This document shows, piece by piece, positions 1-64,000 of a stretch of DNA of 64,000 bases. Where the stretch lies: positions 234,571 through 298,570 of the forward strand of contig LCPF01000001.1 of assembly GCA_001003475.1 (NCBI GenBank), written 5' to 3'. The first letter of the stretch is position 1. Each line of letters starts with the position of its first letter. The DNA is from Candidatus Jorgensenbacteria bacterium GW2011_GWA1_48_11. Its GTDB lineage: Bacteria; Patescibacteriota; Minisyncoccia; UBA6257; GWB1-50-10. Made by a program: the position numbers and the translations under genes. The notes under the pieces were generated by a model. That model saw nothing but the letters and a program-made list of their open reading frames with translations. It was not told where the DNA came from and made no database searches.

Positions 1-1087
1 CGCTCTCATTATGAACCCGAAAGTTTGGGAGGCTTCGGGTCATGTTTCCGGTTTTGCTGATGCTTTGGTTGAGTGCAAAAAATGCCATCACCGCTTTAAA
101 GCCGACGAAACGAAAGGAGACGAATGTCCTGATTGCGGCGGCAAACTTACCGGAGCCAAACAATTCAATTTGATGTTCAAAACCTTTGTTGGGGCGAGTG
201 AAGACAGTTCATCAGTTGCTTACTTGCGGCCCGAAACCGCCGGCGGCATTTTCGTGAATTTCAAGAACACGCTTTCTACAAACCGGCTCAAAATTCCTTT
301 TGGCATTGCCCAGATCGGTAAGGCTTTCCGGAACGAGATTAATCCCAAGGATTTTGTTTTTCGTACGCGGGAGTTCAAGCAAATGGAGCTGGAATATTTC
401 GTGAAGCCGGGCGAAGACGAAAAAATTTTTAACGAGTGGGTGGAAAGACGTTTTGCGTGGTATAAGACCATCGGCCTTGGGGACGTGCGAAAGCGCGAGC
501 AAACAAAAGAGGAGCGGGCGCATTATTCCAAAGCGACGACCGACATCGAGTACGAATTTCCTTTCGGCTGGCAGGAAATCGAGGGTATTGCGAACCGCGG
601 CAATTTCGACCTTAGTGCTCACGCCAAGGCTTCCGGTCAGGACTTTTCGTATCTCGACGAAGAAACAAAAGAACGCTTCATTCCTTACGTGATAGAGCCC
701 TCGGCCGGAGAAGAACGCATTGCGCTTGCGCTTCTCTGCGACGCTTATACGGAGGAAAAAGAGCGGGTGGTTTTGAAATTCCATCCCAAAATAGCACCCG
801 TTAAGGTGGCAATTTTTCCGCTTCTGGCAAATAAGCCCGAGCTCGTGAAACTTGCCCGTAAAATTTACGAAGAATTAAGGCTGGAATATACGGCGGTTTG
901 GGACGATAGGGGAAATATCGGCAAACGCTATTATGCTCAGGACGAGATCGGCACGCCCTACTGTATTACGGTTGATTTCGACAGTTTGGAAAAAAGCGAT
1001 GTTACGGTGCGCGATCGGGATTCGATGAAACAGGAAAGGATAAAGATGAAAGACTTGAAAGAGTATTTGAATGGAAAAATCGTTTGA
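1..1087 (+). CDS. glyQS: Glycyl-tRNA synthetase (dimeric class II GlyRS), C-terminal part; 5' end lies upstream of the window
   Basis: ORF 11..1087 is open to the window edge in the same frame. The C-terminal catalytic-core and anticodon-binding region of alpha2-type GlyRS is recognisable (…FRNEINPKDFVFRTREFKQMELEYF…, zinc-ribbon-like CxxC…CxxC insert). Confidence 0.75.
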   Translation, partial: ALIMNPKVWEASGHVSGFADALVECKKCHHRFKADETKGDECPDCGGKLTGAKQFNLMFKTFVGASEDSSSVAYLRPETAGGIFVNFKNTLSTNRLKIPFGIAQIGKAFRNEINPKDFVFRTREFKQMELEYFVKPGEDEKIFNEWVERRFAWYKTIGLGDVRKREQTKEERAHYSKATTDIEYEFPFGWQEIEGIANRGNFDLSAHAKASGQDFSYLDEETKERFIPYVIEPSAGEERIALALLCDAYTEEKERVVLKFHPKIAPVKVAIFPLLANKPELVKLARKIYEELRLEYTAVWDDRGNIGKRYYAQDEIGTPYCITVDFDSLEKSDVTVRDRDSMKQERIKMKDLKEYLNGKIV

Positions 1088-2342
1088 AAAGAAAGTGCTG
1101 GCGAACGGCCTGCGGGTGATCTTGGTGCCGGAATCGCAGAGTTTGGCGACGACCGCCCTGGTTTTGGTCGAGGCCGGCTCCAAATACGAAACTAAGGACA
1201 TCAACGGCCTCTCCCATTTCTTGGAGCACATATGTTTTAAAGGAACGAAAGCCCGGCCGCGGGCGATCGACATCGCGAGCGAACTCGACGGTTTGGGCGC
1301 GCAATACAACGCTTTCACTTCACAGGAATACACCGGTTATTACACCAAGGTTCGGAACGAAAAGATAGATAAGGCATTGGAGATAATCACCGATCTCTAC
1401 ATCGATCCGGTCTTCGACGAAAAAGAGATCGAAAAAGAAAAAGGCGTGATCATCGAAGAAATGAATTTGTACGAGGATACGCCCTACCGCAAGATCCAGG
1501 ACCTGTTTTTGGGTCTGGTTTACGGCGATCAGCCGGCTGGCTGGGCCGTGTTGGGCCGGAAAGAAGTGATTTTAAAATTGAAGCGCAGCGATTTTCTGGC
1601 TTACCGGCGCCGGCATTATTTGCCGCAGTCGACGGTCGTTATCGTGGCCGGCGGTTTTCAAAAAGAAAAAATGCTGGAACAAATCGAAGCGCATTTTTCA
1701 AAATTACCGGGCGGCGGAAAAGAAAAAAAGATCCCAGTCGCGGAATCCCAGTCGAAACCTGAAGAAATCATCAGGTTTAAAGAATCCGATCAAACGCATT
1801 TGGTTTTGGGCTTTCGGGCTTTCAGCGCTTTCGACGAGAGGAAGTACGCGCTTGAAGTCCTGGCCGACATTTTGGGCGGCGGCATGGGCTCGCGGCTTTT
1901 CCAGAAGATTCGGGAAGAAATGGGGGCGGCTTATTATGTCCGGGCTTCGACTGATCTTTCTACTGATCACGGCTTGATGACGGTTTCGGCCGGGGTCCAG
2001 CATCAGAAAGTGGAAGCCGTAATCCAGGTTATTTTGGAGGAGTTTAATCGTCTGGCCAAAGAGAGGGTTTTGCCCGCCGATCTTCAGAGGGCCAAGGAGC
2101 ATTTGGTGGGCAACCTGTTCTTGTCTTTGGAAACGTCAGACGAAACCAGCTCCTTTTACGGCGTTCAGGAAATAATGGGTTTGGAACCGATCTCGCCCCA
2201 AGCCGTAGCCCGGAAGATTCAGGCGGTGACGAGCGAGGAAATCCAGGCAGCGGCCAAATCCCTTTTTAATAACGAGAGCCTGAACTTGGCCTTGATCGGG
2301 CCCTTTAAAGAGAAAACCTTTATTGATATATTAAAGGTATGA
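1071..2342 (+). CDS. M16-family zinc metallopeptidase (insulinase/PqqL-like)
   Basis: An inverted zinc motif HxxEH (HFLEH) sits near the N-terminus with the Glu-rich region downstream; 423 aa; overlaps the glyQS end by 17 nt. Confidence 0.8.
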   Translation: MEKSFEKKVLANGLRVILVPESQSLATTALVLVEAGSKYETKDINGLSHFLEHICFKGTKARPRAIDIASELDGLGAQYNAFTSQEYTGYYTKVRNEKIDKALEIITDLYIDPVFDEKEIEKEKGVIIEEMNLYEDTPYRKIQDLFLGLVYGDQPAGWAVLGRKEVILKLKRSDFLAYRRRHYLPQSTVVIVAGGFQKEKMLEQIEAHFSKLPGGGKEKKIPVAESQSKPEEIIRFKESDQTHLVLGFRAFSAFDERKYALEVLADILGGGMGSRLFQKIREEMGAAYYVRASTDLSTDHGLMTVSAGVQHQKVEAVIQVILEEFNRLAKERVLPADLQRAKEHLVGNLFLSLETSDETSSFYGVQEIMGLEPISPQAVARKIQAVTSEEIQAAAKSLFNNESLNLALIGPFKEKTFIDILKV

Positions 2343-3355
2343 GCGAAAAATTCGAGATCGGCTGGCGGACCATTTTTCGGGTCATCTTTTTTCTGCTCCT
2401 TATTTATTTCATTTACGTGGCGCGGGAAGCCCTCGGCGTGCTTTTAACCGCAATGGTGATTGCTATGGGCATTGATCCGATAGTCAGTTTCTTGGAAACG
2501 AAAAGACTCAATCGTTTATTGGGAACAATCATCGTTTTTTTGACCGGTATTTTCCTTTTAAGCACGGCGGTTTATTTCGTGTTGCCCGTCCTTCTCTATG
2601 AGGCTGCGGGTTTCTTGGAGCACGTAAATCGGGCCGTCGCCAGCATAATCGGTTTGGGCTTGCCGCCGGTTTTGATCCAAAGCTTGAGTTCCAGTCTTGA
2701 CAAGGTGCTTGGCTTTTTCACGGGCGCCAATTTTTCTTTGACGGGCGCCATTTCGACGGTGGTGACCCGGGTAGTGCTCGTAATTTCCACCATTCTCGTT
2801 TCTTTTTATTTGTCCGTCGAGCAGAACGGCGTCGAGCGTTTACTCCGGGTGATTTTGCCGGATTTCTACGAAAAATCGGTTTTGTCGATTTTCGTCCGTT
2901 TCAAGGTTAGGATTCGGCGCTGGTTCGTGACGCAATTGGGTTTGAGTTTGCTGATCGGCGTGATTTACGGATTGGGCATGTGGCTTTTGGGCGTGGATTA
3001 CGCCCTGGTCTTGGGCATTATGGGCGCCATCTTCGAACTCGTGCCGGTTATCGGCCCGGTGCTTTCGGGGGCGGTTATGGTTTTGGTTGCGGTCTCCCAG
3101 TCTTTCTCCTTGGGTCTTTACGCCCTGCTTTTCGCTTTTATCGTCCAGCAGCTCGAGGGTCATATCCTGATCCCGATCATCATGGGTCGGGCCATGAAAG
3201 TTCATCCGGTTGTGGTCATTATTGCTCTTTTGGCGGGCGCCGAGATCGCCGGTTTCGTGGGCATCGTCCTTTCGGTGCCGATTGCGGTGATGGCTCAAGA
3301 AACCTTCAATTATTTTTCCGAGAAAAAGAGCAGCCGGACCAGTTTGGATATTTAG
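2339..3355 (+). CDS. AI-2E family transporter (UPF0118/PerM-like permease)
   Basis: 338-aa polytopic membrane protein with the family's typical topology and C-terminal motif; start overlaps the upstream stop (ATGA). Confidence 0.65.
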   Translation: MSEKFEIGWRTIFRVIFFLLLIYFIYVAREALGVLLTAMVIAMGIDPIVSFLETKRLNRLLGTIIVFLTGIFLLSTAVYFVLPVLLYEAAGFLEHVNRAVASIIGLGLPPVLIQSLSSSLDKVLGFFTGANFSLTGAISTVVTRVVLVISTILVSFYLSVEQNGVERLLRVILPDFYEKSVLSIFVRFKVRIRRWFVTQLGLSLLIGVIYGLGMWLLGVDYALVLGIMGAIFELVPVIGPVLSGAVMVLVAVSQSFSLGLYALLFAFIVQQLEGHILIPIIMGRAMKVHPVVVIIALLAGAEIAGFVGIVLSVPIAVMAQETFNYFSEKKSSRTSLDI

Positions 3356-3358
3356 GAA

Positions 3359-4189
3359 ATGTCGAAGTTTTTTGACGCGCATACGCATGCTCAGTTCGCG
3401 GCCTATGACGAAGACCGCGATTTTGTTATTAAGCGGGCTTTAGCCGCGGGTGTCGGCATGGTGAACGTGGGTACGACCCGGATGACATCCGAGGCCGCGG
3501 TTGGGCTGGCGCATCGATATTCCGGAATTTGTTTTGCGACTATCGGCGTCCATCCGAGTCACGCTTCGGTCTCGGAATACGTGGACCCGGATGAAATGGC
3601 CTCTGGCGGCGAAGAAAGATTGGAAATCGAATTGTACAAGAAACTGGCCGCGGACCCGGCCGTGGTCGCGATCGGAGAATGCGGTTTGGATTTTTTCCGC
3701 GTGACCGGCGAGGCGGTCCGGGAAAAGCAGAAAGCTCTTTTTGGCGAACACGTTGCTTTCGCGCACGACGTTAAAAAACCGCTGATGATCCATTGCCGGC
3801 AGGCGTTTCCGGAGCTTACCGCTATCCTGCAATCGCGCCGCTCCGAGCTTTTGAATCCGGCTGGCATTGTTCATTTTTTCACGGGCACGGAGGCGGAAGC
3901 GGAGGAACTTTTGAATCTGGGATTTTATTTTACCTTCGGTGGCGTTATCACTTTCGTCCGTGATTACGACCGGGTTATTAAAACGATCCCAATGGAGAGA
4001 ATTTTATCCGAAACCGATGCGCCCTACGTAACGCCAGTGCCCCATCGCGGTCGGCGCAACGAACCGGCTTATGTCACGGAAGTCGTGAAAAAGCTGGCCG
4101 AATTAAAAAACGTTTCGATCGAGGAGATGGCGGCGCAAATTTTGAAAAATGCGGAGCGAGTATTTGGTATTAACTTTTCCAGTCTTTGA
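3359..4189 (+). CDS. tatD: TatD-family metal-dependent hydrolase/DNase
   Basis: N-terminal FDAHTHAQF metal-binding motif and His/Glu/Asp ligands spread through a 276-aa TIM-barrel-sized protein. Confidence 0.8.
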   Translation: MSKFFDAHTHAQFAAYDEDRDFVIKRALAAGVGMVNVGTTRMTSEAAVGLAHRYSGICFATIGVHPSHASVSEYVDPDEMASGGEERLEIELYKKLAADPAVVAIGECGLDFFRVTGEAVREKQKALFGEHVAFAHDVKKPLMIHCRQAFPELTAILQSRRSELLNPAGIVHFFTGTEAEAEELLNLGFYFTFGGVITFVRDYDRVIKTIPMERILSETDAPYVTPVPHRGRRNEPAYVTEVVKKLAELKNVSIEEMAAQILKNAERVFGINFSSL

Positions 4190-4343
4190 TTACGATTTCT
4201 TTGCCGCGCTTTTCCACAACGACTTTCTGTGTTTCCTTCCAGCCGAATTCGCGGACAAGCTGAATCGGCAGGGTAATATAGTAACTCCTCTTTGATTTCT
4301 GGATATTTCTAATATTCTCATTAGCCAATTCTCTCCTTGTCAT
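4170..4343 (-). CDS. 57-aa AbrB/MazE/SpoVT-type (swapped-hairpin) DNA-binding mini-protein; not in the ORF track because it is under 60 aa
   Basis: Hand-translated minus-strand ORF: MTRRELANENIRNIQKSKRSYYITLPIQLVREFGWKETQKVVVEKRGKEIVIKDWKS. The '…ITLPIQLVREFGWKEGQ…VxVE…G..IVIK' pattern matches AbrB/MazE looped-hinge-helix proteins. An extended -10 TGATATAAT lies 7 nt upstream and the 32-bp palindrome 17 nt upstream. The ORF overlaps the tatD 3' end by 20 nt. Confidence 0.55.
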   Translation of the reverse strand: MTRRELANENIRNIQKSKRSYYITLPIQLVREFGWKETQKVVVEKRGKEIVIKDWKS

Positions 4344-4359
4344 AAAGATTATTATATCA

Positions 4360-4391
4360 CAGTTGCCCTAGGTTATAACCTAGGGCAACTG
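4360..4391. promoter_or_regulatory. 32-bp perfect palindrome CAGTTGCCCTAGGTTATAACCTAGGGCAACTG; candidate operator between divergent promoters
   Basis: The sequence is its own exact reverse complement over 32 bp. On the minus side it is followed by TGATATAAT and the AbrB-like ORF. On the plus side it is followed by TTGACA, about 100 bp, an AAGGAG Shine-Dalgarno site and the GC-rich ORF. Confidence 0.6.
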
Positions 4392-4499
4392 ATATTGACA
4401 TTGGGGAGTGGGAAGGTGGATTATTTAGGTACTTAGCCTCAATTCCGGGGCAGGGTCGGGATGGATAATCCCGGGCACCTTTACAACAAGGAGCAAGCC

Positions 4500-5123
4500 A
4501 TGAGTAGTCGTCGTCGTGGCCGGATAAGCCCCAAGCGTGCCCGAGAGATCATGGGTCAGAACTTCTTCGGCATCGAGGAAGCGATTTGGCATTTCGGGGT
4601 GAAGCCCACGCGCGCGGGGCTCTCGACTTTGGCCGAGACCTCATTCCGAGAAGTTATTCTTCGTGAATGCGGGAACACGCACGTTCTCGTTGCCATTCTT
4701 CCGCTCTCGATCCTCGGGATTCGGCGGAGAGTCGGACGCAAGCTCTTCCACAACCACCCGGGCGCCTGGTACGACAGCGAGTCTTTCGCGAAAGTGAAGG
4801 GCGAGGCTTGTTGGCAGCTCGTCCGGAAGACCCCGATCGACAAGAATTTCGGTTCGAAGACCAGGGATGAAGAACAGGCCCTTCTCGGCGAGGACGAAGG
4901 AGTCCCTTCGGCCCGGGTGTTGGTCTACACCACGATCGGCCACTACCTCGCGACTGGCGAGCGGCTCTTCGAACGGGCCTATGCCCGCTCGTCGGACGTG
5001 GATTCGGACGGCGACCATGTCGTCGTCGGCTTCTTCAACTCAGTTGGTCTCGACATAGACCGCTACTGGGACAGCGTCCGCGTCGACAATACCGGTCCTG
5101 CTTCCGCCTTGAAGTTGGACTGA
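4500..5123 (+). CDS. Hypothetical protein, unusually GC-rich (about 60% against about 50% for the flanks)
   Basis: ORF 4461..5123; the preferred start is ATG at 4500, 6 nt after AAGGAG. No recognisable motifs. Composition and codon usage are distinct from the neighbours. Confidence 0.45.
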   Translation: MSSRRRGRISPKRAREIMGQNFFGIEEAIWHFGVKPTRAGLSTLAETSFREVILRECGNTHVLVAILPLSILGIRRRVGRKLFHNHPGAWYDSESFAKVKGEACWQLVRKTPIDKNFGSKTRDEEQALLGEDEGVPSARVLVYTTIGHYLATGERLFERAYARSSDVDSDGDHVVVGFFNSVGLDIDRYWDSVRVDNTGPASALKLD

Positions 5124-5276
5124 ACCTCCGTCTGCCGACAGGCGGGCCGCAGTTCTTCCGTCTGGAGCGGAATGATCACCTTGAGCCTTCGGCGTATCCG
5201 CGATTTTTGCGGATTGCGCCGGAGGCTCTGTTTTTATTGAGAAAACGAAGAAATGCCGCTAGAATATTGAATATCA

Positions 5277-7703
5277 ATGCCAAAGTACGATTTCAGAAAG
5301 ATCGAGCCAAAATGGCAAAAGAAGTGGCTTTCCGAAAGGCTTTATGAGCCGGATCTGAAATCGGCTAAAAAGCCGTTCTATAACCTGATGATGTTCCCTT
5401 ATCCTTCGGCTGAGGGCCTGCACGTCGGGAACATGTACGCTTTCGTGGGTTCGGATATCTACGGCCGGATGAAACGGATGCAGGGCTACGACGTGTTTCA
5501 GCCGATCGGGCTCGACGGTTTCGGCATCCATTCGGAAAATTACGCTTTGAAGATCGGTACCCATCCAATGGATCAGTCAAAAATTTCCCAAGAGCGTTTT
5601 TACAAACAACTTGAAGAAATCGGCAATGGCTTTGCTTGGGACGAGAAACTCGAGACCTACGATCCGAAATATTACAAATGGACCCAGTGGATCTTTACGC
5701 AAATGTTCAAGAACGGTTTGGCTTATCGGAAACGTCAGGCCGTGAATTGGTGCCCGAAGGACCTCACGGTTTTGGCTGATGAGCAGGTTGTGGGTGGTAA
5801 GTGCGAGCGTTGCGGCGCCGAAGTCATAAAAAAGGATTTGGAGCAGTGGTTTTTCCGGATTACTAAATACGCGGATAAGCTCTTGGCGAATCTGGAGAAA
5901 ATCGATTGGTCGGAAAGAGTGAAGATCGCTCAAAAGAACTGGATCGGAAAATCTGAAGGAGCGTTAATAAAATTCAAAATTCAGAATTCAGAATTTGAAA
6001 TTGAGGTGTTTACGACCAGGCCGGACACCTTATTCGGCGCGACTTACATGGTTTTGTCACCGGAGCATGAACTTATCAAGAATCAAGAATCTAGAATTGA
6101 GAATTTAGAAGAAGTTAAAAAATACATTGTCACAGTCGGGAAAAAATCCGAAACGGAAAGAGTTGCCGAAGGCAAAGAAAAAACCGGCGTGGAACTAAAA
6201 GGCATTAAAGCCGTTAATCCGGCGAATAAGGAGGAAATTCCGATTTTCGTGGCCGATTATGTTCTTTCGTCTTACGGCACGGGCGCGATTATGGCTGTGC
6301 CGGCTCATGACGAACGGGATTTCGAGTTCGCGAAAAAATACAACTTACCGATAAAGATGGTTATCTGTCCAAATTATCCGGCGCCGGTTTGCCCCATCTT
6401 GGATGCCGCCTACGTTGATAGTGGTTATCTTGTCGGTTCCGGAGAGTTTGATGGTCTGCCGGCCGAAAAAGCCAAATGGGAAATCACGAAATTCGTTCAC
6501 GGCAAAAGGAAAGTTCAGTATCGTTTGCGCGACTGGCTTGTGTCTCGCCAGCGTTACTGGGGCGTCCCAATTCCGATGATCCATTGCGAGAAATGTGATT
6601 GGCAGCCGGTGCCGGAAAAAGATTTGCCCGTGGAGTTGCCGCATATCAAAAATTTTCGGCCGAAAGGCAAAGGCGAATCACCCCTGGCGAGCGACAAATC
6701 TTTTTACGAAACGAAATGCCCAAAGTGCGGCGGCAAAGCCCGGCGGGAAACGGACGTTTCCGACACGTTTCTTGACTCTGCGTGGTATTACATCAGATAT
6801 CCGTCGGTTAATGTGGAAAATTCAAGTTTGAAGATTGGAAATTCGAAATTGGAAATTCCGTGGAATTCAGAAATTACACGGCGGTGGTTGCCGGTCAGTC
6901 TTTATACCGGCGGGGCCGAGCATTCCGTGCTCCATCTTTTGTACGTCCGGTTCATGGCCATGGTTTTTCACGACTGGGGACTGCTGGATTTCGAAGAGCC
7001 TTTTCCGAAATTCCGCGCCCACGGCCTTTTGATAAAAGAAGGCGCCAAAATGTCCAAATCCAAGGGTAACATCGTTAATCCGGATTTTTACATCAAGGAA
7101 TTCGGCGCCGACACATTGCGAATGTATTTGATGTTTTTGGCGCCATTCGAGCAGGGCGGCGATTTCCGCGACGCCAGCATTTTGGGCATCTCGAGATTTT
7201 TGGAGAGAGTTTGGAAATTGGGCAATTCCGAATTCAAAAAATTTTCATCGGAACAGTTGCTTCATAAGACCATTAAAAAGATCACGGAGGATATCGAAAA
7301 TCTGCATTACAATACGGCCATTAGCGCTTTAATGATATTGTTGAATGCCTTTGAAAGCGATGGTGTAAGCCAAAAACAATTTGAAACTTTCTTGAAACTT
7401 TTGGCGCCTTTCGCGCCGCATGTAACCGAAGAAATGTGGCACGGCCTGGGCAACAAAACATCCGTTCATAAGGAAGGATGGCCGCAGCATGACAAAAAAT
7501 TAATTCAAGATGAAACAATTTTGTTCATTGTTCAAATAAACGGCAAACATCGGGCGACGATTGGCGCGGTTGCCGGACTTCCTCAAGAAGAAGCCGAAAC
7601 TTTGGTAAGGCAGGACGAAAAAGTCGGTAAATTATTGGCTAATCGGGAAATTAAGAAAATTATTTTCGTGCCCGACCGGCTCATTAATTTTGTATTAGAA
7701 TGA
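5277..7703 (+). CDS. leuS: Leucyl-tRNA synthetase
   Basis: 808 aa with N-terminal MPKYDF…WQKKW, an editing (CP1) domain and KMSKSKGN. It contains several AT-rich low-complexity in-frame inserts (KFKIQNSEFEIEV, VENSSLKIGNSKLEIPWNSEI). Confidence 0.9.
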   Translation: MPKYDFRKIEPKWQKKWLSERLYEPDLKSAKKPFYNLMMFPYPSAEGLHVGNMYAFVGSDIYGRMKRMQGYDVFQPIGLDGFGIHSENYALKIGTHPMDQSKISQERFYKQLEEIGNGFAWDEKLETYDPKYYKWTQWIFTQMFKNGLAYRKRQAVNWCPKDLTVLADEQVVGGKCERCGAEVIKKDLEQWFFRITKYADKLLANLEKIDWSERVKIAQKNWIGKSEGALIKFKIQNSEFEIEVFTTRPDTLFGATYMVLSPEHELIKNQESRIENLEEVKKYIVTVGKKSETERVAEGKEKTGVELKGIKAVNPANKEEIPIFVADYVLSSYGTGAIMAVPAHDERDFEFAKKYNLPIKMVICPNYPAPVCPILDAAYVDSGYLVGSGEFDGLPAEKAKWEITKFVHGKRKVQYRLRDWLVSRQRYWGVPIPMIHCEKCDWQPVPEKDLPVELPHIKNFRPKGKGESPLASDKSFYETKCPKCGGKARRETDVSDTFLDSAWYYIRYPSVNVENSSLKIGNSKLEIPWNSEITRRWLPVSLYTGGAEHSVLHLLYVRFMAMVFHDWGLLDFEEPFPKFRAHGLLIKEGAKMSKSKGNIVNPDFYIKEFGADTLRMYLMFLAPFEQGGDFRDASILGISRFLERVWKLGNSEFKKFSSEQLLHKTIKKITEDIENLHYNTAISALMILLNAFESDGVSQKQFETFLKLLAPFAPHVTEEMWHGLGNKTSVHKEGWPQHDKKLIQDETILFIVQINGKHRATIGAVAGLPQEEAETLVRQDEKVGKLLANREIKKIIFVPDRLINFVLE

Positions 7704-7707
7704 ACCC

Positions 7708-8646
7708 ATGACCAAATTTTTCGAAGTATTGATTTTCATTATTTTAATAATCGCCGCTTTTTTGATGATTTCCCATTTTGTGACGACCGTTAAGTTCGGC
7801 CAGTATCTTTATCTGGTGAAACCGAGATTTTCCCCCTCACCCCCCCAAGTCGTTACGCCGGCGCCGGTGCTCCAGCCAAGAACTTCGTTATCGTATACGT
7901 CGCCTTCGGTGCGGCCGACCCAACCGACTCAACCGATCCAGCCGGTGCGGCCGACCGTGATGCCGCCGCCGGGCTTCACATTGGGCGATCTCTCGCCTTT
8001 TTACGGCAAGGTTAGGATAGGTTACGTCACCACTTTTTCTTATCTCGGTTCGGGCAACCGGATAAATCTGGTGAGCGATTATTCTTTGGATACGAATTTG
8101 GATATCACGGGTTGGCGGTTCAGGAACAATAAAGGGCAGGAAGTCACGATTCCCCAGGCCGTCAATCTTTTCCCGCCGCATTTGGTTTCGTCCCTCGGCG
8201 ACATCATTCTGGGACGGAGCACCAATGTTTATTTTTTCAATTCTTCGAGTCACGGCCCCAGCCTCCATTTGAACAAATGCACCGGCTATTTGAACGGGAT
8301 TTACCGTTATGATCCGGTCCTGCCAAAAAACTGTCCCTATATTGACAGGAGCAGCATTTCCCATCTTTCGGGCCAGTGCCAGAATTTCATTTTGTCCCTG
8401 GGTTCTTGTGAAACGCCGGATTTGAACAAATTTTATTCTTCGGTCCGAAGCGACGATACGGCCTGCCGTTCCTATATAGATAATTTCAGTTACCGCGGCT
8501 GTTACGCGCGTTATTCAGGCGATTCGAATTTTATTTCCAATGAGTGGCGGATTTGGCTGGACGGCCAGCTGCCGCTCGATCCCAGTCACGACCGGGTGGA
8601 ACTTTTGGACAGGAATGGACTTTTGGTCAGCCTCTATTCTTACTAG
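7708..8646 (+). CDS. Membrane-anchored secreted protein with a Pro-rich linker and a Cys-containing C-terminal domain (possibly lamin-tail-domain-like)
   Basis: N-terminal TM helix, a PQVVTPAPVLQP…PTQPTQPIQPVRP linker, then a …DITGWRFRNNKGQEVTIP… segment resembling LTD beta-sandwich proteins; 10 Cys in the C-terminal half. Confidence 0.5.
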   Translation: MTKFFEVLIFIILIIAAFLMISHFVTTVKFGQYLYLVKPRFSPSPPQVVTPAPVLQPRTSLSYTSPSVRPTQPTQPIQPVRPTVMPPPGFTLGDLSPFYGKVRIGYVTTFSYLGSGNRINLVSDYSLDTNLDITGWRFRNNKGQEVTIPQAVNLFPPHLVSSLGDIILGRSTNVYFFNSSSHGPSLHLNKCTGYLNGIYRYDPVLPKNCPYIDRSSISHLSGQCQNFILSLGSCETPDLNKFYSSVRSDDTACRSYIDNFSYRGCYARYSGDSNFISNEWRIWLDGQLPLDPSHDRVELLDRNGLLVSLYSY

Positions 8647-8651
8647 ATTTT

Positions 8652-9710
8652 TTATTTCCTTTCCGTCAGGGTTACTCCAACGTTTAATTCTTTGCCGTCG
8701 CGCAAGATCTTGAGCGCGACTTTATCGTCTGGCGCGCAATCAGAGAGGAAGTCTTGAATGCTTTTTTCGGCCGTGATTTTTTTACCGTCCCAATCGGTTA
8801 TGATATCGCCTTCGCGCAGACCAGCGGCCGCAGCAGGACTGCCGGGGATGACCGCCTGATCCAGGGGGTGTTCCCTTACTACGTAGGCGCCGTAATCGCA
8901 GGCTAATTTCAATTTTTCTTGAATGTCTTTATTGAGCATCAGGTAGCGAAGGCCCAGGAGCGGTCTTTTGATTCGGCCGTATTTCTTGAGATCGGCCAAA
9001 TCTCTTTCGGCGGCTTGGATGGGGATCGCGAAGTTTATGTTTTGGGCGCCGAAAACAACGGCGGCATTAATGCCGATTGCTTGGCCGAAAATATCCACCA
9101 AGGGTCCGCCGGAGTTACCGGGGTTGATGGCGGCATCCGTTTGGATGAGCCCCCGCATTTCCTGGAAAGCGCTGCCGGGTTCGGCTTGGGCGCTGATCGC
9201 CCGGGAAAGGCCGGAAATGATGCCGGCCGAAACGGTGTTTTTGAAAATACCTAGGGCATTCCCGATGGCGAGCACGTTCTGGCCGAGCTCCAAATCGCGG
9301 GAATTGCCGAGCTTAACCACGGGCAGTTTTTTGTTGGGCTTGATTTTGAGGATGGCGACGTCGTTCACCGGGTCGCGGGCCAAGACCTCGGCGTCGTAGG
9401 TTTGATTGTCGTTCGTGATCACGGTGTAGCTGGCGTTCGGTTCGGCGATGACATGCTTATTGGTCAAAATAACGCCTTCTGCGTCAACGATAAAACCGCT
9501 GCCGCCGCCGACCTGCACCTGGCCTTGGGCGTTAATTTGCTCCGGCGGAATGCTCAACTCCGGCCGGCCCAAAGGCGCGTCCTTGAAATACTCGGGCATT
9601 TCCTTGGCCAGGTCTTTGATGTTTTTGGAAATCGTGATTGAAACCACGGCCGGCATCACTTTTTTCACGGTCTCGATTGTCTGGGATTTTTCGCGTTTAT
9701 CGAGGATCAT
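8652..9710 (-). CDS. htrA: HtrA/DegP-family serine protease with a C-terminal PDZ domain
   Basis: Trypsin-like catalytic triad including GNSGGPL, with a PDZ domain at the C-terminus. Confidence 0.85.
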   Translation of the reverse strand: MILDKREKSQTIETVKKVMPAVVSITISKNIKDLAKEMPEYFKDAPLGRPELSIPPEQINAQGQVQVGGGSGFIVDAEGVILTNKHVIAEPNASYTVITNDNQTYDAEVLARDPVNDVAILKIKPNKKLPVVKLGNSRDLELGQNVLAIGNALGIFKNTVSAGIISGLSRAISAQAEPGSAFQEMRGLIQTDAAINPGNSGGPLVDIFGQAIGINAAVVFGAQNINFAIPIQAAERDLADLKKYGRIKRPLLGLRYLMLNKDIQEKLKLACDYGAYVVREHPLDQAVIPGSPAAAAGLREGDIITDWDGKKITAEKSIQDFLSDCAPDDKVALKILRDGKELNVGVTLTERK

Positions 9711-9767
9711 TTTTGTAAAATATGAAGTTATTATAGTATAGTAAGGCCAATTCAGCCATTGATTTAT

Positions 9768-9853
9768 GTACCCCCCGCATAATAAAGATTATGGAATTAT
9801 TTTGAATTCGCCTGAAATCGGTCGGTTTGGTTTTTATTATGCGGGGGATGTAC
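9768..9853. promoter_or_regulatory. Near-perfect 19–21 bp inverted repeat (GTACCCCCCGCATAATAAA … TTTATTATGCGGGGGATGTAC) spanning the 5' end of the glycosyltransferase gene
   Basis: The arms at 9768-9786 and 9833-9853 are about 46 bp apart. The right arm covers the first three in-frame ATGs of ORF 9827. It lies in the divergent htrA/GT2 intergenic region. Confidence 0.45.
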
Positions 9854-11344
9854 AGGTTTTTTGAAATTCTGCCCGGCGCGGCCGTCTGGCTTTCCTTGAT
9901 CGTATTGGTTTTGCTTTCCTGGAAGCAGCCGTTTTTGGTTTCCATATTTTTCATCGTTTATTCTTTCTTTTGGCTGGTTCGGATTTTTTACCTCCATCTT
10001 CACCTTCGTTTCTCTTTCATGAAAATGCGGGAGTATTTGAAGATCGATTGGCTGGAAAAAGTCAAAACCTTGAGCGATCACGAAAAGAGCCAGGCCCTCG
10101 ATTGGTCGGATCTCCGCCACCTGATAGTCCTCCCGATGTACCATGAGCCTTTCGAGGTGGTGAACGAAACCTTTTTGAAGATCAAGGCGGCGAATTATCC
10201 CAAGGAAAAAATGATCGTGGTTTTGAGCGTGGAAGAAAAAGGCGGAGAAGCGGCCCTGGCGGTCGCGCATCGGGCCGAAGAGCAATTCGGCGATCTGTTC
10301 TTCAAATTCTTGATTACCCGGCATCCGGCTGGTCTCGCCGGCGAGATTCCGGGGAAGGGCTCGAACGAAACCTGGGCCGTTAAAGCCGTGAAGGAGAAAA
10401 TAATCGATCCTCTTGATGTCCCTTACGAAAACGTCGTTGTTTCGGTTTTTGACATCGATACCCAGCCTTTCCCGGAATATTTCGGTCGGCTCGCTTATTT
10501 GTTCCTCACCGTCCGCCGGCCCCAACGCTCCAGTTATCAGCCTATGCCGCTTTTTTTGAACAATATTTACGAGGCGCCTATTTTTTCCCGCATATCCTCC
10601 TTTTTTCCGACTTTCTGGCAGATGATGCAGCAGTCGCGGTCCGAGCAGCTCACCACTTTCACTTCGCAGGCCATGCCCTTAAAGGCCCTGATCGAGGTGG
10701 ATTATTGGGATAAGGACAGGGTTTCGGAGGACGCTTTGATTTTCTGGCGCTTTTATCTTCATTACGAGGGCGACTGGCGGGCCGTGCCGATGCATTATCC
10801 TGTTTCGATGGACGCCAATGCCGCCCCGACCTTATGGCAGACTGCCAAAAATTTGTACAAACAGCAGCGGCGTTGGGCTTGGGGCGTGGAAAATCTGCCT
10901 TATATGCTAACCGGCTTTATCAAACACAAAAAAATTCCTTTCCGGGAAAAATTCTTTTGGACTCTGATTTTCGCCGAAGGCTTTTATTCTTGGGCGACGG
11001 CGCCTTTCATTCTTTTTACCATGGGCTGGCTGCCGGTTTTTTTGGGCAGCGCTGCTTTCAATACGACGCTTTTGTCCTACAATCTGCCGAAAACGATCGG
11101 TTTCTTGATGAATTTTTCCGTTTTTGGCCTGGCGGCTTCGGCGATCTTAAGCGCCATGCTTTTGCCGCCAAAGCCGGACTGGTTCAAACGGCGGCATTAT
11201 CTGATTTATTTTTTGCAGTGGATTTTGACGCCGATCGTGATAATTTTCTGGAGCGGCGTGCCGGCAGTTGATGCCCAGACACGGATGATGATCGGCGGCA
11301 AATACCGGCTCGGTTTTTGGCTCACGCCCAAGAGCCGGCGCTGA
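9827..11344 (+). CDS. Integral-membrane family-2 glycosyltransferase, processive cellulose/chitin-synthase-like (QxxRW)
   Basis: Cytoplasmic GT-A domain flanked by TM helices, with the QQRRWAWG (QxxRW) motif characteristic of processive beta-glycosyltransferases. The start could be one of the downstream ATGs at 9839 or 9848. Confidence 0.6.
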   Translation: MVFIMRGMYRFFEILPGAAVWLSLIVLVLLSWKQPFLVSIFFIVYSFFWLVRIFYLHLHLRFSFMKMREYLKIDWLEKVKTLSDHEKSQALDWSDLRHLIVLPMYHEPFEVVNETFLKIKAANYPKEKMIVVLSVEEKGGEAALAVAHRAEEQFGDLFFKFLITRHPAGLAGEIPGKGSNETWAVKAVKEKIIDPLDVPYENVVVSVFDIDTQPFPEYFGRLAYLFLTVRRPQRSSYQPMPLFLNNIYEAPIFSRISSFFPTFWQMMQQSRSEQLTTFTSQAMPLKALIEVDYWDKDRVSEDALIFWRFYLHYEGDWRAVPMHYPVSMDANAAPTLWQTAKNLYKQQRRWAWGVENLPYMLTGFIKHKKIPFREKFFWTLIFAEGFYSWATAPFILFTMGWLPVFLGSAAFNTTLLSYNLPKTIGFLMNFSVFGLAASAILSAMLLPPKPDWFKRRHYLIYFLQWILTPIVIIFWSGVPAVDAQTRMMIGGKYRLGFWLTPKSRR

Positions 11345-11366
11345 TTTTTGGTGTATACTGAAATAA

Positions 11367-11987
11367 ATGTCCAGGAGGAAGACCAGCGGTTACGTTGATG
11401 TTGGCCGGAGGGAATTTTTGGCCAAGCTTGAACCGATTGTTTCGCCGCGGGAGCTCGAAACGATCGAAACCGCTTACGTGCTCGCCAAGTACGGCCACAA
11501 GGAGCAAATTCGGGAAGACGGCGAAACCCGCTATTTCGAACATCCGAAATCGGTGGCTTGGATCGCCGTCGACGAGCTGAAGGTAAATAATTGGCAGACG
11601 ATCGTGATGGCCCTGCTCCACGACGTGCTCGAGGATTCGCACATCCTTTCGCCTTACCGCATCGAGCTTAATTTCGGCAAAGAAGTGGTGGTCGGCCTGA
11701 AACTTCTCACTAAAAAACCGAAAACCGGTTATCTCCGCCGGCTGAAACTTTACGGCGATACGAAGATGATAACCGTGAAGCTTTGCGACCGGCTGCATAA
11801 TCTGCGGACGCTCGGCAGTTGCGCCAGGCCGAAACAGCGGCGCCAGATCAAGGAAACCAAAAAATATTATCTGCCGCTTTGCGATTTGCTAATAGAAAAA
11901 CTACCGCAACGTGACCGCTGGCGGGGCGAATATCTTAAAAATCAAATCGAGAAAATCTGCGTTCGCTACGATAAGAAATTAAGTTAA
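11367..11987 (+). CDS. Small HD-domain protein, SpoT/Mesh1-like (p)ppGpp hydrolase family
   Basis: HD-domain signature HDVLED, with …YFEHP…AVDEL… and …KLCDRLHNLRTL…, like the N-terminal hydrolase domain of RelA/SpoT; 206 aa and no synthetase domain. Confidence 0.65.
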   Translation: MSRRKTSGYVDVGRREFLAKLEPIVSPRELETIETAYVLAKYGHKEQIREDGETRYFEHPKSVAWIAVDELKVNNWQTIVMALLHDVLEDSHILSPYRIELNFGKEVVVGLKLLTKKPKTGYLRRLKLYGDTKMITVKLCDRLHNLRTLGSCARPKQRRQIKETKKYYLPLCDLLIEKLPQRDRWRGEYLKNQIEKICVRYDKKLS

Positions 11988-12147
11988 TTTTTAAACTGGC
12001 GGATTACATCTCGCCCTCGCTCTTATGAGCTTCGGCGACGCGGAGGCGGGGGCGAGTCCACTCTAACTAATCTTGAAAAGGTATTGAAAATCCTACTTTT
12101 TATCTTTAATTCCGGTTTGAATCCCGGACGGGTCGTAAAATTGCCGG

Positions 12148-12891
12148 CTACTTCTTTTCACACCACAGCAAAAACCTTTTTGTTGTGTAAGTGAGCTTTT
12201 CTCCGCGATCTAGCTTTTCCTGAAGGGATTCCAAATACTTTAAATGTGTATCTACTGAAAATCTCTCTACGGTCCAAGGAGTATTTATGAGTTGATACAC
12301 CAACGCTCCAACATCAAGGAAGGTAACTTTGCCAATCCAGTCTTCAGATTGCTTTACAACAAAGCCATGTGCAACAGCTCTTTTTGATACTCCTTCAAGA
12401 TTGTTCTCCGGCCACTTTGGCTTAGTGTCGAAAAATGTCTGAAGATCTTCCATGTTCCTACCGTCCACTTGCTGAGTCAGGAACTGACCGCTAGGCTTAA
12501 GTATTCTTGCAATTTCTTGAATAGTCAGTCCTCCGTGGCGATTAAGCACAAGATCAAATTCACCATCATGAAAAGGATATGAGCCGGTATCTTCAACCTC
12601 AAAAACCTGAACGCCTAACGGCTCAAGTTTTTCTTTAGCGACTTCAACATTCGGATGCCAGCCTTCGATCGCGACAGTGTGAGATGGAAAGGGGGCGAGA
12701 GCGGAGAACTTTTCTCCTCCGCCAGTAGCTATATCCAGGACCGACTTGGAGTTTTGAATCAGCCCTTTAGCTAGGGCCTGATAATCCCAAGACGGTTCCT
12801 CCCAAATAATCCTATCTTTGGTATATGAAAACTGCCAACCCTGAAAGGGTACGGCCTCATCCTTTTTCCACTGTTCATAGTGAGAGTTCAT
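12148..12891 (-). CDS. Class I SAM-dependent methyltransferase, low GC
   Basis: Motif I VLDIATGGGE and downstream acidic and aromatic motifs; 247 aa; about 40% GC. Confidence 0.6.
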   Translation of the reverse strand: MNSHYEQWKKDEAVPFQGWQFSYTKDRIIWEEPSWDYQALAKGLIQNSKSVLDIATGGGEKFSALAPFPSHTVAIEGWHPNVEVAKEKLEPLGVQVFEVEDTGSYPFHDGEFDLVLNRHGGLTIQEIARILKPSGQFLTQQVDGRNMEDLQTFFDTKPKWPENNLEGVSKRAVAHGFVVKQSEDWIGKVTFLDVGALVYQLINTPWTVERFSVDTHLKYLESLQEKLDRGEKLTYTTKRFLLWCEKK

Positions 12892-12988
12892 AATATTTTT
12901 TTCTTTCCACTATAGCAGATGCTCAGAGCAACGAATAATCAGCTGTGTGGTTCGCCACACAATCTCGGACGTATGATTGAATCAGATA

Positions 12989-13516
12989 CTATTTCCTTAA
13001 TAACTCAAGCAATTGCGCTACTGTTTCCTTTGGGGCATTATGAGTATTATCAATTTTGAATTCATTTTTTACTACTGGCCTTTTCATTAATGCTTGATTC
13101 CACTCTATAGCTTTTTGTATTCTTTTGTATCCGCTATCCCTTGGTTCCTCAAGTCTCCTTTTTAATTCTTCGTCCTTACTAACAAAAAGAGAAAAAATCA
13201 TATAGTTCAAATCAGATAAAACATCTGGAATTTGCAGGATTCTAAAATCCTGCAAATCGTTTAGTATGACATTTTTATGGCCGTGCTTTTTGTAGTTTTT
13301 AAGAATGAAAATCAAGTTCTCAAAAGCCATCTGTTCTTCTGCCTCGCTCCAATTAGACCAATCGTTATCTAAATGAATTTGGCGCAGAACACCAAAATCA
13401 AAAACAAAGGAATTGAGCTCCCGTGCTAAGAGATTGCTAATGGTGGTTTTCCCCGTTCCCGGTGCGCCAGCGATAACAATTAAGTCTTTCATAAGATTAA
13501 GTATATATAAAAACAC
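12989..13516 (-). CDS. Small P-loop NTPase/kinase-like protein (AAA_33-like), low GC
   Basis: Walker A GAPGTGKTT near the N-terminus; about 170 aa, the size of a nucleotide-kinase fold. The real start is probably the internal M at 13492. Confidence 0.5.
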   Translation of the reverse strand: MFLYILNLMKDLIVIAGAPGTGKTTISNLLARELNSFVFDFGVLRQIHLDNDWSNWSEAEEQMAFENLIFILKNYKKHGHKNVILNDLQDFRILQIPDVLSDLNYMIFSLFVSKDEELKRRLEEPRDSGYKRIQKAIEWNQALMKRPVVKNEFKIDNTHNAPKETVAQLLELLRK

Positions 13517-13640
13517 CTACTTTTATAGGTATATTTTTTATATCACCCTATTTATGGGAGTGTTATTCAAAAAATTTCGAATCTCATCCATCTGCTCATT
13601 TCTGCCGCCCCACAGGCTTTCAAAAAGTATTGGAAAATAC

Positions 13641-13670
13641 AGAGCGCTCGTTCGAGAGACCGAGCGCTCA
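13641..13670 (-). terminator. Hairpin (GAGCGCTCG…CGAGCGCTC) directly 3' of tRNA-Ser; possible terminator
   Basis: A 9-bp GC-rich stem is followed on the minus strand by a T-rich stretch. Confidence 0.3.
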
Positions 13671-13676
13671 ACCCTG

Positions 13677-13763
13677 CGGAGGGTGGAGGATTCGAACCCC
13701 CGAGGGGATTTCTCCCCAACCGCATTTCGAGTGCGGCGCATTAGACCGCTCTGCCAACCCTCC
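13677..13763 (-). tRNA. tRNA-Ser (anticodon CGA)
   Basis: Hand fold: acceptor GGAGGGT/ACCCTCC, anticodon loop CTCGAAA, long variable arm, T-loop TTCGAAT; CCA not encoded. Confidence 0.8.
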
Positions 13764-13772
13764 TTAACGCCG

Positions 13773-13844
13773 TGCCCCCAGAAAGAATCGAACTCTCATC
13801 TTTCCCTTAGGACGGGACTGCTCTATCCATTGAGCTATAGGGGC
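13773..13844 (-). tRNA. tRNA-Arg (anticodon CCT)
   Basis: Acceptor GCCCCTA/TGGGGGC, D-arm GCTC…GAGC, anticodon loop GTCCTAA, T-loop TTCGATT. There is one mismatch at 27:43. Confidence 0.7.
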
Positions 13845-13910
13845 GTGGTTTCACTATTTATAAACTAAGTTGCGGTTTTGGTAAAGTTTTGATATTTTAA
13901 TTAAACAGCC

Positions 13911-13982
13911 GCGCGATTAGCTCAGTGGTAGAGCGTCACATTGACATTGTGAAGGCCGCTGGTCCGATCCCAGCATCGCGCA
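13911..13982 (+). tRNA. tRNA-Val (anticodon GAC)
   Basis: Acceptor GCGCGAT/ATCGCGC, D-arm TAGCTCAGTGGTAGAGC, anticodon stem TCACA/TGTGA with loop TTGACAT. Confidence 0.8.
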
Positions 13983-14089
13983 CACAAAAATCTGACTCGG
14001 GTTTTTGTCGGCCTATATCAAAATATTATTTTGATATAGCCCCAGCGATCGGACGTAATAAAAGTAAGCTTTTATTCCGCTCCTCGCTT

Positions 14090-14163
14090 GGGCCTATAGT
14101 AAAATGGCATTACGCTTCCGTGGCACGGAAGAGGTCGGGGTTCGATTCCCCGTAGGTCCACCA
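14090..14163 (+). tRNA. tRNA-Ala (anticodon GGC), 3' CCA encoded
   Basis: Acceptor GGGCCTA/TAGGTCC with the G3·U70 Ala identity pair; anticodon loop GTGGCAC; T-loop TTCGATT; ends …ACCA. The uppS GTG start follows 1 nt later. Confidence 0.8.
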
Positions 14164-14164
14164 G

Positions 14165-14872
14165 GTGGAAAATTTACCAAAACACATCGTTATTATTCCG
14201 GATGGCAATCGGCGTTGGGCCAGGGCTAAGGGCCTCGCGGCTTTTTTGGGTCACGAAAAAGGCGCGGAAACGACCGAAAATATAATGGAGGTCGCCCTGG
14301 AACTGAAGATTCCCTATTTCACCTTTTGGGGTTCTTCTTTGGACAATATCGAAAAGCGGCCCAAGGCCGAGGTGGAGTTTTTGTTCAAGATCTTCGAAAA
14401 GGAATTCAAGAAACTTCTTACGAGCGACAAGGTTAGTGAAAACGGCGTCCGGGTGAATGTCCTCGGCCGCTGGCAGGAATTGTTTCCGAAAAGTTTGGTT
14501 GATTTGATGAAAGAAATAATCGCGAAAACGAAAGATTACAGCAATTACCACCTGACATTTTTAATGGCCTATAGCGGCCTTGACGAGATGAAAACGGCTG
14601 TTCAGAGGATTGCCGATAATAAAATCCAAGATTCCGATTTTAAAATAGACGGCGATTCGATTAAGGCCAATCTTTGGACCCGTGATTTGCCGCCGGTGGA
14701 CCTGGTCATTCGGACCGGGGGCGAACCCCATTGGTCAAACGGCTTAATGATGTGGGACGTTGCCGATGCCCAGCTTTATTTCACGGAAACCCTGTATCCG
14801 GACTTTTCGCCCGAGGAATTCAAGAAGGCGCTGATGGCTTACGGGAAAACGTCCCGCCGTTTCGGCGCCTGA
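14165..14872 (+). CDS. uppS: Undecaprenyl-diphosphate synthase (cis-isoprenyl transferase)
   Basis: Hallmark [13 protein letters not shown] near the N-terminus; 235 aa; GTG start directly after tRNA-Ala. Confidence 0.85.
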
Positions 14873-14933
14873 ACAAAACCCGATTATTTTTTTGCCTTTA
14901 TCATTGGAAAATGAGTATGATGTATTGAGTTCG

Positions 14934-15023
14934 GGAGGGGTGCCTGAGTGGTTGAAAGGGACGGTCTTGAAAACCGTTATACTGGAAACAGTATCGTGGG
15001 TTCGAATCCCACCCCCTCCGCCA
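14934..15023 (+). tRNA. tRNA-Ser (anticodon TGA), 3' CCA encoded
   Basis: Acceptor GGAGGGG/CCCCTCC, anticodon stem ACGGT/ACCGT with loop CTTGAAA, long variable arm, T-loop TTCGAAT, then GCCA. Confidence 0.8.
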
Positions 15024-15025
15024 AG

Positions 15026-15670
15026 ATGCAAGTCAAAAAATTACATCCGGCTTTTGATAGGCTGCAGAAACGATTTGGCGGTTCGTCCCTCAAGCCCGTT
15101 TACGGGGCGGGTTGCGTTAAAAATCCAAAAGCGATGCTGGTTTTCATGAACCCGACCGGCAAGAATGTTTCAGCCCATGCGGGTTGGGACGGATTGCGGG
15201 CGCCGTGGCTTGGGACAAAATCGATTTGGCCGATGTTCCATGAGTTGGGATATATTTCCGAAAAAAGCTTTGGAAAAACCCAAACCCTGAAATATAACGA
15301 GTGGTCAGCCGCGTTCGCGAAGGAGATTTACAAAGAGCTTCAAAGGAGCGGGATATACGTAACGAACTTGGCGAAATGCACCCAGGCAGATGCGCGACAC
15401 TTAAAAGATTCTACTTTCAAAAATTATGTCGATCTCCTGTTTCGGGAAATTTCGCTGATTTGTCCCCAAAAAGTCATTGCTTTCGGAAACCAAGTCAGCT
15501 CGATCATTTTAAACAAGCCCGTATCGGTGAACCGTTATAAAGGAATACAAAAAGAGGTTTTGAAGATAAGGAATAAAAGTTTTAACGTATACCCGGTTTA
15601 TTACCCGGTAGGACAGGGCAGGAGAAACATGCCGTTAGCCATGAGGCGGGTGCGGAAAGTGGTCAAGTGA
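15026..15670 (+). CDS. Uracil-DNA glycosylase superfamily protein (family 4/5-like)
   Basis: True start MQVKKL at 15026, since the ORF-track start overlaps the tRNA. Contains …[10 protein letters not shown]… and …[10 protein letters not shown]…, resembling the UDG family-4 motif (ITNxVKC). Confidence 0.5.
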
Positions 15671-15694
15671 TTTGAATTCTCCGTCTTCCGGCGC

Positions 15695-16720
15695 TCAAGA
15701 AACCAAATCCGGCTCTATCTCGAGTTCGATGCCGAATTTAGTGCGCACCGACTTGATGATTTCTTGGGCGGTTTCGATAACCGTCTGAAAAGTAGCCGAG
15801 CCGTCGTTTACCAGAACGAGGGCGTTTCTTTTGTCTACGTGGAGGTGATCGAAATCTTTTTCTTTCAGGCCGCAGGCGTCGATGAGCCAGCCCGCGGAAA
15901 CTTTTGCTTTACCGCCGCTAGCCGGGAAAATCGGCAGATTCGGGTAGTTGCGCTTCAGCTTTTCCGCTTGGGCCTGGGAAATTAACGGGTTTTCGAAAAA
16001 AGAACCGACATTGGGATATTTTCGGGGATCGGGGAGCTTTTCGGCGCGAGTCGCCAAAATAATTCTCCTTATATCTTGGAGGGAAGGTGAGCTTATTCCT
16101 TCTGAAGCGAGCTTTTCTTTTATGCCCGGATAAGCGGGTATGGCGGGCGGGAGAAGGGAGAGCCGGATCGTGACGCCGGTAATGATATAGCGGCCGCGCC
16201 CGGATTTTTTGAAAACACTTATCCGATAGCCGAATTCGCAATCTTTCGGGCGGAGAACAATAGGGGAAGACGATTCAATGTCGTAAGCACGGATTTCCAC
16301 TGCGACATTCGCGAATTCCTGGCCGTAAGCGCCGATGTTCTGGATGGGCGCGGCGCCGACCGTACCGGGAATGCCCGAAAGAGTTTCGATGCCCTGATAG
16401 CCGCGTTCGACCGACCAGGCGACGGCCTTATCCCAAGAAACGCCGGCCTCGATTTCTATAACAACCTCGGTTTGGTCTTTCCGAATTTCGCGGATGGCGT
16501 CGAAGCCGAGTTTTAAGAAGAATTTGTTGATGGCCGCATCGGAGAAAATCGTATTCGAGCCCTCGCCCAAAACGTGGATGGGCAGGTTCTTTTTTTGGGC
16601 GAAAGCAACGAGTTCGGGAATGGCGGCGGGGCTTCCGGCTTCGGCAAAATAACGGGCCAAGCCGCCCAGCCGGAAGGTGGAGTGGGGAGCCAGGGGAATG
16701 TTTTCCAGGATCGGGGTCAC
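15695..16720 (-). CDS. murB: UDP-N-acetylenolpyruvoylglucosamine reductase
   Basis: N-terminal FAD-binding PLAPHSTFRLGG… and a C-terminal MurB domain; 341 aa; divergent from murA. Confidence 0.8.
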   Translation of the reverse strand: MTPILENIPLAPHSTFRLGGLARYFAEAGSPAAIPELVAFAQKKNLPIHVLGEGSNTIFSDAAINKFFLKLGFDAIREIRKDQTEVVIEIEAGVSWDKAVAWSVERGYQGIETLSGIPGTVGAAPIQNIGAYGQEFANVAVEIRAYDIESSSPIVLRPKDCEFGYRISVFKKSGRGRYIITGVTIRLSLLPPAIPAYPGIKEKLASEGISSPSLQDIRRIILATRAEKLPDPRKYPNVGSFFENPLISQAQAEKLKRNYPNLPIFPASGGKAKVSAGWLIDACGLKEKDFDHLHVDKRNALVLVNDGSATFQTVIETAQEIIKSVRTKFGIELEIEPDLVS

Positions 16721-16739
16721 GGCATCAGTATATCACATA

Positions 16740-16748
16740 TGATATAAT
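16740..16748 (+). promoter_or_regulatory. Extended -10 element TGATATAAT upstream of murA
   Basis: An exact TGnTATAAT lies 16 nt before the murA ATG. Confidence 0.4.
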
Positions 16749-16763
16749 GGTAGTGTCAATAAA

Positions 16764-18272
16764 ATGTCGGAACAAAGAAAAATCGGTTCTTTCATCAAAT
16801 CTCTGCGCGAGGCGCGCGGTTTGACGCAGGAAGAATTTGCCAAAGCGCTCGGCACTTCGCAGAGCGCGGTGGCGCGGATGGAACGCGGCGGTCAGAATTT
16901 CACGACGCACGTCTTGGGAAAGATCGGCCGGACCCTGGAACATAAGATCGTCGCCTTGACGAACTCCGTTGACTTCAAGATCGAGGGCGGGCGCAAGCTG
17001 CACGGCGCGATTACGACGAATTCTTCCAAGAACGGCGCTTTGGGTTTGCTCGCCGCCTCATTGATAAACCGGGCGCCGACCACATTGCGCGGCATTCCGC
17101 GCATCGAGGAGGTGAACCGGTTCGTGGAAGTTTTGCAGAGCATCGGCGTAAAAGTGGAGTGGATAGATAAGAATAGCGTACTCGTTACGCCGCCCAAGAC
17201 ATTGCGATTGGGCGAAATGAACAATCTTTCGGCGGAGAAGATCCGTTCGATTCTGATGCTCATCGGCGGTCTTATCCATCGGGCCAAATTATTTTCCATT
17301 CCGCATGCGGGCGGCTGCAAGATGGGGAATCGGACGATTGCCGCCCATCGTTATGGCCTCGAGGCATTGGGAGTGAAGATCGCCACTCGCGATAAGAAAT
17401 ACGATATTAAGGTCGGCAAGCTGCAGCCAGCCGAAATCACGCTTTATGAAGCGAGCGATACGGCCACGGAAAATTTGCTGATTGCGGCGGCGGGCATTCC
17501 GGGCACGACCGTCATTTCTTTTGCCACCCCGAATTATCAAGTGCAGGAAGTTTGTTTTTTCTTGGAGGCATTGGGTATCCGTTTGGAGGGCATCGGTACC
17601 TCGACGCTTACGGTGCACGGCGTGGAAAAAATCGATACGCCCATAGAATACGAGAACAGCGAAGACCCGATCGAATCAATGATGTTTCTCTCGGCGGCAA
17701 TCACGACCAAATCGGAATTGACCGTGAAGCGCTGCCCGATAGATTTTTTAAAGTTGGAGCTTTTAAAATTGGAGAAGATGGGATTGCGGTACAAAAAAAC
17801 GCGAGAGTATCTTTCCCGGAACCGGCGGACAAAATTGGTGGACGTCACGGTCTATCCGTCACGGCTCACGGCCCTCGACGACAAAATTCATGCTCAGCCT
17901 TACCCCGGGATCAATACCGATAATTTGCCCTTTTTCGTGCCGATCGCGACGCAGGCCCTGGGTACCACCTTGATTCACGATTGGATGTGGGAGAATCGGG
18001 CAATTTATTTTACGGAACTCAATCGTTTGGGCGCGAAAGTCACCTTGGCCGATCCGCACCGCGCTTTTATCCAGGGGCCGACGCCGCTTAAGGCGACGCA
18101 AGTGGTTTGTCCGCCCGCTTTGCGGCCGGCAATGATCATTTTGATCGCGATGCTCGGCGCCAAAGGCGTTTCCATTTTGCGCAATGTTTATTCGATTAAC
18201 CGGGGCTATGAGGAGATCGCCCATCGTTTGAACAGCATCGGTGCCCGCATCTCGGTTTTGAGCGGGGTGTAG
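16764..18272 (+). CDS. murA: UDP-N-acetylglucosamine 1-carboxyvinyltransferase (MurA) with an N-terminal XRE-family helix-turn-helix domain
   Basis: Residues 1–65 form a Cro/C1-type HTH (…LREARGLTQEEFAKALGTSQSAVARMERG…). The rest is full-length MurA (KLHGAITTNSSKNGALGLLAASL…, catalytic Cys in IPHAGGCKMG). It is one continuous 502-aa ORF. Confidence 0.8.
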   Translation: MSEQRKIGSFIKSLREARGLTQEEFAKALGTSQSAVARMERGGQNFTTHVLGKIGRTLEHKIVALTNSVDFKIEGGRKLHGAITTNSSKNGALGLLAASLINRAPTTLRGIPRIEEVNRFVEVLQSIGVKVEWIDKNSVLVTPPKTLRLGEMNNLSAEKIRSILMLIGGLIHRAKLFSIPHAGGCKMGNRTIAAHRYGLEALGVKIATRDKKYDIKVGKLQPAEITLYEASDTATENLLIAAAGIPGTTVISFATPNYQVQEVCFFLEALGIRLEGIGTSTLTVHGVEKIDTPIEYENSEDPIESMMFLSAAITTKSELTVKRCPIDFLKLELLKLEKMGLRYKKTREYLSRNRRTKLVDVTVYPSRLTALDDKIHAQPYPGINTDNLPFFVPIATQALGTTLIHDWMWENRAIYFTELNRLGAKVTLADPHRAFIQGPTPLKATQVVCPPALRPAMIILIAMLGAKGVSILRNVYSINRGYEEIAHRLNSIGARISVLSGV

Positions 18273-18327
18273 CTTTTAATGAAAGCAAACACCCCGTTAA
18301 CATAGCGAGGCGTCGATTTTTATTTTG

Positions 18328-18398
18328 TGCGGGTAGGCGGAATCGAACCGCCGTCTCATCCTTGGCAAGGACGTGTTCTGCCACTAAACCATACCCGC
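18328..18398 (-). tRNA. tRNA-Gly (anticodon GCC)
   Basis: Acceptor GCGGGTA/TACCCGC, anticodon stem CGTCC/GGATG with loop TTGCCAA, T-stem GGCGG/CCGCC. Confidence 0.8.
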
Positions 18399-18473
18399 CT
18401 TCGCTCGCCTTGCGAGCTTCGGCGGGCAGGCCCGCCATAAAACTCGTGAAAACGAAAGCTATCTTATTTTAAA

Positions 18474-18659
18474 TTACTGCACCGGTGGCGGACCGCTGGG
18501 ACCTGTTATGTAAGGCGTACTCGTCGGTCCTTTGAAGGCCCGGTCCGGTGTCGCGGTCGGCGCCTCTGTTCTCGGCACGCCGAAAACCAGCGGCCAGACG
18601 ATCGATAAAACGATTAAGGCCAGCACGATAAGAAGAATTATCAATCCGACCCTGCTCAT
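18474..18659 (-). CDS. Small membrane protein (61 aa) with a Pro/Thr-rich tail
   Basis: One TM helix followed by PRTEAPTATPD…GPSGPPPVQ; located between two tRNAs. Confidence 0.35.
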   Translation of the reverse strand: MSRVGLIILLIVLALIVLSIVWPLVFGVPRTEAPTATPDRAFKGPTSTPYITGPSGPPPVQ

Positions 18660-18718
18660 TGAAATAATTTAAACCAAAAACGTTTTTAATTCAAATTGCG
18701 ACTTCATTATTTTTTTTG

Positions 18719-18790
18719 TGCCCTCGAGAGGAATCGAACCTCTATTACAAGATCCGCAATCTTGCGTCCTGTCCGTTGAACGACGAGGGC
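18719..18790 (-). tRNA. tRNA-Arg (anticodon GCG; unusual isoacceptor)
   Basis: Acceptor GCCCTCG/CGAGGGC, anticodon stem CAAGA/TCTTG with loop TTGCGGA (G34 C35 G36, G37), T-loop TTCGATT. Confidence 0.6.
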
Positions 18791-18875
18791 AAATGAGACG
18801 ATAAAATGTGCCTTTGTGTATATTATACCGCTGAATGCCGCCCTTGTTTTGCTTTTAGCAAAGCCGGGGGGGCGT

Positions 18876-19358
18876 TCAGAATCCCAGCCAATCCGCGAAA
18901 ACGTCGATTATCGATTCCTTGTGTTCGATTGCCGGCAGTTTTTCGCCGAGGAACGTTTGGGCTTCGGCCGCGGTTTTGGCGTCAATCGGGATCTTTACGT
19001 AGGGATTGAAAGCGGACTTTTTCTTCAAGATCATTTCATCCAGTCGGCCCGGCCGGTTATTGATCGTAAAGCCTTCCAAGGCCTCGTAATTATAAAATAT
19101 CTTGGGGCCGATCCCGACGCCTTCATCGGTCAGGCGGAAGTCCAATGTTTGGGATTTAGTCCGGCCGAAAGCGACAAGCACCACGAAGGCAAAAACAATG
19201 AAAATCCCAAAAAAGAAATTGCCGCTGGCGAGGGAAAAAACAACCAATAAGAAAGAGATGCCGCCCACCACGAGATACCAGATTGGCCCCCGGTCGAAAC
19301 TCTCATATTCGGCGGCCCGCCAACTCAAGCCTTTTTCTGAACCCGTTTTTTTTGACAT
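18876..19358 (-). CDS. Hypothetical membrane protein (two TM helices plus a soluble C-terminal domain)
   Basis: 160-aa ORF with two hydrophobic helices; no recognised motifs. Confidence 0.45.
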   Translation of the reverse strand: MSKKTGSEKGLSWRAAEYESFDRGPIWYLVVGGISFLLVVFSLASGNFFFGIFIVFAFVVLVAFGRTKSQTLDFRLTDEGVGIGPKIFYNYEALEGFTINNRPGRLDEMILKKKSAFNPYVKIPIDAKTAAEAQTFLGEKLPAIEHKESIIDVFADWLGF

Positions 19359-19375
19359 ATGTTATTTTTAAAACT

Positions 19376-19453
19376 TGGTAGCCCCGACGGGATTCGAACC
19401 CGTGTACCAGGCTTGAAAAGCCTGTGTCCTAGGCCAGACTAGACGACAGGGCC
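19376..19453 (-). tRNA. tRNA-Glu (anticodon TTC), CCA encoded
   Basis: Acceptor GGCCCTG/CGGGGCT with two G·U pairs; a GTCTAG…CTAGGAC D-arm like E. coli tRNA-Glu; anticodon loop TTTTCAA; T-loop TTCGAAT; ACCA at the end. Confidence 0.75.
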
Positions 19454-19454
19454 A

Positions 19455-19691
19455 TTACTTTAAGTGTCTTTTCATAAAAGCACGGCCTGAGCCGGACTTC
19501 AAGTATTTTTCAAACTTGAAAGCTGTATATTTATCAGCAAACACGAGATAACAATCTAATTTTACTGGTCTAATGTTTCTTGTCGCTGGGACATAACCTT
19601 TCTCATGTCTCTCAAGCCCATCTTTTAAGTCGTCAGTACAACCTGTATAAGATTTATCGTTTTTGCAATTCAGGATATAAACATACCACAT
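19455..19691 (-). CDS. GIY-YIG nuclease-superfamily small protein (UPF0213/YhbQ-like)
   Basis: MWYVYIL…YTGCTDDL…RHEKG…, a typical GIY-YIG core; 78 aa; sits between two tRNA genes. Confidence 0.7.
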   Translation of the reverse strand: MWYVYILNCKNDKSYTGCTDDLKDGLERHEKGYVPATRNIRPVKLDCYLVFADKYTAFKFEKYLKSGSGRAFMKRHLK

Positions 19692-19768
19692 AAAATTTCT
19701 TGGCGAATCCCGCCGTCGCGATCTTCTGGCGGACTGCGTCCGCCGAAGCCCGCTATGGCGGACGAAGG

Positions 19769-19857
19769 CGGAGGCGGAAGGATTCGAACCTTCGGTACGG
19801 TTTTACCCGTACAACGGTTTAGCAAACCGCTTCTTTAAGCCACTCAGACACGCCTCC
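19769..19857 (-). tRNA. tRNA-Ser (anticodon GCT)
   Basis: Acceptor GGAGGCG/CGCCTCC, anticodon stem GCGGT/ACCGT with loop TTGCTAA, long variable arm GTACGGG…CCGTAC, T-loop TTCGAAT. Confidence 0.75.
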
Positions 19858-19931
19858 AAAAAATCGCAAGACTGCTTGTTTTTATACCATTTATCTGCTA
19901 ATTTTACAAATACCAACAAGCTTTTACTACT

Positions 19932-21326
19932 ATGAAACGTCCTCCAATTGTGGTGGTCATGGGTCACGTTGACCACGGCAAAACCACCTTACTCGATTAT
20001 ATCCGCGAGACGACCGTTGCTTCGAGAGAAGCGGGCGGCATCACGCAGGCCATCGGCGCTTATGAGATCGAGCGCAACAATCGGAAGATAACTTTCATCG
20101 ATACGCCCGGCCATGAAGCTTTCCACAAAATGAGGGCGCACGGCGCGCGGATTGCCGACGTTGCCATTCTCGTCGTGGCGGCCGATGAGAGCGTGAAGCC
20201 CCAGACCAAAGACGCTCTCCAGAATATTTTGGAAGCGAAAATTCCCTATCTCGTGGCGATTAACAAAATCGATAAGCCTGGAGCGAATATCGAAAAAACC
20301 AAACAGGACCTGGCTCAAAATAACGTGTTCCTCGAGGGGTTCGGCGGCAACATTTCCTGGCAGGCAATCTCAGCGAAGACCGGCGAGGGCGTGCCCGAAC
20401 TTCTGGACTTGATCTTGCTTACGGCCGATATCGAAAACCTGGCTTACGACGAGAAAGCGCCAGCCTCGGGCGTCGTGATCACGAGTCATTTAGATCCTCG
20501 CCGCGGCAATATCGTCGGCCTAATTCTCGAGGACGGCGTTTTGAAAACCGGTTCCGAAATTTTCACGCCTGGAGCCAAGGGGAAGATAAAAAGCCTGGAA
20601 AATTTTAAGGGCGAAAAAGTGGAAAGCCTTGAGCCGAGCGCACCGGCTTTGATTTTGGGCTTTGAAAATATGCCGGCGGTCGGCGACCAATTCTCCACCG
20701 ATCCCGCCGCCCTGGAAAAAATCGCCAAAAAATCCGTGGTGGCTGAAGCGGCAGCGGAAAACGCTCTGGCTGTAATTTTGAAAGCCAACGAGATGGGTTC
20801 GCTTTCGGCTCTGGAGCACGTTATCGGACAAATCAACAAAGAATCTCCTTTATGGATAATTGACAAGAGCGTGGGCGATGTCTATGAAAACGACATCAAG
20901 CTTGCCCAGTCTACAAAAGCTTTGATTGCCGGCTTCAAGATTAAAGTCGATCGGGCCGCCTTGAATCTCGCCAAATCCCAGAGCATCGATATCATTACTT
21001 CGCCCGTGATCTACGATCTTGAAAAGCAGCTCAAAAAATACATCGGTTTCCATGCCGTGCGTCCGAAAAGAATTTTGGAGATTTTGGCGGTTTTCGGCAA
21101 GCGCAAAAATAACAAGCAGATCGTCGGCGGCCGGGTTGTTTTGGGGCCGATTAAAAATAAGGAAAATTTCGAGATCGAGGACAACGGTCAAATTGCGGGC
21201 AAGGGAAAAATCATCAATCTTCAATCGGGCAAGCAAGACGTGCTTGAAGCGGCCGCCGAGAGCGAGGCCGGCCTGCTGGTTGAGAGCGACGCGGAAATCA
21301 AGCCAGGCGTGAAACTTCTTTTTTAA
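19932..21326 (+). CDS. infB: Translation initiation factor IF-2, short form that starts at the G domain
   Basis: GHVDHGKTTLLD, DTPGHEAF and NKID GTPase motifs plus C-terminal IF-2 beta-barrel domains. At 464 aa it has no long N-terminal extension. Confidence 0.9.
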   Translation: MKRPPIVVVMGHVDHGKTTLLDYIRETTVASREAGGITQAIGAYEIERNNRKITFIDTPGHEAFHKMRAHGARIADVAILVVAADESVKPQTKDALQNILEAKIPYLVAINKIDKPGANIEKTKQDLAQNNVFLEGFGGNISWQAISAKTGEGVPELLDLILLTADIENLAYDEKAPASGVVITSHLDPRRGNIVGLILEDGVLKTGSEIFTPGAKGKIKSLENFKGEKVESLEPSAPALILGFENMPAVGDQFSTDPAALEKIAKKSVVAEAAAENALAVILKANEMGSLSALEHVIGQINKESPLWIIDKSVGDVYENDIKLAQSTKALIAGFKIKVDRAALNLAKSQSIDIITSPVIYDLEKQLKKYIGFHAVRPKRILEILAVFGKRKNNKQIVGGRVVLGPIKNKENFEIEDNGQIAGKGKIINLQSGKQDVLEAAAESEAGLLVESDAEIKPGVKLLF

Positions 21327-21327
21327 A

Positions 21328-21686
<359 letters not shown>

Positions 21687-21698
21687 CCCAGATGATTT

Positions 21699-21783
21699 GC
21701 CCGGGTGCTGAAATTGGTATACAGGAGGGACTTAAAATCCCTTGTCCCTAAAGGACGTGTGGGTTCGACCCCCACCCCGGGCA
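21699..21783 (+). tRNA. tRNA-Leu (anticodon TAA)
   Basis: Acceptor GCCCGGG/CCCGGGC, anticodon stem AGGGA/TCCCT with loop CTTAAAA, long variable arm, T-loop TTCGACC. Confidence 0.75.
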
Positions 21784-21824
21784 CCGAACAATATTAATCG
21801 TTGCAATAGAGGTTGCCTGGAGTT

Positions 21825-22640
21825 ATGGAATTAAAATTATTGACATTCAATATCTGGGACGTTCCACTTCACCTTTCCCTGAATCGCCACGAGCGCGCCC
21901 ATCGCATCGGCGGCTATCTCAAAAAATGGACGCCGGACATTATTTGCCTTCAAGAAGCCTTCGACGTCGAGCACCGGCGGCGGATAAGGGAGGATGTAGG
22001 TAACCACGATTACAACATTATTGAAGAGTACGACGAAACCCGTCGCACCCTTCTTTTCAAGCGTTTTGATTTGACCGGCGGCCTGGTAATTCTTTCGCGT
22101 TATCCCATTAAGGAGAGCTTGTTCACGCCCTTTAAGCGGCCGTTGCGCATGACCTTGCCCGAGCGCATCGGCCGGAAAGGATTTCTGAAAGCGCTAATCG
22201 AAACACCGGCCGGTCCGCTTTTGGTCGTGAATACTCATCTCTGCTCACCCGGCCTCTGGACGAACCATCGGATGCGGATTTTCCAAATTAAGCAGTTGCT
22301 TGAAGACCTGGGGGGATCAAACAACGTTCCAATTATCCTAGCCGGGGATTTAAACGAAGATCTTGCTTTGGGCGGGGAGGACTTTTTCCAGCTTATTAAA
22401 AACGCCGGTTTTGACGACGGCGCCGAATTTTTCGGCCAGGCGGAAAAACCGACCCGCCGCTCCGAAAACGTTTACGATGATAAATGGTACGGCAATGGCG
22501 ACGGTTCGCATCGGTTGGATTACATTCTTTTGAGAAATCCGAAAAATAATTTTAAGTTCAGCGATTATCGGGTTTTGTCTCAGCCTCGGGAAATTACCCT
22601 TTCGGATCACGAGCCGGTCCTGGCGACTCTTAGGGCCTGA
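21825..22640 (+). CDS. Endonuclease/exonuclease/phosphatase (EEP, DNase I-like) family protein
   Basis: …LLTFNIW… and …DIICLQEA… N-terminal motifs and a C-terminal …LSDHEPV… motif, as in the EEP fold. The start is taken at ATG 21825, 4 nt after GGAG. Confidence 0.7.
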   Translation: MELKLLTFNIWDVPLHLSLNRHERAHRIGGYLKKWTPDIICLQEAFDVEHRRRIREDVGNHDYNIIEEYDETRRTLLFKRFDLTGGLVILSRYPIKESLFTPFKRPLRMTLPERIGRKGFLKALIETPAGPLLVVNTHLCSPGLWTNHRMRIFQIKQLLEDLGGSNNVPIILAGDLNEDLALGGEDFFQLIKNAGFDDGAEFFGQAEKPTRRSENVYDDKWYGNGDGSHRLDYILLRNPKNNFKFSDYRVLSQPREITLSDHEPVLATLRA

Positions 22641-22652
22641 TTTTCGGGAAGA

Positions 22653-23798
22653 CTAGCCGACGATTTTCCAAAACCGGCGCTTGCCGATTTTGAGTACCTC
22701 CCTGCCTTTAAGGGAGATTTTTTCTTGGGCGTTTGTTTTGGTTTCCTCGTTGATTTTGACCGCTCCTTGGTCAATAAGTCGTCGGGCTTCGCTTTTACTT
22801 GGAATGCCGGCCTGGAGCAGTAGATCGATCAGGGCGATATTCTTGTTTTTTATTTTCAATTCCTCCAATTCTTCGGGCATTTCTTTCTTGGAAAATATTT
22901 TTACGAATTCTTCGCGGGCTTTTAGAGCCGTCTTTTCGCCGTGATACATCTCCACTAGCGTTTGGGCGAGGAGCATTTTCGCGGCATAAGGGCCGGTATT
23001 TTTCGGCTGGTCAACGTCGGTTAAAAGTGTGAAGTATTTTGGGATGAGATTATCGGGAATGGACATTGCCTTGCCGAACATTTCTTCGGGCTCGTCTTCC
23101 AAGCCGATATAATTGTCGTAACTTTTGGACATCTTGCGGACGCCGTCGGTGCCCTCGATCAGGGGCAGGATCATGATGTCTTGTTCCGGCAAACCAAAGT
23201 GTCTTTGAAGGCGCCGGCCCATCAGCAAATTCAGTTTTTGGTCGGTTCCGCCGAGTTCAACATCGGCCTTGATTACGACCGAATCGTATCCTTGAAGAAT
23301 GGCATAGAGAGATTCAAGGACCGTGACGTCGCCGCCGGCATTCAATCTTTTTTGAAAATCTTCCCTTTTCATAACCTGGCTTATGCTGACTGCTTTTGTC
23401 ATGGCAAGGAAATTTTTCAGTCCTTGTTTGTGCCACTCGCCGTTGTATCTGACCTCGGCTTTTTTGACGTTAATGACCTTGCCGGCCATTCGGATATAGT
23501 TTTTGAGATTATACTTCACCTCTTTTTCGGTAAGGGGCTGCCTTTCCGCGGATTGGCCGGAAGGGTCGCCGATCTGGGCCGTAAAATCGCCGATGATCAA
23601 AATGATTTTATGTCCGGCGTCCTGGAACTGCTTGAGTTTTCGCAAAATTACGGTGTGCCCCAGGTGAATGTCTGATTTCGTCGGGTCAATGCCGAGTTTC
23701 ACCCGGAGTTTTTTGCCGGACTTCAGGGCCGCTTCCAAATGAGGGCGCGTGATTATCTCTTCCACGCCCCGATTCAAGATAATTTCATTCATATCCAT
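22653..23798 (-). CDS. tyrS: Tyrosyl-tRNA synthetase
   Basis: HIGH-type IHLGH, KMSKS, and a C-terminal S4 domain (…KSEARRLIDQGAVKIN…). Confidence 0.9.
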   Translation of the reverse strand: MDMNEIILNRGVEEIITRPHLEAALKSGKKLRVKLGIDPTKSDIHLGHTVILRKLKQFQDAGHKIILIIGDFTAQIGDPSGQSAERQPLTEKEVKYNLKNYIRMAGKVINVKKAEVRYNGEWHKQGLKNFLAMTKAVSISQVMKREDFQKRLNAGGDVTVLESLYAILQGYDSVVIKADVELGGTDQKLNLLMGRRLQRHFGLPEQDIMILPLIEGTDGVRKMSKSYDNYIGLEDEPEEMFGKAMSIPDNLIPKYFTLLTDVDQPKNTGPYAAKMLLAQTLVEMYHGEKTALKAREEFVKIFSKKEMPEELEELKIKNKNIALIDLLLQAGIPSKSEARRLIDQGAVKINEETKTNAQEKISLKGREVLKIGKRRFWKIVG

Positions 23799-23810
23799 TG
23801 GGTTTATTAT

Positions 23811-24050
23811 AATTGGCAGCGAGGCGAAAATAAACAGGAAGGTTTATTTTCAACGAGCAAACCAATTAGTGAAGCGAAGCCTCACTTTAATTGGCAGCGA
23901 GGCGAAAATAAACAGGAAGGTTTATTTTCAACGAGCAAACCAATTAGTGAAGCGAAGCCTCGCTTTAATTGGCGGTGGGCAAAAAGCAAAAACGAAGCGG
24001 TTTTATTTCGGTCGAACGAGCCAATTATATCTGGCGAAACGAAGATATAG
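23811..24050. repeat. 78-bp tandem direct repeat: two copies differing at one base plus a degenerate third copy
   Basis: Units at 23811-23888 and 23889-23966 are identical except for a→g at position 75. The third unit, 23967-~24050, has diverged. Each unit contains an internal inverted motif (AATTGG…CCAATT). Unit length is a multiple of three. Confidence 0.9.
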
Positions 24051-24619
24051 TATGTCCAAAACATGAGGCCGTAGTCCTCGGCTTCCTGGGAAGTGAGGTA
24101 AAAATCCCGGTCCGTGTCCTTCTCTATTTTTTCGAGCTTCTGGCCGGTATGTTTGGCCAGGATGTGGTTGATCTTGTCTTTTATTTTCACGATTTGTCTC
24201 GCCGTGATTTCAATTTCAGTGGCTTGGCCTTCGGCGCCGCCCATCACTTGATGCAGGAGAATTTCGGAATTGGGCAAAGCGAACCTTTTGCCTTTCTGGC
24301 CGGCGGCGAGCAAAACCGCGCCCATTGAAGCGGCCATGCCCACGCAAATCGTCGAAACCGGCGCTTTGACGTGTTGCATCGTGTCGTAGACCGCAAGGCC
24401 GGCCGTGACCGAACCGCCGGGCGTATTCAAATAAAGCTTGATATCTTTTTTCTGGTCTTCGTGGTCGAGGAGCAAAAGTTGGGCGATGACGCTGTTCGCC
24501 ACCTGGTCGTTGATCGGGCCGCCTAGAAAAATGATCCGCTCTTTTAAAAGGCGGGAGTAAATATCGTAAGCCCGCTCGCCGTAAGCCGATTTTTCGATGA
24601 CTGTAGGAATTAAATTCAT
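23882..24619 (-). CDS. clpP: ATP-dependent Clp protease proteolytic subunit, with a C-terminal extension of about 55 aa encoded by the tandem repeat
   Basis: N-terminal [32 protein letters not shown] and the catalytic Ser in GMAASMGA. The conserved core ends near …AEDYGLM (about codon 190). The ORF then reads through repeat units 3 and 2 and stops at the single-base difference of unit 1. Confidence 0.85.
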
Positions 24620-24723
24620 CCCGTTAGAAATGGAATCACCTGCGACGTTTTATTCTGGCCGCAATATTTTCGAAAAATACTCAGTTTAGTAATAGTTAGA
24701 ATATTGGCGCCATTTCTAACGGG
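24620..24723 (-). repeat. Leader element copy 1: about 104-bp unit bounded by 14-bp inverted repeats (CCCGTTAGAAATGG … CCATTTCTAACGGG), abutting the clpP ATG
   Basis: Arms at 24620-24633 and 24710-24723. On the minus strand the 3' arm ends …TTCTAACGGG and is immediately followed by the clpP ATG. The interior is homologous to copy 2 (…GCGGCCAGAATAAAA… against …GCGGTCTGAATCAAA…). Confidence 0.7.
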
Positions 24724-24728
24724 ATTCA

Positions 24729-25211
24729 TTACGGATATTTTACCAGGCTGATTTCGGTGGCGTCAAATTTTTCGGCGTCCTTGATGTTCTCGGTGCTTGT
24801 TACAGTCACGGCATCGCCGACTTTAAGGTCGGAAAGTTTGAGGCCGGCTATCCTCGGTTGGCCGGTGGCGCTCAATTTACTGTAATCAATCAGGAAGAAT
24901 TTCGTGTCTTTCGTGACGAGGGCGAATCTGGTCTGGGTCGCCCGGGGCGTATTGTCGGTGTGGGGGAGATAGTCGTTGGGGTCAGGCACGAGGAGATTCA
25001 CGGTGCCGCCGTAGATGCCGGTAATCTTGCCGCTTAAGCTCTTAATGACGTCGGGCGGCTTCGGAAAAGCGTAATCCAGAAGCGGCGATAGTTTTTCCGT
25101 CGTTTCTTTCGCCCCTTGGTTTTTGCCGAGGTAAACACCCAAGGCCAGGACCAGGGCCAAAACAGCCAGGCCGACGAAGATGAAGACAATAGTTCTGCTT
25201 CTGGGGGTCAT
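24729..25211 (-). CDS. Hypothetical membrane-anchored protein
   Basis: N-terminal TM helix (IVFIFVGLAVLALVLALGVYL) and a 130-aa extracytoplasmic domain. Its stop lies 5 nt from leader element copy 1. Confidence 0.5.
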   Translation of the reverse strand: MTPRSRTIVFIFVGLAVLALVLALGVYLGKNQGAKETTEKLSPLLDYAFPKPPDVIKSLSGKITGIYGGTVNLLVPDPNDYLPHTDNTPRATQTRFALVTKDTKFFLIDYSKLSATGQPRIAGLKLSDLKVGDAVTVTSTENIKDAEKFDATEISLVKYP

Positions 25212-25344
25212 AATGCTTATATATAGTATAGCATTTTCGTTTCATAATTTTTAAAGCTAGGCTTGACTTTTTTATATAATATGCTATACTTATATAATCG
25301 AAGTTCATTGACAGTCTTATACAACCCTTTGCGAGGATACGACG

Positions 25345-26124
25345 GTGAAGCTCAAGCGCTTGTTCCACAGCGTGTGGGCGTTGGGCTTTGTCGCGTGTAG
25401 CGATAGCCCGATTGCTCCACCGCCACCGCCCCCGCCTCCCATCCCGCCTACTCTTTCGGTCACGACCAACGAGGTCGGTCCGGAGAGTGCGTTGGTCCAC
25501 GCCTCGGCAAACACAGCCGTAGCATGGCGCGTCTTCTGGGGTTCGACGCTTGCTTTCGGCGACACAACGCCGGAAACCAGTCCGTCGCCCGAGCTGAACC
25601 AAACCCTCCGGGGACTCCGAGCGCTCACCACCTATTACTATCAGGTGGAGGCGCGGCTGGATTCTCTGCGGGTGCGGCTCTCAGGCGAGTTCCGAACCCC
25701 CGACTACCCGGTTTGCGACAACCGGAACACGACTACGCCGACCGTGACAGTGACGATCACCTGGACTTCGCCGACGCCGCCGGTCATGGGAAACATTCCG
25801 GTTCTGGACAACGTCGATCTACGCGACTGCAACGGTAGGGTTCTGACCCAGAACGGTGATCAGTTTTTCAGCGGGAGTCCAGGCACGGTCCAGATGCGCG
25901 TGAACTATGGCTCCGGACCGCACTGGTTTGGAGGCATGGTTTTCACGAACGACATTTGGTTCGTGCGCTGGGTTGACGCTTCGGAATTCCGCGTGAACGG
26001 CGTTCGGCTCACCCAGCCTACGGATTCCATGCCGCCGACCTGGCCATGCCGGCCCGATGTCGGTTGCATCCCGGGGCCCCGCTGGAAGTTCTGGGTGGAC
26101 AGCCTGGGCGGTGTCCATTCCTAA
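25345..26124 (+). CDS. Putative lipoprotein with an FN3/PKD-like segment; high GC (about 62%)
   Basis: Signal peptide with the lipobox-like LGFVAC; a poly-Pro run (PPPPPPPPIPP); …TTYYYQVEA… beta-sandwich signature. Its GC content is clearly above the neighbours. Confidence 0.5.
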   Translation: MKLKRLFHSVWALGFVACSDSPIAPPPPPPPPIPPTLSVTTNEVGPESALVHASANTAVAWRVFWGSTLAFGDTTPETSPSPELNQTLRGLRALTTYYYQVEARLDSLRVRLSGEFRTPDYPVCDNRNTTTPTVTVTITWTSPTPPVMGNIPVLDNVDLRDCNGRVLTQNGDQFFSGSPGTVQMRVNYGSGPHWFGGMVFTNDIWFVRWVDASEFRVNGVRLTQPTDSMPPTWPCRPDVGCIPGPRWKFWVDSLGGVHS

Positions 26125-26137
26125 CCCTCGCTCCAAG

Positions 26138-26153
26138 AGCTCTCTAGAGAGCT
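26138..26153. repeat. 16-bp perfect palindrome AGCTCTCTAGAGAGCT
   Basis: Exactly self-complementary; 14 nt after the stop of the lipoprotein gene. Confidence 0.5.
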
Positions 26154-26163
26154 AATGCAATGT

Positions 26164-26207
26164 GGCCCTGTTGTCCCTCCCCGGGATAACAGGGCCATGC
26201 TTTTTTC
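26164..26207 (+). terminator. Rho-independent terminator
   Basis: Stem GGCCCTGTT…AACAGGGCC, followed by ATGCTTTTTT. Confidence 0.7.
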
Positions 26208-26242
26208 CAAAATATCGGTATGTTATAATATAGATAACTTGT

Positions 26243-26348
26243 CCCGTTAGAAGCGGCTCTAAATAACTATCAAAAATATTAATAAAATGACTTTCCTTAA
26301 TTTAAGCGGTCTGAATCAAATGCGGAGTTTTGTTCCGCTTCTAACGGG
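26243..26348 (+). repeat. Leader element copy 2: inverted-repeat-bounded unit (CCCGTTAGAAGCGG … CCGCTTCTAACGGG) abutting the ATG of ORF 26349
   Basis: Arms at 26243-26256 and 26335-26348; the ATG is at 26349. An extended -10 TGTTATAAT lies at 26217-26225, so the element would be a transcribed 5' leader. Confidence 0.7.
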
Positions 26349-27587
26349 ATGAAATTATTCAAAAACCCATTCTTTTATTTAAGTTTGGTTTTGGCAATTC
26401 TTTTGGGTTTTCAGGTCGGGGCGATTGTGCGTGGCGCCGACTGGGTGGGGCCCACTGATTCCAGGGGCTTTCCCTACGGCAATCCGGCAGCGCCGCTTTA
26501 TCAAAGCAATGCCATTCAGCAAGACCCAACATCCGGCGCTTTGGTTGCTCCGGTTGCGGCTGGTTCAACTAATGGCGTTACCTTAGGCAACGGCTTTGTC
26601 GGTTTTAGCGCGGATACTTCGATTCAAACTACTAATAATGGTTTGGCTTTCACGCCCTTAACTAGCGGTAATCTAACTCTTTTGTATTTTGGGTCAGCGG
26701 GATTCAGGTTAAACCAAATGGGCTCTGCGTTAGGCAATGCATTGACAATTAATGTGAGCACGCCAAGCGCAAGCTTGGACACGGGTTTTAATTTGGACTT
26801 CAACGGTTCCATTAACGCGAAAAGTTTTTATGTGAACGGCGTGCCGTTTGTCACCGATGCCGGCGGCCAGTGGACAATAAACGGCAATGACATCTATTAT
26901 AATCAGGGCGGCGTGGCCATCGGGGCAAATACGAATACCGCCGGTTTCAATTTTGAAGCCTACGCGCCAATGCGTCTTTATACCCCGAATGCCGACACGC
27001 ATACGCGGTCAATCAATGTTTGCGCCGACAACGACATAGGGATAATTTATACCCGATCTGGTTCGCTCGGCCAAATCTGGGTGGCCGGCACTGGCAATTC
27101 TGATGCCAGAGCATCGGTTGGCAGTTTCACCGACTGGGGCGTAAACTGCGCTAACAATGCTAAAGTTCAAGGAAATAATGTTTTTGATTTTGCGACCGAA
27201 GCCTATAAAATGTATGAATTTGATTGGAATTACGTTCCCGCTGGCGCCAGCCTTACGGCGACAGCCGGCGTAGGCGGCTCGGTCAGGCACGGACTGGCCG
27301 ATTCGGAGGGAAACAGTTTTGTCTATACCGAACCGTTCGCTATCCTTGACTGCTCTGCCACCTTCAAGGATTCAAATGATCAGATTATTGCGTTGACGCC
27401 CTCAATAAATCGCCCCTACAACTATAATGGCACAAGTTATCTTTTGGGTATCAGCAGAAATTGTACGGCGGCTGCCCTGGGCGGCGCCCAGATGGTGGCG
27501 GTGACTTTGAAGATAAACTGGAATGAAGCGAACGTTTTCCAGGATCCGCCGAACACTTTTTACATTCAAAACCAGCCTACTTTTTAG
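26349..27587 (+). CDS. Secreted protein, tail-fibre-like (…GQWTINGNDIYYNQGGVAIGANTNTAG…)
   Basis: N-terminal signal/TM segment. The Gly/Asn/Thr-rich beta-rich composition and the 'NDIYYNxGxVGIG' motif are common in phage tail fibres and intramolecular-chaperone-type surface proteins. Confidence 0.5.
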   Translation: MKLFKNPFFYLSLVLAILLGFQVGAIVRGADWVGPTDSRGFPYGNPAAPLYQSNAIQQDPTSGALVAPVAAGSTNGVTLGNGFVGFSADTSIQTTNNGLAFTPLTSGNLTLLYFGSAGFRLNQMGSALGNALTINVSTPSASLDTGFNLDFNGSINAKSFYVNGVPFVTDAGGQWTINGNDIYYNQGGVAIGANTNTAGFNFEAYAPMRLYTPNADTHTRSINVCADNDIGIIYTRSGSLGQIWVAGTGNSDARASVGSFTDWGVNCANNAKVQGNNVFDFATEAYKMYEFDWNYVPAGASLTATAGVGGSVRHGLADSEGNSFVYTEPFAILDCSATFKDSNDQIIALTPSINRPYNYNGTSYLLGISRNCTAAALGGAQMVAVTLKINWNEANVFQDPPNTFYIQNQPTF

Positions 27588-27601
27588 AAAGCTTTAAAAT
27601 C

Positions 27602-27626
27602 AAAAAACGCCCTAAGGCGTTTTTTG
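27602..27626. terminator. Bidirectional rho-independent terminator (AAAAAACGCC-CTAA-GGCGTTTTTT)
   Basis: Perfect 9-bp stem with an A-run on one side and a T-run on the other. Confidence 0.75.
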
Positions 27627-27648
27627 ATTATTTGCTATAATAAGATTA

Positions 27649-29824
27649 ATGGAGAAAGGCATTGCTTTTCGGTTTCTGTTTTTTGGTTTGGTCGCGACCG
27701 CGCTGGCGTTTTTCGGCGTTGTCTCTTATGTCCGGGCCGTGACCGCGCCGACGGGTGTCGGCGCGACCGCTCTTTCTGCCTGCGCCGCGAAAGTTACCTG
27801 GGTTCAAAATTCGCCGCCGGCGAATCCGCGCTATGACGCAGCTAGAAACGATTCGGGCACTTCGGTCGGCATAGTCTACCAGGGCGTGATCACGAGCGTG
27901 GAGGTAGCGGATCCACTTACCCTTTCTTTTACTGATCCTAATCCGCCCAATTCTTCGCCGCAGTATTGGTCAGGGCCCTTAAATCCGGGCACAACCCACA
28001 CTTATCATGTCCGGATTTTTGATCAGCAAAGCGGCGAACTTTCGGCCTGGGTTGGTCCGGCAACAGTGACGACCAATGCTTTGCCGCCGGCGCCGGGCGC
28101 GCCGTCTATTTCGGGCGTTGACACTGCTAATTTGGGAACGATCAATGTTTCGTGGAGCGCTAATACTGTTTCCAGTCTTTTCAATCAATACGGAAAGTTC
28201 GTGGTCAGAAGAGCGATCTCTGCGGACAACGGCGCAAGCTTCGGCTCTTTTTCTCAAGCCGGGCCTTTATTGCCTTCAAGCAATACTTTTTACAATGATA
28301 TGGTTTTTTCGAACGATGCCGGCGGTTACCTCACTAATTCCTATAAATACGAGGTTTATGCCCGGGAAGTGGGCGGCCAAGGCTGTGATCCGCAAAATGC
28401 CCAACAGACCATTGATTCGCCCCCGTCGCTTACGGTCGTCGTGCCCGTGCGGCCAGCCGGCCTTGCTGCCGCCTTCACGCCCGAGCCCGATCGGAAAATT
28501 TCCTTGGTCTGGCAGAATAGGGCGGTCAATGCGACGCGATTGGAAATTCGAAGATCGCTCGGAACGAGTTTTAACCCCGCGACCGCTTTTGTCGTGACGA
28601 ACGGCCTGCCCCCGGACGCCTCTTCTTATGACGATTCAAGCATTAATCCTGGCGTTCAGACCTATACTTATTCGATTCGCGCCTGCACGGCGACGGCTTG
28701 TTCTTTCTTTTCCGACGTGGCCTCTGTGATGACCGGCGTGGTCGTGCCCGCGAATGTGGCGGCCGGAATCATGAATATTAATTTGAATCCGGGAGCGGCC
28801 AACTACAATACGGCCGATGTTTATCTGACCTGGGAGGGCGATGTCATTTCCAAATATGTTTATACGATCCAGCGGGCCGCTGACGGCGGCGCTCCCGCTG
28901 ACATTGCGTCATTGACCGAGACGCAGTTTTTCAATTTAAACCATCTTTATAAAGACAGCGTTGCCTTGAATCACGGTTATTCTTACAGGATCAAGGCCCA
29001 GGCGCCGGACGGCTTAAGCGATTATTCGAATATGGCAACAATCAGCGTGGACATCCGTTACAAGATTACAGGCGTGGCTTGGAGCGCTTCGGCGCAAGCG
29101 GTGCCGCCACAGGATACGATTTCGCCAACGGTGGCCATTACGGCGCCAGCGGACGGCGCTACGGTGAGCGGCCTGGTCCAGATTTCCGTTGATGCTTCCG
29201 ATAACGTCGGCGTTACGGGCCTCCAGTTTAAAATAGGCGCTGTTAATCTTGGGTCGGCTATCGCGAATGAGCCGTATTCCGCAAATTGGGATACTAGCGG
29301 CGTTCCAAACGTCGGCCGTCGCTTCGGATGCCGCCCTAAATAGCGGCAGCGCCTCGCTTACGGTAAACGTCAATAATCCTCCGCCGCCGCAGCCGATTGC
29401 GGCACCTAATTCTCCCAGCAATCTCATCCCCGTATCAGTCAGCTCGACCCAGGCCACTATTTCTTGGAGCGATGATTCGACGGCTGAGGCACCGGCCAGG
29501 AATTTCAGTGTTTGGCGCAGGGATATTGGTCCTGCCCCCGATTCGCGTATTGCCGATCAGGCTTGGCTTGAAATCGCTCTCATAACGGCGCCAGCAACTT
29601 CTTATACCGATACGAATCTTACGCCGAATTATTTTTATGATTACAAAGTGCGGGCCTGCAACGAAGGCGGCTGCTCGGATTATTCCGATGTTCTTAGGGT
29701 GACAACTCCCCTCACGGACGGTGGCGGCGGGGGAGGCGCTTGCGTGACCGATGAGGACTGTTCTAATGACGATGTATGCTTGCCCGAGGGCTATTGCGGC
29801 CAGCCCACCGAATCCACGCAATAA
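27649..29824 (+). pseudogene. Large secreted FN3/bacterial-Ig (Big) surface protein with the frame interrupted near 29300-29330 (ORFs 27649..29343 and 29249..29824)
   Basis: Signal peptide, several FN3-like modules, then a Big/He_PIG-like module (ISPTVAITAPADGATVSG…YSANWDTSGVPN). This ends in frame A at …VGRRFGCRPK*, while frame B continues with the expected …AVASDAALNSGSASLTVNVNN…, further FN3 and a Cys-rich tail. This is consistent with a frameshift, either a real mutation or a sequencing error. Confidence 0.5.
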
Positions 29825-29838
29825 CATCAAACGGATTT

Positions 29839-31146
29839 ATGAATAAAATAAAAGATTATCAAAAAGGAATTTTAACGATAGCGGCGGCGGCCCTTGCCTT
29901 GTTTGTTTTTCTCACCGCTTCTTTCGTGATTTTTTATCTTCATAACGTGGAAGCGCAGACGTTTACGCCGGCCGCCGGTCCGGGCTGGATCAGGTTCAGC
30001 TCGGATAGCTACGGCGGCGCGTCAGCCGATGCCGTGCCTTACGGCGTTTTCGTGACGAGCGATGGAACGGTGGTGGGCGAGGCTTGGTCTGACAATTACG
30101 GCTGGCTTTCTTTCAATCAGGCGGATTTAACGAATTGCCCGCTCACCCCATGCCGGGCGGTTTTCAGCGCTTCAACCGGCCAATTGAGCGGCTGGGCCAA
30201 ATTCTTGGGCGCGGACAGCTGGGTCAGTTTGCGGGGGACGATTAACGTCGTTTCCCTGCCGACGCCGGTTTCAAGGACCGCTCTTTTTCTGAGAAAAACA
30301 GTGCCATTGGCGGCTTCTCTTTTTGACATATTGAATGTTCGGGCCGAGACTAATTACGGCGTGAATTTCGATCCGAGCTCGGGTAAAATCACCGGCGTTG
30401 CCTGGAGCGATAACGCGGGTTGGATAGTTTTCGGCGATCCAGCCACACCCTCGGCGGTCAGTGCTTGCGCGGACTGCCTGGTTATGGCCGAGCTTTTGAA
30501 TCAGCCGCCGACAGTGGTGGCCGGAAGCGTCACGGTGGATGAGCCGCCCGATTCTTGGTGCGCCGCTTCGCCTTTTTACGAAACTTCCTGGCAATACAAC
30601 GATCCGGAGCCCAACCCCACTGCTCAAGCATCGGCCAGAATAGATTTCATAAAAGTGGGCGATACGACGCCGACCCATACCGCGAACACGACCAGCAGTG
30701 ATTGGAGTTACACTTTTTTTGGTCCTTTAAGTCGTCTTGCGGCCGACACCGAATATCGGGCCTGGGTGACGGTTTCGGACGGCGCCGTCGAAAGCTTGGC
30801 GCCGGCCTCCTCGTCGATATTCCGGACGCCGCAATATTATTACCCGCTGGTTGATTTCAATTGGTCGCCCAGCCCGTTCAGCGCTCCGGCCCAAGTCACT
30901 TTCAACGGTAATGCTACCGATCGTTCAGGAGGAGCCCAACCGATTTCTTGGCAATGGGAGTTCTCGAATGCCGCTCCGGCCCGGTCCAGCGTGGCGCAGC
31001 CAACGATGATTAGGATTCAGCAATTGCCCGCTTGGGCCACCTCGACAGTGATTCAGGACTCCCACCAGTGTATTCTTGGCCAATCCTTGGGTATCAGCGG
31101 TTCTATCGGGCCGGGCATTAAAAGGAGGATTTTTAAGGAGCTTTAA
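29839..31146 (+). CDS. Secreted/membrane-anchored protein with repeated …AWSDN(Y/A)GW(L/I)xF… modules and a C-terminal PKD-like domain
   Basis: Preferred start MNKIKDY at 29839, with a TM/signal helix. Two copies of the 'GVxxxxDGxVxGxAWSDNxGWxxF' module are followed by YYYPLVDFNWSP…QVTFNGNATD (PKD-like). Confidence 0.5.
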   Translation: MNKIKDYQKGILTIAAAALALFVFLTASFVIFYLHNVEAQTFTPAAGPGWIRFSSDSYGGASADAVPYGVFVTSDGTVVGEAWSDNYGWLSFNQADLTNCPLTPCRAVFSASTGQLSGWAKFLGADSWVSLRGTINVVSLPTPVSRTALFLRKTVPLAASLFDILNVRAETNYGVNFDPSSGKITGVAWSDNAGWIVFGDPATPSAVSACADCLVMAELLNQPPTVVAGSVTVDEPPDSWCAASPFYETSWQYNDPEPNPTAQASARIDFIKVGDTTPTHTANTTSSDWSYTFFGPLSRLAADTEYRAWVTVSDGAVESLAPASSSIFRTPQYYYPLVDFNWSPSPFSAPAQVTFNGNATDRSGGAQPISWQWEFSNAAPARSSVAQPTMIRIQQLPAWATSTVIQDSHQCILGQSLGISGSIGPGIKRRIFKEL

Positions 31147-31236
31147 ACTTCCCGATAAAATAGACTGTTCGATTCGTCGCCTCAATTCCTTGCATATGCA
31201 AGGAATTGAGGCTATCGATTTGCTTGGATTTCTGTT

Positions 31237-31986
31237 TCAAGCTTTCGTCAAGACAAAGCCGATTATTTTATGGGCGCCCGCTTCCTTCAGGAGACGGGCC
31301 GCTTCGTTCATGGTCGCGCCGGAAGTGAAAACATCGTCCACGAGAAAAACGTCTTTTCCTTTTAAAGATCCCGGATTTTTGAGGCCGAAAGAGCCGGCAA
31401 TGTTTTTTGTTCTCGCTTTATAATCTTTGCAGTCGGTTTGCGAAGCCGTCGGTTTTATTTTGACAAGGCAATCGTTCCCGATTGAAAGCGGTTGCGGCCG
31501 TTCGAATTTTCCAGCCAAAATTGTGGCAATAACTTCGGCAATTAGACGACCCTGGTTAAAGCCCCTTTGTCTTTCCTTGTTTTTATAAATCGGTATGGGA
31601 ACGAGGACCGTATTCTTTGGATCCATGTTGAATGTCGGCAATTTTTCCAGATATTCTTTTATCAATCCCGGCCAAGGCTTCAGGGAGGGAGTAAGACCGC
31701 CGTATTTAAGGGTTTGAATGAGTTCGCGGACGGGTTTTATTTCGTAGCTCGTGACGGCCGCCAAAATGAATTCCGCCCGGGAATGGCAGGTTTTCTCGGC
31801 TTGATAAAGGCGGCCGCCGCAGGCCGGACAGTAAAAACCGTTGTTTACCCGGATTTGGCGGCGGCACAGCCTGCAGATAAAGGTCGATTTTTCCTCGGTT
31901 GTCTCTAGGCGTTTTTTGCAGGCCAAGCATACCGGCGGAAACAAAATATTCAGAACATTTTGTCCAAACTGATCCAGCTTCATCAA
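31237..31986 (-). CDS. comFC: ComF-family competence protein (ComFC; phosphoribosyltransferase domain plus N-terminal zinc finger)
   Basis: N-terminal CxxC…CxxC and a C-terminal PRTase motif (…DVFLVDDVFTSGATM…). Confidence 0.8.
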   Translation of the reverse strand: MMKLDQFGQNVLNILFPPVCLACKKRLETTEEKSTFICRLCRRQIRVNNGFYCPACGGRLYQAEKTCHSRAEFILAAVTSYEIKPVRELIQTLKYGGLTPSLKPWPGLIKEYLEKLPTFNMDPKNTVLVPIPIYKNKERQRGFNQGRLIAEVIATILAGKFERPQPLSIGNDCLVKIKPTASQTDCKDYKARTKNIAGSFGLKNPGSLKGKDVFLVDDVFTSGATMNEAARLLKEAGAHKIIGFVLTKA

Positions 31987-32203
31987 TTTTATTATACAGT
32001 TGCTGCTTCGGCCATCGGAAGAGGATCGGCCTTACCGTCATGTTCCGGAAATTTTATGCGCCGCCAAAGCTGTGTTAAAATTAGATGACAATCAACATCA
32101 ATTCGTCAGCATCGGCACAAACCAGAATTAATGGTTTTTCTTGGAACGAATTTGTTGCGCCGATTGATGCGGATTACGGCCGATTTACGCAGATGAATAA
32201 AAT

Positions 32204-33301
32204 ATGAAATTAGGCTTTTTGGATTTTTTCGGCGATATCGCCAATTTTTTGAGAGGCGGTTCGGTCTTGGGCGTCGATATCGGCACGAGCTCCATTAAAA
32301 TTGCGGAAATCTTGAAAAAAGGCGACAGCTTTCGGCTCGCCAATTACGGCATTCTGGAAACGAAAAGTTATCTGGAGCATCCGAATCAGGCTATTCAAAC
32401 CAGTTCCTTGCGGATCGTTGAAAAAGATGCGGCCGAACTTTTAAAAACCATGCTTAGGGAGATTAAGCCGAAGACGCGGACCGCGATCGCCTCAATACCG
32501 GCTTTCGTTTCTTTTGTGACGCCGATCGAGATGCCCCTCATGAAGCCCGACGAGACCTCGAAGGCCGTGGCTTTCGAAGCCAGGCAGTTGATCCCGCTGC
32601 CGCCCTCCGAGGTAACCTTGGATTGGCTGAAGATCGAAGAGTTTCAGGGATCGCGCGGCCAGAGCATGCAGCGCATTCTCTTGATGGGGGTGCCGAACGA
32701 GATCGTGAGGAAATACAAAACTATTTTTAAGACCGCCGACGTGAAGATCGCGGCTTTTGAAATCGAAAGCCTGGCTTTGGTGCGCGCTCTCGCCGGCGCC
32801 GATAACGTCCTGACCCTGTCTGTTGATATCGGCGCCGAAGCGACGAACATACTGGTCAGCGAAAACGGCGTATTGAAATATAACGGCGTCACCGACTACG
32901 GCGGCATTTACATCACCCAGGCCGTTGGCCGCAGTTTGGGCGTGAGTTCGATGCGGGCCGAGGAATTGAAACGCCGGCGGGGACTGACCGGCACCGGCGG
33001 TGAAATGGAGTTATCAACATTAATCGTGCCGTTTTTAGATGTTATAATACAGGAGTGCAGACACGTGGTTGATGTTTGCGAGCGGCGCTATGGCAAGCGA
33101 GCGGAAAAATTGATTTTGACCGGCGGGGGAGCGAATCTGCTGGGCATTGAAAAGTATTTCGTAAGCCAGTTGAATTTGCCGTTAGGTCAAGCTCCGCAGT
33201 TAAGCAACCTCGTTTACGAACCGGATCTGGAGCCAGCGCGGAAGGGGTTGGATAACGCTCTTTTGGTCGCCATCGGTTTAGCGAAAAGATATTTCAAATA
33301 A
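32204..33301 (+). CDS. pilM: Type IV pilus assembly protein PilM (actin-like ATPase)
   Basis: …VLGVDIGTSSIKIAE… N-terminal phosphate-1 motif and a …LTGGGANL… C-terminal motif. Confidence 0.8.
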   Translation: MKLGFLDFFGDIANFLRGGSVLGVDIGTSSIKIAEILKKGDSFRLANYGILETKSYLEHPNQAIQTSSLRIVEKDAAELLKTMLREIKPKTRTAIASIPAFVSFVTPIEMPLMKPDETSKAVAFEARQLIPLPPSEVTLDWLKIEEFQGSRGQSMQRILLMGVPNEIVRKYKTIFKTADVKIAAFEIESLALVRALAGADNVLTLSVDIGAEATNILVSENGVLKYNGVTDYGGIYITQAVGRSLGVSSMRAEELKRRRGLTGTGGEMELSTLIVPFLDVIIQECRHVVDVCERRYGKRAEKLILTGGGANLLGIEKYFVSQLNLPLGQAPQLSNLVYEPDLEPARKGLDNALLVAIGLAKRYFK

Positions 33302-33310
33302 TAAAATAAA

Positions 33311-33874
33311 ATGCCCGAGCCAACCACTCAAGCCAAATTGGAAGAACAGTTCACGACCGCGGCCATTCCGGTCGGTTTGCCGTGGCGGCTTTTGGTCTTC
33401 ACGATCATTATTTTCGCCTTCAGCATCGTGATTTATTTCGGTCTGCGCTTCGGTTACGAGAATTATTTGACTCAGCAGGGCGACAATCTGGATAAGCAGA
33501 TTGATCAGCTGACGAGCCAGGTCAATCAGACCGATCAGCAGAACTTCATTAATTTTTATTCCCAGCTTATCAATTTGAGAACGGTCCTGGGCAACCACGG
33601 TTTTTCCTCGAATGTTTTCGGTTTTCTCGAGAAAAACACGATCGGCTCCATTTATTACACCGAAGCCGATTTTTCCCGGGAAGGCAACGACTTGAATCTG
33701 GCCGGCGAAGCCGCTTCGGTTGACGCCCTGGTCCAGCAAATGAATATTTTCGACAAATCGCCGGCTTTGGCAAGCGTGAATTTGAATCAGCTCAATTTTG
33801 AATCCCGGGGTACCGTCGGCTTCAGCGTTCACTTGGTCTTTAATGAGGATTTCACGAGCAAACCGGCGCAATAA
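33311..33874 (+). CDS. pilN: PilN-like pilus assembly protein
   Basis: Single TM helix, coiled coil, periplasmic domain; position directly after pilM. Confidence 0.55.
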   Translation: MPEPTTQAKLEEQFTTAAIPVGLPWRLLVFTIIIFAFSIVIYFGLRFGYENYLTQQGDNLDKQIDQLTSQVNQTDQQNFINFYSQLINLRTVLGNHGFSSNVFGFLEKNTIGSIYYTEADFSREGNDLNLAGEAASVDALVQQMNIFDKSPALASVNLNQLNFESRGTVGFSVHLVFNEDFTSKPAQ

Positions 33875-34013
33875 CCCCTCACCTTTCAAAGATAAGAAGC
33901 TTAATCCGATCAATCTAACTATGTATAAAATGAAAACAACAAATTTTGCAAAAAAAGGGACGTTAATTTTTGAAGACCGCTTCCAAATAAGCGCAATCTT
34001 TGAAGGGTGAGGG
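33875..34013 (+). mobile_element. pil-junction element copy A: about 139-bp unit with 18-bp terminal inverted repeats (CCCCTCACCTTTCAAAGAT … ATCTTTGAAGGGTGAGGG) and a 29-codon mini-ORF (33921..34010)
   Basis: The left repeat starts immediately after the pilN TAA. The right repeat ends in GGG immediately before the pilO ATG. The mini-ORF MYKMKTTNFAKKGTLIFEDRFQISAIFEG stops at a TGA inside the right repeat, 3 nt before the pilO ATG. The interior is about 80% identical to copy C. Confidence 0.7.
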
Positions 34014-34580
34014 ATGAAGACTTCCACTAAAAGAATTTTGAGTATCGGCCTCGCGGGCCTGCTTTTGGTCGGCACGCTCGTGGTTTACGTAAGCTTCATT
34101 AAGCCGGAAATAGACGTTATCGCCCAGGAGCGGTCCTTGGCCGTTTCCAAGGCCAATTTGTTCAGCGATCAGAAAGCGGCCGTTCAGGGCGTCCAGAAAT
34201 TGATCGCTCAATTCCAGAGCATTACGTCCATTCAGCAGGACGTTAATCTGGAAATGCCGATCGGAGCCAATACGACCCAGGCCTTAAACCAAATCCAATC
34301 CGTTACTCGTTTGAACCAGGTGAATCTCAATTCCCTTTCGATCAAAGCCGAATCTTTTTTGCCCAGCCGTCAGCCTTTGGCCAAGCGACTGGGGACGCTG
34401 ACCGTGAACATGGCCGTGACCGGCGCCTATGACAATATCAAGGGATTTTTGCGGGCTTTGGAGACCAACGTCCGGGTAGCAAACACGAAAACTTTTACCA
34501 TCAGTCCGGTTAGTGGCCTGAACCAGAATAATTATTCCCTGACGCTTTCGGTCGAAATTTATTACCAGGAAGGTTCATAA
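34014..34580 (+). CDS. pilO: PilO-like pilus assembly protein
   Basis: N-terminal TM helix, coiled coil, C-terminal domain; gene order pilM-N-O. Confidence 0.55.
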   Translation: MKTSTKRILSIGLAGLLLVGTLVVYVSFIKPEIDVIAQERSLAVSKANLFSDQKAAVQGVQKLIAQFQSITSIQQDVNLEMPIGANTTQALNQIQSVTRLNQVNLNSLSIKAESFLPSRQPLAKRLGTLTVNMAVTGAYDNIKGFLRALETNVRVANTKTFTISPVSGLNQNNYSLTLSVEIYYQEGS

Positions 34581-34584
34581 AATC

Positions 34585-34875
34585 ATGGCTATTGAATTTG
34601 AAGAAGAGAAAAAACCGGTCAATTGGGTCGCGATTCTTACGGTCATCGTGATCGTGGCGGTGCTGTTTTTCGGCAGCTATTATTTGTTTTTCAAGCAGCC
34701 GCAACTCATCGAGGTGGTGGCGCCGAAGTCGCTCCAAACGATCGGCAGCCTTTCCAAGCTTTCTTTTGATCCGTCGACGGTGGTGAACGACCCGACGCGC
34801 AAACTGCTCCGTCAATACGGCACGAACGTTCAGCCGGTCACGCCCGGCCGCAGCAATCCCTTCCAGCCGTTTTAA
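34585..34875 (+). CDS. Small membrane protein (96 aa) ending …NPFQPF
   Basis: TM helix plus a short periplasmic tail. A paralogue-like protein at 53518..53805 ends …INPF. Confidence 0.4.
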   Translation: MAIEFEEEKKPVNWVAILTVIVIVAVLFFGSYYLFFKQPQLIEVVAPKSLQTIGSLSKLSFDPSTVVNDPTRKLLRQYGTNVQPVTPGRSNPFQPF

Positions 34876-34941
34876 ATATTCATCCCGATCCGCCTAAGTT
34901 TTGCGAAGCAAAATTTTGGCGGGGAGGTTAAGCAGATTTAA

Positions 34942-35054
34942 CCCCGCACCTTTATGGCAGAGACTAAAACCATGTATCAAAGTAGAGCCGCAGGCGAACC
35001 GCTTCGCTCTTATTTTAATTTGCAATTCAAATCTTTGCAGCAAAGGTGCGGGGT
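34942..35054 (+). mobile_element. pil-junction element copy D (divergent): CCCCGCACCTTT … AAAGGTGCGGGG inverted repeats enclosing a 39-codon ORF that starts ATGTATCAAAG…
   Basis: Same architecture and the same ATGTAT(A/C)AA mini-ORF start as copies A and C; it lies between the small-protein gene and pilB. Confidence 0.5.
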
Positions 35055-35113
35055 GCTTAATGTTGTAGCTAAATTTACTACGCATTGAGCTTGTAAATTT
35101 AGACAACATTGGC

Positions 35114-36844
35114 ATGACCGACCAAGAATTATTCAAGGAATTAACCAAACGGCAAATTTTAACGGCCGCTACCGCCAATAAAATTCTGAAAGAGGCCGAC
35201 CTTTCCGGTTCTTCGGCTGAGAACATGCTTTACGAGCAGCGTCTGGTCGACGACGTGGCGGTTGCCAAAGTGAAGAGCGAGCTTATCGGCGCGCCTTACA
35301 AGAAAATCGAGCCGTCTTCCATTTCCGACGATCTTTTAAAAGTTATTCCTCGGGAGGTTTCCCAAAATTACAAAGTGGTTCCGATCGAACGAAGCCGGGA
35401 TTTGCTCGTGGTGGGAATGCTGCGTCCGGACGATCAACGAGCGCAGGAGACGCTGAAATTCATTGCCAAGCAATTACGGGTTTCTTTGGGCGTTTACATC
35501 GTGACGCCGTCGGATTTAGCCGCCGTTTGGCGCCGATACGCCCCTTATTCGAGCGAAATTGAAGCGGCCGTGAAGGAAATGGGGGCGGTCGTGAACCGCG
35601 AAGAAGGCATTGTTTCCCTCGAAGAGGGCGCGGCGAGCGCCGAAGACGCGCCGATCATAAAAATCGTGGCTACGACCCTGCGGCAGGCTGTTGAGATTTT
35701 AGCTTCCGATATTCACATCGAGCCGCAAAGAAAAAGATTACGCATTCGTTTCCGGGTTGACGGCAAACTCGAGGAAGCGGTTTCGCTTCCGACGGCTTTG
35801 AGTCAGCCGGTCCTTTCGCGGGTCAAGGTTTTGGCGAAATTGCGCCTTGATGAGACGAGGATTCCCCAGGACGGCCGTTTTCGAACGATCATTGCCGGCC
35901 GGGACATCGATTATCGGGTTTCCACCTTCCCGACGCCTAACGGCGAAAAAGTTGCCATTCGGGTTTTGGATCCCACAACCGGCCTTAAGGGTTTGAAGGA
36001 AATCGGTTTAAGCGATTACAATTTCCGGATTTTGAACGAAGCCGTCGAGGCGCCTTACGGCATGGTTTTGATCACCGGCCCGACCGGTTCCGGTAAAAGT
36101 ACGACCCTTTATGCCATCATGCAGAAAATAAATTTGCCGGACGAGAATATCGTAAGTTTGGAAGATCCGGTCGAGTATTTCATGGAGGGCATCAATCAGT
36201 CCCAAGTGCGGCCGGAGATCGGTTACGATTTCGCCTCCGGTTTGCGGGAGATTTTGCGGCAGGACCCGGACGTGATCATGGTGGGCGAGATCCGCGACGC
36301 CGAGACCGCCGGTTTGGCCGTAAACGCGGCCTTGACCGGCCACATGATGCTCTCGACGCTCCATACCAATAATGCCCTGGGGGTCGTGCCCCGCTTAATC
36401 GATTTGGGCGTGCCCGGTTTCCTTTTGACCTCTTCCCTGAATCTGATGCTGGCTCAAAGATTGGTGGCCCGGCTGTGTCCCAACTGCAAAAAACCGGCGG
36501 TTGCTTCAGCCGAAGCCCAGAAGGTGATCGGCGAGACGCTCGAGAATCTGCCGGTCGAACTCAAGAAGGAAATCAAAGTCAAGCCGCCTTACCAGATTTA
36601 CCACGCCGAACCAGACCCGAATTGCAAGATTTGCAAAGGCAAAGGCGTGGTCGGCCGAATCGCGCTTTTCGAAATATTCAAAATGACCAAGGAATTGGGC
36701 GAGATCATCTCCTCCGGCTTTACGGAAAGCAAATTGGCGGTCGAAGCCCGACGCCAGGGCATGGTCACTTTGCGGGAAGACGGCATTTTGAAGGTGCTCG
36801 AAGGCACGGTATTATTAGAAGAGGTGATTAAAGAAACGGAATAA
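35114..36844 (+). CDS. pilB: Type IV pilus assembly ATPase PilB (GspE family)
   Basis: N-terminal GSPII_E_N domain, Walker A GPTGSGKSTTLYA, Asp and His boxes, tetracysteine CPNC…CKIC. Confidence 0.9.
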   Translation: MTDQELFKELTKRQILTAATANKILKEADLSGSSAENMLYEQRLVDDVAVAKVKSELIGAPYKKIEPSSISDDLLKVIPREVSQNYKVVPIERSRDLLVVGMLRPDDQRAQETLKFIAKQLRVSLGVYIVTPSDLAAVWRRYAPYSSEIEAAVKEMGAVVNREEGIVSLEEGAASAEDAPIIKIVATTLRQAVEILASDIHIEPQRKRLRIRFRVDGKLEEAVSLPTALSQPVLSRVKVLAKLRLDETRIPQDGRFRTIIAGRDIDYRVSTFPTPNGEKVAIRVLDPTTGLKGLKEIGLSDYNFRILNEAVEAPYGMVLITGPTGSGKSTTLYAIMQKINLPDENIVSLEDPVEYFMEGINQSQVRPEIGYDFASGLREILRQDPDVIMVGEIRDAETAGLAVNAALTGHMMLSTLHTNNALGVVPRLIDLGVPGFLLTSSLNLMLAQRLVARLCPNCKKPAVASAEAQKVIGETLENLPVELKKEIKVKPPYQIYHAEPDPNCKICKGKGVVGRIALFEIFKMTKELGEIISSGFTESKLAVEARRQGMVTLREDGILKVLEGTVLLEEVIKETE

Positions 36845-36948
36845 TCCCTTACCCTTCAAAAATTATGAAATTTATTTTAAGAGCAAAATTAGGCATTCAG
36901 GAAAAAGCTTCTTTGTCGGGAAGCGAATTTATATTTAAAGGGTGAGAG
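36845..36948 (+). mobile_element. pil-junction element copy B: TCCCTTACCCTTCAAAAAT … ATTTAAAGGGTGAGAG with a 26-codon mini-ORF (36865..36945)
   Basis: Starts right after the pilB TAA and ends immediately before the pilT ATG. The mini-ORF MKFILRAKLGIQEKASLSGSEFIFKG ends in a TGA 3 nt before the ATG. Confidence 0.6.
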
Positions 36949-38022
36949 ATGACGGACTACAAGGCTAAGTTGGACGAGCTCTTGATGACGACGGCGAAAC
37001 AGAACGCTTCGGATTTGCATTTGGCGGTCGGCCGCCGGCCGACGATCAGGGTGGACAGCGTTCTTATCCCCATTGCCAAGGAAGCGATCTTGACCAAGGA
37101 AGACGCCGAGGGTCTCGCGATGGCGCTTTTGAACGATGCCCAGAAGAAAGAATTTTTGGAAAAACGGGAGCTCGACCTTTCCTATAATTTTGAAGATAAG
37201 GCCCGGTTCCGGGTGAATGTTTATTTCCAGCGCGGATTTATGGCTGCCGCCCTGCGTTTGATTCCGGCCCAGATCAAGACAATTGAGGAGTTGAATCTGC
37301 CGCCGCTTTTGCATGATTTCACCAGGTTGAAGCAGGGATTCATTTTAATGACCGGCCCGGCCGGCCACGGCAAGTCCACCACTCTGGCGGCTCTCTTGGA
37401 TGAGATCAATCACAAGCGGACTGACCACATCATTACGATTGAAGACCCGATTGAATATTTGTTTTCCCAGGATCGTTGCATCATTTCCCAACGGGAAGTG
37501 GGGTTGGACACTTTTTCTTTTCAAGACGGCCTTCGTTCGATTTTGCGGCAGGATCCGGACGTGATCATGTTGGGCGAAATCCGCGACCCGGAGACGATGG
37601 CGACAGCGATGACGGCTGCCGAAACCGGCCATTTGGTTTTTTCGACCATGCATACCAATTCCGCTTCCCAGACCATTGATCGAATGATCGACAGCTTCCC
37701 GCCGAACCAGCAGGGTCAGATCATTTCCCAACTCGCTTCGACTCTGATCGCCGTGGTTTCGGAACGTTTGGTGCCGCGTTTGGGCGGCGGCCGAGTGCCA
37801 GCGGCCGAAATCATGATCGCGAACGCCGCCATCCGCAATTTGATCCGCGAAAAGAAGATTTACCAGATCGATTTGGTGATCGAAACCTCGATTCAGGAAG
37901 GAATGATGTCTTTAAATCGTTCACTCGTGAGCCTCGTCAGGAAAAAAGAGATTTCTTTGGAACAAGCCGAAGGTTATTCCTTGAACCCGGCCGAACTCAG
38001 GATATTATTAGAAAGAGCCTAA
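36949..38022 (+). CDS. pilT: Twitching-motility ATPase PilT
   Basis: Walker A GPAGHGKSTTLAA and the PilT-type Asp and His boxes; 357 aa. Confidence 0.85.
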   Translation: MTDYKAKLDELLMTTAKQNASDLHLAVGRRPTIRVDSVLIPIAKEAILTKEDAEGLAMALLNDAQKKEFLEKRELDLSYNFEDKARFRVNVYFQRGFMAAALRLIPAQIKTIEELNLPPLLHDFTRLKQGFILMTGPAGHGKSTTLAALLDEINHKRTDHIITIEDPIEYLFSQDRCIISQREVGLDTFSFQDGLRSILRQDPDVIMLGEIRDPETMATAMTAAETGHLVFSTMHTNSASQTIDRMIDSFPPNQQGQIISQLASTLIAVVSERLVPRLGGGRVPAAEIMIANAAIRNLIREKKIYQIDLVIETSIQEGMMSLNRSLVSLVRKKEISLEQAEGYSLNPAELRILLERA

Positions 38023-38159
38023 TCCCTCACCCTTCAAAGATATGAAGCTTAATCCAATCAATAAAATAATGTTTATGAATAAAACAGGCCGATTTCATAA
38101 AGGGTCGTTAATCATCAAAGACCGCTTCGAGAAGAAGCGTAATCTTTGAAGGATGAGGG
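38023..38159 (+). mobile_element. pil-junction element copy C: TCCCTCACCCTTCAAAGATA … TAATCTTTGAAGGATGAGGGA with a 26-codon mini-ORF (38069..38149)
   Basis: Starts right after the pilT TAA and ends 1 nt before the pilC ATG. The mini-ORF MFMNKTGRFHKGSLIIKDRFEKKRNL is close to copy A's (…KGTLIFEDRF…). Confidence 0.7.
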
Positions 38160-39365
38160 ATGAAATTCGGTTATAAAGCGAGGACGAAAGAAGGGGAATT
38201 GCAGGTGGGGAACGTCGACGCCTCGAATCGCGACAGTGCCCTCTCGATCCTTTTGAGTCACGGGCTTTACGTCCTTACGATCGAGCCGGTCATTGAGGAA
38301 AGATGGTACGACCGGATATTGAGTTTTTTCAAGAAGGTCAAAGCCGACGACATCATGATCTTTACGCGGCAGTTTGCGACGCTTTTGGCCTCGCAGGTGC
38401 CCTTATCCGACAGCTTGGCCAATCTTTACAAACAAGTTACCAATCCGACCCTGAAGGAGGCGGTTGCGGAGATCGCCTCGGACATTGATGCCGGCTTTTC
38501 CCTGTCTCAAGCCCTGGAGCGGCATACCGCCATTTTTTCCGCTTTTTACATCAACATGGTGAAATCGGCCGAAGTCACCGGCCGATTGGCCGAAGTGCTG
38601 GACTTCTTGGCCGACTATCTGGAGAAGCAGGCGACTTTGGTCGCGAAAGTGAAGAACGCCCTCATTTACCCGGTGATCGTGATCGCGCTTTTCCTCGTTG
38701 TCGTCGTCATTATGGTGACCGTGGTTTTGCCGCAAATCACGCCGGTCTTCAAGGAAACCAACGTTAAATTGCCGTTCTTTACCGAGGTTTTGCTTACGGT
38801 CGGCACTTTTGTCGCCGATTGGTGGTGGGCACTCGGCATAATTTTGATAATTCTTTTTTTGATGGTCGTTGATTATTTCCAATCGAAGGAAGGGAAAGTG
38901 GTTTTCGACGAGCTCTCCTTGCGACTGCCCGTCGTGGGGCCGATGTTCCAGAAACTTTTCATCGCCCGTTTCGCCGAGTCGAGCCGGGTCCTGATCAAAG
39001 GCGGGCTCACCATTCCCCAAGCGATCGAAATTTCCTCGCGTACCATCAGCAACGCGGTCTATCAGGATTTGCTCCACGAAGCGGCGATCCAGATCAGGAA
39101 GGGCCAGCTTTTATCGAAGACCTTGGCGCAAATGCCCGAGTTTCCGCCCCTGGTTTCCCAGCTCGTTTCGGTCGGCGAGTCCACTGGCCGACTGGAACAG
39201 CTTTTGGAGAAAATAAACGATTTTTACACGCGTCAAGTGGAAGACGTGGTCAATAACCTGGTAAGTTTGATCCAGCCGATCTTAATGGTGGTGATCGGCG
39301 TGATGATCGCTATTTTATTCGCTTCCATTCTTTTGCCGCTTTACGATTTGGCGCGGACCTTCTGA
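38160..39365 (+). CDS. pilC: Type IV pilus platform protein PilC (GspF family)
   Basis: Two GspF repeats and three TM segments; 401 aa. Confidence 0.85.
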   Translation: MKFGYKARTKEGELQVGNVDASNRDSALSILLSHGLYVLTIEPVIEERWYDRILSFFKKVKADDIMIFTRQFATLLASQVPLSDSLANLYKQVTNPTLKEAVAEIASDIDAGFSLSQALERHTAIFSAFYINMVKSAEVTGRLAEVLDFLADYLEKQATLVAKVKNALIYPVIVIALFLVVVVIMVTVVLPQITPVFKETNVKLPFFTEVLLTVGTFVADWWWALGIILIILFLMVVDYFQSKEGKVVFDELSLRLPVVGPMFQKLFIARFAESSRVLIKGGLTIPQAIEISSRTISNAVYQDLLHEAAIQIRKGQLLSKTLAQMPEFPPLVSQLVSVGESTGRLEQLLEKINDFYTRQVEDVVNNLVSLIQPILMVVIGVMIAILFASILLPLYDLARTF

Positions 39366-39378
39366 ACTTTTTTCGATA

Positions 39379-39387
39379 TGTTATAAT
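39379..39387 (+). promoter_or_regulatory. Extended -10 TGTTATAAT upstream of the major pilin gene
   Basis: An exact TGnTATAAT lies about 47 nt upstream of the pilin ATG. Confidence 0.4.
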
Positions 39388-39433
39388 TAGAACAATCTTT
39401 CAAGGTCGACAGTTTAATCAAAAATAAACAAAA

Positions 39434-39829
39434 ATGAGAAATAACAGAAAAGGCTTCACCTTAATCGAGATGTTGGTCGTAATTGCGGTCATCGGCATTT
39501 TGTCGGCGGCGGTCCTCACGGCTTTGGGTCCGTCAAGGGCGAAAGCTAAGGACACGAGGATAATTTCCGGCTTAAACCAGGTGCGGGCTTTGGCAGAAAC
39601 GCTTTATGACGGCGATTACGATGCCGTTGTGGTGACCCAGACCGACATTGCCAAGGTGGCAACCGATATCACCAATAATCAGGGTACGCTCACGATCAAT
39701 GTCGCGACAGACAAATTGAGCTATGCTGCTTATTCCAATCTGGTGAGTGGTGGGTTTTACTGCGTGGATAGCGCCGGCACTGCCAAGACTGAAGCAGCGA
39801 CTCCGGGAATCGGAGCGGTCTGCCCGTAA
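39434..39829 (+). CDS. pilA: Type IV pilin (class III signal peptide)
   Basis: Prepilin motif KGFTLIEMLVVIAVIGIL, where G|F is the cleavage and N-methylation site; C-terminal Cys pair. Confidence 0.85.
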   Translation: MRNNRKGFTLIEMLVVIAVIGILSAAVLTALGPSRAKAKDTRIISGLNQVRALAETLYDGDYDAVVVTQTDIAKVATDITNNQGTLTINVATDKLSYAAYSNLVSGGFYCVDSAGTAKTEAATPGIGAVCP

Positions 39830-39856
39830 TTCAGGGGTTGTTAAGCGAAAAAGTTT

Positions 39857-40300
39857 ATGAAGAAACAAGAAGGCTTCACTTTAATTGAAATGCTCGTGGT
39901 CGTGGCCGTAATCGGCATCCTGTCCTCGGTTGTTTTGAACGCCCTTGGGCCAGCCAAGGAAAAGGCCAAAGACTCGCGGATCATCCAGGAGATAAATCAG
40001 GTGCGGTCTTTGGCCGAAACCATGTACAACGGTAATTACGGCACTCTCGAAACCCTGCCCAAAGAAACGATCAACAATTCGGATTTAAGGGCTTTGGCGG
40101 ACGATATCACCTTGCAGGGCGGCGAGTTGGTCATTCAGAAAGCTACCCCACCGACGAATTACATCGCCTATTCGAAATTGAATACGCTGGTCGGGGCGAG
40201 TGATAACCCGAAAATTAATTATTATTGCATTGATTCGAGCGGCCGTTCCGGGTTCACGACCGCCGATTTGACCGGCAAAATTCAATGTCCTTTTGAGTAG
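39857..40300 (+). CDS. Second type IV pilin paralogue
   Basis: EGFTLIEMLVVVAVIGIL prepilin motif and a C-terminal disulfide pair; about 50% identical to the first pilin. Confidence 0.85.
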   Translation: MKKQEGFTLIEMLVVVAVIGILSSVVLNALGPAKEKAKDSRIIQEINQVRSLAETMYNGNYGTLETLPKETINNSDLRALADDITLQGGELVIQKATPPTNYIAYSKLNTLVGASDNPKINYYCIDSSGRSGFTTADLTGKIQCPFE

Positions 40301-40315
40301 GGTTTTTACCTGAAT

Positions 40316-41218
40316 GTGGCTTACGTCTTTTACTTGATTCTTTTTGTTTTAGGTTTGGGCTTCGGCAGTTTCCTGAATGTCCTTGCGATGCGCTACGATC
40401 CGAATCGTAGCGTTTTTGCGCCCGAAAGCCTGGGCGGCCGTTCTTATTGCCCGCATTGCCATAAAATTTTACGGGAATTCGAATTGATCCCGATTTTAAG
40501 TTTCCTGTTTCAGAGGGGCCGTTGCCGCTCCTGCCGCCACAAATTATCCCCGCAATACCCGATCGTCGAAATCTTGAGCGGTTTGATTTTCGTTTCCATT
40601 CCTCTATTCCTGAATTCTTTTTATCAGATCTCGAATTCGGCTTTTATCAATTTCAGTGCTCCGCGGGCGCATTACAGCATTATTTTTATTTGGCTCGTTG
40701 CCTTTTGGGTTTGGCTTTTGATCGCCGCAATCGACCTGAAGCATTATTTGATTCCCAACGAGTTAAGCCTGGTTTTTATCATTTTGGCGGCGATTTTGGT
40801 TATGGTCTTGATTTTCGGCCGTAGCTGGTTGCCGCCTTTCCACGATTCTTTTCTGCGGCACTATTCTCTTGTCTTTTCGCCGACCCAAAACGTAATTTTG
40901 AACCATTTGCTGGGCGGCATTTTCGGCGCCCTTTTCTTTTATTTTTTGTATTTTTTGAGCCGCGGCAAAGCCGTTGGTCTTGGGGACGCAAAATTGGCCG
41001 GCGCTTCCGGCCTCCTCATGGGTTGGCCGGATATCGTCTTGGCCACGGCTTTGGCTTTCGTCTTGGGCGGCATTTTCGGCGCCGTTCTTCTTATCGAAAA
41101 AAAGAAAACCTTGAGTAGCCGGTTGCCTTTCGCGCCGTTTTTGGTGGCCGGCTTTGCCTTGGTTTTTTTCTTCGGTTACTCGATCGTGGGCGGTTATTTC
41201 GGCTTGTTTAATTTGTAA
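40316..41218 (+). CDS. pilD: Prepilin peptidase (A24 family) PilD
   Basis: N-terminal CxxC…CxxC zinc-binding tetrad plus a polytopic membrane domain with the two catalytic Asp; GTG start. Confidence 0.8.
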   Translation: MAYVFYLILFVLGLGFGSFLNVLAMRYDPNRSVFAPESLGGRSYCPHCHKILREFELIPILSFLFQRGRCRSCRHKLSPQYPIVEILSGLIFVSIPLFLNSFYQISNSAFINFSAPRAHYSIIFIWLVAFWVWLLIAAIDLKHYLIPNELSLVFIILAAILVMVLIFGRSWLPPFHDSFLRHYSLVFSPTQNVILNHLLGGIFGALFFYFLYFLSRGKAVGLGDAKLAGASGLLMGWPDIVLATALAFVLGGIFGAVLLIEKKKTLSSRLPFAPFLVAGFALVFFFGYSIVGGYFGLFNL

Positions 41219-41255
41219 TTTTCGCCGTTCGAAAGCTGTTGTATAATGAGAGAGC

Positions 41256-41807
41256 ATGAAGGAATTTTCTTCCGCTTCAGCCCGCGCCGGCTTTACGCTT
41301 ATGGAATTGATCATAGTGATTGGGGTCACAATGGTCCTTTCGGCGGTGGTCTTGGGCTACAGCCGTTCGAGCGAAAACCAAATCGCTCTATATAAGGATC
41401 AGGCGGCGATTGTGGGGTTTTTAAACGAAGCTAAATCTTTGGCCATTCAGAAATACAATCAACCGGGAACCACAGGTTACATCGCCTGCGCTTTCGGCGT
41501 TCATTTCGAAACAGCGAACACATTCGTTATCTTTCAGGATTTGGAACCGGGCGATGTTTGCCCCAGGAGCAGGACCTACGCTTATAATGCCGGCGCCGAC
41601 CCGACCGAACTCATTAAAAGCGCGACGCTCGATTCGGGCATAAGTTTTTCCGATTTATCGGGCGGCAGCAGTTTGGATATCGAATTCATCGCTCCGGAAG
41701 TGACCGTGACGTCGACCGTCGTGAATCCGAGCGTCACCTTGCGGACAGTGAGCGGCATTTCCGCCAGGATTGAGGTCGGCTCGGGCGGCCAAATAGTCAC
41801 CCAATAA
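41256..41807 (+). CDS. Minor pilin / pseudopilin
   Basis: AGFTLMELIIVIGV prepilin signal. Confidence 0.7.
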   Translation: MKEFSSASARAGFTLMELIIVIGVTMVLSAVVLGYSRSSENQIALYKDQAAIVGFLNEAKSLAIQKYNQPGTTGYIACAFGVHFETANTFVIFQDLEPGDVCPRSRTYAYNAGADPTELIKSATLDSGISFSDLSGGSSLDIEFIAPEVTVTSTVVNPSVTLRTVSGISARIEVGSGGQIVTQ

Positions 41808-41812
41808 ACCTC

Positions 41813-42340
41813 ATGGCTACTAATAACCGTACCGGCAGCTTGATGATCGAATCCCTGGTTGCGATCAGTATCACCCTCGTCAGTCTTTTGGGGATTTTCG
41901 CTCTTCTGTCGCAAAGCATCGCTTTAAACAAGAACGCCAGCCAAAAATTTGTCGCCGTTTATTTGGCGGCGGAAGGCATTGAGATCGCGAGGAGCATTGT
42001 TGACGCCAATTATACGGCCTCGACTTACCCGAGCTCGACGAGTTGGAACAGTGGCATTAATAACGGCAGTTTTGAATTGGGTTATGACAGCGACGTTTCA
42101 GCCCTGGATTTATCCAAGGATTTGGGCGGTTTGAGCGCGACGCCTCTTAATATCGATGCCGGGAGCGGCATTTACGGCTATGGCGCCGGCCAACCGACGC
42201 CTTTCATGCGGACCGTGATCATTTCCACCCCTAACGCCTCCGACCACGAGATAAAAGTCGTCTCCCTGGTCCAGTGGCCGGAAAGAGGCGCGCTGCAGAG
42301 CGTTTCCTTGGAGGATCATTTTTTCAATTGGCGACCATGA
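41813..42340 (+). CDS. Minor pilin (PilV/GspI-like)
   Basis: GSLMIESLVAISI N-terminal prepilin-like helix. Confidence 0.6.
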   Translation: MATNNRTGSLMIESLVAISITLVSLLGIFALLSQSIALNKNASQKFVAVYLAAEGIEIARSIVDANYTASTYPSSTSWNSGINNGSFELGYDSDVSALDLSKDLGGLSATPLNIDAGSGIYGYGAGQPTPFMRTVIISTPNASDHEIKVVSLVQWPERGALQSVSLEDHFFNWRP

Positions 42341-42952
42341 GAAAATTAACCGATAACAAACAACTTATAACTAATAACAAGCGTTATCGGTTATCATTTA
42401 TAAGTTATAGGTCGAGAGCCGGTTTTACGATCGTCGAGCTCATCGTGGCCATGGGGGTGTTTTTAATCGCCATCACTTTGGCAATCGGGGTTTTTGTCCA
42501 GGCGTTGAAAACTCAGCGGATCGTCAATTATTTAATGTCCGTGAACAGCAACGCCTCAATCGCTTTGGAGGGTTTGGCCAGGGAACTCAGAACGGGTTAC
42601 GCCTTTAGTTTGAGCGAACTTGATCCGCCGCCGCCGAACCCCTGCCTTAATCCCCAATTCGACAGAATTTCTTTCAAGAATTCCAACAGCAAGCTCGTGA
42701 CATACGATATTGAGAACGGCGTTCTGGCACGGCAAGAATGCGACAGCGCCGGTTGCGCCGGAGCAGAACCGTTTATGGCCATAACCGCTTCCAATATTTT
42801 GGTGAGCCGCCTTTGTTTTACGAAGACCCAGCCAACATCGAATGATCCTTGGCGGATCTCCATTTTTTTGACGGTCGGTTCGCCCAACCCCGATTTAGCC
42901 ACAAACGTGCTCAATTTGGAGACAACAGTCAGTTCGAGAATTTTACCCCAAG

Positions 42953-42963
<11 letters not shown>
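42337..42963 (+). CDS. Minor pilin (PilW/GspJ-like)
   Basis: Start taken at MRKLTDN…, which has ATGA overlap with the upstream gene; AGFTIVELIVAMGV prepilin motif. Confidence 0.6.
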
Positions 42964-45396
<2,433 letters not shown>

Positions 45397-45422
45397 TCGG
45401 TTCGTCGCGGTATAATTCTTTC

Positions 45423-45740
45423 ATGCTTTCCAAAAAAGATTTGGAAAACTTGGCGGCTTTGGCCAGGCTCCGGATTGATGCGAAAAACGAAAAGAAATTG
45501 ATCCAAGATCTAGAAAAGATCCTGGGGCACTTTAACGAGCTGAAAAACGTCGATACGCAGAACGTGGAACCAATGACCGGCGGCACGGCGTTCACGAATA
45601 TCTTCCGGGAAGACGACGCCATTGGCGGCGGTTTGGATAAAACCTCGGCTCTGGAGCAATTTCCGGAAAAAAAGGACGGTTTTTTGAAAATCCCGCCGGT
45701 TTTTTCCGACAAAGGCGGATTCGTCTTGGACGAAGAATAA
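45423..45740 (+). CDS. gatC: Glu-tRNA(Gln)/Asp-tRNA(Asn) amidotransferase subunit C
   Basis: 105-aa GatC-like protein located directly upstream of gatA. Confidence 0.75.
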   Translation: MLSKKDLENLAALARLRIDAKNEKKLIQDLEKILGHFNELKNVDTQNVEPMTGGTAFTNIFREDDAIGGGLDKTSALEQFPEKKDGFLKIPPVFSDKGGFVLDEE

Positions 45741-45741
45741 T

Positions 45742-47199
45742 ATGGCTCATCTGCACGATCTCACCCTCAAAAGTTTTCACGCCGGGCTTTTAAGAAAAGA
45801 TTTTTCCGCTTTGGAAATCGCCCGGGATTTTTTCGATTATATCGATTTGCACGACAAAAAAATTCACGCCTATCTGAGCTTGTTGAAAGACGAAGCGGTA
45901 AAACAAGCAAGCGAAGTTGACGTGGCTTTGGCCAAAGAAGGGGAATTGGGTTTTTTGGCCGGCGCCCCCTTGGCCATAAAAGACAATATGCTGATTGACG
46001 GTACCCAAACCACGGCGGCTTCGAAAATTTTGGAAAATTACACGGCGGCTTATGATGCCGCCGTGATTGGGAAATTGAAAGCGGAAAAGGCGGTTTTTCT
46101 CGGCAAAACCAATTTGGATGAATTTGCCATGGGCTCTTCGACCGAAAACTCGGCATATGGCGCGACCATAAATCCTTATGACGAATCCCGCGTGCCGGGC
46201 GGTTCATCCGGCGGTTCGGCGGCGGCCGTGGCGGCGAATATGGCCTTGGCGGCTTTGGGCTCGGATACGGGCGGTTCGGTCCGTCAGCCGGCGGCCTTTT
46301 GCGGCGTGGTCGGCCTGAAGCCGACCTATGGCGCGGTTTCGCGACATGGCCTTATTGCCATGGCTTCGAGTTTGGACCAAATCGGGCCGATCACGAAAAC
46401 TGTGGAAGATGCCGCAATTTTATTCCAGGCCATCCGGGGTAAGGATGAATTTGACAGCACGAGCGTGAACAACGCTTATGAGGATATTTTGGAACCGCCG
46501 GAATTGGAAAAAATCCGAAAATTGAAAATCGGCATTCCCAAAGAATATTTCACCAACGATCTGGAAAGCGGGGTGGCCGAGGCCGTGGAGCAGGCGATCA
46601 GAAATTTTAAATCCCTGAAAATAGAATTCAAAGAAGTCAGCTTGCCGCACACGAAATATGCGCTTTCAGTCTATTACATCATTATGCCGGCCGAAGTTTC
46701 CACGAATTTGGCGAGATTCGACGGCATAAGGTATGCGCGGCTTAAGGAAGCGGAGAAAGCCAAAAACCTTCTCGAAATTTATCTGGAACAAAAAAGTCGG
46801 GGTTTTGGCGCCGAATCAAAGCGGCGGATTCTACTCGGCACTTTCGTGCTTTCCGCCGGCTATTACGACGCTTATTACGGTAAGGCTCAGCGGGTGCGCC
46901 GCTTGATCAAGAATGATTTTGACAGCGCTTTCAAGGAGGTGGACGTGATCTTGGCGCCGACGACGCCGGACGCGGCTTTCAAGCTCGGCGAAAAGACCGC
47001 CGATCCGCTTCAGATGTACCTTTCGGATATTTTTACGATTCCGGCGAGCTTAACCGGCCTGCCCGCCATCTCCATCCCGGTCAAAAAATATTCTTTGGCC
47101 GACAGGGAATTGCCCGTCGGCTTCCAGCTGATCGGCCGGCCTTTCCGCGAAAAAGACATTTTGGACCTGGGTCAATTCTACGAAAAGATCGGTTCCTAA
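45742..47199 (+). CDS. gatA: Glu-tRNA(Gln) amidotransferase subunit A (amidase signature family)
   Basis: Amidase signature GGSSGGSAAAVAA with Ser-cisSer-Lys triad context; 485 aa. Confidence 0.9.
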   Translation: MAHLHDLTLKSFHAGLLRKDFSALEIARDFFDYIDLHDKKIHAYLSLLKDEAVKQASEVDVALAKEGELGFLAGAPLAIKDNMLIDGTQTTAASKILENYTAAYDAAVIGKLKAEKAVFLGKTNLDEFAMGSSTENSAYGATINPYDESRVPGGSSGGSAAAVAANMALAALGSDTGGSVRQPAAFCGVVGLKPTYGAVSRHGLIAMASSLDQIGPITKTVEDAAILFQAIRGKDEFDSTSVNNAYEDILEPPELEKIRKLKIGIPKEYFTNDLESGVAEAVEQAIRNFKSLKIEFKEVSLPHTKYALSVYYIIMPAEVSTNLARFDGIRYARLKEAEKAKNLLEIYLEQKSRGFGAESKRRILLGTFVLSAGYYDAYYGKAQRVRRLIKNDFDSAFKEVDVILAPTTPDAAFKLGEKTADPLQMYLSDIFTIPASLTGLPAISIPVKKYSLADRELPVGFQLIGRPFREKDILDLGQFYEKIGS

Positions 47200-47208
47200 G
47201 ATTTTTTG

Positions 47209-47283
47209 CGCAGCCGACGGGATTCGAACCCGTGATCTTCTCCGTGACAGGGAGACGTGTTAACCAGGCTACACTACGGCTGC
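47209..47283 (-). tRNA. tRNA-Asp (anticodon GTC)
   Basis: Acceptor GCAGCCG/CGGCTGC, anticodon stem TCTCC/GGAGA with loop CTGTCAC, T-loop TTCGAAT. Confidence 0.8.
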
Positions 47284-47344
47284 ATCAATGCCACTTTATC
47301 AAGATTTGGGAAAAATGACAATAATCCCTTCCCATTTTTTGGTA

Positions 47345-47785
47345 TTAGTAGTGTTTAATAGTGATTATTGGCGTACAGGCTTTTATAAATTCTTCTAGAG
47401 TTGATTCCATAACTCCCCCTTGCTCTATAATCGGTTTTTCGTTTGTTCTTTTGGAAGCGGCGTGGATGATTGCGTCGTTGCCGACATAAACGCCGACATG
47501 GCCGATGCCTTGCGGAAAACGGGGATTGTAATGGCCGTGCGTGCCGTGGGCGAAAATAAGGTCACCGACCTCCAGATTTTCCAAGTTCGTTTCTCGGCCT
47601 TCGGCCGCTTGCTCGATCGTGCTTCGTGGGATGGCGATCCCTATTTGCTTCAAAATATATTGCGTGAATGAAGAGCAGTCAAAAAAATCCGGCGCCTCCT
47701 CCTCCTTGGCGCCATATTTGTAGGGTTTACCGATCAGGCTTTTGGCCAAAGCCACGATTTTTTCTTTTTGTGTTTCGGTCGTCAT
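47345..47785 (-). CDS. NlpC/P60 (C40) family cell-wall peptidase
   Basis: Catalytic Cys in FDCSSF and His in GHVGVYVG. Confidence 0.75.
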   Translation of the reverse strand: MTTETQKEKIVALAKSLIGKPYKYGAKEEEAPDFFDCSSFTQYILKQIGIAIPRSTIEQAAEGRETNLENLEVGDLIFAHGTHGHYNPRFPQGIGHVGVYVGNDAIIHAASKRTNEKPIIEQGGVMESTLEEFIKACTPIITIKHY

Positions 47786-47789
47786 TCTG

Positions 47790-47861
47790 TGCCGGCAGCA
47801 GGGATTGAACCTGCGACCTAGGGCTTATGAGTCCCTCGCTCTGCCACTGAGCTATGCCGGC
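47790..47861 (-). tRNA. tRNA with anticodon CAT (elongator Met or lysidine-modified Ile2; not initiator, since 1:72 is G-C)
   Basis: Acceptor GCCGGCA/TGCCGGC, anticodon loop CTCATAA, T-loop TTCAATC; A31·G39 mismatch. Confidence 0.7.
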
Positions 47862-48013
47862 AAAATATTGTTGCGGGAATTGGAACTGCCCCAACTTAAA
47901 CAAGGTTATGAGCCTTGCGAGATACTAATACCTCCCTCCCGCACCATTAAGATATAACGATTTTCCAAATTTGGCAAATTTGGATATAATGGATTTAAAA
48001 TAAACCTTGATTT

Positions 48014-49165
48014 ATGGCGGGATTGAATGAAAGAAAGACGATAGAAGATCCGGCGGTCCGGGCCGTGCTTGATCGCTTGGAAAAAAAAGAAGACATCAAA
48101 AGCTTGCGCATTAAGCGGCTTTTGGCCGCGCCCGACCTCACTCGAACCGCAGGCTCGCCCTTGAAGATGATCATTGATGCGATTATCGCGATGCCGCGTT
48201 TCCGTGATTTTGACCTTCTCCAAGTGCCGGAAATCGTGAGCGTCAAGAATAATTTTGATCTGTTGAATACGCCCTTGGACCACCCGAGTCGGCGGGAAAC
48301 GGATACTTATTATCCGGAAAAAGAATGGGTTTTGCGGACGCATACGACCGTGATGTGGCCCTATCATTTGTCGGATGAAGTCAGGAATAAATTGGAAGAA
48401 AAAAACGAAGTCGGCGCTCTTTGCTACGGCAAGGTTTACCGAAAGGATGAGATCGACCGTTCCCATTATCCCGTTTTCCATCAGATTGACGGCTGGTATC
48501 TTTGTCGCAAGGACAAAAAAATAATCGGCATCCCGGAGCTCGAGGAGGTCTTGCTCGATATCGCGAAGAATATTTACGGGCCGGCGGTGAATTACAAATT
48601 TTCGGAAGACACTTTTCCGTTTACGGATCCGAGTATTGAAATGGCCATTGAATCGAACGGCAATTGGTTCGAAATTCTCGGCGCGGGCGTGGTTCATACC
48701 GAAGTTTTGAGAAAGTTGGGGATTGATCCGAACGTCTGGAACGGCTGGGCCTTCGGCTTCGGCCTGGAACGTCTCGTGATGGCCAAAATGAACGTCCCGG
48801 ACATCCGCATTTTCTGGTCCAAAGACCCGCGGATCACGAGCCAGTTCAGGAATTTAGAGAGCGTTTATCGCGAGGTGAGCAAATATCCGATGACCTACCG
48901 CGATATCTCGTTTGTCATCGGCAATGGCGTCGATTTGAAAAACTATTACGAGATGGTGAGGGATTGCGCTCAAGACTTGGTTGAAGAGGTGAAATTGCTC
49001 GATACCTATGAGAACGAAGAGAAGTTCGGCAGGGACAAAAAAAGTTACACCTTTCGCATTGTCTATCGCTCGCCGGAAAGAACGCTTACGAACGAAGAGG
49101 TGGACAAGATCCAAAAAGAAATAGAAACCCGCACGAAAGAAGAATTCGGCGCTGCGGTTCGGTAA
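48014..49165 (+). CDS. pheS: Phenylalanyl-tRNA synthetase alpha subunit
   Basis: Class II motifs, including …FPFTDPSIEMAI… and …GAGVVHTEVL…. No pheT follows; recG is next, on the opposite strand. Confidence 0.85.
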   Translation: MAGLNERKTIEDPAVRAVLDRLEKKEDIKSLRIKRLLAAPDLTRTAGSPLKMIIDAIIAMPRFRDFDLLQVPEIVSVKNNFDLLNTPLDHPSRRETDTYYPEKEWVLRTHTTVMWPYHLSDEVRNKLEEKNEVGALCYGKVYRKDEIDRSHYPVFHQIDGWYLCRKDKKIIGIPELEEVLLDIAKNIYGPAVNYKFSEDTFPFTDPSIEMAIESNGNWFEILGAGVVHTEVLRKLGIDPNVWNGWAFGFGLERLVMAKMNVPDIRIFWSKDPRITSQFRNLESVYREVSKYPMTYRDISFVIGNGVDLKNYYEMVRDCAQDLVEEVKLLDTYENEEKFGRDKKSYTFRIVYRSPERTLTNEEVDKIQKEIETRTKEEFGAAVR

Positions 49166-49235
49166 GTTTTTGAATTTTTAGATTTACCGTCATAACACGC
49201 GATCGCAAGTTATGTTGGTAATGTTTCTAAAATTT

Positions 49236-51350
49236 TCACTCCCAATGGACTTCTTTTTGGAATTGATTTAACCGTTCCGAAAGGCTCGGGTGGTTTTTGA
49301 GCGCCGGGTCGCTTTTGAGGATTTTGACCGCGGCTTCACGGGCGACTTTGACCAGTTCCGGATTTTGAATGGCGGTCATAGCGATGTCCGGCAGGCCTGT
49401 TTGGCTTTGGCCTAGGAATTCGCCCGGCCCCCGGAGTTTAAGGTCTTTTTCCGCCAATTCAAAGCCGTTTTTCGCTTCAACGATGGATTTTAGTCTCTCG
49501 CGGGTGGCGCTCGAAGCAGAATCGGTGAATAAAAAGCAAAAAGATTGATGTTCGCCCCGGCCGACGCGGCCGCGGAATTGATAAAGCTGGGCCAGGCCGA
49601 ACCTGTCTGCTCCCTCAATCATCATCACCGTGGCGTTCGGGATATCGATGCCGACCTCAACGACCGAAGTTGAAACCAGGATATCGGCCCGTTTCTCATA
49701 AAAATCCTTTATAACTTTTTCTTTTTCGGCTGGTTTCATTTTCCCGTGGAGCATGACGATTTTGAGATCGGGAAATATTTTTTTTGAAAGTTTTTCGTAT
49801 TCTTCCTTGACCGATTTCACTTCTAATTTCTGCCATTCGTTCCAATCATTACCTTCGCTCACTTCCTGTTTTTCGATCCGGGGGCAGATGACGAAGGCTT
49901 GGCGGTCGCGTTTGATCTGGCCGCGGATGAAAGAGTAGGCCTTGGCGCGGTCGGCGGCCGCGACCGCCCTCGTAATTATCGGCTTGCGGTTCTTGGGCAT
50001 TTCCGTAATGAGCGATATGTCGAGGTCGCCGAAGATCGTAAGGCTTAAGGTTCGGGGAATGGGCGTGGCTGACATCGAGAGAAAATGCGGCACCAGTTTC
50101 TTGTTTTTCGTGAGGTGGGCGCGCTGTTCTACGCCAAAACGGTGTTGTTCGTCCACGATGACCAGGGCCAGATTCTGAAAACCGATCTTTTTCTGGATCA
50201 GGGCATGGGTGCCGACCACGATCTTTACCCTGCCGGCCGCAATTTCTTTCACGAGTTTGGTTTTTTCTTTTCTGGCTTCCAAACCGGCGCCGTAAAAAAT
50301 CTTGGCGTCGTTTGCGGTTAAGAGCGCCAGGCCGCCTTCATGGGCCGGGAAAAATTGGGTCATGGTTTTAAAATGCTGTTGGGCCAGTATTTCCGTGGGA
50401 GCCATGAAAGCGCTTTGGCAATTGTCCTCGGCGGTTAAAATGGCCGCGATCGCGGCAATGATGGTTTTGCCCGAACCGACGTCGCCTTGAAGCAGCCGGT
50501 TCATGGGGTGGGTTTTACCGAGGTCCTGAACGATTTCCCAGAGAGATTTTTTTTGGGAAGGCATCAGTTCGAAGGGCAGGGCGGCGAGCAATTTCTTGAT
50601 GTCTTTGATCCCGGTTTTCACGGCCGTGGTTTTTTCCCGGGCCAGCCTCAATTTTTGCTTGAGGTTCTGCATTTGGAGCAGGAATATGTCCTCGAAAGCG
50701 AAACGTTTCTTGGCAGCCAAGGCGTCCTCGAGGCTGTTCGGGAAATGGATGTCGCGGATGGCCCGGTTTATTTCCGGCAATTTCTGGCCCTGGAGGATTT
50801 CTTTCGGGACGATTTCGTCGATTTTTTCGATTTGGTCAATAATCGGTTTCACGAGGTAGCGCAAGCCCTTCGAGGTCAGGCCTTTGGTTTCCGGGTAAAC
50901 CGGCACGATTCGGCCGGTATGTCTGGTTTCGCGATAGGGATCGCTTACCAGTTCATAGACCGGATTTGAAAGATAGATTTCTTCGCTATTGGCGACGACC
51001 TTGCCGGAAAAGTTGGCAATCCGGCCTGGCCGCAGAACATTCTTGATGTAGGGCTGGTTGAACCAGACGATCCGGATCGAGCCGGAATCGTCCGAGACCA
51101 AGGCTTCAACCAGGAACAGGTGGCGGCGCCAGGTGCGCCGGCCGCCGATTTCCTTGATTTCGCCCTGGATCGTCGCTTCCTGGTTGGGCTCAAGATCGGC
51201 GATCCGGTAGATTTGGGAAAAATCCTCGTAGCGGGTCGGGAAGTGGTAAAGGATTTCCCGGACCGTTTCGATTTTCAGTTTCTTGAGTTTGGTTAAAAAT
51301 TTGAGGCCGATGCCGTGGACCTCGGCGAGCGGTGTGGCTGGTTCCAACAT
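49236..51350 (-). CDS. recG: ATP-dependent DNA helicase RecG
   Basis: Wedge domain plus SF2 helicase motifs (GDVGSGKT, DEQHRFG) and a C-terminal domain; 704 aa. Confidence 0.9.
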   Translation of the reverse strand: MLEPATPLAEVHGIGLKFLTKLKKLKIETVREILYHFPTRYEDFSQIYRIADLEPNQEATIQGEIKEIGGRRTWRRHLFLVEALVSDDSGSIRIVWFNQPYIKNVLRPGRIANFSGKVVANSEEIYLSNPVYELVSDPYRETRHTGRIVPVYPETKGLTSKGLRYLVKPIIDQIEKIDEIVPKEILQGQKLPEINRAIRDIHFPNSLEDALAAKKRFAFEDIFLLQMQNLKQKLRLAREKTTAVKTGIKDIKKLLAALPFELMPSQKKSLWEIVQDLGKTHPMNRLLQGDVGSGKTIIAAIAAILTAEDNCQSAFMAPTEILAQQHFKTMTQFFPAHEGGLALLTANDAKIFYGAGLEARKEKTKLVKEIAAGRVKIVVGTHALIQKKIGFQNLALVIVDEQHRFGVEQRAHLTKNKKLVPHFLSMSATPIPRTLSLTIFGDLDISLITEMPKNRKPIITRAVAAADRAKAYSFIRGQIKRDRQAFVICPRIEKQEVSEGNDWNEWQKLEVKSVKEEYEKLSKKIFPDLKIVMLHGKMKPAEKEKVIKDFYEKRADILVSTSVVEVGIDIPNATVMMIEGADRFGLAQLYQFRGRVGRGEHQSFCFLFTDSASSATRERLKSIVEAKNGFELAEKDLKLRGPGEFLGQSQTGLPDIAMTAIQNPELVKVAREAAVKILKSDPALKNHPSLSERLNQFQKEVHWE

Positions 51351-51387
51351 GCCGCCTATTTTAGCATATTTTCCGGCGATCGGGAAT

Positions 51388-52251
51388 CTAAACGCCGAAA
51401 CTTTTTCGCCAGCGTTGGATATAGTCTTGAATGCTGAAAAAAACCGGGTCGGTCTTCAATTCGTCGTCACTGATTTCTTTGCGGAAAGCGGCCTTGCCAG
51501 CTAAAATCGCTTTAACGATTTCCAGAGCCTCCCGATATCTGTTGGCTACGTCTGTTTTGCCGTTTTTGAGAGCGTACGCTTTAAAGGCTTCCAGCTGAAT
51601 TTTGATTTCCTCAAGGATCATGAATTGGATTTTGTGTCTGGCTAGCTCTTTATTGTCGCGTTCCATCCAAACAGGAATTAATTCTTGGATGGTCTTGCGG
51701 CTGGCGCCGATAATGACAGCTGGTACGTTTCTTAATTCGCCGCGGATATGCAAACGTTCCGATGAAAAATATTTGATTCGCGGCAGGCGGCCAGCCTTGA
51801 TCTGATCCGTAATCCTGCCGAATTTTTTTGAAGTGTCGGCGGTGAAAGTGACGTCTATGCCCAAACCCAAATGGGTCGCTTCCTGCGGTTTTTCGAATTC
51901 AACTATGGCGTCAATGCCGTTTTCGTAATCGTCATAGCGAGAAGTTTTCCTCGTGAAAGCATTGGGTCCAAACCAGTCATTTAATTCGCCCTGCTCAATG
52001 ACAATTGCTTCGAAGACGTCGGCTAGCATTTTCATTTCCCGGGATTCCGGTGCCTGATTGGCCCGAAAACCGGCCTCCCGTGAGTTCGCGTTATCGATAT
52101 CGTGCTTGATCCTTGCCGCGTCATAAAGATCGGTAAAATCAGTTTCTCTGATGGCGGCCGCGGCGAGAACGCCTCGCGCTTTTTTGAGGGCGATTTCTAG
52201 GTCGGCACGTTCCAATGCGTCTTCAAATGGTTGTTCGTAAGGATGGCTCAT
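51388..52251 (-). CDS. Hypothetical protein (about 286 aa)
   Basis: Start taken at MSHPYEQ (52251), because the longer ORF would overlap tRNA-Lys. No recognisable motif. Confidence 0.45.
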   Translation of the reverse strand: MSHPYEQPFEDALERADLEIALKKARGVLAAAAIRETDFTDLYDAARIKHDIDNANSREAGFRANQAPESREMKMLADVFEAIVIEQGELNDWFGPNAFTRKTSRYDDYENGIDAIVEFEKPQEATHLGLGIDVTFTADTSKKFGRITDQIKAGRLPRIKYFSSERLHIRGELRNVPAVIIGASRKTIQELIPVWMERDNKELARHKIQFMILEEIKIQLEAFKAYALKNGKTDVANRYREALEIVKAILAGKAAFRKEISDDELKTDPVFFSIQDYIQRWRKSFGV

Positions 52252-52259
52252 GGTTTTAG

Positions 52260-52330
52260 TCCCCCCACTAGGAATCGAACCTAGATACACGGTTTAAGAG
52301 ACCGGTGCTTTACCATTAAGCTATGAGGGG
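52260..52330 (-). tRNA. tRNA-Lys (anticodon CTT); unusual C1-G72 start
   Basis: Acceptor CCCCTCA/TGGGGGG, D-arm GCTT…AAGC, anticodon loop CTCTTAA with a C27·U43 mismatch, T-loop TTCGATT. Confidence 0.65.
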
Positions 52331-52332
52331 AT

Positions 52333-53067
52333 TTATAAATTTACTGGAGGTCTTTGCGTAACTGTTAAACCTGACCATTTTCTCTGTTTTGATTTTATTT
52401 TAGGAACGATATCTTGTAAAGCCGCTTTTATCCATCCAAAAATTCTATGTTTCATATCAGTCCCTTTGGGTACGCGCACTTTTATGGTTCCGTAATATAA
52501 ATTATTTTTCTTATAACCTTTATTAGGAGGTTTTATAAAGCTTTTGCCGAATCTATTTAACGGTATTCCTGTAATATCAGACCAAAATCTTTTGATTTGT
52601 ATTTCATTCTGTTGCGGATAAATATTCAGATGAGCTTTCATTGTTTTGGGTGAAACGTGAAAAATATCTTCAAACCATTTAGTCGCGAAGGCAATGAGGC
52701 CGGGATCGGAATTTGTGATTTCGAAGTTTTTTGTCTTGCTTCCTTCGGCCCAGTATAAGGCAGCGCCGAAAAGTTTATAAGTTTCGTGCGACAGGGGGGT
52801 TTTAATTTCTTTTATTGCTTTTTCAATTATTTCTTCGATTTCCCGTTCTCTCCTTTCTTTTTGGCTTTTTGGCCCTTTCGTAAGTATTTGAATTTGCTTG
52901 GTGTAGAGTCGTTGGTGATGCTCTGGTTTCAAGGGTATTTCCTTAAGCCAGAGACTTAAAGTACTTTTAGCAATGGAGTTTTTAAGTTGTTTCCTGATTT
53001 CGTTATAACTCAAGCCTTTTTTGCGGAGGAGGACCGCATTAATTCTAAGCGATGGATCGCTTTTCAT
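52333..53067 (-). CDS. LAGLIDADG-type homing-endonuclease-like protein with an N-terminal HTH; low GC (about 38%)
   Basis: N-terminal …KGLSYNEIRKQL…STLSLWLK… (HTH). The central LFGAALYWAEGSK matches the LAGLIDADG (LxGxxDGDGS-like) helix, followed by the beta-strand pattern of that fold. A strong SD AGGAGGT lies 6 nt upstream. The gene directly abuts a truncated tRNA. Confidence 0.55.
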   Translation of the reverse strand: MKSDPSLRINAVLLRKKGLSYNEIRKQLKNSIAKSTLSLWLKEIPLKPEHHQRLYTKQIQILTKGPKSQKERREREIEEIIEKAIKEIKTPLSHETYKLFGAALYWAEGSKTKNFEITNSDPGLIAFATKWFEDIFHVSPKTMKAHLNIYPQQNEIQIKRFWSDITGIPLNRFGKSFIKPPNKGYKKNNLYYGTIKVRVPKGTDMKHRIFGWIKAALQDIVPKIKSKQRKWSGLTVTQRPPVNL

Positions 53068-53088
53068 ACCTCCAATTGTATCATATAT

Positions 53089-53121
53089 GGCAACTGCTCT
53101 ACCAGTTGAGCTATGGGCGGC
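53089..53121 (-). pseudogene. Truncated tRNA: 5' half only (acceptor strand, D-arm and 5' anticodon stem; Lys-TTT-like), broken in the anticodon loop
   Basis: Minus-strand GCCGCCCATAGCTCAACTGGTAGAGCAGTTGCC has a perfect D-arm (GCTC/GAGC with AACTGGTA loop) and resembles bacterial tRNA-Lys up to position about 32. It then runs straight into the SD and ATG of the LAGLIDADG-like gene. No matching 3' half was found nearby. Confidence 0.5.
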
Positions 53122-53236
53122 TTTTATGATTCCTATTCTACCTGATTGATTTTTATTTTTGAAGCTTTAGAATATTTGGCAGTCCCCAATGTTCGCGGTT
53201 TCCGCTAGACGCATCCCTTCAGAACGGGGAGGAGAG

Positions 53237-53419
53237 ATGATTTGCAATTACGGCCGTCACCCGCATTACGGCGAGGAATCGGGGAGGTGTTCGGGGCATC
53301 CCGAGGAAGAACTGGTTTGCGGACCGGCAGTCCACGCCGTCTGCCTCAAGTGTCATCCCCGAATGGCCGAAGAGTGCCCCAACTGCCGCAAGCCCGCTTA
53401 TATTTGTCCTTGCCCATGA
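53237..53419 (+). CDS. Cys/His-rich 60-aa miniprotein (putative zinc-ribbon); GC-rich
   Basis: MICNYGRHPHYGEESGRCSGHPEEELVCGPAVHAVCLKCHPRMAEECPNCRKPAYICPCP: 9 Cys arranged in CxxC-like pairs, with GGAGG 5 nt upstream. The local GC content is well above the flanks. Confidence 0.35.
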   Translation: MICNYGRHPHYGEESGRCSGHPEEELVCGPAVHAVCLKCHPRMAEECPNCRKPAYICPCP

Positions 53420-53517
53420 GCGGCGGTGCCCAAAGCACCGCCGCGTCCATTTTTGTTTGGCGCCAACCCGCCGTTTACCGGAAGATTAAAAACCGATTTT
53501 GTTATAATTAAGTCAAG

Positions 53518-53805
53518 ATGGCGGCAATCGGCGAACCTTCGCAATCCCAGAAAAAAACGGTCATAACCATCGCCTTGGCGATTTTGGTAGTGGTTTTAAT
53601 AGCCGTCGTTTATTGGCGGTTCGGGCTCAAGAGCGCGGCGACGCCGGCGGAACAGGCGGCCGATTCTTTCCAAAAAGCGGTTGATTCCGCCGCCGGTATC
53701 CTGCCGGAAATAGATCCCGCTTCCAATCCCTTGGAGCAAATGCCGGACATAAACGCGGTTGAAAGATCTAATCCTTTCACGGATATCAAAATCAATCCAT
53801 TTTAG
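53518..53805 (+). CDS. Small membrane protein (95 aa) ending …IKINPF
   Basis: One TM helix; its C-terminus resembles that of the 34585..34875 protein. Confidence 0.4.
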   Translation: MAAIGEPSQSQKKTVITIALAILVVVLIAVVYWRFGLKSAATPAEQAADSFQKAVDSAAGILPEIDPASNPLEQMPDINAVERSNPFTDIKINPF

Positions 53806-53813
53806 CGGGAATC

Positions 53814-55355
53814 ATGAGGACAAAATATTTGCTTAGCGGGATTATTTTAAGCGCGGGTATCGTTACTGCCGTTTTTTTGATAACGAATGTTTTTGCCCAG
53901 ACCGCGTCCGCGCCGGCGGGCAATACCGCGAACGTCCAATTTCCCGTGCCGGAGTTGGGCAATTGCCGGAGCGAAACAGATTGCCGTTCTTTTTGCGATA
54001 AACCGGAAAACAGTCAGGCTTGTCTGAGTTTCGCGGAGAAAAACAATTTGATGTCGGCGGAAGAAATTGCCGCCGCCAAAAAGTTTTTGGCAGTCGGCAA
54101 GGGCCCGGGCGGCTGCACCACCAAAGATTCTTGTGAGAATTATTGCAACAGCACGGATCATATTAATGAATGCGTGGCTTTTGCGGAGAAAACCGGCATT
54201 TTGCCGCCGCAAGATCTAGCTGAAGCGAAGAAGGTTCAAGCGGCCTTGGCGCGGGGCCTTACGCCGCCCGGCAACTGCAAGAGCAAGCAGGATTGTGACA
54301 ATTATTGTTCGGATCCCGGCCATATGGAAGAATGCGTTACTTTTGCGGAAAAAGCCGGCTTCATGCCGGAGAATGAAATAGCTGAAGCCCATAAAGTTTT
54401 GGCGGCGATCAAAAAAGGCGCGAAGCCGCCGCCCTGCCGCGGCAAGGCGGAATGCGACGCTTATTGCGCCGAGCCGGTCAATTTCGAGCAGTGCATCTCC
54501 TTTGCCGAAGCGGCCGGATTCATGACGCCGGACGAGGCAGTGATGGCGCGGAAGACCGGCGGCAAGGGCCCGGGGGATTGTAAAAGCAAAGAACAATGCG
54601 AAGTGTTTTGCGAGGATCCGGCCAATCAGGAAATTTGTTTCAATTTCGCTAAAGAGCACGGCCTGATTTCTCAAGCCGACCTCCAAAAAATGGAAGAAGG
54701 TCGGGGGCAGATGATGCGGGGGTTTACCCAAGCGCCACCCGAAGTAATGGAGTGTCTTACGGGCGCTCTTGGCAGTGAAACAATCGAAAAGTTGAAAACC
54801 GGCACGGCAATGCCGAGCCGCGATATAGGAGATAAAATGCGCGAATGTTTTGAAAGAATTGGGCCGCCCGGTTTTGAGGGCGGAGGAGCGCCAGGGGGAT
54901 TTAGCGGTCCGGGCGGTTGCAGCTCGCCTGAAGAATGCATGAAATTCTGTGAGAGCAATCCCGAAGCCTGCCAAAATTTCAAGCCGTCGTCCATCATGCC
55001 GCCCGTTAATTTTGAACCCAATAATCAGCCGCCGGGCGATTTCAGGCCGCCGGAAAACATGCAGCCGCTAGAAGGCGGCACGCCTAGCGGGCCGATGCCG
55101 GGCATGATGTCGCCGCAGGGCTTATTGCCAGGTCAGGAATTTAATCCGCTACAAACCTTCTCGCCGGGTAGTATGCCGCCACCCGGCTCATTGGGAGGCG
55201 CTGACATAATGCAGCCGCCGTCAGCGGAACAAATCCAACAAATGATGCAGCAGGGAATCCAGCAATTCCAGCAAATGGCGCCGCCGCCGGAATCGGCGCC
55301 GCCGCCCAGCGGAGGAAATCTTTGGCAGGCCGTTAAGGACTTTTTTAGCCGATAA
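53814..55355 (+). CDS. Secreted protein made of six tandem four-cysteine repeats of about 45 aa, plus a Pro/Gln/Met-rich low-complexity tail
   Basis: Signal peptide, then repeats of the form G(N/G/D)C(K/R)S(K/E)x(D/E)CxxYCxxPxxxxxC(V/I)xFAEKxG(F/I)(M/L)xxxExxEAxKVxAAxxxG, repeated six times with the last copy partial. The Cys spacing is C-x5/6-C-x3-C-x8/9-C. A C-terminal segment of about 130 aa is rich in P/Q/M/G. Confidence 0.7.
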   Translation: MRTKYLLSGIILSAGIVTAVFLITNVFAQTASAPAGNTANVQFPVPELGNCRSETDCRSFCDKPENSQACLSFAEKNNLMSAEEIAAAKKFLAVGKGPGGCTTKDSCENYCNSTDHINECVAFAEKTGILPPQDLAEAKKVQAALARGLTPPGNCKSKQDCDNYCSDPGHMEECVTFAEKAGFMPENEIAEAHKVLAAIKKGAKPPPCRGKAECDAYCAEPVNFEQCISFAEAAGFMTPDEAVMARKTGGKGPGDCKSKEQCEVFCEDPANQEICFNFAKEHGLISQADLQKMEEGRGQMMRGFTQAPPEVMECLTGALGSETIEKLKTGTAMPSRDIGDKMRECFERIGPPGFEGGGAPGGFSGPGGCSSPEECMKFCESNPEACQNFKPSSIMPPVNFEPNNQPPGDFRPPENMQPLEGGTPSGPMPGMMSPQGLLPGQEFNPLQTFSPGSMPPPGSLGGADIMQPPSAEQIQQMMQQGIQQFQQMAPPPESAPPPSGGNLWQAVKDFFSR

Positions 55356-55389
55356 ATCAACCCGCCTCAGCCGGGTTGGTTTGTTGTTG

Positions 55390-55461
55390 TGCCCCCGCCA
55401 GGAATTGAACCTGGATTTCATGGTTCGAAGCCATGCGTGATATCCGTTTCACTACAGGGGC
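55390..55461 (-). tRNA. tRNA-Arg (anticodon TCG)
   Basis: Acceptor GCCCCTG/CGGGGGC, D-arm GTGA…TCAC, anticodon stem CATGG/CCATG with loop CTTCGAA, T-loop TTCAATT. Confidence 0.7.
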
Positions 55462-55504
55462 GCTTTATATTTTTTCGTTTCCAAAGTTCAGTGTACAATT
55501 AGAA

Positions 55505-57001
55505 ATGATGAAGTTCAACGTTCCCAAGGAAATCAAAAATATCTCCGAAAAATTAGCGGGCGCCGGCTTTGAGGCTTATTTCGTCGGCGGCTGCGTGCGG
55601 GATTTGATGTTGAAACGGGAACCCAAAGATTGGGACGTTACGACGAATGCCAAGCCCGAAGAAATCCAGGGAATCTTTCCGGAAAGCGTTTACGAAAATA
55701 AGTTCGGCACGGTCGGCGTGAAGATCTCTGGGTCGCTTCAGGCGACCGGGACCCCGGCTGAAGGCCCAGGGGCTGACCCTGCAACAGACATCGTGGAGGT
55801 GACAACCTATCGGATAGAAGGCAAGTATACCGACAAGCGTCATCCCGACGACATAAAATCCGCCAAAACGATTAAGGAGGATCTGTCGCGCCGCGATTTT
55901 ACGGTCAATGCCTTGGCCATGGACCTGGCTGGCAAGATAATCGATCCTTACGGCGGCGTGAAAGATCTCAAGGCAAAGTTGGTGCGGACCGTCGGCGAGC
56001 CGCGGGCCCGTTTTGAAGAGGACGCTCTCCGGCTCCTGCGGGCCGTTCGTTTTGCCTGCGAGTTGGGATTTGAGATCGAGGTTGGAACCGGTGAGGCGAT
56101 CCGGCATCACGCCGGCCTTCTCGAAGCTGTCGCTAAAGAAAGAATCCGGGACGAATTTCAGAAAATGATCATGACGCCGCGGGCGGCCGAAGGCGTCATA
56201 CTGCTCGAAGATTACGGCTTGCTGCAGTACGTGATGCCGGAACTTCGGGAAGGAATCGGCTGCGGGCAGAATAAGCATCATATTTATACGGTTTTCGAGC
56301 ACAATGTCCGGGCTTTGAATTATACGGCCGAGAAGAATTATTCTTTGGTCGTCCGCTTGGCGGCTCTGCTCCATGACGTCGGAAAGCCGAGGACGAAAAG
56401 AGGCGAAGGGCCGGATTCCACTTTTTATAACCACGAAACCGTGGGCGCGAAAATGGCGGTTAAAATAATGGATCGGCTGCGGTTTCCGAAGGAAATAGTC
56501 GAAGGCGTCGGCCATCTGGTCCGCTATCATCTTTTTTATTACAATGTCGGCGAAGTGACCGAGGCCGGCGTGCGCCGGTTTTTGTCCCGGGTCGGGCCGG
56601 AGAACGTGGACGATTTCATCAGGGTGCGGGAAGCGGACCGGATCGGTTCGGGCGTGCCCAAAGCCGTACCTTATAAAATCCGTCACCTGCTCTTCATGAT
56701 CGAAAAAGTGAAGCATGATCCGATCCATCCCAAAATGCTTAAGATCAAAGGCGACGACGTGATGAAGATTTTGGGAATCGAACCCGGGCCCAAAGTCGGC
56801 CAAATTCTTTCGATTCTTCTCGAGGAGGTTTTGGACGAGCCGAAGAAAAATGAAGTCGAATATCTCACGGCCCAAGTTAAAAAATTAGGCGTTTATTCCG
56901 ACAAGGATTTGCATCAGCTTTCGGGGAAGGCCCGGGAAAAGAAAGACGAGTTCGAGACCGGGGTTGAAGCCGAGATGAAGAAGAAGTACTATGTGAAGTA
57001 G
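55505..57001 (+). CDS. cca: CCA-adding enzyme / tRNA nucleotidyltransferase (Pol-beta-like head plus HD domain)
   Basis: …AYFVGGCVRDLML…DWDVTT… nucleotidyltransferase motif and a central HD motif (…LLHDVGKP…). Start taken at MMKFN (55505), since the ORF-track start overlaps the tRNA. Confidence 0.8.
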   Translation: MMKFNVPKEIKNISEKLAGAGFEAYFVGGCVRDLMLKREPKDWDVTTNAKPEEIQGIFPESVYENKFGTVGVKISGSLQATGTPAEGPGADPATDIVEVTTYRIEGKYTDKRHPDDIKSAKTIKEDLSRRDFTVNALAMDLAGKIIDPYGGVKDLKAKLVRTVGEPRARFEEDALRLLRAVRFACELGFEIEVGTGEAIRHHAGLLEAVAKERIRDEFQKMIMTPRAAEGVILLEDYGLLQYVMPELREGIGCGQNKHHIYTVFEHNVRALNYTAEKNYSLVVRLAALLHDVGKPRTKRGEGPDSTFYNHETVGAKMAVKIMDRLRFPKEIVEGVGHLVRYHLFYYNVGEVTEAGVRRFLSRVGPENVDDFIRVREADRIGSGVPKAVPYKIRHLLFMIEKVKHDPIHPKMLKIKGDDVMKILGIEPGPKVGQILSILLEEVLDEPKKNEVEYLTAQVKKLGVYSDKDLHQLSGKAREKKDEFETGVEAEMKKKYYVK

Positions 57002-57011
57002 AAAAATTATC

Positions 57012-57440
57012 ATGAAACTGGTCAGATTTTTCGACAAATTAGAAGATAGGGTCCGAGGCTGGTTGAGTCATTGGCCGATTATCTACGGTTTTTTCGGCGG
57101 CGTCGGCGTCGTTCTTTTCTGGCGCGGCGTCTGGTATACGGCCGACGTCGTTTATTCTTTGGTGGCGCCGACACCCGAGAAGCAATTTCTAATGAGCACG
57201 TCCCAGATTTGGGACGGGCCGATTTCGATTGTGGCCGGAGCGATCCTGCTTTTGATGTCCGGCCTTTTCGTTTCCAATTTCATCGGTAACGAAATCATCA
57301 TTTCCGGTTTGCGGGGCGAGAAAAAATTGACCGAAAAGACCGAGGTTGAAGTGAGAACCGAGACGGGAGCAATCGCCGAGATAAAAGAAAAATTGGACGA
57401 AATCTCGGCGCGTCTTGAAGAATTAGAGAAAAAACGATAG
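57012..57440 (+). CDS. Hypothetical membrane protein with a C-terminal coiled coil
   Basis: Two hydrophobic helices and a charged helical tail (…EIKEKLDEISARLEELEKKR). Confidence 0.45.
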   Translation: MKLVRFFDKLEDRVRGWLSHWPIIYGFFGGVGVVLFWRGVWYTADVVYSLVAPTPEKQFLMSTSQIWDGPISIVAGAILLLMSGLFVSNFIGNEIIISGLRGEKKLTEKTEVEVRTETGAIAEIKEKLDEISARLEELEKKR

Positions 57441-57451
57441 GATTTTTTTAC

Positions 57452-57522
57452 CGGGGAGGAGTATGCCGGTAGTACGCACGCTTCGGGTGCGTGTAGACCG
57501 GGTTCGATTCCCGGCTCCCCGA
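57452..57522 (+). tRNA. tRNA-Pro (anticodon CGG)
   Basis: C1-G72 acceptor (CGGGGAG/CTCCCCG), as in bacterial tRNA-Pro; anticodon stem CACGC/GCGTG with loop TTCGGGT; T-loop TTCGATT; discriminator A. Confidence 0.7.
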
Positions 57523-57533
57523 CAATTTCAGGC

Positions 57534-58220
57534 ATGAAAGTATTAATTTACGGCCGCAAACAGAATGAAGCCGAGCCGCTGGCCAAAAAAATCGGCTTTG
57601 ATTTGGTCCGTCAGAACCCCGATTTCGTGTTGAGTTACGGCGGCGACGGTACTTTAATGAAAGCGGAACATTCTTTCCCGGGCGTGCCCAAAGTGATTTT
57701 GAGAGGCGGTTCGGTCGGCAAGAAAGCTTCTTATTTATCCAACGAACAAGTTCTGGCCCTTTTCAAAAAAGGCGATTATAAGATAAAAGAATTCCTGAAG
57801 TTGTCGGTGACGGCGAAAAACAAGGAAATGACGGCCTTGAACGACGTCACGGTTCATAATCAGGATCCCCGGCACGCCATTCGTTACCGGATTTGGACCG
57901 ACGATAACCCGATTGAACACGAAATTATCGGCGATGGCATTGTCGTCGCGACGCCTTTCGGCTCAACCGGCTATTATCGCTCGATTACCGGCAGTTTTTT
58001 TGACTTAGGCTTGGGTTTGGCTTTTAATAATTCCACCGAGCCGGTTGACCACATGATTTTGGCCGAAAGTGGCGAAATTAAAATAAGAATTACGCGCGGG
58101 CCGGCCGCCGTTTACGCCGACAATCAGGAAGAGTATATTTTACTGAACGACGGCGAGGAAACGATAGTGAAAAAATCCGCCGGAAAAGCTAAAATTTTAG
58201 TGTTTGAGCAGGGCCCATAG
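57534..58220 (+). CDS. nadK: NAD+ kinase
   Basis: GGDGT(L) motif and NE/D short motif; 228 aa. Its last codons overlap a tRNA-Ala 5'-half-like sequence. Confidence 0.8.
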   Translation: MKVLIYGRKQNEAEPLAKKIGFDLVRQNPDFVLSYGGDGTLMKAEHSFPGVPKVILRGGSVGKKASYLSNEQVLALFKKGDYKIKEFLKLSVTAKNKEMTALNDVTVHNQDPRHAIRYRIWTDDNPIEHEIIGDGIVVATPFGSTGYYRSITGSFFDLGLGLAFNNSTEPVDHMILAESGEIKIRITRGPAAVYADNQEEYILLNDGEETIVKKSAGKAKILVFEQGP

Positions 58221-58239
58221 TAAAGTGGTATTACGCGGC
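58211..58239 (+). pseudogene. Duplicate of the tRNA-Ala(CGC) 5' half (29 bp, 2 mismatches)
   Basis: GGGCCCATAGTAAAGTGGTATTACGCGGC compared with GGGCCTGTAGTAAAGTGGTATTACGCGGC of the intact gene 118 bp downstream. No anticodon or T-arm follows. Confidence 0.6.
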
Positions 58240-58329
58240 CCCGCCCATACTTCGTGTGATGGGATTGCGATTTATAGATAAAAATCATAAGATTTTTATA
58301 CAAATCGGTAACATTCGTTCTTCACCCTT

Positions 58330-58400
58330 GGGCCTGTAGTAAAGTGGTATTACGCGGCATTCGCATTGCCGAGGCAGGGGTCCGATTCCCCTCGGGTCCA
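58330..58400 (+). tRNA. tRNA-Ala (anticodon CGC)
   Basis: Acceptor GGGCCTG/CGGGTCC with G3·U70, anticodon stem CGGCA/TGCCG with loop TTCGCAT, T-loop TCCGATT. Confidence 0.75.
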
Positions 58401-58547
58401 CAACAAAAAACAAGCCTTTATGGTTGGTGTTTTTTGTTTTATGACGGGGGAATCGGACAGGGAAAAGGGTCGGGAAAACGGGAGTTTTCCCGTGGCGGAA
58501 GTATTGAAACCGCAAGGTGTCAAAAAATTTCGTGGATACGGAATTTT

Positions 58548-58640
58548 GTCCGCTTCCCCTCAGGTCCACGGGTCTAAGGGTGAAGAACGGAGAGCCCGAC
58601 TTGTGGTGAGCAGGGCCGAACCATTCTCGCTGGGTCCACA
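58548..58640 (+). repeat. Two degenerate tRNA-Ala 3'-end-like fragments (58548-58569 …TCCCCTCAGGTCCAC; 58625-58640 …TCGCTGGGTCCACA)
   Basis: Both resemble the T-arm and acceptor 3' strand …TCCCCTCGGGTCCACA of the intact tRNA-Ala(CGC). The ORF-track ORFs in this stretch are probably spurious. Confidence 0.45.
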
Positions 58641-58675
58641 AAAAAAACGCCGGTCTTTATGACCGGCGTTTTTGT
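58641..58675. terminator. Bidirectional rho-independent terminator (AAAAAAA-CGCCGGTC-TTTA-TGACCGGCG-TTTTT)
   Basis: 8–9-bp GC stem flanked by A- and T-runs. It serves the plus-strand tRNA region and the minus-strand PHP gene. Confidence 0.75.
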
Positions 58676-59364
58676 CTGACGAGATATTTCTGTCGGTATT
58701 TTCTCGCGTCGCCCCAGAGAGTGGAGATTATCATTTCGCTCCAAAACTTGCTCGGCTCCGAGAAATTTTCAAAGTTTTTCAGGCGGATAGCTTCGAAGAC
58801 CGCGGCCGCGGTCTTTTCCTCGGCATCGATTACGGCGTAAGCCTTGGTCAGTATTTTCAATTCGTGCGTGTCCGAGGTGGCGAGATACGGCAGGTTTCGC
58901 TTTTTAGCTAGGGTTTCCGCTTTCGAATTGAGGTTTACTCGTTTGGAATAAAACCAGGAATGTTCGATCGCGTCGAAAATGCCGATGTGCTCCTCTAATT
59001 TTTCGCCGAGACAGTAAGGCGTCGGGAAATAAGGATGAGGCGCCAACACAAAGGCGGCGGGCCGACTTTTTTTGTAGGCTGCAAGTCCGGCGAAAGTATC
59101 GATTTTTTCTATATCCTTGTCGGCGTTCAAAATCACCACGTGCCGCCGTTCGATGTTCTTTTCGATGCCGGGAATGAAAAGAATGTTGTTTTTGGCGGCA
59201 TGGGCCGCATATTCGGGGAGATCAATGAACCGGTTATGGCAAGTCAAGGCGATTACTTCAAAACCGAGCCGGGCGGCCTCGTCGATCCCTTCTTGGAAAG
59301 AATAATCAATAACGTCATGAGGATCGTCCTTGGAGTGGAAATGCAGATTGGCTTTTAATTTCAT
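58657..59364 (-). CDS. PHP-domain (polymerase/histidinol-phosphatase-like) phosphoesterase
   Basis: N-terminal NLHFHSKDDPHD metal-binding motif and further His/Asp ligands; 235 aa. Confidence 0.65.
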   Translation of the reverse strand: MKLKANLHFHSKDDPHDVIDYSFQEGIDEAARLGFEVIALTCHNRFIDLPEYAAHAAKNNILFIPGIEKNIERRHVVILNADKDIEKIDTFAGLAAYKKSRPAAFVLAPHPYFPTPYCLGEKLEEHIGIFDAIEHSWFYSKRVNLNSKAETLAKKRNLPYLATSDTHELKILTKAYAVIDAEEKTAAAVFEAIRLKNFENFSEPSKFWSEMIISTLWGDARKYRQKYLVRQKRRS

Positions 59365-59579
59365 CCCTTTGGAAACAGAACAAATGTCCGTGTTTGGTCC
59401 AGACTTTCTGGATTGTGGTAAATCATACGATGGCTGTTTTTTTGTCTTTTATTAAAGCTGTTTCTAAAGGGATGAATGTGGATAGATTAGATTTGGCGGA
59501 TTGGTCTTATGTTATAATTAATTCAGTTAATATCAAAGGTCGAACTTACTAGTCAATTTATTATTCAGAACAGCAAATT

Positions 59580-60260
59580 ATGGTTATTCAAGATTGGGCA
59601 GCTTTGATTGTCGGATCGCTTCAGAATTTATGGATCGGCGTGATTGCCACGATTGGCGACATCATCGGCGCCTTGGTCGTTCTTTTAATCGGGCTTTTGG
59701 TGGCCTCCGGGCTTGCCGCGCTCGTGGAACGGATCGTCGCGATGATCAAGCTTGATAGCGTTTTAGCCAAGCTGGGGATTGAAGAATACTTTGAACGCGC
59801 CGGCCTTAAATTGAACAGTGCTCTATTCTTTGGTCGGATAGTTTATTGGTTCTTCGTTGTCGTCTTCCTTTTGGCCGCTACCGACATTCTGAAGTTTTAT
59901 TCGCTTTCTAATTTCTTGAGCGATGTCCTTTTGTATGTCCCAAATGTGATCGTCGGGGTGCTTATCATGCTCGCCGCCGTAGTCGTCGCCAATTTCCTGA
60001 GGAAATTGGTTTGGGCTTCGGTTAAAAGCGCGCGTTTGCACAGCGCCGGTTTCTTGGGCTCGCTTACCTGGTGGGCGGTGATCCTTTTCGGATTTTTTGC
60101 GGCCTTGACCCAATTGGGCGTGGCCGTGAGTTTGATCAATTCGTTGGTCACCGGTTTCGTGGCGATGCTCGCTATCGCTGGCGGCATTGCGTTCGGTTTG
60201 GGCGGTAAAGATTACGCCTCCTCCTTAATCAACAAATTAAGGGAGCACACCGAAAGGTAG
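59580..60260 (+). CDS. Polytopic membrane protein with repeated 'conserved TM helix' units (MscS-N-terminal-like)
   Basis: Four similar hydrophobic helix units (…IIGALVVLLIGLLVA…, …VIVGVLIMLAAVVVA…); 226 aa. Confidence 0.45.
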   Translation: MVIQDWAALIVGSLQNLWIGVIATIGDIIGALVVLLIGLLVASGLAALVERIVAMIKLDSVLAKLGIEEYFERAGLKLNSALFFGRIVYWFFVVVFLLAATDILKFYSLSNFLSDVLLYVPNVIVGVLIMLAAVVVANFLRKLVWASVKSARLHSAGFLGSLTWWAVILFGFFAALTQLGVAVSLINSLVTGFVAMLAIAGGIAFGLGGKDYASSLINKLREHTER

Positions 60261-60282
60261 GGCAAATAAAATTTTGTGAAAC

Positions 60283-60316
60283 TTGCAGCCCCCGCGACGG
60301 GGGTTGCAAGTTTTTT
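60283..60316 (+). terminator. Rho-independent terminator
   Basis: CTTGCAGCCCCCG-CGA-CGGGGGTTGCAAG followed by TTTTTT. Confidence 0.75.
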
Positions 60317-60375
60317 AAGGGCTTTATTCAAAAATCAGAATTAAAGATGAATTATTTTTGAAGATAAAACCCTAC

Positions 60376-60477
60376 CCCGTTAGATAGCGGTTAAAACCAT
60401 TGAATTGAATTAAAATAAAATAAAAATCAGAAAAATAGTCGGATTACCTCGGACAGCGCTGGAGCCGCATCTAATGG
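60376..60477 (+). repeat. Leader element copy 3 (divergent): CCCCGTTAGATAGCGG … CCGCATCTAATGGGG followed by GTG; lies in the 5' region of the rplU operon
   Basis: Arms at 60376-60391 and 60463-60477, with the same CCCGTTAGA…TCTAA(C/T)GGG core as copies 1 and 2. The 3' arm is followed by GTG, opening a 33-codon ORF, about 200 bp upstream of rplU. Confidence 0.45.
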
Positions 60478-60684
60478 GGTGAGCGATTTTGTTTTAAAGC
60501 TTGCCCCGCACCGAGCCGAGCACTGCAGCGTCCAGTCGTTTTCCTCGTTAAGATATTTTCGTTCGCAAATCAGGGAATAATATCGAAAAACATAATCTGT
60601 TGCAAAACGCTATAGAAAACGTAGTGCTCGATCTGGTGACGGGACTTGACTTCGCTTCGCTCATCGGCTTTAATTAAAATCGTT

Positions 60685-60990
60685 ATGTTTGCGGTTATTG
60701 AGACCGGCGGCAAACAGTATTTTGTGAAGCCGGGCCAGAAAATTAAGATTGAAAAAATAGAAGCGGATGCGAAAAAGCATCCGGTTTTCGACAAGGTCTT
60801 GCTCAAAAAGGGCAAAACAGAAGTCGAAATCGGTCTGCCCTACATTAAAGGCGCGAAGGTGGAAGCGAAATTTCTGAATCAGGGCCGCAGCGAGCGGAAA
60901 ATAGTTTTCCGGTATCATTCGAAAACCCGTTACCGCAAATTCAAAACCCACCGCCAGCCGTTTACCGAGATAGAGATTACGAGTATCTAG
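60685..60990 (+). CDS. rplU: 50S ribosomal protein L21
   Basis: MFAVIETGGKQYFVKPGQKIKIEK…; the internal Met at 60685 is taken as the true start. Confidence 0.85.
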   Translation: MFAVIETGGKQYFVKPGQKIKIEKIEADAKKHPVFDKVLLKKGKTEVEIGLPYIKGAKVEAKFLNQGRSERKIVFRYHSKTRYRKFKTHRQPFTEIEITSI

Positions 60991-61011
60991 AATTTAGAAT
61001 CTAGAGTAATT

Positions 61012-61353
61012 ATGAGCAAGTCTTTTAGGGATTTAATTGTTTGGCAAAAATCTCGGGATTTAACCATCGTTATTTACAAAATAACCAATAATTTCCCCCA
61101 ATCAGAACTTTATGGCTTGACGAGTCAAATGAGGCGAGCGGCTATTTCTATTTCTTCAAATATAGCCGAGAGTTACAACAGATTTCATAATAAAGAAAAG
61201 AAACAGTTTTTGGCCGTTGCTTTCGGCTCCGGCTCCGAATTAGAGAGTCAATTAGAGATTGCCAAAATTTTGTTTTCAAAAATAGATTACGAAGAGGCTG
61301 GAGATTTATTGGAAGAAGTAATGAAAATTCTAAACAGTTTTCTTAATAAATAA
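61012..61353 (+). CDS. Four-helix-bundle protein of the 23S rRNA intervening-sequence (IVS) protein family
   Basis: …LIVWQKSRDL…IYKITNNFP…ELYGLTSQMRRAAISISSNIAE…FL…AFGSGSELESQL… matches the IVS/four-helix-bundle family pattern. It occupies the position where rpmA (L27) would normally follow rplU. Low GC. Confidence 0.65.
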   Translation: MSKSFRDLIVWQKSRDLTIVIYKITNNFPQSELYGLTSQMRRAAISISSNIAESYNRFHNKEKKQFLAVAFGSGSELESQLEIAKILFSKIDYEEAGDLLEEVMKILNSFLNK

Positions 61354-61392
61354 GGAATTAATTGCGCATTTCCAGATTTTAGATACTAAATT

Positions 61393-62025
61393 CTAGTTTC
61401 TTCGCGCTAGGGCCTGGCCTAAGGTTTCTTCGTCGGCAAATTCTATTTCACCGCCGGTGGGTATCCCCCGGCCGAGGCGGGTAATTTTTTCCGCCAGGCT
61501 TTCAAATTCTTTCTTAATCATTTGGGCCGTGAAATCGCCGGCACCCGTGGGGTTCAAGGCGATAATAATTTCCTTGATTTTACCGCCCAGTTCTTTCTGG
61601 ATCCTTGATTTGAGGTGTTCCAGCCGGAGTTTTTGGCTACTCTCGAGCGATCCTCTTCCTGGCAGTTCGCCCAAGAGGAGATAATGGCCTTGAAACTGGC
61701 CGGTTTTTTCGAGCGAGATCAAATCGGTTTCTTTTTCGACGATTGCAATCACCGTTTTGTCCCGTTTCGGATTGGCGCAAATGGCGCAAAGATTGCCGCC
61801 GCCTTTCAAAAAGAAGCACTGCTTGCAGCGGCTCAAGTGCCGTAAATCGCCCAGGGAAGATTCAAGGTTTTTCAGGTCGTTTTTGTCGAGACCAATTAGG
61901 TAAAAAGCAAGTCGGGTCGCAAGACGGGGCCCCAAAGAAGGCAGGCGCGAAAAATTATCGATGAATTTTTGAATTTGTTCCGGGATCATAGTTACGAAAA
62001 TTTCCAATTTCCAATCAAATTCCAA
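61393..62025 (-). CDS. recR: Recombination protein RecR
   Basis: HhH N-terminus, C4 zinc finger (CxxC…CxxC) and Toprim domain; 210 aa. Confidence 0.85.
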   Translation of the reverse strand: MEFDWKLEIFVTMIPEQIQKFIDNFSRLPSLGPRLATRLAFYLIGLDKNDLKNLESSLGDLRHLSRCKQCFFLKGGGNLCAICANPKRDKTVIAIVEKETDLISLEKTGQFQGHYLLLGELPGRGSLESSQKLRLEHLKSRIQKELGGKIKEIIIALNPTGAGDFTAQMIKKEFESLAEKITRLGRGIPTGGEIEFADEETLGQALARRN

Positions 62026-62044
62026 TAAAACAATTATTCAAACC

Positions 62045-62091
62045 TGAAAATTAAAACATTGAAAATTCAATGAAAATTGATAATTGAAAAT
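62045..62091. repeat. Four TGAAAATT direct repeats spaced 11–15 bp apart, with TTCCAAT triplets upstream, in the dnaB/recR intergenic region
   Basis: The octamer occurs at 62045, 62060, 62071 and 62084. ATTTCCAATTTCCAATCAAATTCCAAT lies at 61990-62016. Confidence 0.6.
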
Positions 62092-63443
62092 TATTCTTCG
62101 GGTGCCTGATGGGTGGTATCAATGTTCCTGAAACTGACTTTTTCCTGATCGAATTTCAGCTGGACGCTGCCCAAAGGGCCGTTGCGGTGTTTGGCGATGA
62201 TGACCTCCACCAGATTTTTTTCATCTTCGGTCGCGTCCATTCTGTCCCGGTCTTTGCGGTAAAGAAGCATCACGACGTCGGCATCCTGTTCTAGAGAGCC
62301 TGACTCGCGCAGGTCCGAAAGGCGGGGAATTTTAATTTCTCTTTGATCAACGGCGCGGGAAAGCTGGGAAATGGCCAGAACCGGAATGTTCAATTCTTTG
62401 GCCAGGCCCTTCAGGCCGCGGGAAACCTCAGTGATCTGCTGGACCATGTTGTCGCTGCCGGTGCGGGGTTGGACCAATTGCAGGTAGTCCACTATCAAAA
62501 GGTCCAGGCCGCGCTCAAGCTGGAGGCGCCTGGCCATGGAACGCATTTGGAGAATGTTGGGCGAAGGCGAGTCGTCGATGAAGAGCGGGTTTTTGGAAAG
62601 GTCGTCCAGGGCCTGCCGGACAAAGCCGAACTCCGTATCGCCCGCAAGGCGGCCGGTGCGGAGACGCCACAATGGGATTTGGGCCTGGCTCGCGATGATC
62701 CGATCGATGACTTGTTCTCGGGACATTTCGAGCGAAAAGATGCCGACCACGTGGCCTTTTAGCGACGCTTCCCGGGCGATGTCCAGGGCAAGCGCGGTCT
62801 TGCCGAATGACGGCCGGGCTCCCACGATGATCAGGTCCGATTTTTGGAGACCGGAGAGGAGATTGTCAATACCCGTAAAGCTCGTCGCGACGCCCCGCAG
62901 AGCGCCTTCGCCGCGGTGGAGTTTCTCGAGCCGTTCGTAGGCCGCCGGCAAATCGTCTTTGAGATGGACGAATTTCTGGATGCGGGAACGGCCAGCGATG
63001 TCGAAAACTTTTTGTTCCACTTGGTCCAGAAGCGTTTCGAAATCGTCGTGTTCGAAGGCCTTTTCGTGGATTTCCGAAGAGACGTTGATTAAATCGCGCC
63101 GCACCCGTTTTTCGCGGACCGCGTTCGAGTAGTGTTCGATGTGGGCCGAAGTCGGCACGCTTTCTATTAAAGTCGTGAGATATTTTTCGCCGCCAACCTC
63201 TTTCAAGAGCTTTTTTTCTTTTAATTTGGAAGCGACCGTCAAAAGGTCGATCGGCTGACTCTTGGCGAAAAGATTGATGATCGTTTCGTATATTTTCTGG
63301 TGGCGGGGGTCGTAAAAATCCGCCGGCTTCAGCGTGTCGGCGATTTTCACGATGGCGTTCTTGTCGAGCATCAAGGCGCCCAAGACCGACATTTCGGCAT
63401 CGAGGTCTTGGGGCGGAACTTTTAAGGGATTGGTTTTAGCCAT
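62091..63443 (-). CDS. dnaB: Replicative DNA helicase DnaB
   Basis: N-terminal DnaB domain (…LDAEMSVLGALMLD…), Walker A GARPSFGKTALAL and RecA-like C-terminal motifs; 450 aa. Confidence 0.9.
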   Translation of the reverse strand: MAKTNPLKVPPQDLDAEMSVLGALMLDKNAIVKIADTLKPADFYDPRHQKIYETIINLFAKSQPIDLLTVASKLKEKKLLKEVGGEKYLTTLIESVPTSAHIEHYSNAVREKRVRRDLINVSSEIHEKAFEHDDFETLLDQVEQKVFDIAGRSRIQKFVHLKDDLPAAYERLEKLHRGEGALRGVATSFTGIDNLLSGLQKSDLIIVGARPSFGKTALALDIAREASLKGHVVGIFSLEMSREQVIDRIIASQAQIPLWRLRTGRLAGDTEFGFVRQALDDLSKNPLFIDDSPSPNILQMRSMARRLQLERGLDLLIVDYLQLVQPRTGSDNMVQQITEVSRGLKGLAKELNIPVLAISQLSRAVDQREIKIPRLSDLRESGSLEQDADVVMLLYRKDRDRMDATEDEKNLVEVIIAKHRNGPLGSVQLKFDQEKVSFRNIDTTHQAPEE

Positions 63444-64000
63444 GGTCCGAGGGGCGTGTCCTGTACCTCATATCCTAATCCAATCATCCTTTTTCTCAAG
63501 GCATCGGCTTGAACAAACTGTTTATTGATTCTGTATAATTCGCGTTTTTCCGCCAGTTTGATTACCGCTCTGGGAATTTTTGTCTGTTTGACGGCGGCCT
63601 TAAACCCCAAGCCGAGCACCTCGTCGTATTTGAAAGCGAGCGAGAGCTTTGTTCTTGGGGCAAGCAGCGGGTTTTTAAGCGTGTTCCAAAGGATCGAAAG
63701 GGCTTTGGGGGTATTCAAATCATCGTTGATCGCTGTTTGAAATCGGCGGAGGAATCCAGCGGCCATTCCTTTTTGCTTTTTGCCCGCCCCCCTCGCTTTC
63801 GAAGCAGGCGAAGCAAGCCAATTAAGGTCGTTGTAAAGTTTACGAAGGGTATTGGCCGCACCCTCAAGGCCATCCCACGAAAAGTTTAATTTTTTGCGGT
63901 AATGGGCGCTGAGGACGAAATAACGATAGGCGATGGGTTTAAATCTCTTCTTTTTTAGATTTTCAAGCGTGATGAAATTGCCTTTTGATTTTCCCATTCT
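63422..64000 (-). CDS. cysS: Cysteinyl-tRNA synthetase, C-terminal part; the gene continues past the window end
   Basis: KMSKS-type motif (M)GKSKGNF at the start of the visible part and a DALR-like anticodon-binding region. The ORF is open to position 64000. Confidence 0.7.
   Translation of the reverse strand, partial: RMGKSKGNFITLENLKKKRFKPIAYRYFVLSAHYRKKLNFSWDGLEGAANTLRKLYNDLNWLASPASKARGAGKKQKGMAAGFLRRFQTAINDDLNTPKALSILWNTLKNPLLAPRTKLSLAFKYDEVLGLGFKAAVKQTKIPRAVIKLAEKRELYRINKQFVQADALRKRMIGLGYEVQDTPLGPWLKPIP

Follow-up and report, generated by a model that had tools for sequence, protein, structure and literature searches.

Hairpin units adjoining start codons in a Jorgensenbacteria genome are probably copies of a mobile element that rebuilds the start codon

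Units of about 105 bp that are bounded by inverted repeats and run straight into start codons lie in the window (the whole 64-kb stretch of DNA analysed here). They are very probably copies of a mobile element of the MITE type that forms a hairpin and is non-autonomous; a DDE enzyme would mobilise it, and at clpP a short upstream open reading frame (uORF) may relay ribosomes to the start. The element has a terminal-repeat anatomy, duplicates its target, is missing from orthologous sites in relatives, is widely distributed and is biased in where it sits. A regulatory side effect may come with it, in which the AUG would be held in a helix and a relay uORF would end in AUGA.

Copies 1 and 2 and their orthologous sites

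The preliminary description had reported two units with perfect 14-bp terminal inverted repeats, and both were found again in the window sequence. Copy 1 proper occupies 24620-24723 on the minus strand, with arms CCCGTTAGAAATGG and CCATTTCTAACGGG, and copy 2 proper occupies 26243-26348 on the plus strand, with arms CCCGTTAGAAGCGG and CCGCTTCTAACGGG. The 3' arm does run with zero spacing into an ATG, that of clpP (MNLIPTV, 24619, minus strand) and that of a 412-aa ORF (26349). Pairing goes one base further than the 14-bp arms in both copies, as T...A, so that the A of the ATG sits in the helix; in clpP this A is the 3'-terminal A of copy 1. The features at these two sites are as follows.

24619..24724, minus strand: copy 1 with its outer T:A pair, absent from the orthologous site in L135-L139
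24615..24618, minus strand: right (downstream) copy of the TGAA target duplication, from the window sequence and relatives
24725..24728, minus strand: left (upstream) copy of the TGAA target duplication, from the empty sites in relatives
24616..24729, minus strand: 37-codon ORF from the ancestral ATG through all of copy 1, a candidate relay uORF
24737..24766, minus strand: promoter-like site, TTGACG-18 nt-TAAAAT with TG in front, a match to the consensus
26221..26229, plus strand: extended -10 (TGTTATAAT) of the 412-aa gene, ancestral host sequence outside the element
26242..26349, plus strand: copy 2 with its outer T:A pair, the 3'-terminal A being the A of the 412-aa ORF ATG
26287..26352, plus strand: putative 21-codon ORF in copy 2 (MTFLNLSGLNQMRSFVPLLTG), read from the sequence

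The terminal inverted repeat of copy 1 is 13 bp long (T-CCCGTTAGAA-AT), pairing in this copy reaches 16 bp, and the closing helix in both copies is about 15-17 bp with the outer T:A pair counted, around a loop of about 80 nt. By simple arithmetic, 64 kb should hold about 0.02 perfect 14-bp inverted repeats with arms within about 100 nt of each other. Two of the same sequence are not due to chance. The interiors are also related in the relative orientation described before (alignment score 14.5, against -2.2 +/- 3.7 in 500 shuffles), and the opposite orientation gave a score of -9.5. The predicted folds contain the closing helix in both copies, at -39.7 kcal/mol (z -5.4) for copy 1 and -33.5 kcal/mol (z -4.0) for copy 2, and all folded units of the window lay between -33 and -45 kcal/mol (z -4 to -5.8 against shuffles). 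No Shine-Dalgarno sequence is visible in the copies, in agreement with the preliminary description. Both copies were present in nine of nine near-identical contigs from several samples.

The clpP site in the window reads TAA-TGAA-[T-CCCG...CGGG-A]-TGAA-T. The left TGAA together with position 24729 preserves the ancestral ATG, which overlaps the TAA stop codon (24729-24731) of a 160-aa gene, and the present clpP start, ATG AAT, is composed of the terminal A of copy 1 and the right TGAA. Relatives have a single TAATGAAT or TGATGAAT at this junction. The empty sites read CAGTAATGAATCTAATT in L137 and L138 and CTTTGATGAATCTGATC in L135 and L136; all four carry one (TAA/TGA)TGAAT, that is, the empty site equals one copy of the target. 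Copy 1 was inserted at clpP, and 4 bp of its target were duplicated. The order 160-aa gene, clpP, tyrS, with 261-aa and 405/414-aa genes on the other side, is conserved in three related species, and in sister Jorgensenbacteria the gene order is unchanged while the units are missing at both clpP and the 412-aa gene.

Copy 2 has no target duplication, and its left flank is ACTTG. Relatives have TATAAT, 8-11 nt and then ATG at this site, with no element. The extended -10 noted earlier in front of copy 2 is present, at 26221-26229 rather than at 26217, and the orthologous GGTATG(C/A)TATAAT was found in L136 and L137, so the copy 2 promoter is ancestral host DNA that the relatives also have. The earlier idea of a small mobile promoter/leader cassette therefore holds in one half: the unit is mobile and becomes a leader, but no promoter-like site in copy 1 or copy 2 reads into the genes, and direct reading found no -10-like hexamer 6-7 nt upstream of the rebuilt ATG.

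The two copies had also been described as bracketing a 1.5-kb segment with a high-GC lipoprotein gene. The 259-aa gene between them has 62% GC, and its orthologues, with 64% GC, occupy the same position in relatives without elements, so this gene is not bracketed cargo. A composite transposon was rejected because the relatives share both the gene order and the GC-rich orthologue without the copies. The label 'tail-fibre-like' for the 412-aa ORF could not be upheld either, as this ORF had no Pfam match.

At clpP, the TGA stop of the 37-codon ORF overlaps the clpP ATG as ATGA. The promoter-like site lies inside the 3' end of the 160-aa gene, with the same sequence in relatives. Its end and the ancestral clpP ATG are separated by 7 nt, so that a leaderless clpP transcript is possible. 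The 21-codon ORF of copy 2 likewise stops with a TGA overlapping the main ATG, and it shares its frame with the copy 1 uORF.

Five further units were found in the window.

60375..60479, plus strand: copy 3, older and diverged, arms CCCCGTTAGATAGCGG and CCGCATCTAATGGGG
59364..59472, minus strand: copy 4, a related unit, arms T-CCCTTTRGAAACAG
38023..38160, plus strand: unit 5, a CCC...GGG hairpin with different arms, T-CCCTCACCCTTCAAAGAT
9772..9847, plus strand: unit 6, a CCC...GGG hairpin, arms CCCCCGCATAATAAA
34941..35054, plus strand: unit 7, a CCC...GGG hairpin, arms A-CCCCGCACCTTT, of uncertain family membership

Copy 3, the diverged third copy described before, is followed by GTG, and the rplU ATG (60686) comes 207 nt downstream of it. 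Its arms differ by one mismatch and one indel, its flanks show no target duplication, and no gene starts at its foot. It had been placed in the rplU leader, but it lies upstream of a putative rplU promoter-like site and is thus probably outside that leader. The cmpX-rplU spacer is 425 nt in the window compared with 76-101 nt in L141-L143. The minus-strand foot of copy 4 adjoins the ATG of a PHP-domain gene (58657-59364; domain by Pfam scan), its flanks are inverted (TTCA...TGAA) rather than direct, and the PHP-cmpX spacer is 215 nt in the window compared with 98-104 nt in L140 and L142. Unit 5 fits exactly between the TAA stop of a pilT-like gene (38020-38022) and the ATG of a pilC-like gene (38160), its last A doubling as the A of that ATG. 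Unit 6 lies between direct repeats ATGTAC/ATGTAC, the right one of which starts a glycosyltransferase-like membrane protein, and unit 7, which has no duplication, lies about 60 nt upstream of a pilB-like ATG without abutting it. At least five window units adjoin start codons, namely copies 1 and 2 and at least three with CCC...GGG ends. Single-mismatch arm matches at 4968 and 31101 fall inside coding sequence and were set aside as chance.

Ends, targets and positions of the family

An arm scan of species-representative genomes gave at least 119 loci, in Patescibacteria, Planctomycetota, Omnitrophota, Desulfobacterota, Nitrospirota and other groups. Among the matches listed, the consensus is Y-CCCGTTAGAA-NN...NN-TTCTAACGGG-R, a 13-bp inverted repeat around a variable interior. 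The detectable elements are 80-110 bp long, with an interior of about 60-90 nt (the range that the scan detects) that is crossed only by short ORFs. Interiors are unrelated between lineages, and copies within a genome are similar or identical, among the matches listed; four copies in DX4.bin27 are identical, and two in L082 are similar at 90%. The same arms also close mini-hairpins of about 28-30 nt, and loop lengths lie between 3 and about 250 nt. Copies are scattered singly. Six were found in viral contigs, whereas a plasmid collection gave chance matches only and a phage collection gave none.

The target is R-TNNA-Y, and the element is flanked by direct repeats of TNNA. Among the matches listed, this duplication is perfect in 72 of 119 copies and matches at three or more of the four bases in 85 of 119; the perfect ones include TTTA (13), TGAA (13), TAAA (12) and TTCA (8), with TTAA not among them. 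The two variable middle bases match directly in 81 of 119 listed copies and as an inverted repeat in 11 of 119. When the flanks were shifted by 10 nt, five or six of six flank positions matched in only 6 of 118 copies, compared with 61 of 120 for the true flanks. The duplication is imperfect or missing in 47 of the 119 matches listed, including copy 2, copy 3 and unit 5, and in a minority of copies, copy 4 among them, the flanks are inverted repeats instead of direct ones.

The outer Y:R pair is complementary in 111 of the 119 copies listed. Watson-Crick pairing among the matches listed is 90% at position 11, 83% at position 12, 43% at position 13 and 24-36% at positions 14-22; covariation is seen at the outer pair and at positions 11-12, and pairing ends abruptly at position 12. 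A duplication of 6 or 5 bp was rejected, as the outer positions of the 6-mer match in only 60 and 54 of 119 copies yet are complementary in 111. The model is therefore a 4-bp duplication plus a Y:R pair carried by the element.

Forty-six of 123 copies (37%, among the matches listed) adjoin the RTG of an ORF, defined as at least 70 aa, or at least 40 codons if it ran off the end of the locus. The old start codon is kept in the left duplicate in 34 of 49 abutting element sides, and an upstream ORF stops inside the left duplicate, as in the ATGA overlap, in 16 copies, both among the matches listed. Promoters are also hit: seven of the nine listed copies in TTGAC targets, that is, in -35 boxes, have a -10 hexamer 16-18 nt downstream. 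The neighbouring genes are diverse among the matches listed.

Only three of the 123 copies listed (about 2%; L044, L049 and L073) lie within recognisable genes, in frame and free of stop codons. Their arm-to-arm lengths of 87, 102 and 105 nt are all multiples of three, the outer pair and the 4-bp duplication add 6 bases more so that the frame is kept, and they would be read as PVR...SNG(V/I). A stable hairpin between short direct repeats, with a few copies inside genes, might be taken for an element that acts in RNA, by translational bypass (a 'hop' with the flanking codons as take-off and landing sites) or as an excised intervening sequence. We regard this as hardly credible: most copies are intergenic or at gene boundaries, the upstream copy in the start-codon class spans only two codons, and the three intragenic copies keep the frame without stops, as expected if they are translated, with a chance probability estimated at about 0.001.

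Relatives such as L150, L159 and L160-L163 have no element at the pilT-pilC junction, and in other relatives it is occupied by different superfamily members with TGAA duplication, one of which has a C:G outer pair and a GTG start. Orthologous elements with compensatory arm changes were considered here and rejected, since interiors align only between L146 and L147 and between L148 and L151; it is simpler to assume independent insertions. In the uORF frame, read-through was free of stops in 14 of 34 cases, compared with 64 of 208 control orientations (p = 0.24), and as it is not enriched a relay uORF found no support as a selected, family-wide feature.

Probable insertion at start codons and the reading as a regulatory leader

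We propose that the element inserts into R-TNNA-Y and duplicates the four bases TNNA. If the first two codons of a gene provide the target, as A-TGAA-N, the 3' foot would become R-TG-AA, an intact ATG or GTG followed by the second codon, and the old ATG would remain at the 5' foot together with any overlapping upstream stop codon. Since the upstream and downstream genes both survive, such insertions would persist. The 3' arm thus touches start codons because its terminal purine and the duplicated TG rebuild ATG or GTG. The mobilising enzyme would be a DDE transposase acting in trans, as the CCC termini and the 4-bp T..A duplication resemble those of piggyBac/IS1380. In the mRNA, the first two bases of the AUG would be hidden in the closing helix. 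At clpP, ribosomes may start at the retained ancestral ATG, either by TAATG coupling or at a leaderless 5' end, translate the 37-codon ORF through the element so that the helix is melted, stop at the UGA of AUGA and reinitiate.

The preliminary description had instead favoured a leader RNA dedicated to cis-regulation, for example a thermosensor in front of clpP. In this reading a selected leader with a long helix would sequester the start of clpP and of the secreted-protein gene and open on heat or another signal. The stable helices, the A and U of the AUG within them, the lack of a visible Shine-Dalgarno sequence and the fixation of copies 1 and 2 in the nine contigs all agree with such a leader, and clpP is a stress gene. 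Nevertheless, the element is wholly missing from the orthologous clpP and 412-aa leaders of sister species, and the arm scan of species-representative genomes finds the same arms in many phyla, where they lie beside unrelated genes, within ORFs and in -35 boxes. The interiors are not conserved, and the arm covariation ends at 13 bp and is accompanied by target duplications. Only tRNAs matched Rfam at the gathering threshold, and in a permissive E-value scan the best match scored 24 bits against a gathering score of 170. As contact with the start codon comes from the insertion geometry, it gives no sign of a dedicated RNA switch. We therefore consider a selected leader improbable as the origin of these units, although an inserted element could have been exapted as one later.

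Search for a parent element and comparison with known systems

No recurring transposase was found in about 0.9 Mb of genome-scan flanks around the matches listed (592 ORFs, all-against-all clustering), and the representatives of the recurrent neighbour ORF clusters looked housekeeping-like when read by eye. There was likewise none beside solo arms, none bounded by long CCC...GGG arm pairs in 1.3 Mb of fetched DNA, and none among the window ORFs compared with Pfam (seven large ones without an assigned function, and three others). The 2.7 kb between two inverted copies in L015 was tried as a parent and rejected, as it codes for a 686-aa secreted protein. As no transposase was found with these arms, mobility by a DDE enzyme is only inferred. 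The covariation of the outer pair and positions 11-12, the sharp limit of pairing and the mini-hairpins are not required of a transposase-binding repeat, and the hairpin itself could be the functional unit.

The fixed-length stem with co-varying pairs, the loop of 3 to about 250 nt and the lack of a transposase in the flanks, arm pairs and window ORFs scanned would also suit a site that is handled as folded single-stranded DNA rather than as a double-stranded transposon end, such as an integron attC site or a REP/REPIN acted on by a RAYT/HUH enzyme. An attC site has the form 5'-R'' (RYYYAAC)...R' (GTTRRRY)-3', with an imperfect stem and extrahelical bases. The arms do hold GTTAGAA and TTCTAAC, which fit the attC core heptamers, but in mirror order (5'-GTTAGAA...TTCTAAC-3'), and the perfect stem has neither extrahelical bases nor the unpaired spacer of attC. 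The copies are also single and dispersed, not in cassette arrays. A REP/REPIN was rejected because a duplication is present and the arms have no GTAG head; neither integron integrases nor HUH transposases are known to make a 4-bp target duplication. A folded single-stranded site is, in our judgement, very unlikely.

Bacterial MITEs include Correia/CREE of Neisseria, ERIC, RUP, Nezha and others (reviewed in PMC3184786). The present element resembles them in being about 100 bp, non-coding and dispersed in many, mostly intergenic copies; its size below about 500 bp, terminal repeats, duplication of fixed length, empty sites and multiple copies per genome are those of a MITE. Transcribed MITE copies fold into a long hairpin, as the present units are predicted to do, and can alter the expression of an adjacent gene, an effect that the present units may share. 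It differs from Correia in its arms (CCCGTTAGAA, not the 26-bp Correia repeat) and in its duplication (TNNA, 4 bp, not TA). Unlike known MITEs, it has the same 10-13 nt arm in many phyla rather than in one genus, its terminal purine and duplication rebuild a start codon, and no parent insertion sequence is known for it.

The classical piggyBac terminal repeat is 13 bp. The element shares 5'-CCC...GGG-3' termini and short terminal repeats with piggyBac and IS1380, and a 4-bp T...A duplication with piggyBac, which uses TTAA and, more rarely, TAAA, TCAA and CTAA. The piggyBac repeat motifs are CCCTT/CCCTC/CCCAT, and IS1380 transposases serve as the prokaryotic outgroup of piggyBac (PMC10813416). 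The present duplication is TNNA, most commonly TGAA, TAAA and TTTA among the matches listed and not TTAA, and outside the CCC lies a further co-varying Y:R pair that piggyBac and IS1380 lack. No piggyBac- or IS1380-type transposase lay near any copy in the searched flanks, and the link to these families is therefore one of end features only.

Rickettsia palindromic elements (RPE) are similar in being palindromic, at about 100-150 bp, and in that they can lie in frame within genes, where RPE are translated and the three present copies may be, but only about 2% of the present copies are intragenic, and the present elements have clear terminal repeats and duplications and are not confined to one genus. 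The closest known match to the 'leader cassette' idea is given by Neisseria REP2 and Borrelia IR-A/IR-B, repeats found directly in front of genes, to which they provide the ATG (PMC3184786). Those repeats carry a promoter, a ribosome-binding site and internal inverted repeats; the present element has neither promoter-like site nor Shine-Dalgarno sequence, its repeats are terminal, and of the start codon it contributes the first base only. As in RNA thermometers (ROSE, fourU), the start codon lies partly within the helix, together with the bases that precede it. Thermometers, however, are short, weak hairpins on the Shine-Dalgarno sequence that are conserved with the gene, whereas here the stem is perfect over at least 13 bp, and over 15-16 bp in copies 1 and 2, and the element is missing from orthologous leaders. 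A literature search by arm sequence and topic found no description of the family, and this widespread repeat is apparently undescribed.

A bolder reading would unite all these hairpins as a cross-phylum CCC...GGG superfamily that homes to starts (A-TGAA) and ATGA junctions, is recognised by its 13-bp stem, is moved by a piggyBac/IS1380-like or hairpin-specific enzyme, and is kept because leaderless or coupled starts become hairpin-gated, uORF-relayed ones, which would make it a mobile translational control module of small-genome bacteria rather than a passive MITE. We think this unlikely.

Taken as an insertion, the 'structured leader' of clpP is the geometry of an insertion scar and not a conserved riboregulator, which removes a false lead. 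Gene callers and RNA-motif screens applied to candidate phyla will meet GGG-ATG hairpins, duplicated ATGAAY, GTG starts and short PVR... ORFs of this kind. If a parent of the piggyBac/IS1380 type is real, the units would be bacterial counterparts of the eukaryotic piggyBac-derived MITEs. They also raise the question of how translation proceeds with a stable hairpin of about 110 nt before the AUG and no Shine-Dalgarno sequence, in organisms with seemingly leaderless or coupled initiation. For the family as a whole, a terminal base and a duplication that restore a split start codon, stop codon or -35 box would be a way for a transposon to live in compact genomes.

Hairpin units in the window

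The preliminary description had proposed that inverted-repeat units form 5' leaders at clpP and at a second ORF, either as a cis-regulatory RNA or as a mobile promoter/leader cassette. Both units (copies 1 and 2 in the list below) lie where they had been placed and have perfect 14-bp arms, and in both the 3' arm runs with zero spacing into the ATG, of clpP in copy 1 and of a 412-aa ORF in copy 2. The latter ORF had been called tail-fibre-like, an unsupported name, as it matches no Pfam family. Arm pairing extends one base beyond the 14 bp as a T...A pair, so that the A of the start codon sits within the helix. In computed folds both units form this closing helix, with stabilities well beyond those of shuffles (z −5.4 for copy 1 and −4.0 for copy 2). 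The interiors, which had been said to share blocks, proved homologous in the orientation described, with an alignment score of 14.5 against −2.2 ± 3.7 for shuffles. The diverged third copy was also recovered, and no Shine-Dalgarno sequence was seen at copies 1 and 2, as had been reported. The extended −10 TGTTATAAT before copy 2 is present, but its position has to be corrected to 26221-26229.

An inverted-repeat scan of the window revealed extra units of 76-140 bp with arms starting CCC and ending GGG (copy 4 and units 5 to 7), all of which fold (z −3.5 to −5.8). Rfam detected only tRNAs in the whole window, and a permissive Rfam scan of the region gave no credible match.

Hairpin units in the window
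24620-24723, minus strand: copy 1, perfect 14-bp arms (CCCGTTAGAA(AT/GC)GG and complement); ATG of clpP (MNLIPTV...) directly after the 3' arm
26243-26348: copy 2, perfect 14-bp arms (CCCGTTAGAA(AT/GC)GG and complement); ATG of the 412-aa ORF directly after the 3' arm
60375-60479: copy 3, diverged member
59364-59472: copy 4, foot adjoining the ATG of a PHP-domain gene
38023-38160: unit 5, filling the exact gap between a pilT-like TAA and a pilC-like ATG
9772-9847: unit 6, between two ATGTAC repeats, the right of which starts a glycosyltransferase-like gene
34941-35054: unit 7, a similar unit touching no start codon

Elsewhere in the window, tRNA-Ala(CGC) (58330-58401) lies amid partial copies of itself (region 58200-58640), its 5' half recurring at 58211-58240 and its 3' end at about 58555-58572 and at 58630-58640, with a 22-bp inverted repeat nearby (58316-58337 and 58568-58589). 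Such an arrangement resembles what past integrations into a tRNA gene would leave behind.

Empty sites, target duplication and spread

The window represents a strain variant of a Candidatus Jorgensenbacteria genome from Rifle groundwater (GCA_001004035.1, contig LCQG01000005.1). Relatives were located via the 160-aa protein adjoining clpP, and three related species keep the gene order, from the 160-aa gene through clpP to tyrS, with a GC-rich 261-aa gene and a 405/414-aa gene on the other side. At the clpP junction of these species (...CAGTAATGAATCTAATT... or ...CTTTGATGAATCTGATC...) the stop overlaps the start and TGAA occurs once; the junction in the window reads ...CCGTAA-TGAA-[T-CCCG...CGGG-A]-TGAA-TTTAATT.... 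Copy 1 has thus inserted at clpP, duplicating 4 bp of its target. At the copy-2 site the element is absent from the relatives, whose ATG lies 8-11 nt after the same GGTATGNTATAAT promoter. The spacer containing copy 4 is 215 nt in the window versus 98-104 nt in relatives, and that containing copy 3 is 425 nt versus 76-101 nt (255 nt in one). The 259-aa lipoprotein-like gene at 25345-26124, which has a poly-proline stretch and 62% GC in a genome of 50% GC, has equally rich orthologues in the relatives (64% GC); its composition is therefore an old property and not due to recent transfer.

At 24063 the window lacks 62 nt of the NCBI record (locus L001, 7653-7714; L numbers denote loci from the database scans), namely the last 10 codons of clpP, its stop and a terminator hairpin (AAACCCGCCATGGACTGGCGGGTTT). 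This lengthens the clpP ORF from 194 aa to 245 aa in the window, where a 60-aa tail runs through a tandem repeat. Because L005, an independent Logan contig, is identical to the window, the gap may be a real strain variant. Between clpP and tyrS, at 23810-24050, a 78-bp unit (AATTGGCAGCGAGGCGAAAATAAACAGGAAGGTTTATTTTCAACGAGCAAACCAATTAGTGAAGCGAAGCCTCACTTT) is repeated in tandem about three times; at this position the relatives L135, L136 and L139 have a small GreA/GreB-domain gene (82-88 aa).

A wide search for such arm pairs, proposed in the preliminary description, used the pattern CCCGTTAGAA-N60-90-TTCTAACGGG with one genome per species and returned at least 119 loci in several phyla. By our own arithmetic, assuming uniform base composition, about 34 matches would be expected by chance; nearly all listed matches have a common flank signature (a Y:R pair and a TNNA repeat; Y, pyrimidine; R, purine), which is not expected of chance matches. 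About half of the first 80 titled records among the matches listed were Patescibacteria of many classes, and the others came from Planctomycetota, 'Deltaproteobacteria'/Desulfobacterota, Omnitrophota, Nitrospirota, Gammaproteobacteria, Bdellovibrionales, Edwardsbacteria and Stahlbacteria. Interiors show no kinship between lineages, form subfamilies within lineages, and are identical in copies inside one genome.

The anatomy of the element was derived from 119 copies with flanks. Just outside CCCG/CGGG the left base is a Y and the right base an R, and the two are complementary in 111/119. Arm positions 11 and 12 vary in base, yet are paired in 90% and 83% of copies, respectively; pairing falls to 43% at position 13 and to background (24-36%) over positions 14-22. 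The element is flanked by a 4-bp direct repeat TNNA, perfect in 72/119 and most commonly TTTA, TGAA, TAAA or TTCA, and the next base is R on the left in 90/119 and Y on the right in 83/119. In the model drawn from these frequencies, the element Y-CCCGTTAGAA-NN...NN-TTCTAACGGG-R enters a target R|TNNA|Y and duplicates 4 bp, as in ATGAAC-[...]-GTGAAT. A 5- or 6-bp duplication was ruled out, since the outer positions agree in only about half of the copies and are complementary to each other.

Some loci depart from the usual form. In a Bdellovibrionales MAG (L079, 5058-5165) an apparently complete tRNA gene, versus the usual AT-rich interior, lies between the CCCGTTAGAA and TTCTAACGGG arms. Mini-hairpins of about 28-30 nt, hardly more than two arms, occur in L066 (~3950-3979), L100 (4792-4820), L048 (1263-1290) and L095 (~3950-4010); a TAAA duplication flanks at least one of them (L100), and in L095 one element is seemingly nested in the arm of another. 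The MAG DX4.bin27 (L012, L015, L046) has four identical copies, each within a longer repeat CCTCTGTATGTTYAC-[element]-GTTTATATGCYATTA, and a 2.7-kb segment encoding a 686-aa secreted protein between two inverted copies, which may be a composite structure.

Rebuilt start codons and expression

Insertion into a target A|TGAA|N at the first two codons of a gene would give the product A-TGAA-Y[CCCG...CGGG]R-TGAA-N. The 3' foot would then read RTG-AAN, an intact ATG or GTG with codon 2, and the old ATG would stay at the 5' foot. The element adjoins the RTG of an ORF (at least 70 aa, or at least 40 codons if the ORF runs off the locus end) in 46/123 copies, and the old start codon is still in the left duplicate at 34 of 49 abutting element sides. 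In 16 copies the stop of the upstream ORF lies within the left duplicate (ATGA or TAATG overlaps), and therefore both genes remain intact. The outer pair T:A, which rebuilds ATG, was at starts in 30/38 copies and C:G, which rebuilds GTG, in 13/73 (p = 4e-10); either selection for ATG or an effect of lineage may lie behind this difference.

Other tolerated sites obey the same rebuilding logic. In G|TTGA|C insertions a −10 hexamer stands 16-18 nt downstream of the rebuilt TTGAC in 7/9. One reading frame of the arm carries TAG, closing upstream ORFs. Three copies (L044, L049 and L073) are stop-free inside recognisable genes, by sequence reading indolepyruvate-oxidoreductase-like, polyprenyl-synthase-like and AmmeMemoRadiSam-B-like, respectively. 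Their arm-to-arm lengths are multiples of three, and the frame is kept because the 6 further inserted bases are also a multiple of three; they read PVR...SNG(V/I) and would add about 30-36 residues, in the manner of Rickettsia palindromic elements (RPEs).

No promoter-like site was found inside copies 1 and 2, which removes the promoter part of the cassette reading. The old clpP ATG retains its TAATG overlap with the upstream gene and lies 7 nt past the end of a promoter-like TTGACG-18-TAAAAT, which is identical in relatives but also coding. A 37-codon ORF from the old ATG spans the whole of copy 1 and stops at the TGA of the ATGA at the clpP start; copy 2 has an internal 21-codon ORF ending at the equivalent ATGA. 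Ribosomes translating the 37-codon ORF would open the helix and then reinitiate on clpP. Such a relay was not found to be a family property, stop-free read-through occurring in 14/34 start-class copies versus 64/208 control orientations (p = 0.24).

In many genes of the window and of relatives, the ATG follows a −10 hexamer at 7-11 nt and lacks a Shine-Dalgarno sequence, as at tyrS, at orthologues of the 412-aa ORF, and at pilC and rplU in relatives; the −10 spacer of the window's own rplU is about 10 nt. Because of these short distances, leaderless or near-leaderless initiation seems common in this Jorgensenbacteria lineage, suggesting frequent leaderless mRNAs; we found no paper on leaderless mRNAs in the lineage.

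Sites bearing on −10-to-ATG spacing
Window: 23799-23830, 26221-26241, 60648-60686
Relatives: L136, L137, L143, L144, L155

Resemblance to known elements and the pilT-pilC hot spot

The element is most probably a MITE-like unit: it is small, has terminal repeats and a target duplication, is absent from orthologous sites and occurs in several related copies, and of the MITE features tested only an identified parent is missing. The flanks of the copies contained no recurrent transposase family, cluster representatives being housekeeping-like by eye, and no transposase candidate was found among ORFs beside solo arms, nor by a Pfam scan of ten window ORFs; 1.3 Mb contained no long element bounded by such arms. 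From its end features, the element resembles piggyBac, whose prokaryotic relatives are the IS1380 family (PMC10813416), in its CCC...GGG ends, short repeat and 4-bp T..A duplication, but this duplication is not TTAA. Hairpin recognition would also fit the co-variation seen in the outer pair and at positions 11-12, the abrupt stop of pairing beyond them, and the mini-hairpins of ~28-30 nt with identical arms. An attC site was rejected because the attC-like heptamers are in mirror order.

The duplication is imperfect in 47/119 copies. Copy 2, L116 and L123 have a common left flank ACTTG-T without duplication, and a minority, copy 4, L157, L044 and L106 among them, have inverted flanks. We speculate that a piggyBac-like route, with donor-derived 4-nt overhangs pairing with a different target and off-centre hairpin opening, could yield both inverted flanks and imperfect duplications.

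Bacterial MITEs such as Correia are among the closest known kinds, RPEs are the closest as regards in-frame copies, and Neisseria REP2 and Borrelia IR repeats are alike in supplying an ATG (PMC3184786). The element differs from these in its arms, TNNA duplication, cross-phylum spread and start-codon-rebuilding geometry, and we found no description of this repeat family in the literature.

The pilC-like gene has 52 metagenomic relatives, 22 of which were examined at the pilT-pilC junction. Some junctions are empty (TTAAAATGAAATT, CATGATGTATGAAA, TAATGATG), and three (L153, L156, L167) have a different repeat in the spacer, of short CGAATA/CACGAAT-like units without a CCC...GGG hairpin. The window has unit 5 at this junction; L148 and L151 have elements whose arms are CCCGTTAGAGAC and which are flanked by duplicated TGAA; L157 has an element with inverted flanks; and L146 has one whose arms are CCCGTACACTTAAAAAGGAT and whose outer pair is C:G, giving pilC a GTG start. 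The interiors do not align across groups. The simplest reading of these junctions would be independent insertions at the same A|TGAA|A. This hot spot broadens the family to a superfamily defined by its CCC...GGG ends and common target.

What the first reader, a model, noticed from the sequence alone, without database searches (positions are those of the whole stretch)
33875..38162. TIR-bounded 100–140 bp elements with a conserved mini-ORF sit exactly in the stop/start junctions of the type IV pilus operon
Four copies of one element occupy the pilN|pilO, small-ORF|pilB, pilB|pilT and pilT|pilC junctions. Each begins directly after the TAA of the upstream gene with (T/C)CCCTCACCCTTCAAAGAT and ends with the inverse ATCTTTGAAGGGTGAGGG followed directly by the ATG of the downstream gene. 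Copies A (33875-34013) and C (38023-38159) are about 80% identical across their interiors; copies B and D are more diverged but keep the architecture.

Copies A–C each carry a 26–29-codon ORF (MYKMKTTNFAKKGTLIFEDRFQISAIFEG, MKFILRAKLGIQEKASLSGSEFIFKG, MFMNKTGRFHKGSLIIKDRFEKKRNL). Its TGA lies inside the right repeat exactly 3 nt before the pil gene ATG, the classic geometry for termination–reinitiation coupling. The inverted repeats could also pair as a long helix that brings the upstream stop next to the downstream start.

This looks like either a MITE-like mobile element that has colonised the operon or a dedicated inter-cistronic translational-coupling or attenuator cassette. I do not recognise it as a described element such as Correia, RUP/BOX, ERIC or REP.
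Basis: seen in the sequence. Interest (0 to 1): 0.8.

Follow-up and report, generated by a model that had tools for sequence, protein, structure and literature searches.

The report
Hairpin elements wedged at gene starts
Three 100–140-base hairpin-forming inserts between type IV pilus genes belong to a large, apparently undescribed family that sits exactly between the stop codon of one gene and the start codon of the next in ultra-small (CPR) bacteria lacking ordinary ribosome-binding sites, and they probably keep translation of the two genes coupled.

Summary
The fourth (small ORF|pilB) belongs to a different conserved family.

The three are not pil-specific. The same arms occur as paired inverted repeats in many Patescibacteria genomes and metagenomes. 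The context is almost always TAAT[CCCTCAC…GTGAGGG]ATG, including junctions of ribosomal-protein operons.

- The terminal helix is always about 20 bp. Only its outer part (AUCCC(UCAC)/(GUGA)GGGAU) is conserved; the rest covaries.
- The elements are polar with respect to the gene.
- Paralogues within one genome are 90–96 % identical.
- Close relatives of the source (Ca. Jorgensenbacteria) have empty pil junctions of 1–13 nt, or unrelated hairpins there.
- All host genomes examined lack Shine-Dalgarno motifs.

Best reading: a copy-and-paste, MITE-like element family confined to start codons. Its helix hides the start codon until a ribosome from the upstream gene, or from a short ORF that ends in the right arm, opens it. 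Membership of the family, gain and loss, and the anatomy are shown. The coupling mechanism is inferred.

Rivals are purely selfish DNA with a start-codon target, and an RNA-processing "punctuation" signal. No match was found in Rfam or in the literature searched.

The parts
33875..34013 (+). Family-1 element in the pilN|pilO junction (139 nt). Left arm 33876-33893, right arm 33996-34013. The pilN TAA is at 33872-33874 and the pilO ATG at 34014.
   Evidence: The helix scores 13.5/14 and ends exactly at the ATG; the null maximum is 12.
36845..36948 (+). Family-1 element in the pilB|pilT junction (104 nt, the most diverged copy). Arms 36846-36863 and 36931-36948. TAA at 36842-36844, ATG at 36949.
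   Evidence: Helix score 11.5/14. Fold z-score only -0.9.
38023..38159 (+). Family-1 element in the pilT|pilC junction (137 nt). Arms 38024-38041 and 38142-38159; with the flanking AT on each side the repeat is 20 nt. TAA at 38020-38022, ATG at 38160.
   Evidence: I5: 20 nt, 95 % complementary; z -4.5. The sequence is identical in six independent assemblies of the same strain.
34876..35113 (+). Spacer between the small ORF and pilB. It holds a member of a different conserved family: hairpin 1 with arms 34941-34963 and 35032-35054, and hairpin 2 at 35054-35113, whose 3' strand ends at the pilB ATG (35114).
   Evidence: MFE -90.8 kcal/mol, z -7.3. Homologues lie in the L13|S9, S17|L14, tuf|S10 and S10|L3 junctions of other genomes.
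33921..34010 (+). Mini-ORF of 29 codons inside the pilN|pilO copy. Its TGA lies in the right arm, 3 nt before the pilO ATG. The same frame is open from the first base of the left arm (33876).
36865..36945 (+). Mini-ORF of 26 codons inside the pilB|pilT copy. Its TGA lies 3 nt before the pilT ATG.
   Evidence: 1 % of shuffles give an ORF this long.
38042..38149 (+). Mini-ORF of 35 codons that starts directly after the left arm of the pilT|pilC copy. It ends at the TGA 10 nt before the pilC ATG.
26243..26348 (+). Family-2 element, with arms CCCGTTAGAAGCGG/CCGCTTCTAACGGG. The helix ends exactly at the ATG of the gene at 26349. A 21-codon uORF overlaps that ATG as ATGA. A TATAAT box lies about 13 nt upstream of the left arm.
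   Evidence: 14/14 pairs.
24620..24723 (-). Family-2 element, with arms CCCGTTAGAAATGG/CCATTTCTAACGGG. It ends at the ATG of the minus-strand gene 23882-24619. The upstream flank is TAATGAAT.
   Evidence: 14/14 pairs.
59365..59471 (-). Family-2-like element, with arms CCCTTTAGAAACAG/CTGTTTCCAAAGGG. It ends at the ATG of the minus-strand gene 58657-59364. Its other end abuts a plus-strand ATG at 59472.
   Evidence: 13/14 pairs.
32204..39365 (+). Host operon: pilM 32204-33301, pilN-like 33311-33874, pilO 34014-34580, small ORF 34585-34875, pilB 35114-36844, pilT 36949-38022, pilC 38160-39365.
   Evidence: Pfam hits: PilM_2, PilO (just below cut-off), T2SSE twice, T2SSF. ORF list.

Best explanation
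WHAT IT IS (shown). The three strong copies belong to a large family of 95-175-nt polar hairpin elements. The family occurs in Patescibacteria whose genes lack Shine-Dalgarno sequences.

Each element is bounded by a terminal helix of about 20 bp.
- The outer pairs (A-U, U-A, C-G, C-G, C-G, usually continuing UCAC/GUGA) are nearly invariant.
- The inner 11 or so pairs covary freely.
- The 3' strand ends in the A and U of the downstream start codon.
- The 5' strand usually begins with the last A of the upstream stop codon, giving TAAT[...]ATG.

The interior is AT-rich and evolves fast. The elements are gained, lost and copied between gene junctions, including ribosomal-protein operons. They are therefore not pil regulators. 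In the source genome (Ca. Jorgensenbacteria GW2011_GWA1_48_11) three of them were inserted into junctions that are 1-13 nt long in relatives.

HOW IT MOST LIKELY WORKS (inferred). These organisms appear to start translation either on leaderless mRNAs or by termination-reinitiation at overlapping or abutting stop and start codons. A 100-140-nt insert would normally break that coupling.

Here the helix folds the insert out of the way and buries the start codon. A ribosome that reaches the upstream stop codon, 1 nt from the helix, must unzip the outer turn of the left arm. That frees the start codon, which then lies right beside the ribosome.

In other copies the same is achieved by one of two routes:
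- a ribosome starting at a duplicated start codon just upstream of the left arm;
- a ribosome translating a short loop ORF that stops at one of the stop codons the right arm offers in all three frames (TGA at -13, TGA at -6, TGA at +2).

Downstream translation thus stays slaved to upstream translation. This is the 'RNA unfolding' form of translational coupling, carried by a portable element.
For: Family and distribution.
- A genome scan with one 18-mer arm found paired +/- arms 80-175 nt apart only in Patescibacteria MAGs. There were 52 pairs in more than a dozen genomes.
- A metagenome scan using only the 9-10-nt core found 140 matches.

Position.
- Of 55 copies, 51 are followed directly by ATG, and 48 of those start an ORF of at least 50 codons.
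- 34 copies are preceded by a stop codon 1 nt away that closes an ORF of at least 50 codons.
- Flank conservation: -2 A in 55/55, -1 T in 52/55, +1 A in 54/55, +2 T in 55/55, +3 G in 51/55.
- In the core-only metagenome set, 74 copies have an intact helix and a downstream ORF. Of these, 49 have TAAT or TGAT on the left and 30 have an ATG within 8 nt upstream of the left arm. Only 6 have neither.

Helix.
- Positions -2 to 18 are paired in 86-100 % of 58 distinct arm pairs. Pairing drops to 29 % at position 19. Up to 5 pair types occur per column.
- Slid controls give 34-53 % pairing.
- In the core-only set, positions 8-18 are 77 % paired against 38-52 % when slid.
- RNAalifold finds this helix and nothing else.

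Polarity. Interiors match in the same orientation relative to the gene in 209 of 221 pairs. This holds for copies on opposite DNA strands a few kb apart (L010 1941-/6013+; window 24620-/26243+).

Gain and loss.
- L116 (PilT 90 % identical): pilT|pilC is TAA-C-ATG and pilB|pilT is TAA-A-ATG.
- L118 and L125: junctions of 2-13 nt.
- L118, L126 and L127 carry other arm families at pil junctions.
- Paralogues at different junctions of one genome are 90-96 % identical inside.

Translation context.
- Window genes have no SD, and many show TATAAT-N6-8-ATG.
- SD motifs are at or below background in all element-bearing genomes examined.
- A subgroup of Parcubacteria lacks the anti-SD (PMC9297842).

Mini-ORFs.
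- ORFs ending at right-arm stop codons average 11.5 codons against 4.2 in shuffles. 22 of 55 copies have one of at least 10 codons.
- ORFs from the left-flank ATG run through the whole element in 9 of 33 cases, against 7 % expected.

Precedent. RNA-unfolding coupling over +52 nt is described for rpmI-rplT and for f1 genes VII/IX in PMC12548453.
Against: - No expression data exist. Every step after 'the helix can form' is inference.
- The stop codon sits at exactly 1 nt from the helix. Unfolding would work over a range of distances, so this exactness fits an insertion-site rule (TAATG plus AT) better than selection for coupling.
- In a partition-function model with the left arm held open, the start region is only partly freed. 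P(unpaired) for -9..-1 rises from 0-0.12 to 0.23-0.64. In the pilT|pilC copy the AUG re-pairs elsewhere.
- Some copies have neither a flush stop, nor a left-flank ATG, nor a mini-ORF. Examples are several TTAT-flanked copies in the AT-rich cluster.
- The constant 20-bp helix length and the invariant helix end look like recognition by a protein. Ribosome unwinding does not need either.
- Rapid turnover between close relatives shows that the host does not need any particular copy.
Confidence: 0.45

Rival explanations
1. Purely selfish, functionless mobile DNA. On this reading the element is MITE-, REPIN- or PATE-like, and its insertion or copying mechanism targets the start-codon region. That could be TAATG with duplication of AT, or template switching between microhomologies ...AT and ATG(AA). 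Flushness and polarity would then be by-products of the target. The helix would simply be the pair of terminal repeats or a DNA hairpin recognised by an enzyme.
For: - Paralogues within one genome are 90-96 % identical.
- Relatives have empty sites.
- Solo and decayed arms exist: L084 and L119.
- Elements are nested within elements (L019 1971, L083 3208).
- The stop-to-helix distance is exact, and AT is invariant on both sides.
- Direct repeats of 2-9 nt starting with ATG link the left flank and the gene start. Examples are ATGAGTGAT and ATGGGA.
- The helix length is constant and its end invariant.
- Turnover is fast.
Against: - No transposase or long partner element turned up. No arm pairs more than 250 nt apart occur in 100 loci, though this was a weak test.
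- Arm sequences beyond the 7-9-nt core are highly diverse yet always complementary. That does not fit sequence-specific binding of terminal repeats.
- The repeat length is variable, unlike the target-site duplications of known transposases.
- The unrelated 'B' family reaches the same geometry, a helix ending at the ATG, with a local hairpin that is not a terminal repeat. This points to selection on the RNA.
- Inserts of 100-170 nt persist inside ribosomal-protein operons of very small, streamlined genomes.
- Part of this rival is compatible with the best explanation: mobile origin, RNA-level constraint.
Confidence: 0.25
2. RNA-processing 'punctuation'. The 20-bp helix is a substrate for RNase III or an unknown structure-specific endonuclease. 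Cleavage cuts the polycistronic RNA at the junction. It leaves the upstream mRNA with a protective 3' stem and the downstream mRNA with its AUG at or near the 5' end. Ribosomes of an SD-less, leaderless-prone organism could use such an mRNA. The analogy is tRNA punctuation in mitochondria and RNase III sites between T7 early genes.
For: - The helix length is fixed at about 20 bp, two helical turns, whatever the sequence, and the helix end is invariant.
- The AUG sits exactly at the helix base in three unrelated families.
- The host genomes lack SD and show leaderless-type promoters.
- In L095, arms of the 'B' type enclose a complete tRNA-Arg, as a processing stem would.
Against: - From general knowledge, RNase III cuts inside a helix, not at its base. 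The A and U of the AUG are themselves paired, so a 5'-AUG end needs an enzyme with no known precedent.
- Processing does not explain the left-flank classes (flush stop or nearby ATG).
- It does not explain stop codons in all three frames of the right arm, or the mini-ORF enrichment.
- No RNA-end data are available.
Confidence: 0.17
3. A dedicated regulator of the pil operon. This would be an attenuator or partial terminator cassette that sets the pilB:pilT:pilC ratio, or mini-ORF peptides with a function of their own.
For: - Each window copy has a small GC hairpin followed by a T-rich stretch just before the right arm: 38123-38139 and 36907-36924.
- All three family-1 copies in the 64-kb window lie in the pil operon.
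- The mini-ORFs are longer than in shuffles.
Against: - The same family sits at S13|S11, L6|L18, L2|S19, L16|L29, and before MreB, TGT, aminoacyl-tRNA synthetase genes and others.
- Relatives' pil junctions lack it.
- Terminator-like hits are barely above chance in the region: 20 found against 12 ± 3.7 expected.
- Peptide sequences and frames are not conserved, and the ORF is absent from most AT-rich copies.
Confidence: 0.04

Closest known systems
Correia elements (CREE) of Neisseria and other bacterial MITEs (RUP, BOX, ERIC)
   Same: They are small (about 100-160 bp), non-coding, multi-copy and bounded by inverted repeats. They are co-transcribed with neighbouring genes, can form a long RNA hairpin, and show presence/absence differences between strains.
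   Different: - There is no sequence similarity.
- Correia elements duplicate TA and insert in either orientation at scattered intergenic sites. This statement rests on general knowledge and was not tested here.
- The present elements are polar.
- They sit flush against start codons.
- Only the outer part of the repeat is conserved while the rest covaries.
- Their flanking repeats are of variable length.
REP/BIME elements and REPINs mobilised by RAYT transposases; IS200/IS605-derived palindrome-associated elements
   Same: They are extragenic repeated palindromes recognised as structure rather than sequence, often lying directly after stop codons. REPINs are hairpins of about 100 nt made of two inverted units. 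IS200/IS605-type insertion next to a fixed tetranucleotide gives a fixed orientation and no duplication. That would fit the conserved left flank TAAT.
   Different: - The individual arms are not palindromes.
- No GTAG-type head was seen.
- No RAYT or TnpA gene was seen, though none was systematically searched for.
- Flushness with the downstream ATG and residence inside ribosomal-protein operons are not REP properties.
Translational coupling by RNA unfolding (E. coli rpmI-rplT, phage f1 VII/IX, MS2 coat-lysis/replicase)
   Same: A long-range helix sequesters the downstream start region, and the ribosome translating the upstream cistron opens it (PMC12548453).
   Different: - In the known cases the pairing partner lies inside the upstream coding sequence, the pairing is locus-specific, and the masked element includes an SD.
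- Here both strands belong to a portable repeated insert.
- The partner starts 1 nt after the stop codon.
- There is no SD.
Bicistronic designs / leader-ORF termination-reinitiation
   Same: A short upstream ORF whose stop codon overlaps or abuts the main start codon (ATGA, or TGA-N3-ATG). Translating it melts structure and delivers ribosomes to the main start.
   Different: The ORF is present in only part of the family, and no SD drives it. This is a resemblance in function only.
RNase III processing stems (rRNA operons, T7 early mRNA) and mitochondrial tRNA punctuation
   Same: A structured spacer between functional RNAs, with a helix formed by sequences flanking an insert and a length of about two helical turns.
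   Different: Cleavage is untested. The known enzymes do not cut at the base of a helix.

Membership tests
MITE (miniature inverted-repeat transposable element) | Terminal inverted repeats bounding a short non-autonomous sequence | tested here: met
   The arms are 18-20 nt and 90-100 % complementary, and the elements are 95-175 nt long.
MITE (miniature inverted-repeat transposable element) | Many dispersed, similar copies within one genome | tested here: met
   At least 10-15 copies lie in the sampled parts of MAGs CAYOSD01, CAZXNT01 and JBBTVF01, with paralogues 90-96 % identical. For the source genome only the 64-kb window could be read. It holds 3 copies, all in one operon.
MITE (miniature inverted-repeat transposable element) | Target-site duplication of fixed length | tested here: inconclusive
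   AT on both sides is nearly invariant, but AT is self-complementary. It could therefore be a duplication or part of the helix. A subset shows direct repeats of 5-9 nt that start with ATG, so the length is variable.
MITE (miniature inverted-repeat transposable element) | Filled versus empty sites in related genomes | tested here: met
   Empty sites in L116: pilT|pilC is TAA-C-ATG and pilB|pilT is TAA-A-ATG. L118 and L125 have junctions of 2-13 nt.
MITE (miniature inverted-repeat transposable element) | Either orientation with respect to neighbouring genes | tested here: not met
   Interiors match in the same orientation relative to the downstream gene in 209 of 221 pairs.
MITE (miniature inverted-repeat transposable element) | An autonomous partner element or transposase with the same ends | not tested
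   No arm pairs more than 250 nt apart occur in the fetched loci. Proteins of the host genomes were not screened for transposases.
REP/REPIN (RAYT-associated) | Each repeat unit is itself an imperfect palindrome with a conserved head tetranucleotide, and a RAYT gene is present | tested here: not met
   The arm CCCTCACCCTTCAAAGAT is not self-complementary. Presence of a RAYT gene was not tested.
Integron attC site | Conserved core sites RYYYAAC and GTTRRRY at the ends, lying between mobile cassettes | tested here: not met
   The ends are ATCCC...GGGAT. The flanking genes are core operon genes in conserved order.
Any Rfam family (cis-regulatory RNA, riboswitch, leader) | Covariance-model match at or near the gathering score | tested here: not met
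   Scanning the window at gathering threshold found only tRNAs. Scanning the region at E ≤ 10 found nothing on the elements. Scanning eight element-rich loci at E ≤ 0.1 also found nothing on them.
Translational coupling by RNA unfolding | The downstream start region is buried in a stable helix | tested here: met
   The 20-bp helix includes the A and U of the AUG. The consensus folding energy is about -30 kcal/mol.
Translational coupling by RNA unfolding | The other strand of the helix lies within reach of ribosomes translating the upstream ORF | tested here: met
   A stop codon lies 1 nt before the left arm in 34 of 55 copies and 49 of 74 copies. Alternatively an ATG lies within 8 nt upstream, in 30 of 74 copies.
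Translational coupling by RNA unfolding | Downstream translation depends on upstream translation | not testable with these tools
   This needs reporters, ribosome profiling or proteomics. The thermodynamic proxy supports it only partly.
RNase III processing site | A double-stranded segment of about two helical turns | tested here: met
   Pairing extends to position 18 and collapses at position 19 in both data sets.
RNase III processing site | Cleavage of the RNA in vivo | not testable with these tools
   No RNA-end data are available.

The most novel reading that the evidence does not exclude
A stable helix whose 3' strand ends exactly at the start codon may be a general gene-start signal of SD-less Patescibacteria. 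At least three unrelated element families carry it: CCCTCAC-type, CCCGTTAG-type and the 'B' type. It could mark internal cistrons either for ribosome hand-over across the helix base or for precise endonucleolytic release of leaderless mRNAs. That would be a bacterial counterpart of mitochondrial tRNA punctuation, spread through genomes by copy-and-paste.
Probability: 0.2. Interest if true: 0.92.

Novelty: new variant of a known kind. Interest (0 to 1): 0.74.

Why it matters
Patescibacteria (CPR) make up a large share of bacterial diversity, and many of them lack the Shine-Dalgarno system. How they start translation on internal genes of operons is unknown.

This element family sits exactly on stop/start junctions, even inside ribosomal-protein operons of genomes under 1 Mb. 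That shows 100-170-nt inserts can be tolerated there only in one very specific architecture.

- If the coupling model holds, the family is a natural, portable 'translation-transparent' insert and a direct handle on SD-independent reinitiation.
- If the processing model holds, it is a new way of punctuating bacterial operons.

There is also a practical consequence for annotation. Gene callers place pilC starts inconsistently around the element (401 versus 386 aa), and they call spurious small ORFs across such elements.

Tried and rejected
- Rfam, three scans: no family matches the elements.
- Literature, seven searches including the literal motif strings: nothing describes them. The only hits for the short family-2 strings are in unrelated papers, and the two family-1 arm strings have none.
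- Right arm as a Shine-Dalgarno site with the left arm as a mimic of the 16S tail: rejected. Neither the window nor any element-bearing genome shows SD enrichment.
- Phage origin: the viral-contig scan gave two single-arm hits, consistent with chance.
- Long autonomous partner: no arm pairs lie more than 250 nt apart in the loci. This is a weak test.
- Conserved internal RNA structure: RNAalifold on 12 Parcubacteria-type copies returns only the terminal helix. A hairpin next to the right arm is visible by eye but does not align.
- Whole-element open reading frame (PSPFKD...): present in all three window copies but in only 8 of 55 overall, so it is not a family property.
- Peptide conservation: related copies shift frame yet keep an ORF that reaches the right arm. 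Too few substitutions exist for a Ka/Ks test.
- BLAST of the window interiors against 230 loci: no hits. Interiors diverge fast.
- Thermodynamic 'unmasking' model: only partial support.
- Pil-specific regulator: rejected from the distribution.
- Integron attC and Correia membership: rejected on the end sequences.

Full report
**1. The observation**

The region 32.2-39.4 kb encodes pilM, a pilN-like gene, pilO, a 96-aa ORF, pilB, pilT and pilC (Pfam; ORFs).
- pilN|pilO, 33875-34013.
- pilB|pilT, 36845-36948.
- pilT|pilC, 38023-38159.

Each follows the upstream TAA after a single base and ends directly at the downstream ATG. With up to three mismatches, the 18-mer CCCTCACCCTTCAAAGAT matches exactly six places in the 64-kb window. 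These are the six arms; 0.1 matches are expected by chance. The pilN|pilO and pilT|pilC copies share blocks of 81-91 % identity. Folding gives an 18-20-bp terminal helix, with z-scores of -3.6, -4.5 and -0.9.

The fourth 'copy', in the 238-nt spacer before pilB, is different. Its repeat (CCCCGCACCTTT/AAAGGTGCGGGG, 34941-35054) starts 65 nt after the stop codon and ends 59 nt before the ATG.

The mini-ORFs exist. In the pilT|pilC copy, however, the ORF ends at the other TGA of the right arm, 10 nt before the ATG rather than 3 nt.

**2. Where the window comes from**

The PilT protein is 100 % identical to one from Candidatus Jorgensenbacteria bacterium GW2011_GWA1_48_11, from Rifle groundwater. 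Six independent assemblies of this strain carry identical elements.

**3. The element is a large family, not a pil feature**

Matches outside Patescibacteria were single arms, as chance predicts. In Patescibacteria MAGs the arms came as +/- pairs 80-175 nt apart. Depositors label these MAGs Saccharibacteria, Liptonbacteria, Brennerbacteria, Wolfebacteria or 'Patescibacteria group'. There were 52 pairs, up to six in one 8-kb stretch.

After orienting each copy by its neighbouring genes:
- 51 of 55 copies, window included, are followed directly by ATG;
- 48 of those start an ORF of at least 50 codons;
- 34 are preceded, one base away, by a stop codon closing an ORF of at least 50 codons.

Flank conservation is extreme.

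| Position | Base | Copies out of 55 |
|---|---|---|
| -4 | T | 48 |
| -3 | A | 42 |
| -2 | A | 55 |
| -1 | T | 52 |
| +1 | A | 54 |
| +2 | T | 55 |
| +3 | G | 51 |

The context is therefore TAAT[element]ATG.

The flanking genes are mostly ribosomal-protein cistrons: S13|S11 four times, L6|L18 three times, L2|S19, L16|L29, S19|L22 and others. MreB, TGT, aminoacyl-tRNA synthetases, an ABC transporter and PilC also occur.

**4. Anatomy**

I compared 58 distinct arm pairs, including related arm families from Jorgensenbacteria relatives.
- Positions -2 to 18 are paired in 86-100 % of cases, and position 19 in only 29 %.
- The five outermost pairs (A-U, U-A, C-G, C-G, C-G) hardly vary. Positions 4-14 show two-sided changes such as U-A to G-C to C-G.
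- Sliding one strand by 1-3 nt drops mean pairing from 81 % to 34-53 %.

To remove ascertainment on the arms, I scanned metagenomes with only the core, ATCCCTCAC-N(100-130)-GTGAGGGATG. Beyond the core the arms are very diverse: CTTCAAAGAT, ATAACTAAGAC, CGCATGGCTGA, CAGAAATTATT and others. They are still complementary. Positions 8-18 are 77 % paired over all 126 distinct matches, chance ones included, against 38-52 % when slid. The helix again stops at position 18. It is thus a 20-bp helix of fixed length with a conserved end and a free middle.

RNAalifold on 12 copies recovers this helix only (about -30 kcal/mol). The interiors are AT-rich and fast-evolving; the window interiors have no BLAST hit in 230 loci. 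By eye they carry a hairpin of variable sequence just 5' of the right arm. In Parcubacteria-type copies this is often GTCGCGAAGCGAC.

The right arm contains TGA at -13 and at -6. When the gene starts ATGA, as in 37 of 55 copies, there is also TGA at +2. That gives one stop codon in each frame within 13 nt of the start.

**5. Polarity**

Once copies are oriented by gene direction, interior similarity is same-strand in 209 of 221 pairs. The 12 exceptions are short palindromic matches. Copies on opposite DNA strands a few kb apart each follow their own gene (L010 1941- and 6013+; window 24620- and 26243+). Replication-strand bias therefore does not explain the polarity.

**6. Gain, loss and copying**

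The table lists pil junctions in relatives with 82-90 % identical PilT.

| Locus (PilT identity) | State of the pil junctions |
|---|---|
| L116 (90 %) | pilT|pilC = TAA-C-ATG; pilB|pilT = TAA-A-ATG |
| L125 (86 %) | junctions of 2, 3, 7 and 13 nt |
| L118 (85 %) | four junctions of 2-12 nt (pilM|pilN, also listed, is 3 nt); pilT|pilC holds a hairpin with arms CCCGTTAGAAGTC/GACTTCTAACGGG ending at the ATG |
| L119 (85 %) | the same pilT|pilC element with its left arm deleted |
| L126, L127 | further arm types (CCCGTTAATAATA, CCCGTTAGAGACC, CCCTCACATAAAC) at pilN|pilO and pilT|pilC |

Within single genomes, copies at different junctions are 90-96 % identical inside. Solo arms occur, as in L084 (TAAT + left arm + AG + ATG of pilC), and so do elements nested within elements. 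The elements are therefore copied to new junctions and decay. No particular copy is conserved.

**7. Translation context**

None of about 60 window genes has a Shine-Dalgarno motif. Many have TATAAT 6-8 nt before the ATG, a leaderless-type arrangement, or abutting stop and start codons. GGAG/GAGG upstream of genes is at or below background in every element-bearing genome sampled. A subgroup of Parcubacteria is reported to lack the anti-SD (PMC9297842). The G-rich right arm is therefore not an SD.

**8. More families with the same geometry**

I scanned all window gene starts for a helix whose 3' strand ends at -1. Six genes score 11.5-14 out of 14, against a null maximum of 12. Three are the pil copies. 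The other three are 'family-2' elements (CCCGTTAGAA.../...TTCTAACGGG) at 26243-26348, 24620-23 (that is, 24620-24723) and 59365-59471. Their extensions covary: GCGG/CCGC, ATGG/CCAT, ACAG/CTGT.

It has conserved flanks and two hairpins, and the second hairpin ends at the ATG. Homologues lie in L13|S9, S17|L14, tuf|S10 and S10|L3 junctions. Here the flush helix is a local hairpin, not a terminal repeat. This is why I think flushness is selected at the RNA level and does not merely follow from an insertion rule.

**9. Left-flank classes and mini-ORFs**

In the core-only metagenome set, 74 copies have an intact helix and a downstream ORF.
- 37 have TAAT on the left.
- 12 have TGAT on the left.
- 30 have an ATG within 8 nt upstream of the left arm. 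These often form a direct repeat with the gene start: ATGAGTGAT, ATGGGA, ATGGAT, ATGAAT, ATGAT.
- Only 6 have neither a flush stop nor a nearby ATG.

ORFs from that left ATG always run into the left arm. They run through the whole element in 9 of 33 cases, against 7 % expected.

ATG-initiated ORFs that end at the right-arm stop codons average 11.5 codons against 4.2 in shuffles. At least 10 codons are reached in 22 of 55 copies, mostly the non-AT-rich Parcubacteria type, including all three window copies. Related copies shift frame yet still reach the right arm. If anything is selected it is translation, not a peptide.

**10. Mechanism**

*Shown:* family membership, anatomy, polarity, positional rule, turnover and the SD-less hosts.

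*Inferred:* the helix buries the start codon, and a ribosome must open it. That ribosome either terminates 1 nt from the left arm, starts at the nearby duplicated ATG, or translates a loop ORF into the right arm. This is the RNA-unfolding form of translational coupling, for which rpmI-rplT (+52 nt) and f1 VII/IX are precedents (PMC12548453). Here a portable insert carries it, in organisms that otherwise rely on abutting stop and start codons.

*Weak points:*
- The one-base spacing is more exact than unfolding requires.
- A partition-function model frees the start region only partly.
- Some copies have no evident ribosome route.
- The fixed 20-bp length and invariant end suggest recognition by a protein.

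*Rivals:*
- Selfish DNA whose copying mechanism targets ...AT/ATG microhomologies. This would also give polarity and variable repeats.
- Endonucleolytic punctuation producing separate, perhaps leaderless, mRNAs.
- A pil-specific attenuator. This is effectively excluded by the distribution; terminator-like hits in the region are near chance.

**11. Comparison and novelty**

The closest kinds are Correia-type MITEs and REPINs for the DNA side, and RNA-unfolding coupling for the RNA side. Membership of the MITE class fails on random orientation and is inconclusive on a fixed target duplication. REP, attC and all Rfam families fail outright. I found no description in Rfam or in seven literature searches.

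I rate it a new variant of known kinds, with a real chance that the start-codon-flush helix is a general and new gene-start device of SD-less Patescibacteria.

Noticed in passing
L095 641-817 (CAYOSD010000008.1): The 'B'-type arms CCCCGCACCTTTT/AAAAGGTGCGGGG (677-781) enclose a complete tRNA-Arg(CCG) (692-765, ARAGORN). The whole unit lies inside what reads like the anticodon loop of an outer tRNA (acceptor GTCCTCG...CGAGGACA, T-arm CAGGTTCGATTCCTG). This could be an intron-like insert carrying a tRNA, or a disrupted tRNA gene.
   Followed up: partly
window 26243-26348 (+), 24620-24723 (-), 59365-59471 (-): A second family of start-codon-flush hairpin elements (CCCGTTAGAA.../...TTCTAACGGG, about 105 nt) lies outside the pil operon. 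The copy at 26243 follows a TATAAT box and carries a 21-codon uORF overlapping the main ATG as ATGA. The copy at 59365-59471 has an ATG abutting each end on opposite strands.
   Followed up: partly
window, all gene starts (for example 27649, 22653-23798(-), 41256, 45423, 31237-31983(-)): No Shine-Dalgarno motifs occur anywhere. Many genes have TATAAT 6-8 nt upstream of the ATG, suggesting leaderless mRNAs. Other genes have abutting or overlapping stop and start codons.
   Followed up: partly
L084 5880-5920 (CAYIOP010000008.1): A solo left arm lies between the pilT stop codon and the pilC start codon (TAAT-CCCTCACCCTTCAAAGAT-AG-ATG) in a distant MAG. The same junction as in the window therefore carries a remnant of the element.
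   Followed up: no
L035 ~400-660, minus strand (Brennerbacteria JACPKE010000063.1): An ORF of about 95 codons starts ATGAAC followed by the left-arm sequence. The arm is thus translated as the N-terminus MNPSPFKD... of a helical-looking protein, and no partner arm is nearby.
   Followed up: no
window 39385-39417 (pilC|pilin spacer): A 33-nt stretch is 70 % identical to the right-arm region (AATTAGAACAATCTTTCAAGGTCGACAGTTTAA). It could be a relic arm or chance. The spacer also has a TATAAT-like box (GTTATAAT).
   Followed up: no
L118 3510-3521 and L119 (pilB|pilT spacer TAATCTTCAAAAATCATG): This 12-nt spacer in relatives resembles the outer and inner ends of the window's left arm (TAATC...TTCAAAAAT). 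It may be a footprint of an excised or collapsed element.
   Followed up: no
L001 versus L002/L004/L005 gene calls around window 38160: The same DNA is annotated with pilC starting at the element-flush ATG (401 aa) in some assemblies and 45 nt downstream (386 aa) in others. In L126 a 43-codon ORF was called across an element. The elements disturb automatic start-site calling.
   Followed up: no
window 13677-21783 and 47209-58400: The window is unusually rich in tRNA genes: 16 at the Rfam gathering score, in several clusters.
   Followed up: no
window 25300-26124: This is a GC-rich stretch with a proline-rich run (CCACCGCCACCGCCCCCGCCTCCCATCCCGCC) and two overlapping ORFs. Its composition is unlike the neighbouring genes, so it may be foreign DNA.
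   Followed up: no

What the first reader, a model, noticed from the sequence alone, without database searches (positions are those of the whole stretch)
52260..53520. Low-GC LAGLIDADG/HTH nuclease-like gene fused head-to-tail to a tRNA 5' half, next to tRNA-Lys and a GC-rich Cys-rich mini-ORF
The minus-strand segment reads as 33 nt of a bona fide tRNA 5' half (acceptor strand, perfect D-arm, 5' anticodon stem; Lys(UUU)-like), then AGGAGGT, then the ATG of a 244-aa protein with an N-terminal HTH and an LFGAALYWAEGSK (LAGLIDADG-type) helix. The tRNA breaks exactly where bacterial tRNA group I introns insert, in the anticodon loop. No 3' exon is present before the next, intact tRNA-Lys(CUU).

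The pattern suggests a degenerated intron/homing-endonuclease unit, or a mobile element that disrupted a tRNA gene. Directly upstream is a 450-bp stretch with a GC-rich miniprotein of 9 cysteines (53237..53419). Intron-borne LAGLIDADG genes are known in CPR rRNA and tRNA genes, which makes this a plausible but unverified site.
Basis: partly seen in the sequence, partly recalled or inferred. Interest (0 to 1): 0.6.

Follow-up and report, generated by a model that had tools for sequence, protein, structure and literature searches.

The report
Nuclease gene glued to tRNA-Lys, with relic
The half tRNA is real, but it is the leftover front end of an older tRNA-Lys(CUU) gene and not an intron exon; the gene beside it belongs to a large, undescribed family of homing-endonuclease-like genes that in ultra-small (Patescibacteria) bacteria always sit directly in front of a tRNA gene.

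Summary
On the minus strand lie a 32-33 nt tRNA 5' half (53089..53121), a low-GC 244-aa ORF (52333..53067) and an intact tRNA-Lys(CTT) (52259..52330).

- The half is 31/32 identical to intact tRNA-Lys(CTT) genes of other Patescibacteria. It is CTT-type, not UUU-type.
- It differs from the window's own downstream tRNA-Lys (23/31).
- There is no intron: no ribozyme match, no 3' exon, and the ORF fills the gap.

In all 86 homologous loci the ORF is followed by tRNA-Lys(CTT) on the same strand, within about 27 nt or overlapping in 80 of them. More distant relatives sit beside tRNA-Lys, tRNA-Gly or tRNA-Phe genes. ORF-less "empty" sites exist. About 15 loci carry 5' relics that never extend past tRNA position 33.

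My best reading (inferred, not shown) is a free-standing homing-endonuclease-like gene that travels with its own tRNA-Lys allele and replaced the resident one, much like phage T4 SegB. A domesticated DNA-binding factor remains a serious rival.

The parts
53089..53121 (-). Relic 5' half of a tRNA-Lys(CTT) gene ('allele A'). It covers tRNA positions 1-32 (53120..53089) plus one upstream G, and is truncated between C32 and position 33.
   Evidence: Read directly. Unique in the window at up to 3 mismatches. It is 31/32 identical to 33 intact tRNA-Lys(CTT) genes but only 23/31 to the window's own tRNA-Lys.
53135..53163 (-). Promoter-like site (TTCAAA-17-TAGAAT) 13 nt upstream of the relic. It may be the old tRNA promoter.
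   Evidence: Consensus scan. The number of such sites in the region is not above chance, so this is weak.
53068..53088 (-). Junction and leader: ATATATGATACAAT-TGGAGGT. It has an extended -10-like box (TG 53083..53082, TACAAT 53080..53075) only 7 nt before the ATG. The same junction is found in L006, and a similar one in L013.
   Evidence: A -10-like box at this register is present in 67 loci. A leaderless or near-leaderless mRNA is an inference.
52333..53067 (-). 244-aa protein with an N-terminal transposase-type HTH (about residues 5-42), a helical linker, and one LAGLIDADG domain (about residues 90-230; motif LYWAEGSK with invariant E108-G109-K111).
   Evidence: GenBank KKU91695.1 'Resolvase helix-turn-helix domain protein'.
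52259..52330 (-). Intact tRNA-Lys(CTT) ('allele B'), 2 nt after the ORF stop codon. It is the functional copy.
   Evidence: ARAGORN. Rfam tRNA 67.1 bits. It is 69/71 identical to the ORF-linked tRNA of L006 and 54/73 to allele A.
53237..53419 (+). Orphan Cys-rich mini-ORF (60 aa from ATG 53237; 76 aa from 53189). It is not part of the tRNA/nuclease unit.
53420..53454 (+). Intrinsic terminator-like hairpin (10 pairs, 9 of them G-C) plus a T-run, directly after the mini-ORF stop codon.

Best explanation
The locus is a free-standing, homing-endonuclease-like gene (HTH plus a single LAGLIDADG domain) fused to the 5' side of its own tRNA-Lys(CUU) gene. The 32-nt half tRNA upstream is what remains of the earlier resident tRNA-Lys(CUU) allele.

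Proposed course of events:
1. The resident tRNA gene was broken at the 5' edge of its anticodon loop.
2. The unit [short promoter - nuclease gene - complete tRNA-Lys(CUU) allele B] was copied in from another genome or copy.
3. The cell kept a working tRNA-Lys(CUU) without any splicing, and the old 5' half was stranded upstream.

This resembles the 'intron-less homing' of phage T4 SegB, which sits in a tRNA cluster, cuts tRNA gene DNA and drags neighbouring tRNA genes along. In most relatives the same gene sits between intact tRNA-Arg(UCG) and tRNA-Lys(CUU), which could then serve as the homology arms.

Shown:
- the identity of the relic;
- the two different tRNA-Lys alleles;
- the LAGLIDADG relationship with the metal-binding Glu retained;
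- the invariable ORF-tRNA linkage;
- the presence/absence polymorphism;
- the synonymous-site AT bias.

Inferred:
- DNA cleavage activity and its target (perhaps the palindromic anticodon stem-loop);
- the homing mechanism;
- co-transcription of the ORF and the tRNA.
For: 1. Relic identity. It is 31/32 identical to intact tRNA-Lys(CTT) genes (all 33 exact-pattern hits are CTT) but 23/31 to its own downstream tRNA. Its acceptor and anticodon-stem strands cannot pair with the downstream 3' half.
2. Linkage. In 86 of 86 loci the ORF is followed by tRNA-Lys(CTT) on the same strand, within about 27 nt or overlapping in 80 of them (range -121 to +135 nt). A 35-42%-identical subfamily shows the same arrangement. 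Paralogs lie 5' of tRNA-Gly(GCC) and tRNA-Phe(GAA).
3. Empty sites. All 28 allele-A loci with at least 800 nt of upstream sequence lack the ORF. L100 and L106 have tRNA-Arg(TCG) 5-15 nt from tRNA-Lys. Their CCA-adding enzymes are 63-67% identical to the window's, as close as or closer than those of ORF-bearing loci.
4. Relics elsewhere. About 15 of 86 loci carry 5' relics with at least 4 junction types, none reaching beyond tRNA position 33. Relics match other genomes' functional alleles better than their own. The L016 relic equals the L031 functional tRNA at 31/31, and L031 carries a relic of the other type.
5. No locus has an intact second tRNA-Lys(CTT) upstream (0 of 86).
7. Composition. 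ORF GC3 is 0.34 against 0.59 +/- 0.07 in the window, and lower than the flanks in 76 of 80 loci.
8. Incongruence. L031 against L027/L005 shows ORF 71-72% but CCA enzyme 57-59%. The window and L006 share a near-identical linked tRNA (69/71), whereas L001 and L008, equally distant by RecG (59-61%), have 55-56/73.
9. Precedent: SegB (PMC2330249).
Against: - No nuclease activity or target site is shown.
- The family is strongly conserved (55-78% identity, more than neighbouring RecG or the CCA enzyme). I noticed no clearly decayed copies, which is unusual for selfish homing genes.
- ORF identity correlates with neighbour identity (Spearman 0.51) and synteny is broadly conserved. Inheritance is therefore mostly vertical.
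- No copy was found on viral contigs.
- The intact downstream tRNA would itself be a target unless allele B is resistant, and this is untested.
- The window and L006 share the same junction although their RecG proteins are only 59% identical, which a single recent insertion does not explain (note 4).
Confidence: 0.45

Rival explanations
1. Domesticated factor. The protein is a vertically inherited, WhiA-like DNA-binding (or RNA-binding) protein encoded in the tRNA-Arg/tRNA-Lys operon of Patescibacteria, for example an operon regulator. The tRNA half is only a decaying piece of a local tRNA-Lys duplicate.
For: - High conservation and an intact ORF in all loci examined.
- Conserved neighbourhood: CCA-adding enzyme, tRNA-Arg(TCG), RecG.
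- Positive ORF-neighbour identity correlation.
- The top structural hit is WhiA.
- The N-terminal HTH is typical of regulators.
- No viral copies.
Against: - The metal-binding Glu of the LAGLIDADG motif is invariant, whereas from my own knowledge, not checked here, WhiA has lost it.
- Relic and functional tRNA are different alleles, and the relic matches alleles of ORF-less genomes.
- The allele order appears swapped in L016 against L031, though the L031 relic is degenerate (24-25/30 against 21/30).
- 0 of 86 loci have two intact copies.
- The breaks cluster at position 33 or before.
- There is a systematic GC3 deficit.
- The gene is patchily present, with clean empty sites.
Confidence: 0.3
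2. One reading: a degenerated group I intron carrying a homing-endonuclease gene, inserted in the anticodon loop of a tRNA-Lys gene whose 3' exon has been lost.
For: - The break is at the anticodon loop.
- The protein is LAGLIDADG-type.
Against: - No Intron_gpI or group II model matched at E up to 10 in either a 4-kb or a 0.95-kb scan.
- Only 21 nt upstream and 2 nt downstream of the ORF are non-coding, which leaves no room for a ribozyme.
- There is no 3' exon in the window.
- In most of the 86 relatives no tRNA-Lys relic was recognised, and in 36 an intact tRNA-Arg(TCG) lies within 1 kb upstream on the same strand.
- Position 32/33 is not a reported insertion site, and tRNA-Lys is not mentioned in PMC13011429.
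Confidence: 0.03
3. Integrase-type mini-element. The ORF is a site-specific recombinase, and the two tRNA-Lys 5' halves are attL/attR direct repeats of an element of about 0.8 kb integrated at the anticodon loop.
For: - The layout 5' half - ORF - 5' half + 3' half looks like target duplication.
- Anticodon loops are classical att sites (my own knowledge, not checked here).
- GenBank calls the protein 'Resolvase HTH domain protein'.
Against: - The two copies are only 23/31 identical, so they are not att repeats.
- There is no serine- or tyrosine-recombinase fold or Pfam match; only the HTH resembles that of resolvases and transposases.
- Known tRNA-integrating elements duplicate the 3' part of the tRNA, not the 5' part (my own knowledge, not checked here).
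Confidence: 0.05
4. Split or permuted tRNA. The 5' half is functional and is joined in trans or in cis to a 3' half encoded elsewhere, as in Nanoarchaeum.
For: The relic keeps a perfect D-arm and acceptor strand, and it is better conserved than a neutral relic should be (note 4).
Against: - No matching 3' half lies within 64 kb.
- No complementary leader sequence was seen next to the relic on reading the flanks.
- L006 carries the same relic with a 7-nt deletion in the D-arm.
- An intact tRNA-Lys(CTT) is present.
- From my own knowledge, not checked here, bacteria lack the archaeal splicing endonuclease.
Confidence: 0.02

Closest known systems
Phage T4 SegB (free-standing GIY-YIG homing endonuclease in the T4 tRNA gene cluster; PMC2330249)
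   Same: - It is a free-standing nuclease gene embedded among tRNA genes.
- It recognises conserved tRNA-gene DNA.
- It spreads together with the surrounding tRNA genes and displaces the recipient's tRNA region.
The layout here (nuclease gene, linked tRNA allele, displaced resident allele, empty sites in relatives) fits that logic.
   Different: - The nuclease family differs (LAGLIDADG-like plus HTH, not GIY-YIG).
- The host is a cellular Patescibacteria chromosome, not a phage.
- Activity and target are unproven here.
- The gene is glued to one particular tRNA, Lys(CUU).
Single-motif and two-motif LAGLIDADG homing endonucleases (I-CreI, I-CeuI, I-DmoI, I-Tsp061I)
   Same: - The motif helix ends in an acidic residue followed by Gly, then a beta-strand. 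LYWAEGSK aligns with I-DmoI LYVAEGDK.
- A single domain implies a homodimer and a near-palindromic target (general knowledge of the family).
   Different: - No Pfam LAGLIDADG_1/2/3 match at the curated cut-off.
- There is an extra N-terminal transposase-type HTH and a long helical linker.
- It is not inside an intron or intein.
WhiA (DUF199): a bacterial transcription factor made of two degenerate LAGLIDADG domains plus a C-terminal HTH
   Different: - One LAGLIDADG domain, not two.
- The HTH is N-terminal, not C-terminal.
- The catalytic Glu is retained here.
- No match to the Pfam WhiA families, apart from a faint HTH_WhiA hit in one distant member.
Group I introns with homing-endonuclease genes in Patescibacteria tRNA genes (PMC13011429)
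   Same: Same phylum, tRNA genes as targets, and the anticodon loop as the site.
   Different: - No ribozyme and no splicing needed, because a complete replacement tRNA is supplied.
- tRNA-Lys is not among the reported hosts.
- The reported endonuclease genes in Patescibacteria tRNA introns are HNH, not LAGLIDADG.

Membership tests
LAGLIDADG endonuclease superfamily | LAGLIDADG-type motif helix ending in a conserved acidic residue followed by Gly | tested here: met
   The A2 profile against PDB sequences hits I-DmoI at E 0.003-0.009, with GaaLYwaEGsK aligned on IKGLYVAEGDK. E108, G109 and K111 are invariant in 50 close and 56 diverse members. That the I-DmoI Glu is catalytic rests on my own knowledge.
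LAGLIDADG endonuclease superfamily | alpha-beta-beta-alpha-beta-beta-alpha core fold | tested here: met
LAGLIDADG endonuclease superfamily | Match to the curated Pfam models (LAGLIDADG_1, _2, _3, _WhiA) | tested here: not met
   No hit in the window protein or in 50 family members. There is only a faint LAGLIDADG_3 hit (E 0.027) in one distant fused member, P0182. hhalign against I-CreI found nothing.
LAGLIDADG endonuclease superfamily | Site-specific double-strand DNA cleavage leaving 4-nt 3' overhangs | not testable with these tools
   Needs the purified protein.
Homing endonuclease gene (selfish, mobile) | Presence/absence polymorphism at a fixed site in a conserved target gene, with empty sites in relatives | tested here: met
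   86 of 86 ORFs lie directly 5' of tRNA-Lys(CTT). All 28 informative allele-A loci lack the ORF, including tRNA-Arg-tRNA-Lys pairs 5-15 nt apart.
Homing endonuclease gene (selfish, mobile) | Phylogeny incongruent with the host; decayed copies | tested here: inconclusive
   Some incongruent pairs exist (L031 against L027/L005: ORF 71-72%, CCA enzyme 57-59%), and linked tRNA alleles are swapped between hosts that are equally distant. But the overall ORF-neighbour correlation is 0.51-0.65. No obvious pseudogenes were seen.
Group I intron | Ribozyme core (Rfam Intron_gpI and related models) | tested here: not met
   No match at E up to 10 in 51000..55000 or in 52250..53200.
Group I intron | 5' and 3' exons that join to form one functional tRNA | tested here: not met
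   There is no 3' half for the relic in the window. The downstream tRNA is complete on its own, and its strands do not pair with the relic.
WhiA | Two LAGLIDADG domains followed by a C-terminal HTH, with catalytic residues lost | tested here: not met
   There is one domain, the HTH is N-terminal, and the Glu is retained.
tRNA-targeting integrative element | Tyrosine or serine recombinase gene, and identical att repeats made of tRNA sequence | tested here: not met
   No recombinase domain or fold. The repeats are only 23/31 identical.

The most novel reading that the evidence does not exclude
A whole superfamily behaves as 'splicing-free tRNA-gene invaders'. The superfamily has thousands of 50%-identity clusters and no Pfam or NCBIfam model. 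Each member is an HTH-LAGLIDADG nuclease that cuts a particular tRNA gene in its anticodon stem-loop. It spreads by bringing along a complete, cleavage-resistant replacement allele of that tRNA, leaving the 5' half of the victim as a scar that may double as a homology arm. This would be a nuclease/immune-tRNA-allele pair that drives turnover and anticodon-stem diversification of tRNA-Lys(CUU) genes across Patescibacteria.
Probability: 0.2. Interest if true: 0.8.

Novelty: new variant of a known kind. Interest (0 to 1): 0.55.

Why it matters
If the best explanation holds, three things follow.

- Homing endonucleases could colonise an essential tRNA gene without an intron, by carrying a spare copy of the gene they destroy.
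- tRNA genes of the most genome-reduced bacteria would be subject to selfish replacement.
- It would give a name and a testable function to a very large unannotated protein family: more than 1000 close homologs, and 5533 clusters at 50% identity at E below 1e-3. GenBank currently labels it 'hypothetical' or 'resolvase HTH protein'. Compact new LAGLIDADG scaffolds with an added HTH could be useful as targeting nucleases.

If instead the protein is a domesticated factor, it is a conserved, Patescibacteria-specific component tied to tRNA operons. That would still be worth knowing in organisms where a large share of genes has no assigned function.

Tried and rejected
- Group I/II intron: rejected. 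Two Rfam scans were negative and there is no room for a ribozyme.
- Missing 3' half or permuted/split tRNA: searched with T-arm plus acceptor patterns and with the allele-A 3' half at 3 mismatches. Only the intact tRNA-Lys matched.
- tRNA-Lys(UUU) origin: the best single match among the first loci was a UUU gene (L055). The metagenome scan then gave 33 of 33 CTT genes at 31/32, so the relic is CTT-type.
- Foldseek against PDB gave only generic alpha/beta hits. afdb50 was not available. hhalign against I-CreI found nothing.
- Pfam and NCBIfam: no family hit apart from the HTH.
- Phage vector: no relatives on IMG/VR contigs (one search failed for technical reasons).
- 'The family promoter is a decayed tRNA half': a register test gave 7.1 of 20 matches against a background of about 4.9, with another register scoring higher. 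It is not convincing and was dropped.
- Dependence of the ORF on tRNA-Lys(CUU): rejected. The ORF uses AAA:AAG at 31:4.
- The mini-ORF as part of the system: rejected. It lies on the opposite strand, has its own signals and is an orphan.
- Context of two distant members (P0347, P0377): no DNA was available.
Full report
**What is in the sequence.** On the minus strand the window reads, 5' to 3':
- a promoter-like TTCAAA-17-TAGAAT (53163..53135);
- G-CCGCCCA-TA-GCTC-AACTGGTA-GAGC-A-GTTGC-C (53121..53089);
- ATATATGATACAAT-TGGAGGT;
- the ATG of a 244-aa ORF (53067..52333);
- two bases;
- an intact tRNA-Lys(CTT) (52330..52259).

The 32-33 nt fragment has an acceptor 5' strand, a perfect D-arm, the 5' strand of an anticodon stem and C32. 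It is unique in the window even with 3 mismatches, with 0 expected by chance. The ORF is compositionally odd. GC is 0.32-0.42 against about 0.52 in the flanks. GC3 is 0.34 against 0.59 +/- 0.07 for 42 long ORFs of the window. It uses AAA:AAG at 31:4 against 66:34 in the window. The window comes from Candidatus Jorgensenbacteria bacterium GW2011_GWA1_48_11, and the ORF is KKU91695.1, 'Resolvase helix-turn-helix domain protein'.

**What the half tRNA is.** Among tRNAs of related loci it resembles only tRNA-Lys. A scan of metagenome contigs with positions 4-32 returned 33 loci. All are intact tRNA-Lys(CTT) genes reading CCGCCCATAGCTCAATTGGTAGAGCAGTTGCC|TCTTAAGCAA..., which is 31/32 identical to the relic. 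The relic is thus the 5' part of a tRNA-Lys(CUU) gene ('allele A') cut between C32 and U33, and it is not UUU-type.

The window's own intact tRNA-Lys(CTT) ('allele B') differs in the acceptor, D-arm and anticodon stem. It is 23/31 identical to the relic, and 54/73 to allele A overall. The relic cannot pair with the downstream 3' half, so the two do not form one split gene. No 3' half of allele A exists in the 64 kb.

**Not an intron.** Two Rfam scans with permissive thresholds (4 kb and 0.95 kb) found only the intact tRNA and no group I or II model. Only 21 nt upstream and 2 nt downstream of the ORF are non-coding. The recent survey of group I introns in Patescibacteria tRNA genes reports sites 33/34 to 36/37 and Asn/Asp and other hosts. 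It does not mention tRNA-Lys, and the endonuclease genes it found in Patescibacteria tRNA introns are HNH (PMC13011429).

**What the protein is.** It has more than 1000 close homologs (55-78% identity), all from Patescibacteria, found in 372 species-representative genomes. It has no Pfam or NCBIfam family apart from weak transposase/resolvase-type HTH matches at the N-terminus. AlphaFold models are confident: pLDDT 88 for the full length and 93 for residues 88-244.

- Foldseek was uninformative.
- With the C-terminal domain alone, the 14 best hits are all LAGLIDADG folds: WhiA 8.8, an intein endonuclease 7.7, I-Tsp061I 7.6, I-DmoI 7.1, I-CeuI 6.9, I-CreI 5.4.
- A profile built from 56 diverse members hits I-DmoI in the PDB at E 0.003. 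It aligns GaaLYwaEGsK...NsDp with the second LAGLIDADG motif, IKGLYVAEGDK.
- E108, G109 and K111 are invariant in close and distant members.

I accept it as a divergent LAGLIDADG-superfamily protein that keeps the metal-binding Glu. It has one domain, which implies a homodimer, preceded by an HTH. It is not WhiA, which has two domains, a C-terminal HTH and lost acidic residues.

**The decisive context.** In all 86 loci that encode a homolog (85 fetched loci plus the window; four of the fetched loci are duplicates of the same contigs), the ORF is followed on the same strand by tRNA-Lys(CTT). The tRNA starts within about 27 nt of the stop codon, or overlaps it, in 80 of them (full range -121 to +135 nt). 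In about 27 loci the ORF has no stop of its own and ends at the TAG of tRNA positions 8-10 or the TAA of positions 36-38. In 36 loci tRNA-Arg(TCG) lies upstream on the same strand. The CCA-adding enzyme and RecG are frequent neighbours, as in the window.

An exhaustive profile search shows a much larger superfamily: 5533 clusters at 50% identity with E below 1e-3.
- A subfamily only 35-42% identical (Berkelbacteria and others) is again wedged between tRNA-Arg and tRNA-Lys(CTT).
- Other members sit immediately 5' of tRNA-Gly(GCC) (L073, L110), immediately 5' of tRNA-Phe(GAA) (L124), or just after tRNA-Asp (L123).

Association with the 5' side of tRNA genes is therefore a property of the family, not of this locus alone.

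**Presence/absence and relics.** The 33 allele-A loci carry no homolog of the ORF. This could be judged for the 28 with at least 800 nt of upstream sequence. In L100 and L106, tRNA-Arg(TCG) and tRNA-Lys(CTT) are 5 and 15 nt apart, which is a clean empty site. Their CCA-adding enzymes are 63-67% identical to the window's, at least as close as those of ORF-bearing loci at 49-64%.

Conversely, about 15 of 86 ORF-bearing loci carry a recognisable tRNA-Lys 5' fragment just upstream of the ORF. There are at least four junction types:
- window, L006 and L013: position 32 | ATRTRTGAYATAAT;
- L015, L016 and L049: position 31-33 | A-rich leader plus ATG;
- L044: about position 27;
- L046: position 16.

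All start at tRNA position 1 and none goes beyond position 33. Each relic matches functional tRNA-Lys(CTT) genes of other genomes better than the one downstream of it. The L016 relic equals the L031 functional tRNA at 31/31. The L031 relic appears to resemble the L015/L016/L049 type instead, but it is degenerate (24-25/30 against 21/30 to its own tRNA). No locus has a second intact tRNA-Lys(CTT) upstream.

**Vertical or mobile?** ORF identity correlates with the identity of the neighbouring CCA enzyme (Spearman 0.51, Pearson 0.65; 231 pairs), so descent is mainly vertical. There are outliers: L031 against L027/L005 shows ORF 71-72% but CCA enzyme 57-59%, and several pairs have close hosts with divergent ORFs. 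The window and L006 share an almost identical linked tRNA (69/71), whereas L001 and L008, equally distant by RecG (59-61%), have 55-56/73. ORF GC3 lies below that of the flanks in 76 of 80 loci. No copy was found on viral contigs.

**Best explanation.** The gene is a free-standing homing-endonuclease-like gene travelling with its own tRNA-Lys(CUU) allele. At some point the resident allele A was broken at the edge of its anticodon loop and replaced from there on by [short promoter - ORF - allele B], leaving the 5' half stranded. This is the logic of phage T4 SegB, a free-standing endonuclease in a tRNA cluster that recognises tRNA-gene DNA and carries neighbouring tRNA genes into recipients (PMC2330249).

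The cleavage activity, the target and allele-B resistance are inferences. The target may be the palindromic anticodon stem-loop, which would suit a homodimer. The main rival is a domesticated, WhiA-like factor inherited vertically in the tRNA operon, with relics arising by duplication and decay. High conservation, the lack of decayed copies and the mostly vertical signal speak for the rival. The invariant Glu, the different alleles, the apparently swapped allele order, the absence of two-copy states and the break-point limit speak against it.

**Unresolved.** The window and L006 share the same junction although their RecG proteins are only 59% identical. Yet the window's relic is nearly identical to living alleles, and similarity between the two loci begins exactly at tRNA position 1 (note 4). 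The relic may be functional (a homology arm, or -35/UP sequence), it may be refreshed by conversion, or the cassette including the relic may have moved between lineages.

**The Cys-rich mini-ORF.** It lies on the opposite strand (53237..53419). It has GGAGG 4 nt before its ATG, a promoter-like site, and a hairpin of 10 pairs plus a T-run directly after its stop codon. It has no homolog among 5.8 billion proteins or in any related locus. It is probably a real but orphan gene, unrelated to the tRNA unit.

**Verdict.** The intron interpretation is rejected. The 'mobile element that disrupted a tRNA gene' reading and the LAGLIDADG call are supported. Novelty: a new variant of a known kind, namely a LAGLIDADG-type, free-standing, tRNA-linked gene. 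I found no description of it in five literature searches.

Noticed in passing
window 53189..53454 (+): Orphan Cys-rich mini-protein (9 Cys, CxxC-x8-CxxC) with its own GGAGG, a promoter-like site (53146..53173) and a strong terminator (53420..53444). It has no homolog anywhere except its own 2-member cluster.
   Followed up: yes
window 51388..52251 (-): 287-aa orphan protein (UniRef name 'Restriction endonuclease'; no Pfam or NCBIfam match) inserted between tRNA-Lys(CTT) and RecG. It is absent from L006, where RecG follows the tRNA directly.
   Followed up: partly
about 27 of 86 loci, e.g. L013 873..882, L019, L009: The nuclease-like ORF has no stop codon of its own and terminates inside the tRNA-Lys gene (TAG at tRNA positions 8-10 or TAA at 36-38). 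RNase P processing of a co-transcript would therefore remove the stop codon.
   Followed up: partly
L006 1890..1907 and 1968..1985; L001 2749..2930: An 18-nt direct repeat of the 3' end of tRNA-Arg(TCG) lies about 60 nt downstream of the gene in L006. 5' and 3' tRNA fragments flank tRNA-Arg in L001. tRNA-gene scars seem common in these clusters.
   Followed up: no
L073 3953..4627 (-), L110 1096..1428 (-), L124 1201..1866 (+), L123 1201..1878 (+): Distant paralogs of the ORF lie immediately 5' of tRNA-Gly(GCC), immediately 5' of tRNA-Phe(GAA), or just after tRNA-Asp(GTC). In L073 a D-arm-like fragment (TAGCTCAGAAATGGTAAAA) sits between the paralog and tRNA-Gly.
   Followed up: partly
proteins P0160 (532 aa), P0182 (576 aa), P0164, P0169, P0172: High-GC, Arg-rich members of the superfamily are fusions of two or three HTH-LAGLIDADG modules (single-chain pseudo-dimers?). 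They probably come from outside Patescibacteria; the source organisms are unknown.
   Followed up: no
window 53814..55355 (+): 513-aa secreted, Cys-rich repeat protein between tRNA-Arg(TCG) and the relic. It has no family match, but homologs (37-44% identity) lie in the same neighbourhood in L018, L036, L040 and L043.
   Followed up: no
upstream of the ATG in 67 of 86 loci, e.g. L046 2460..2500: A conserved element ...TTGTAGTTCGGCTCCCCTGTGTGATATAAT-TGGAGGT-ATG. The extended -10 box lies only about 7 nt from the start codon, suggesting a leaderless or near-leaderless mRNA. GGAGG is too close to the ATG to act as a normal Shine-Dalgarno sequence.
   Followed up: partly
window 57455..57523 (+): tRNA-Pro(CGG) is called with only 69 nt and the anticodon at position 30, an unusual geometry. 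The window carries 17 tRNA genes in 64 kb.
   Followed up: no
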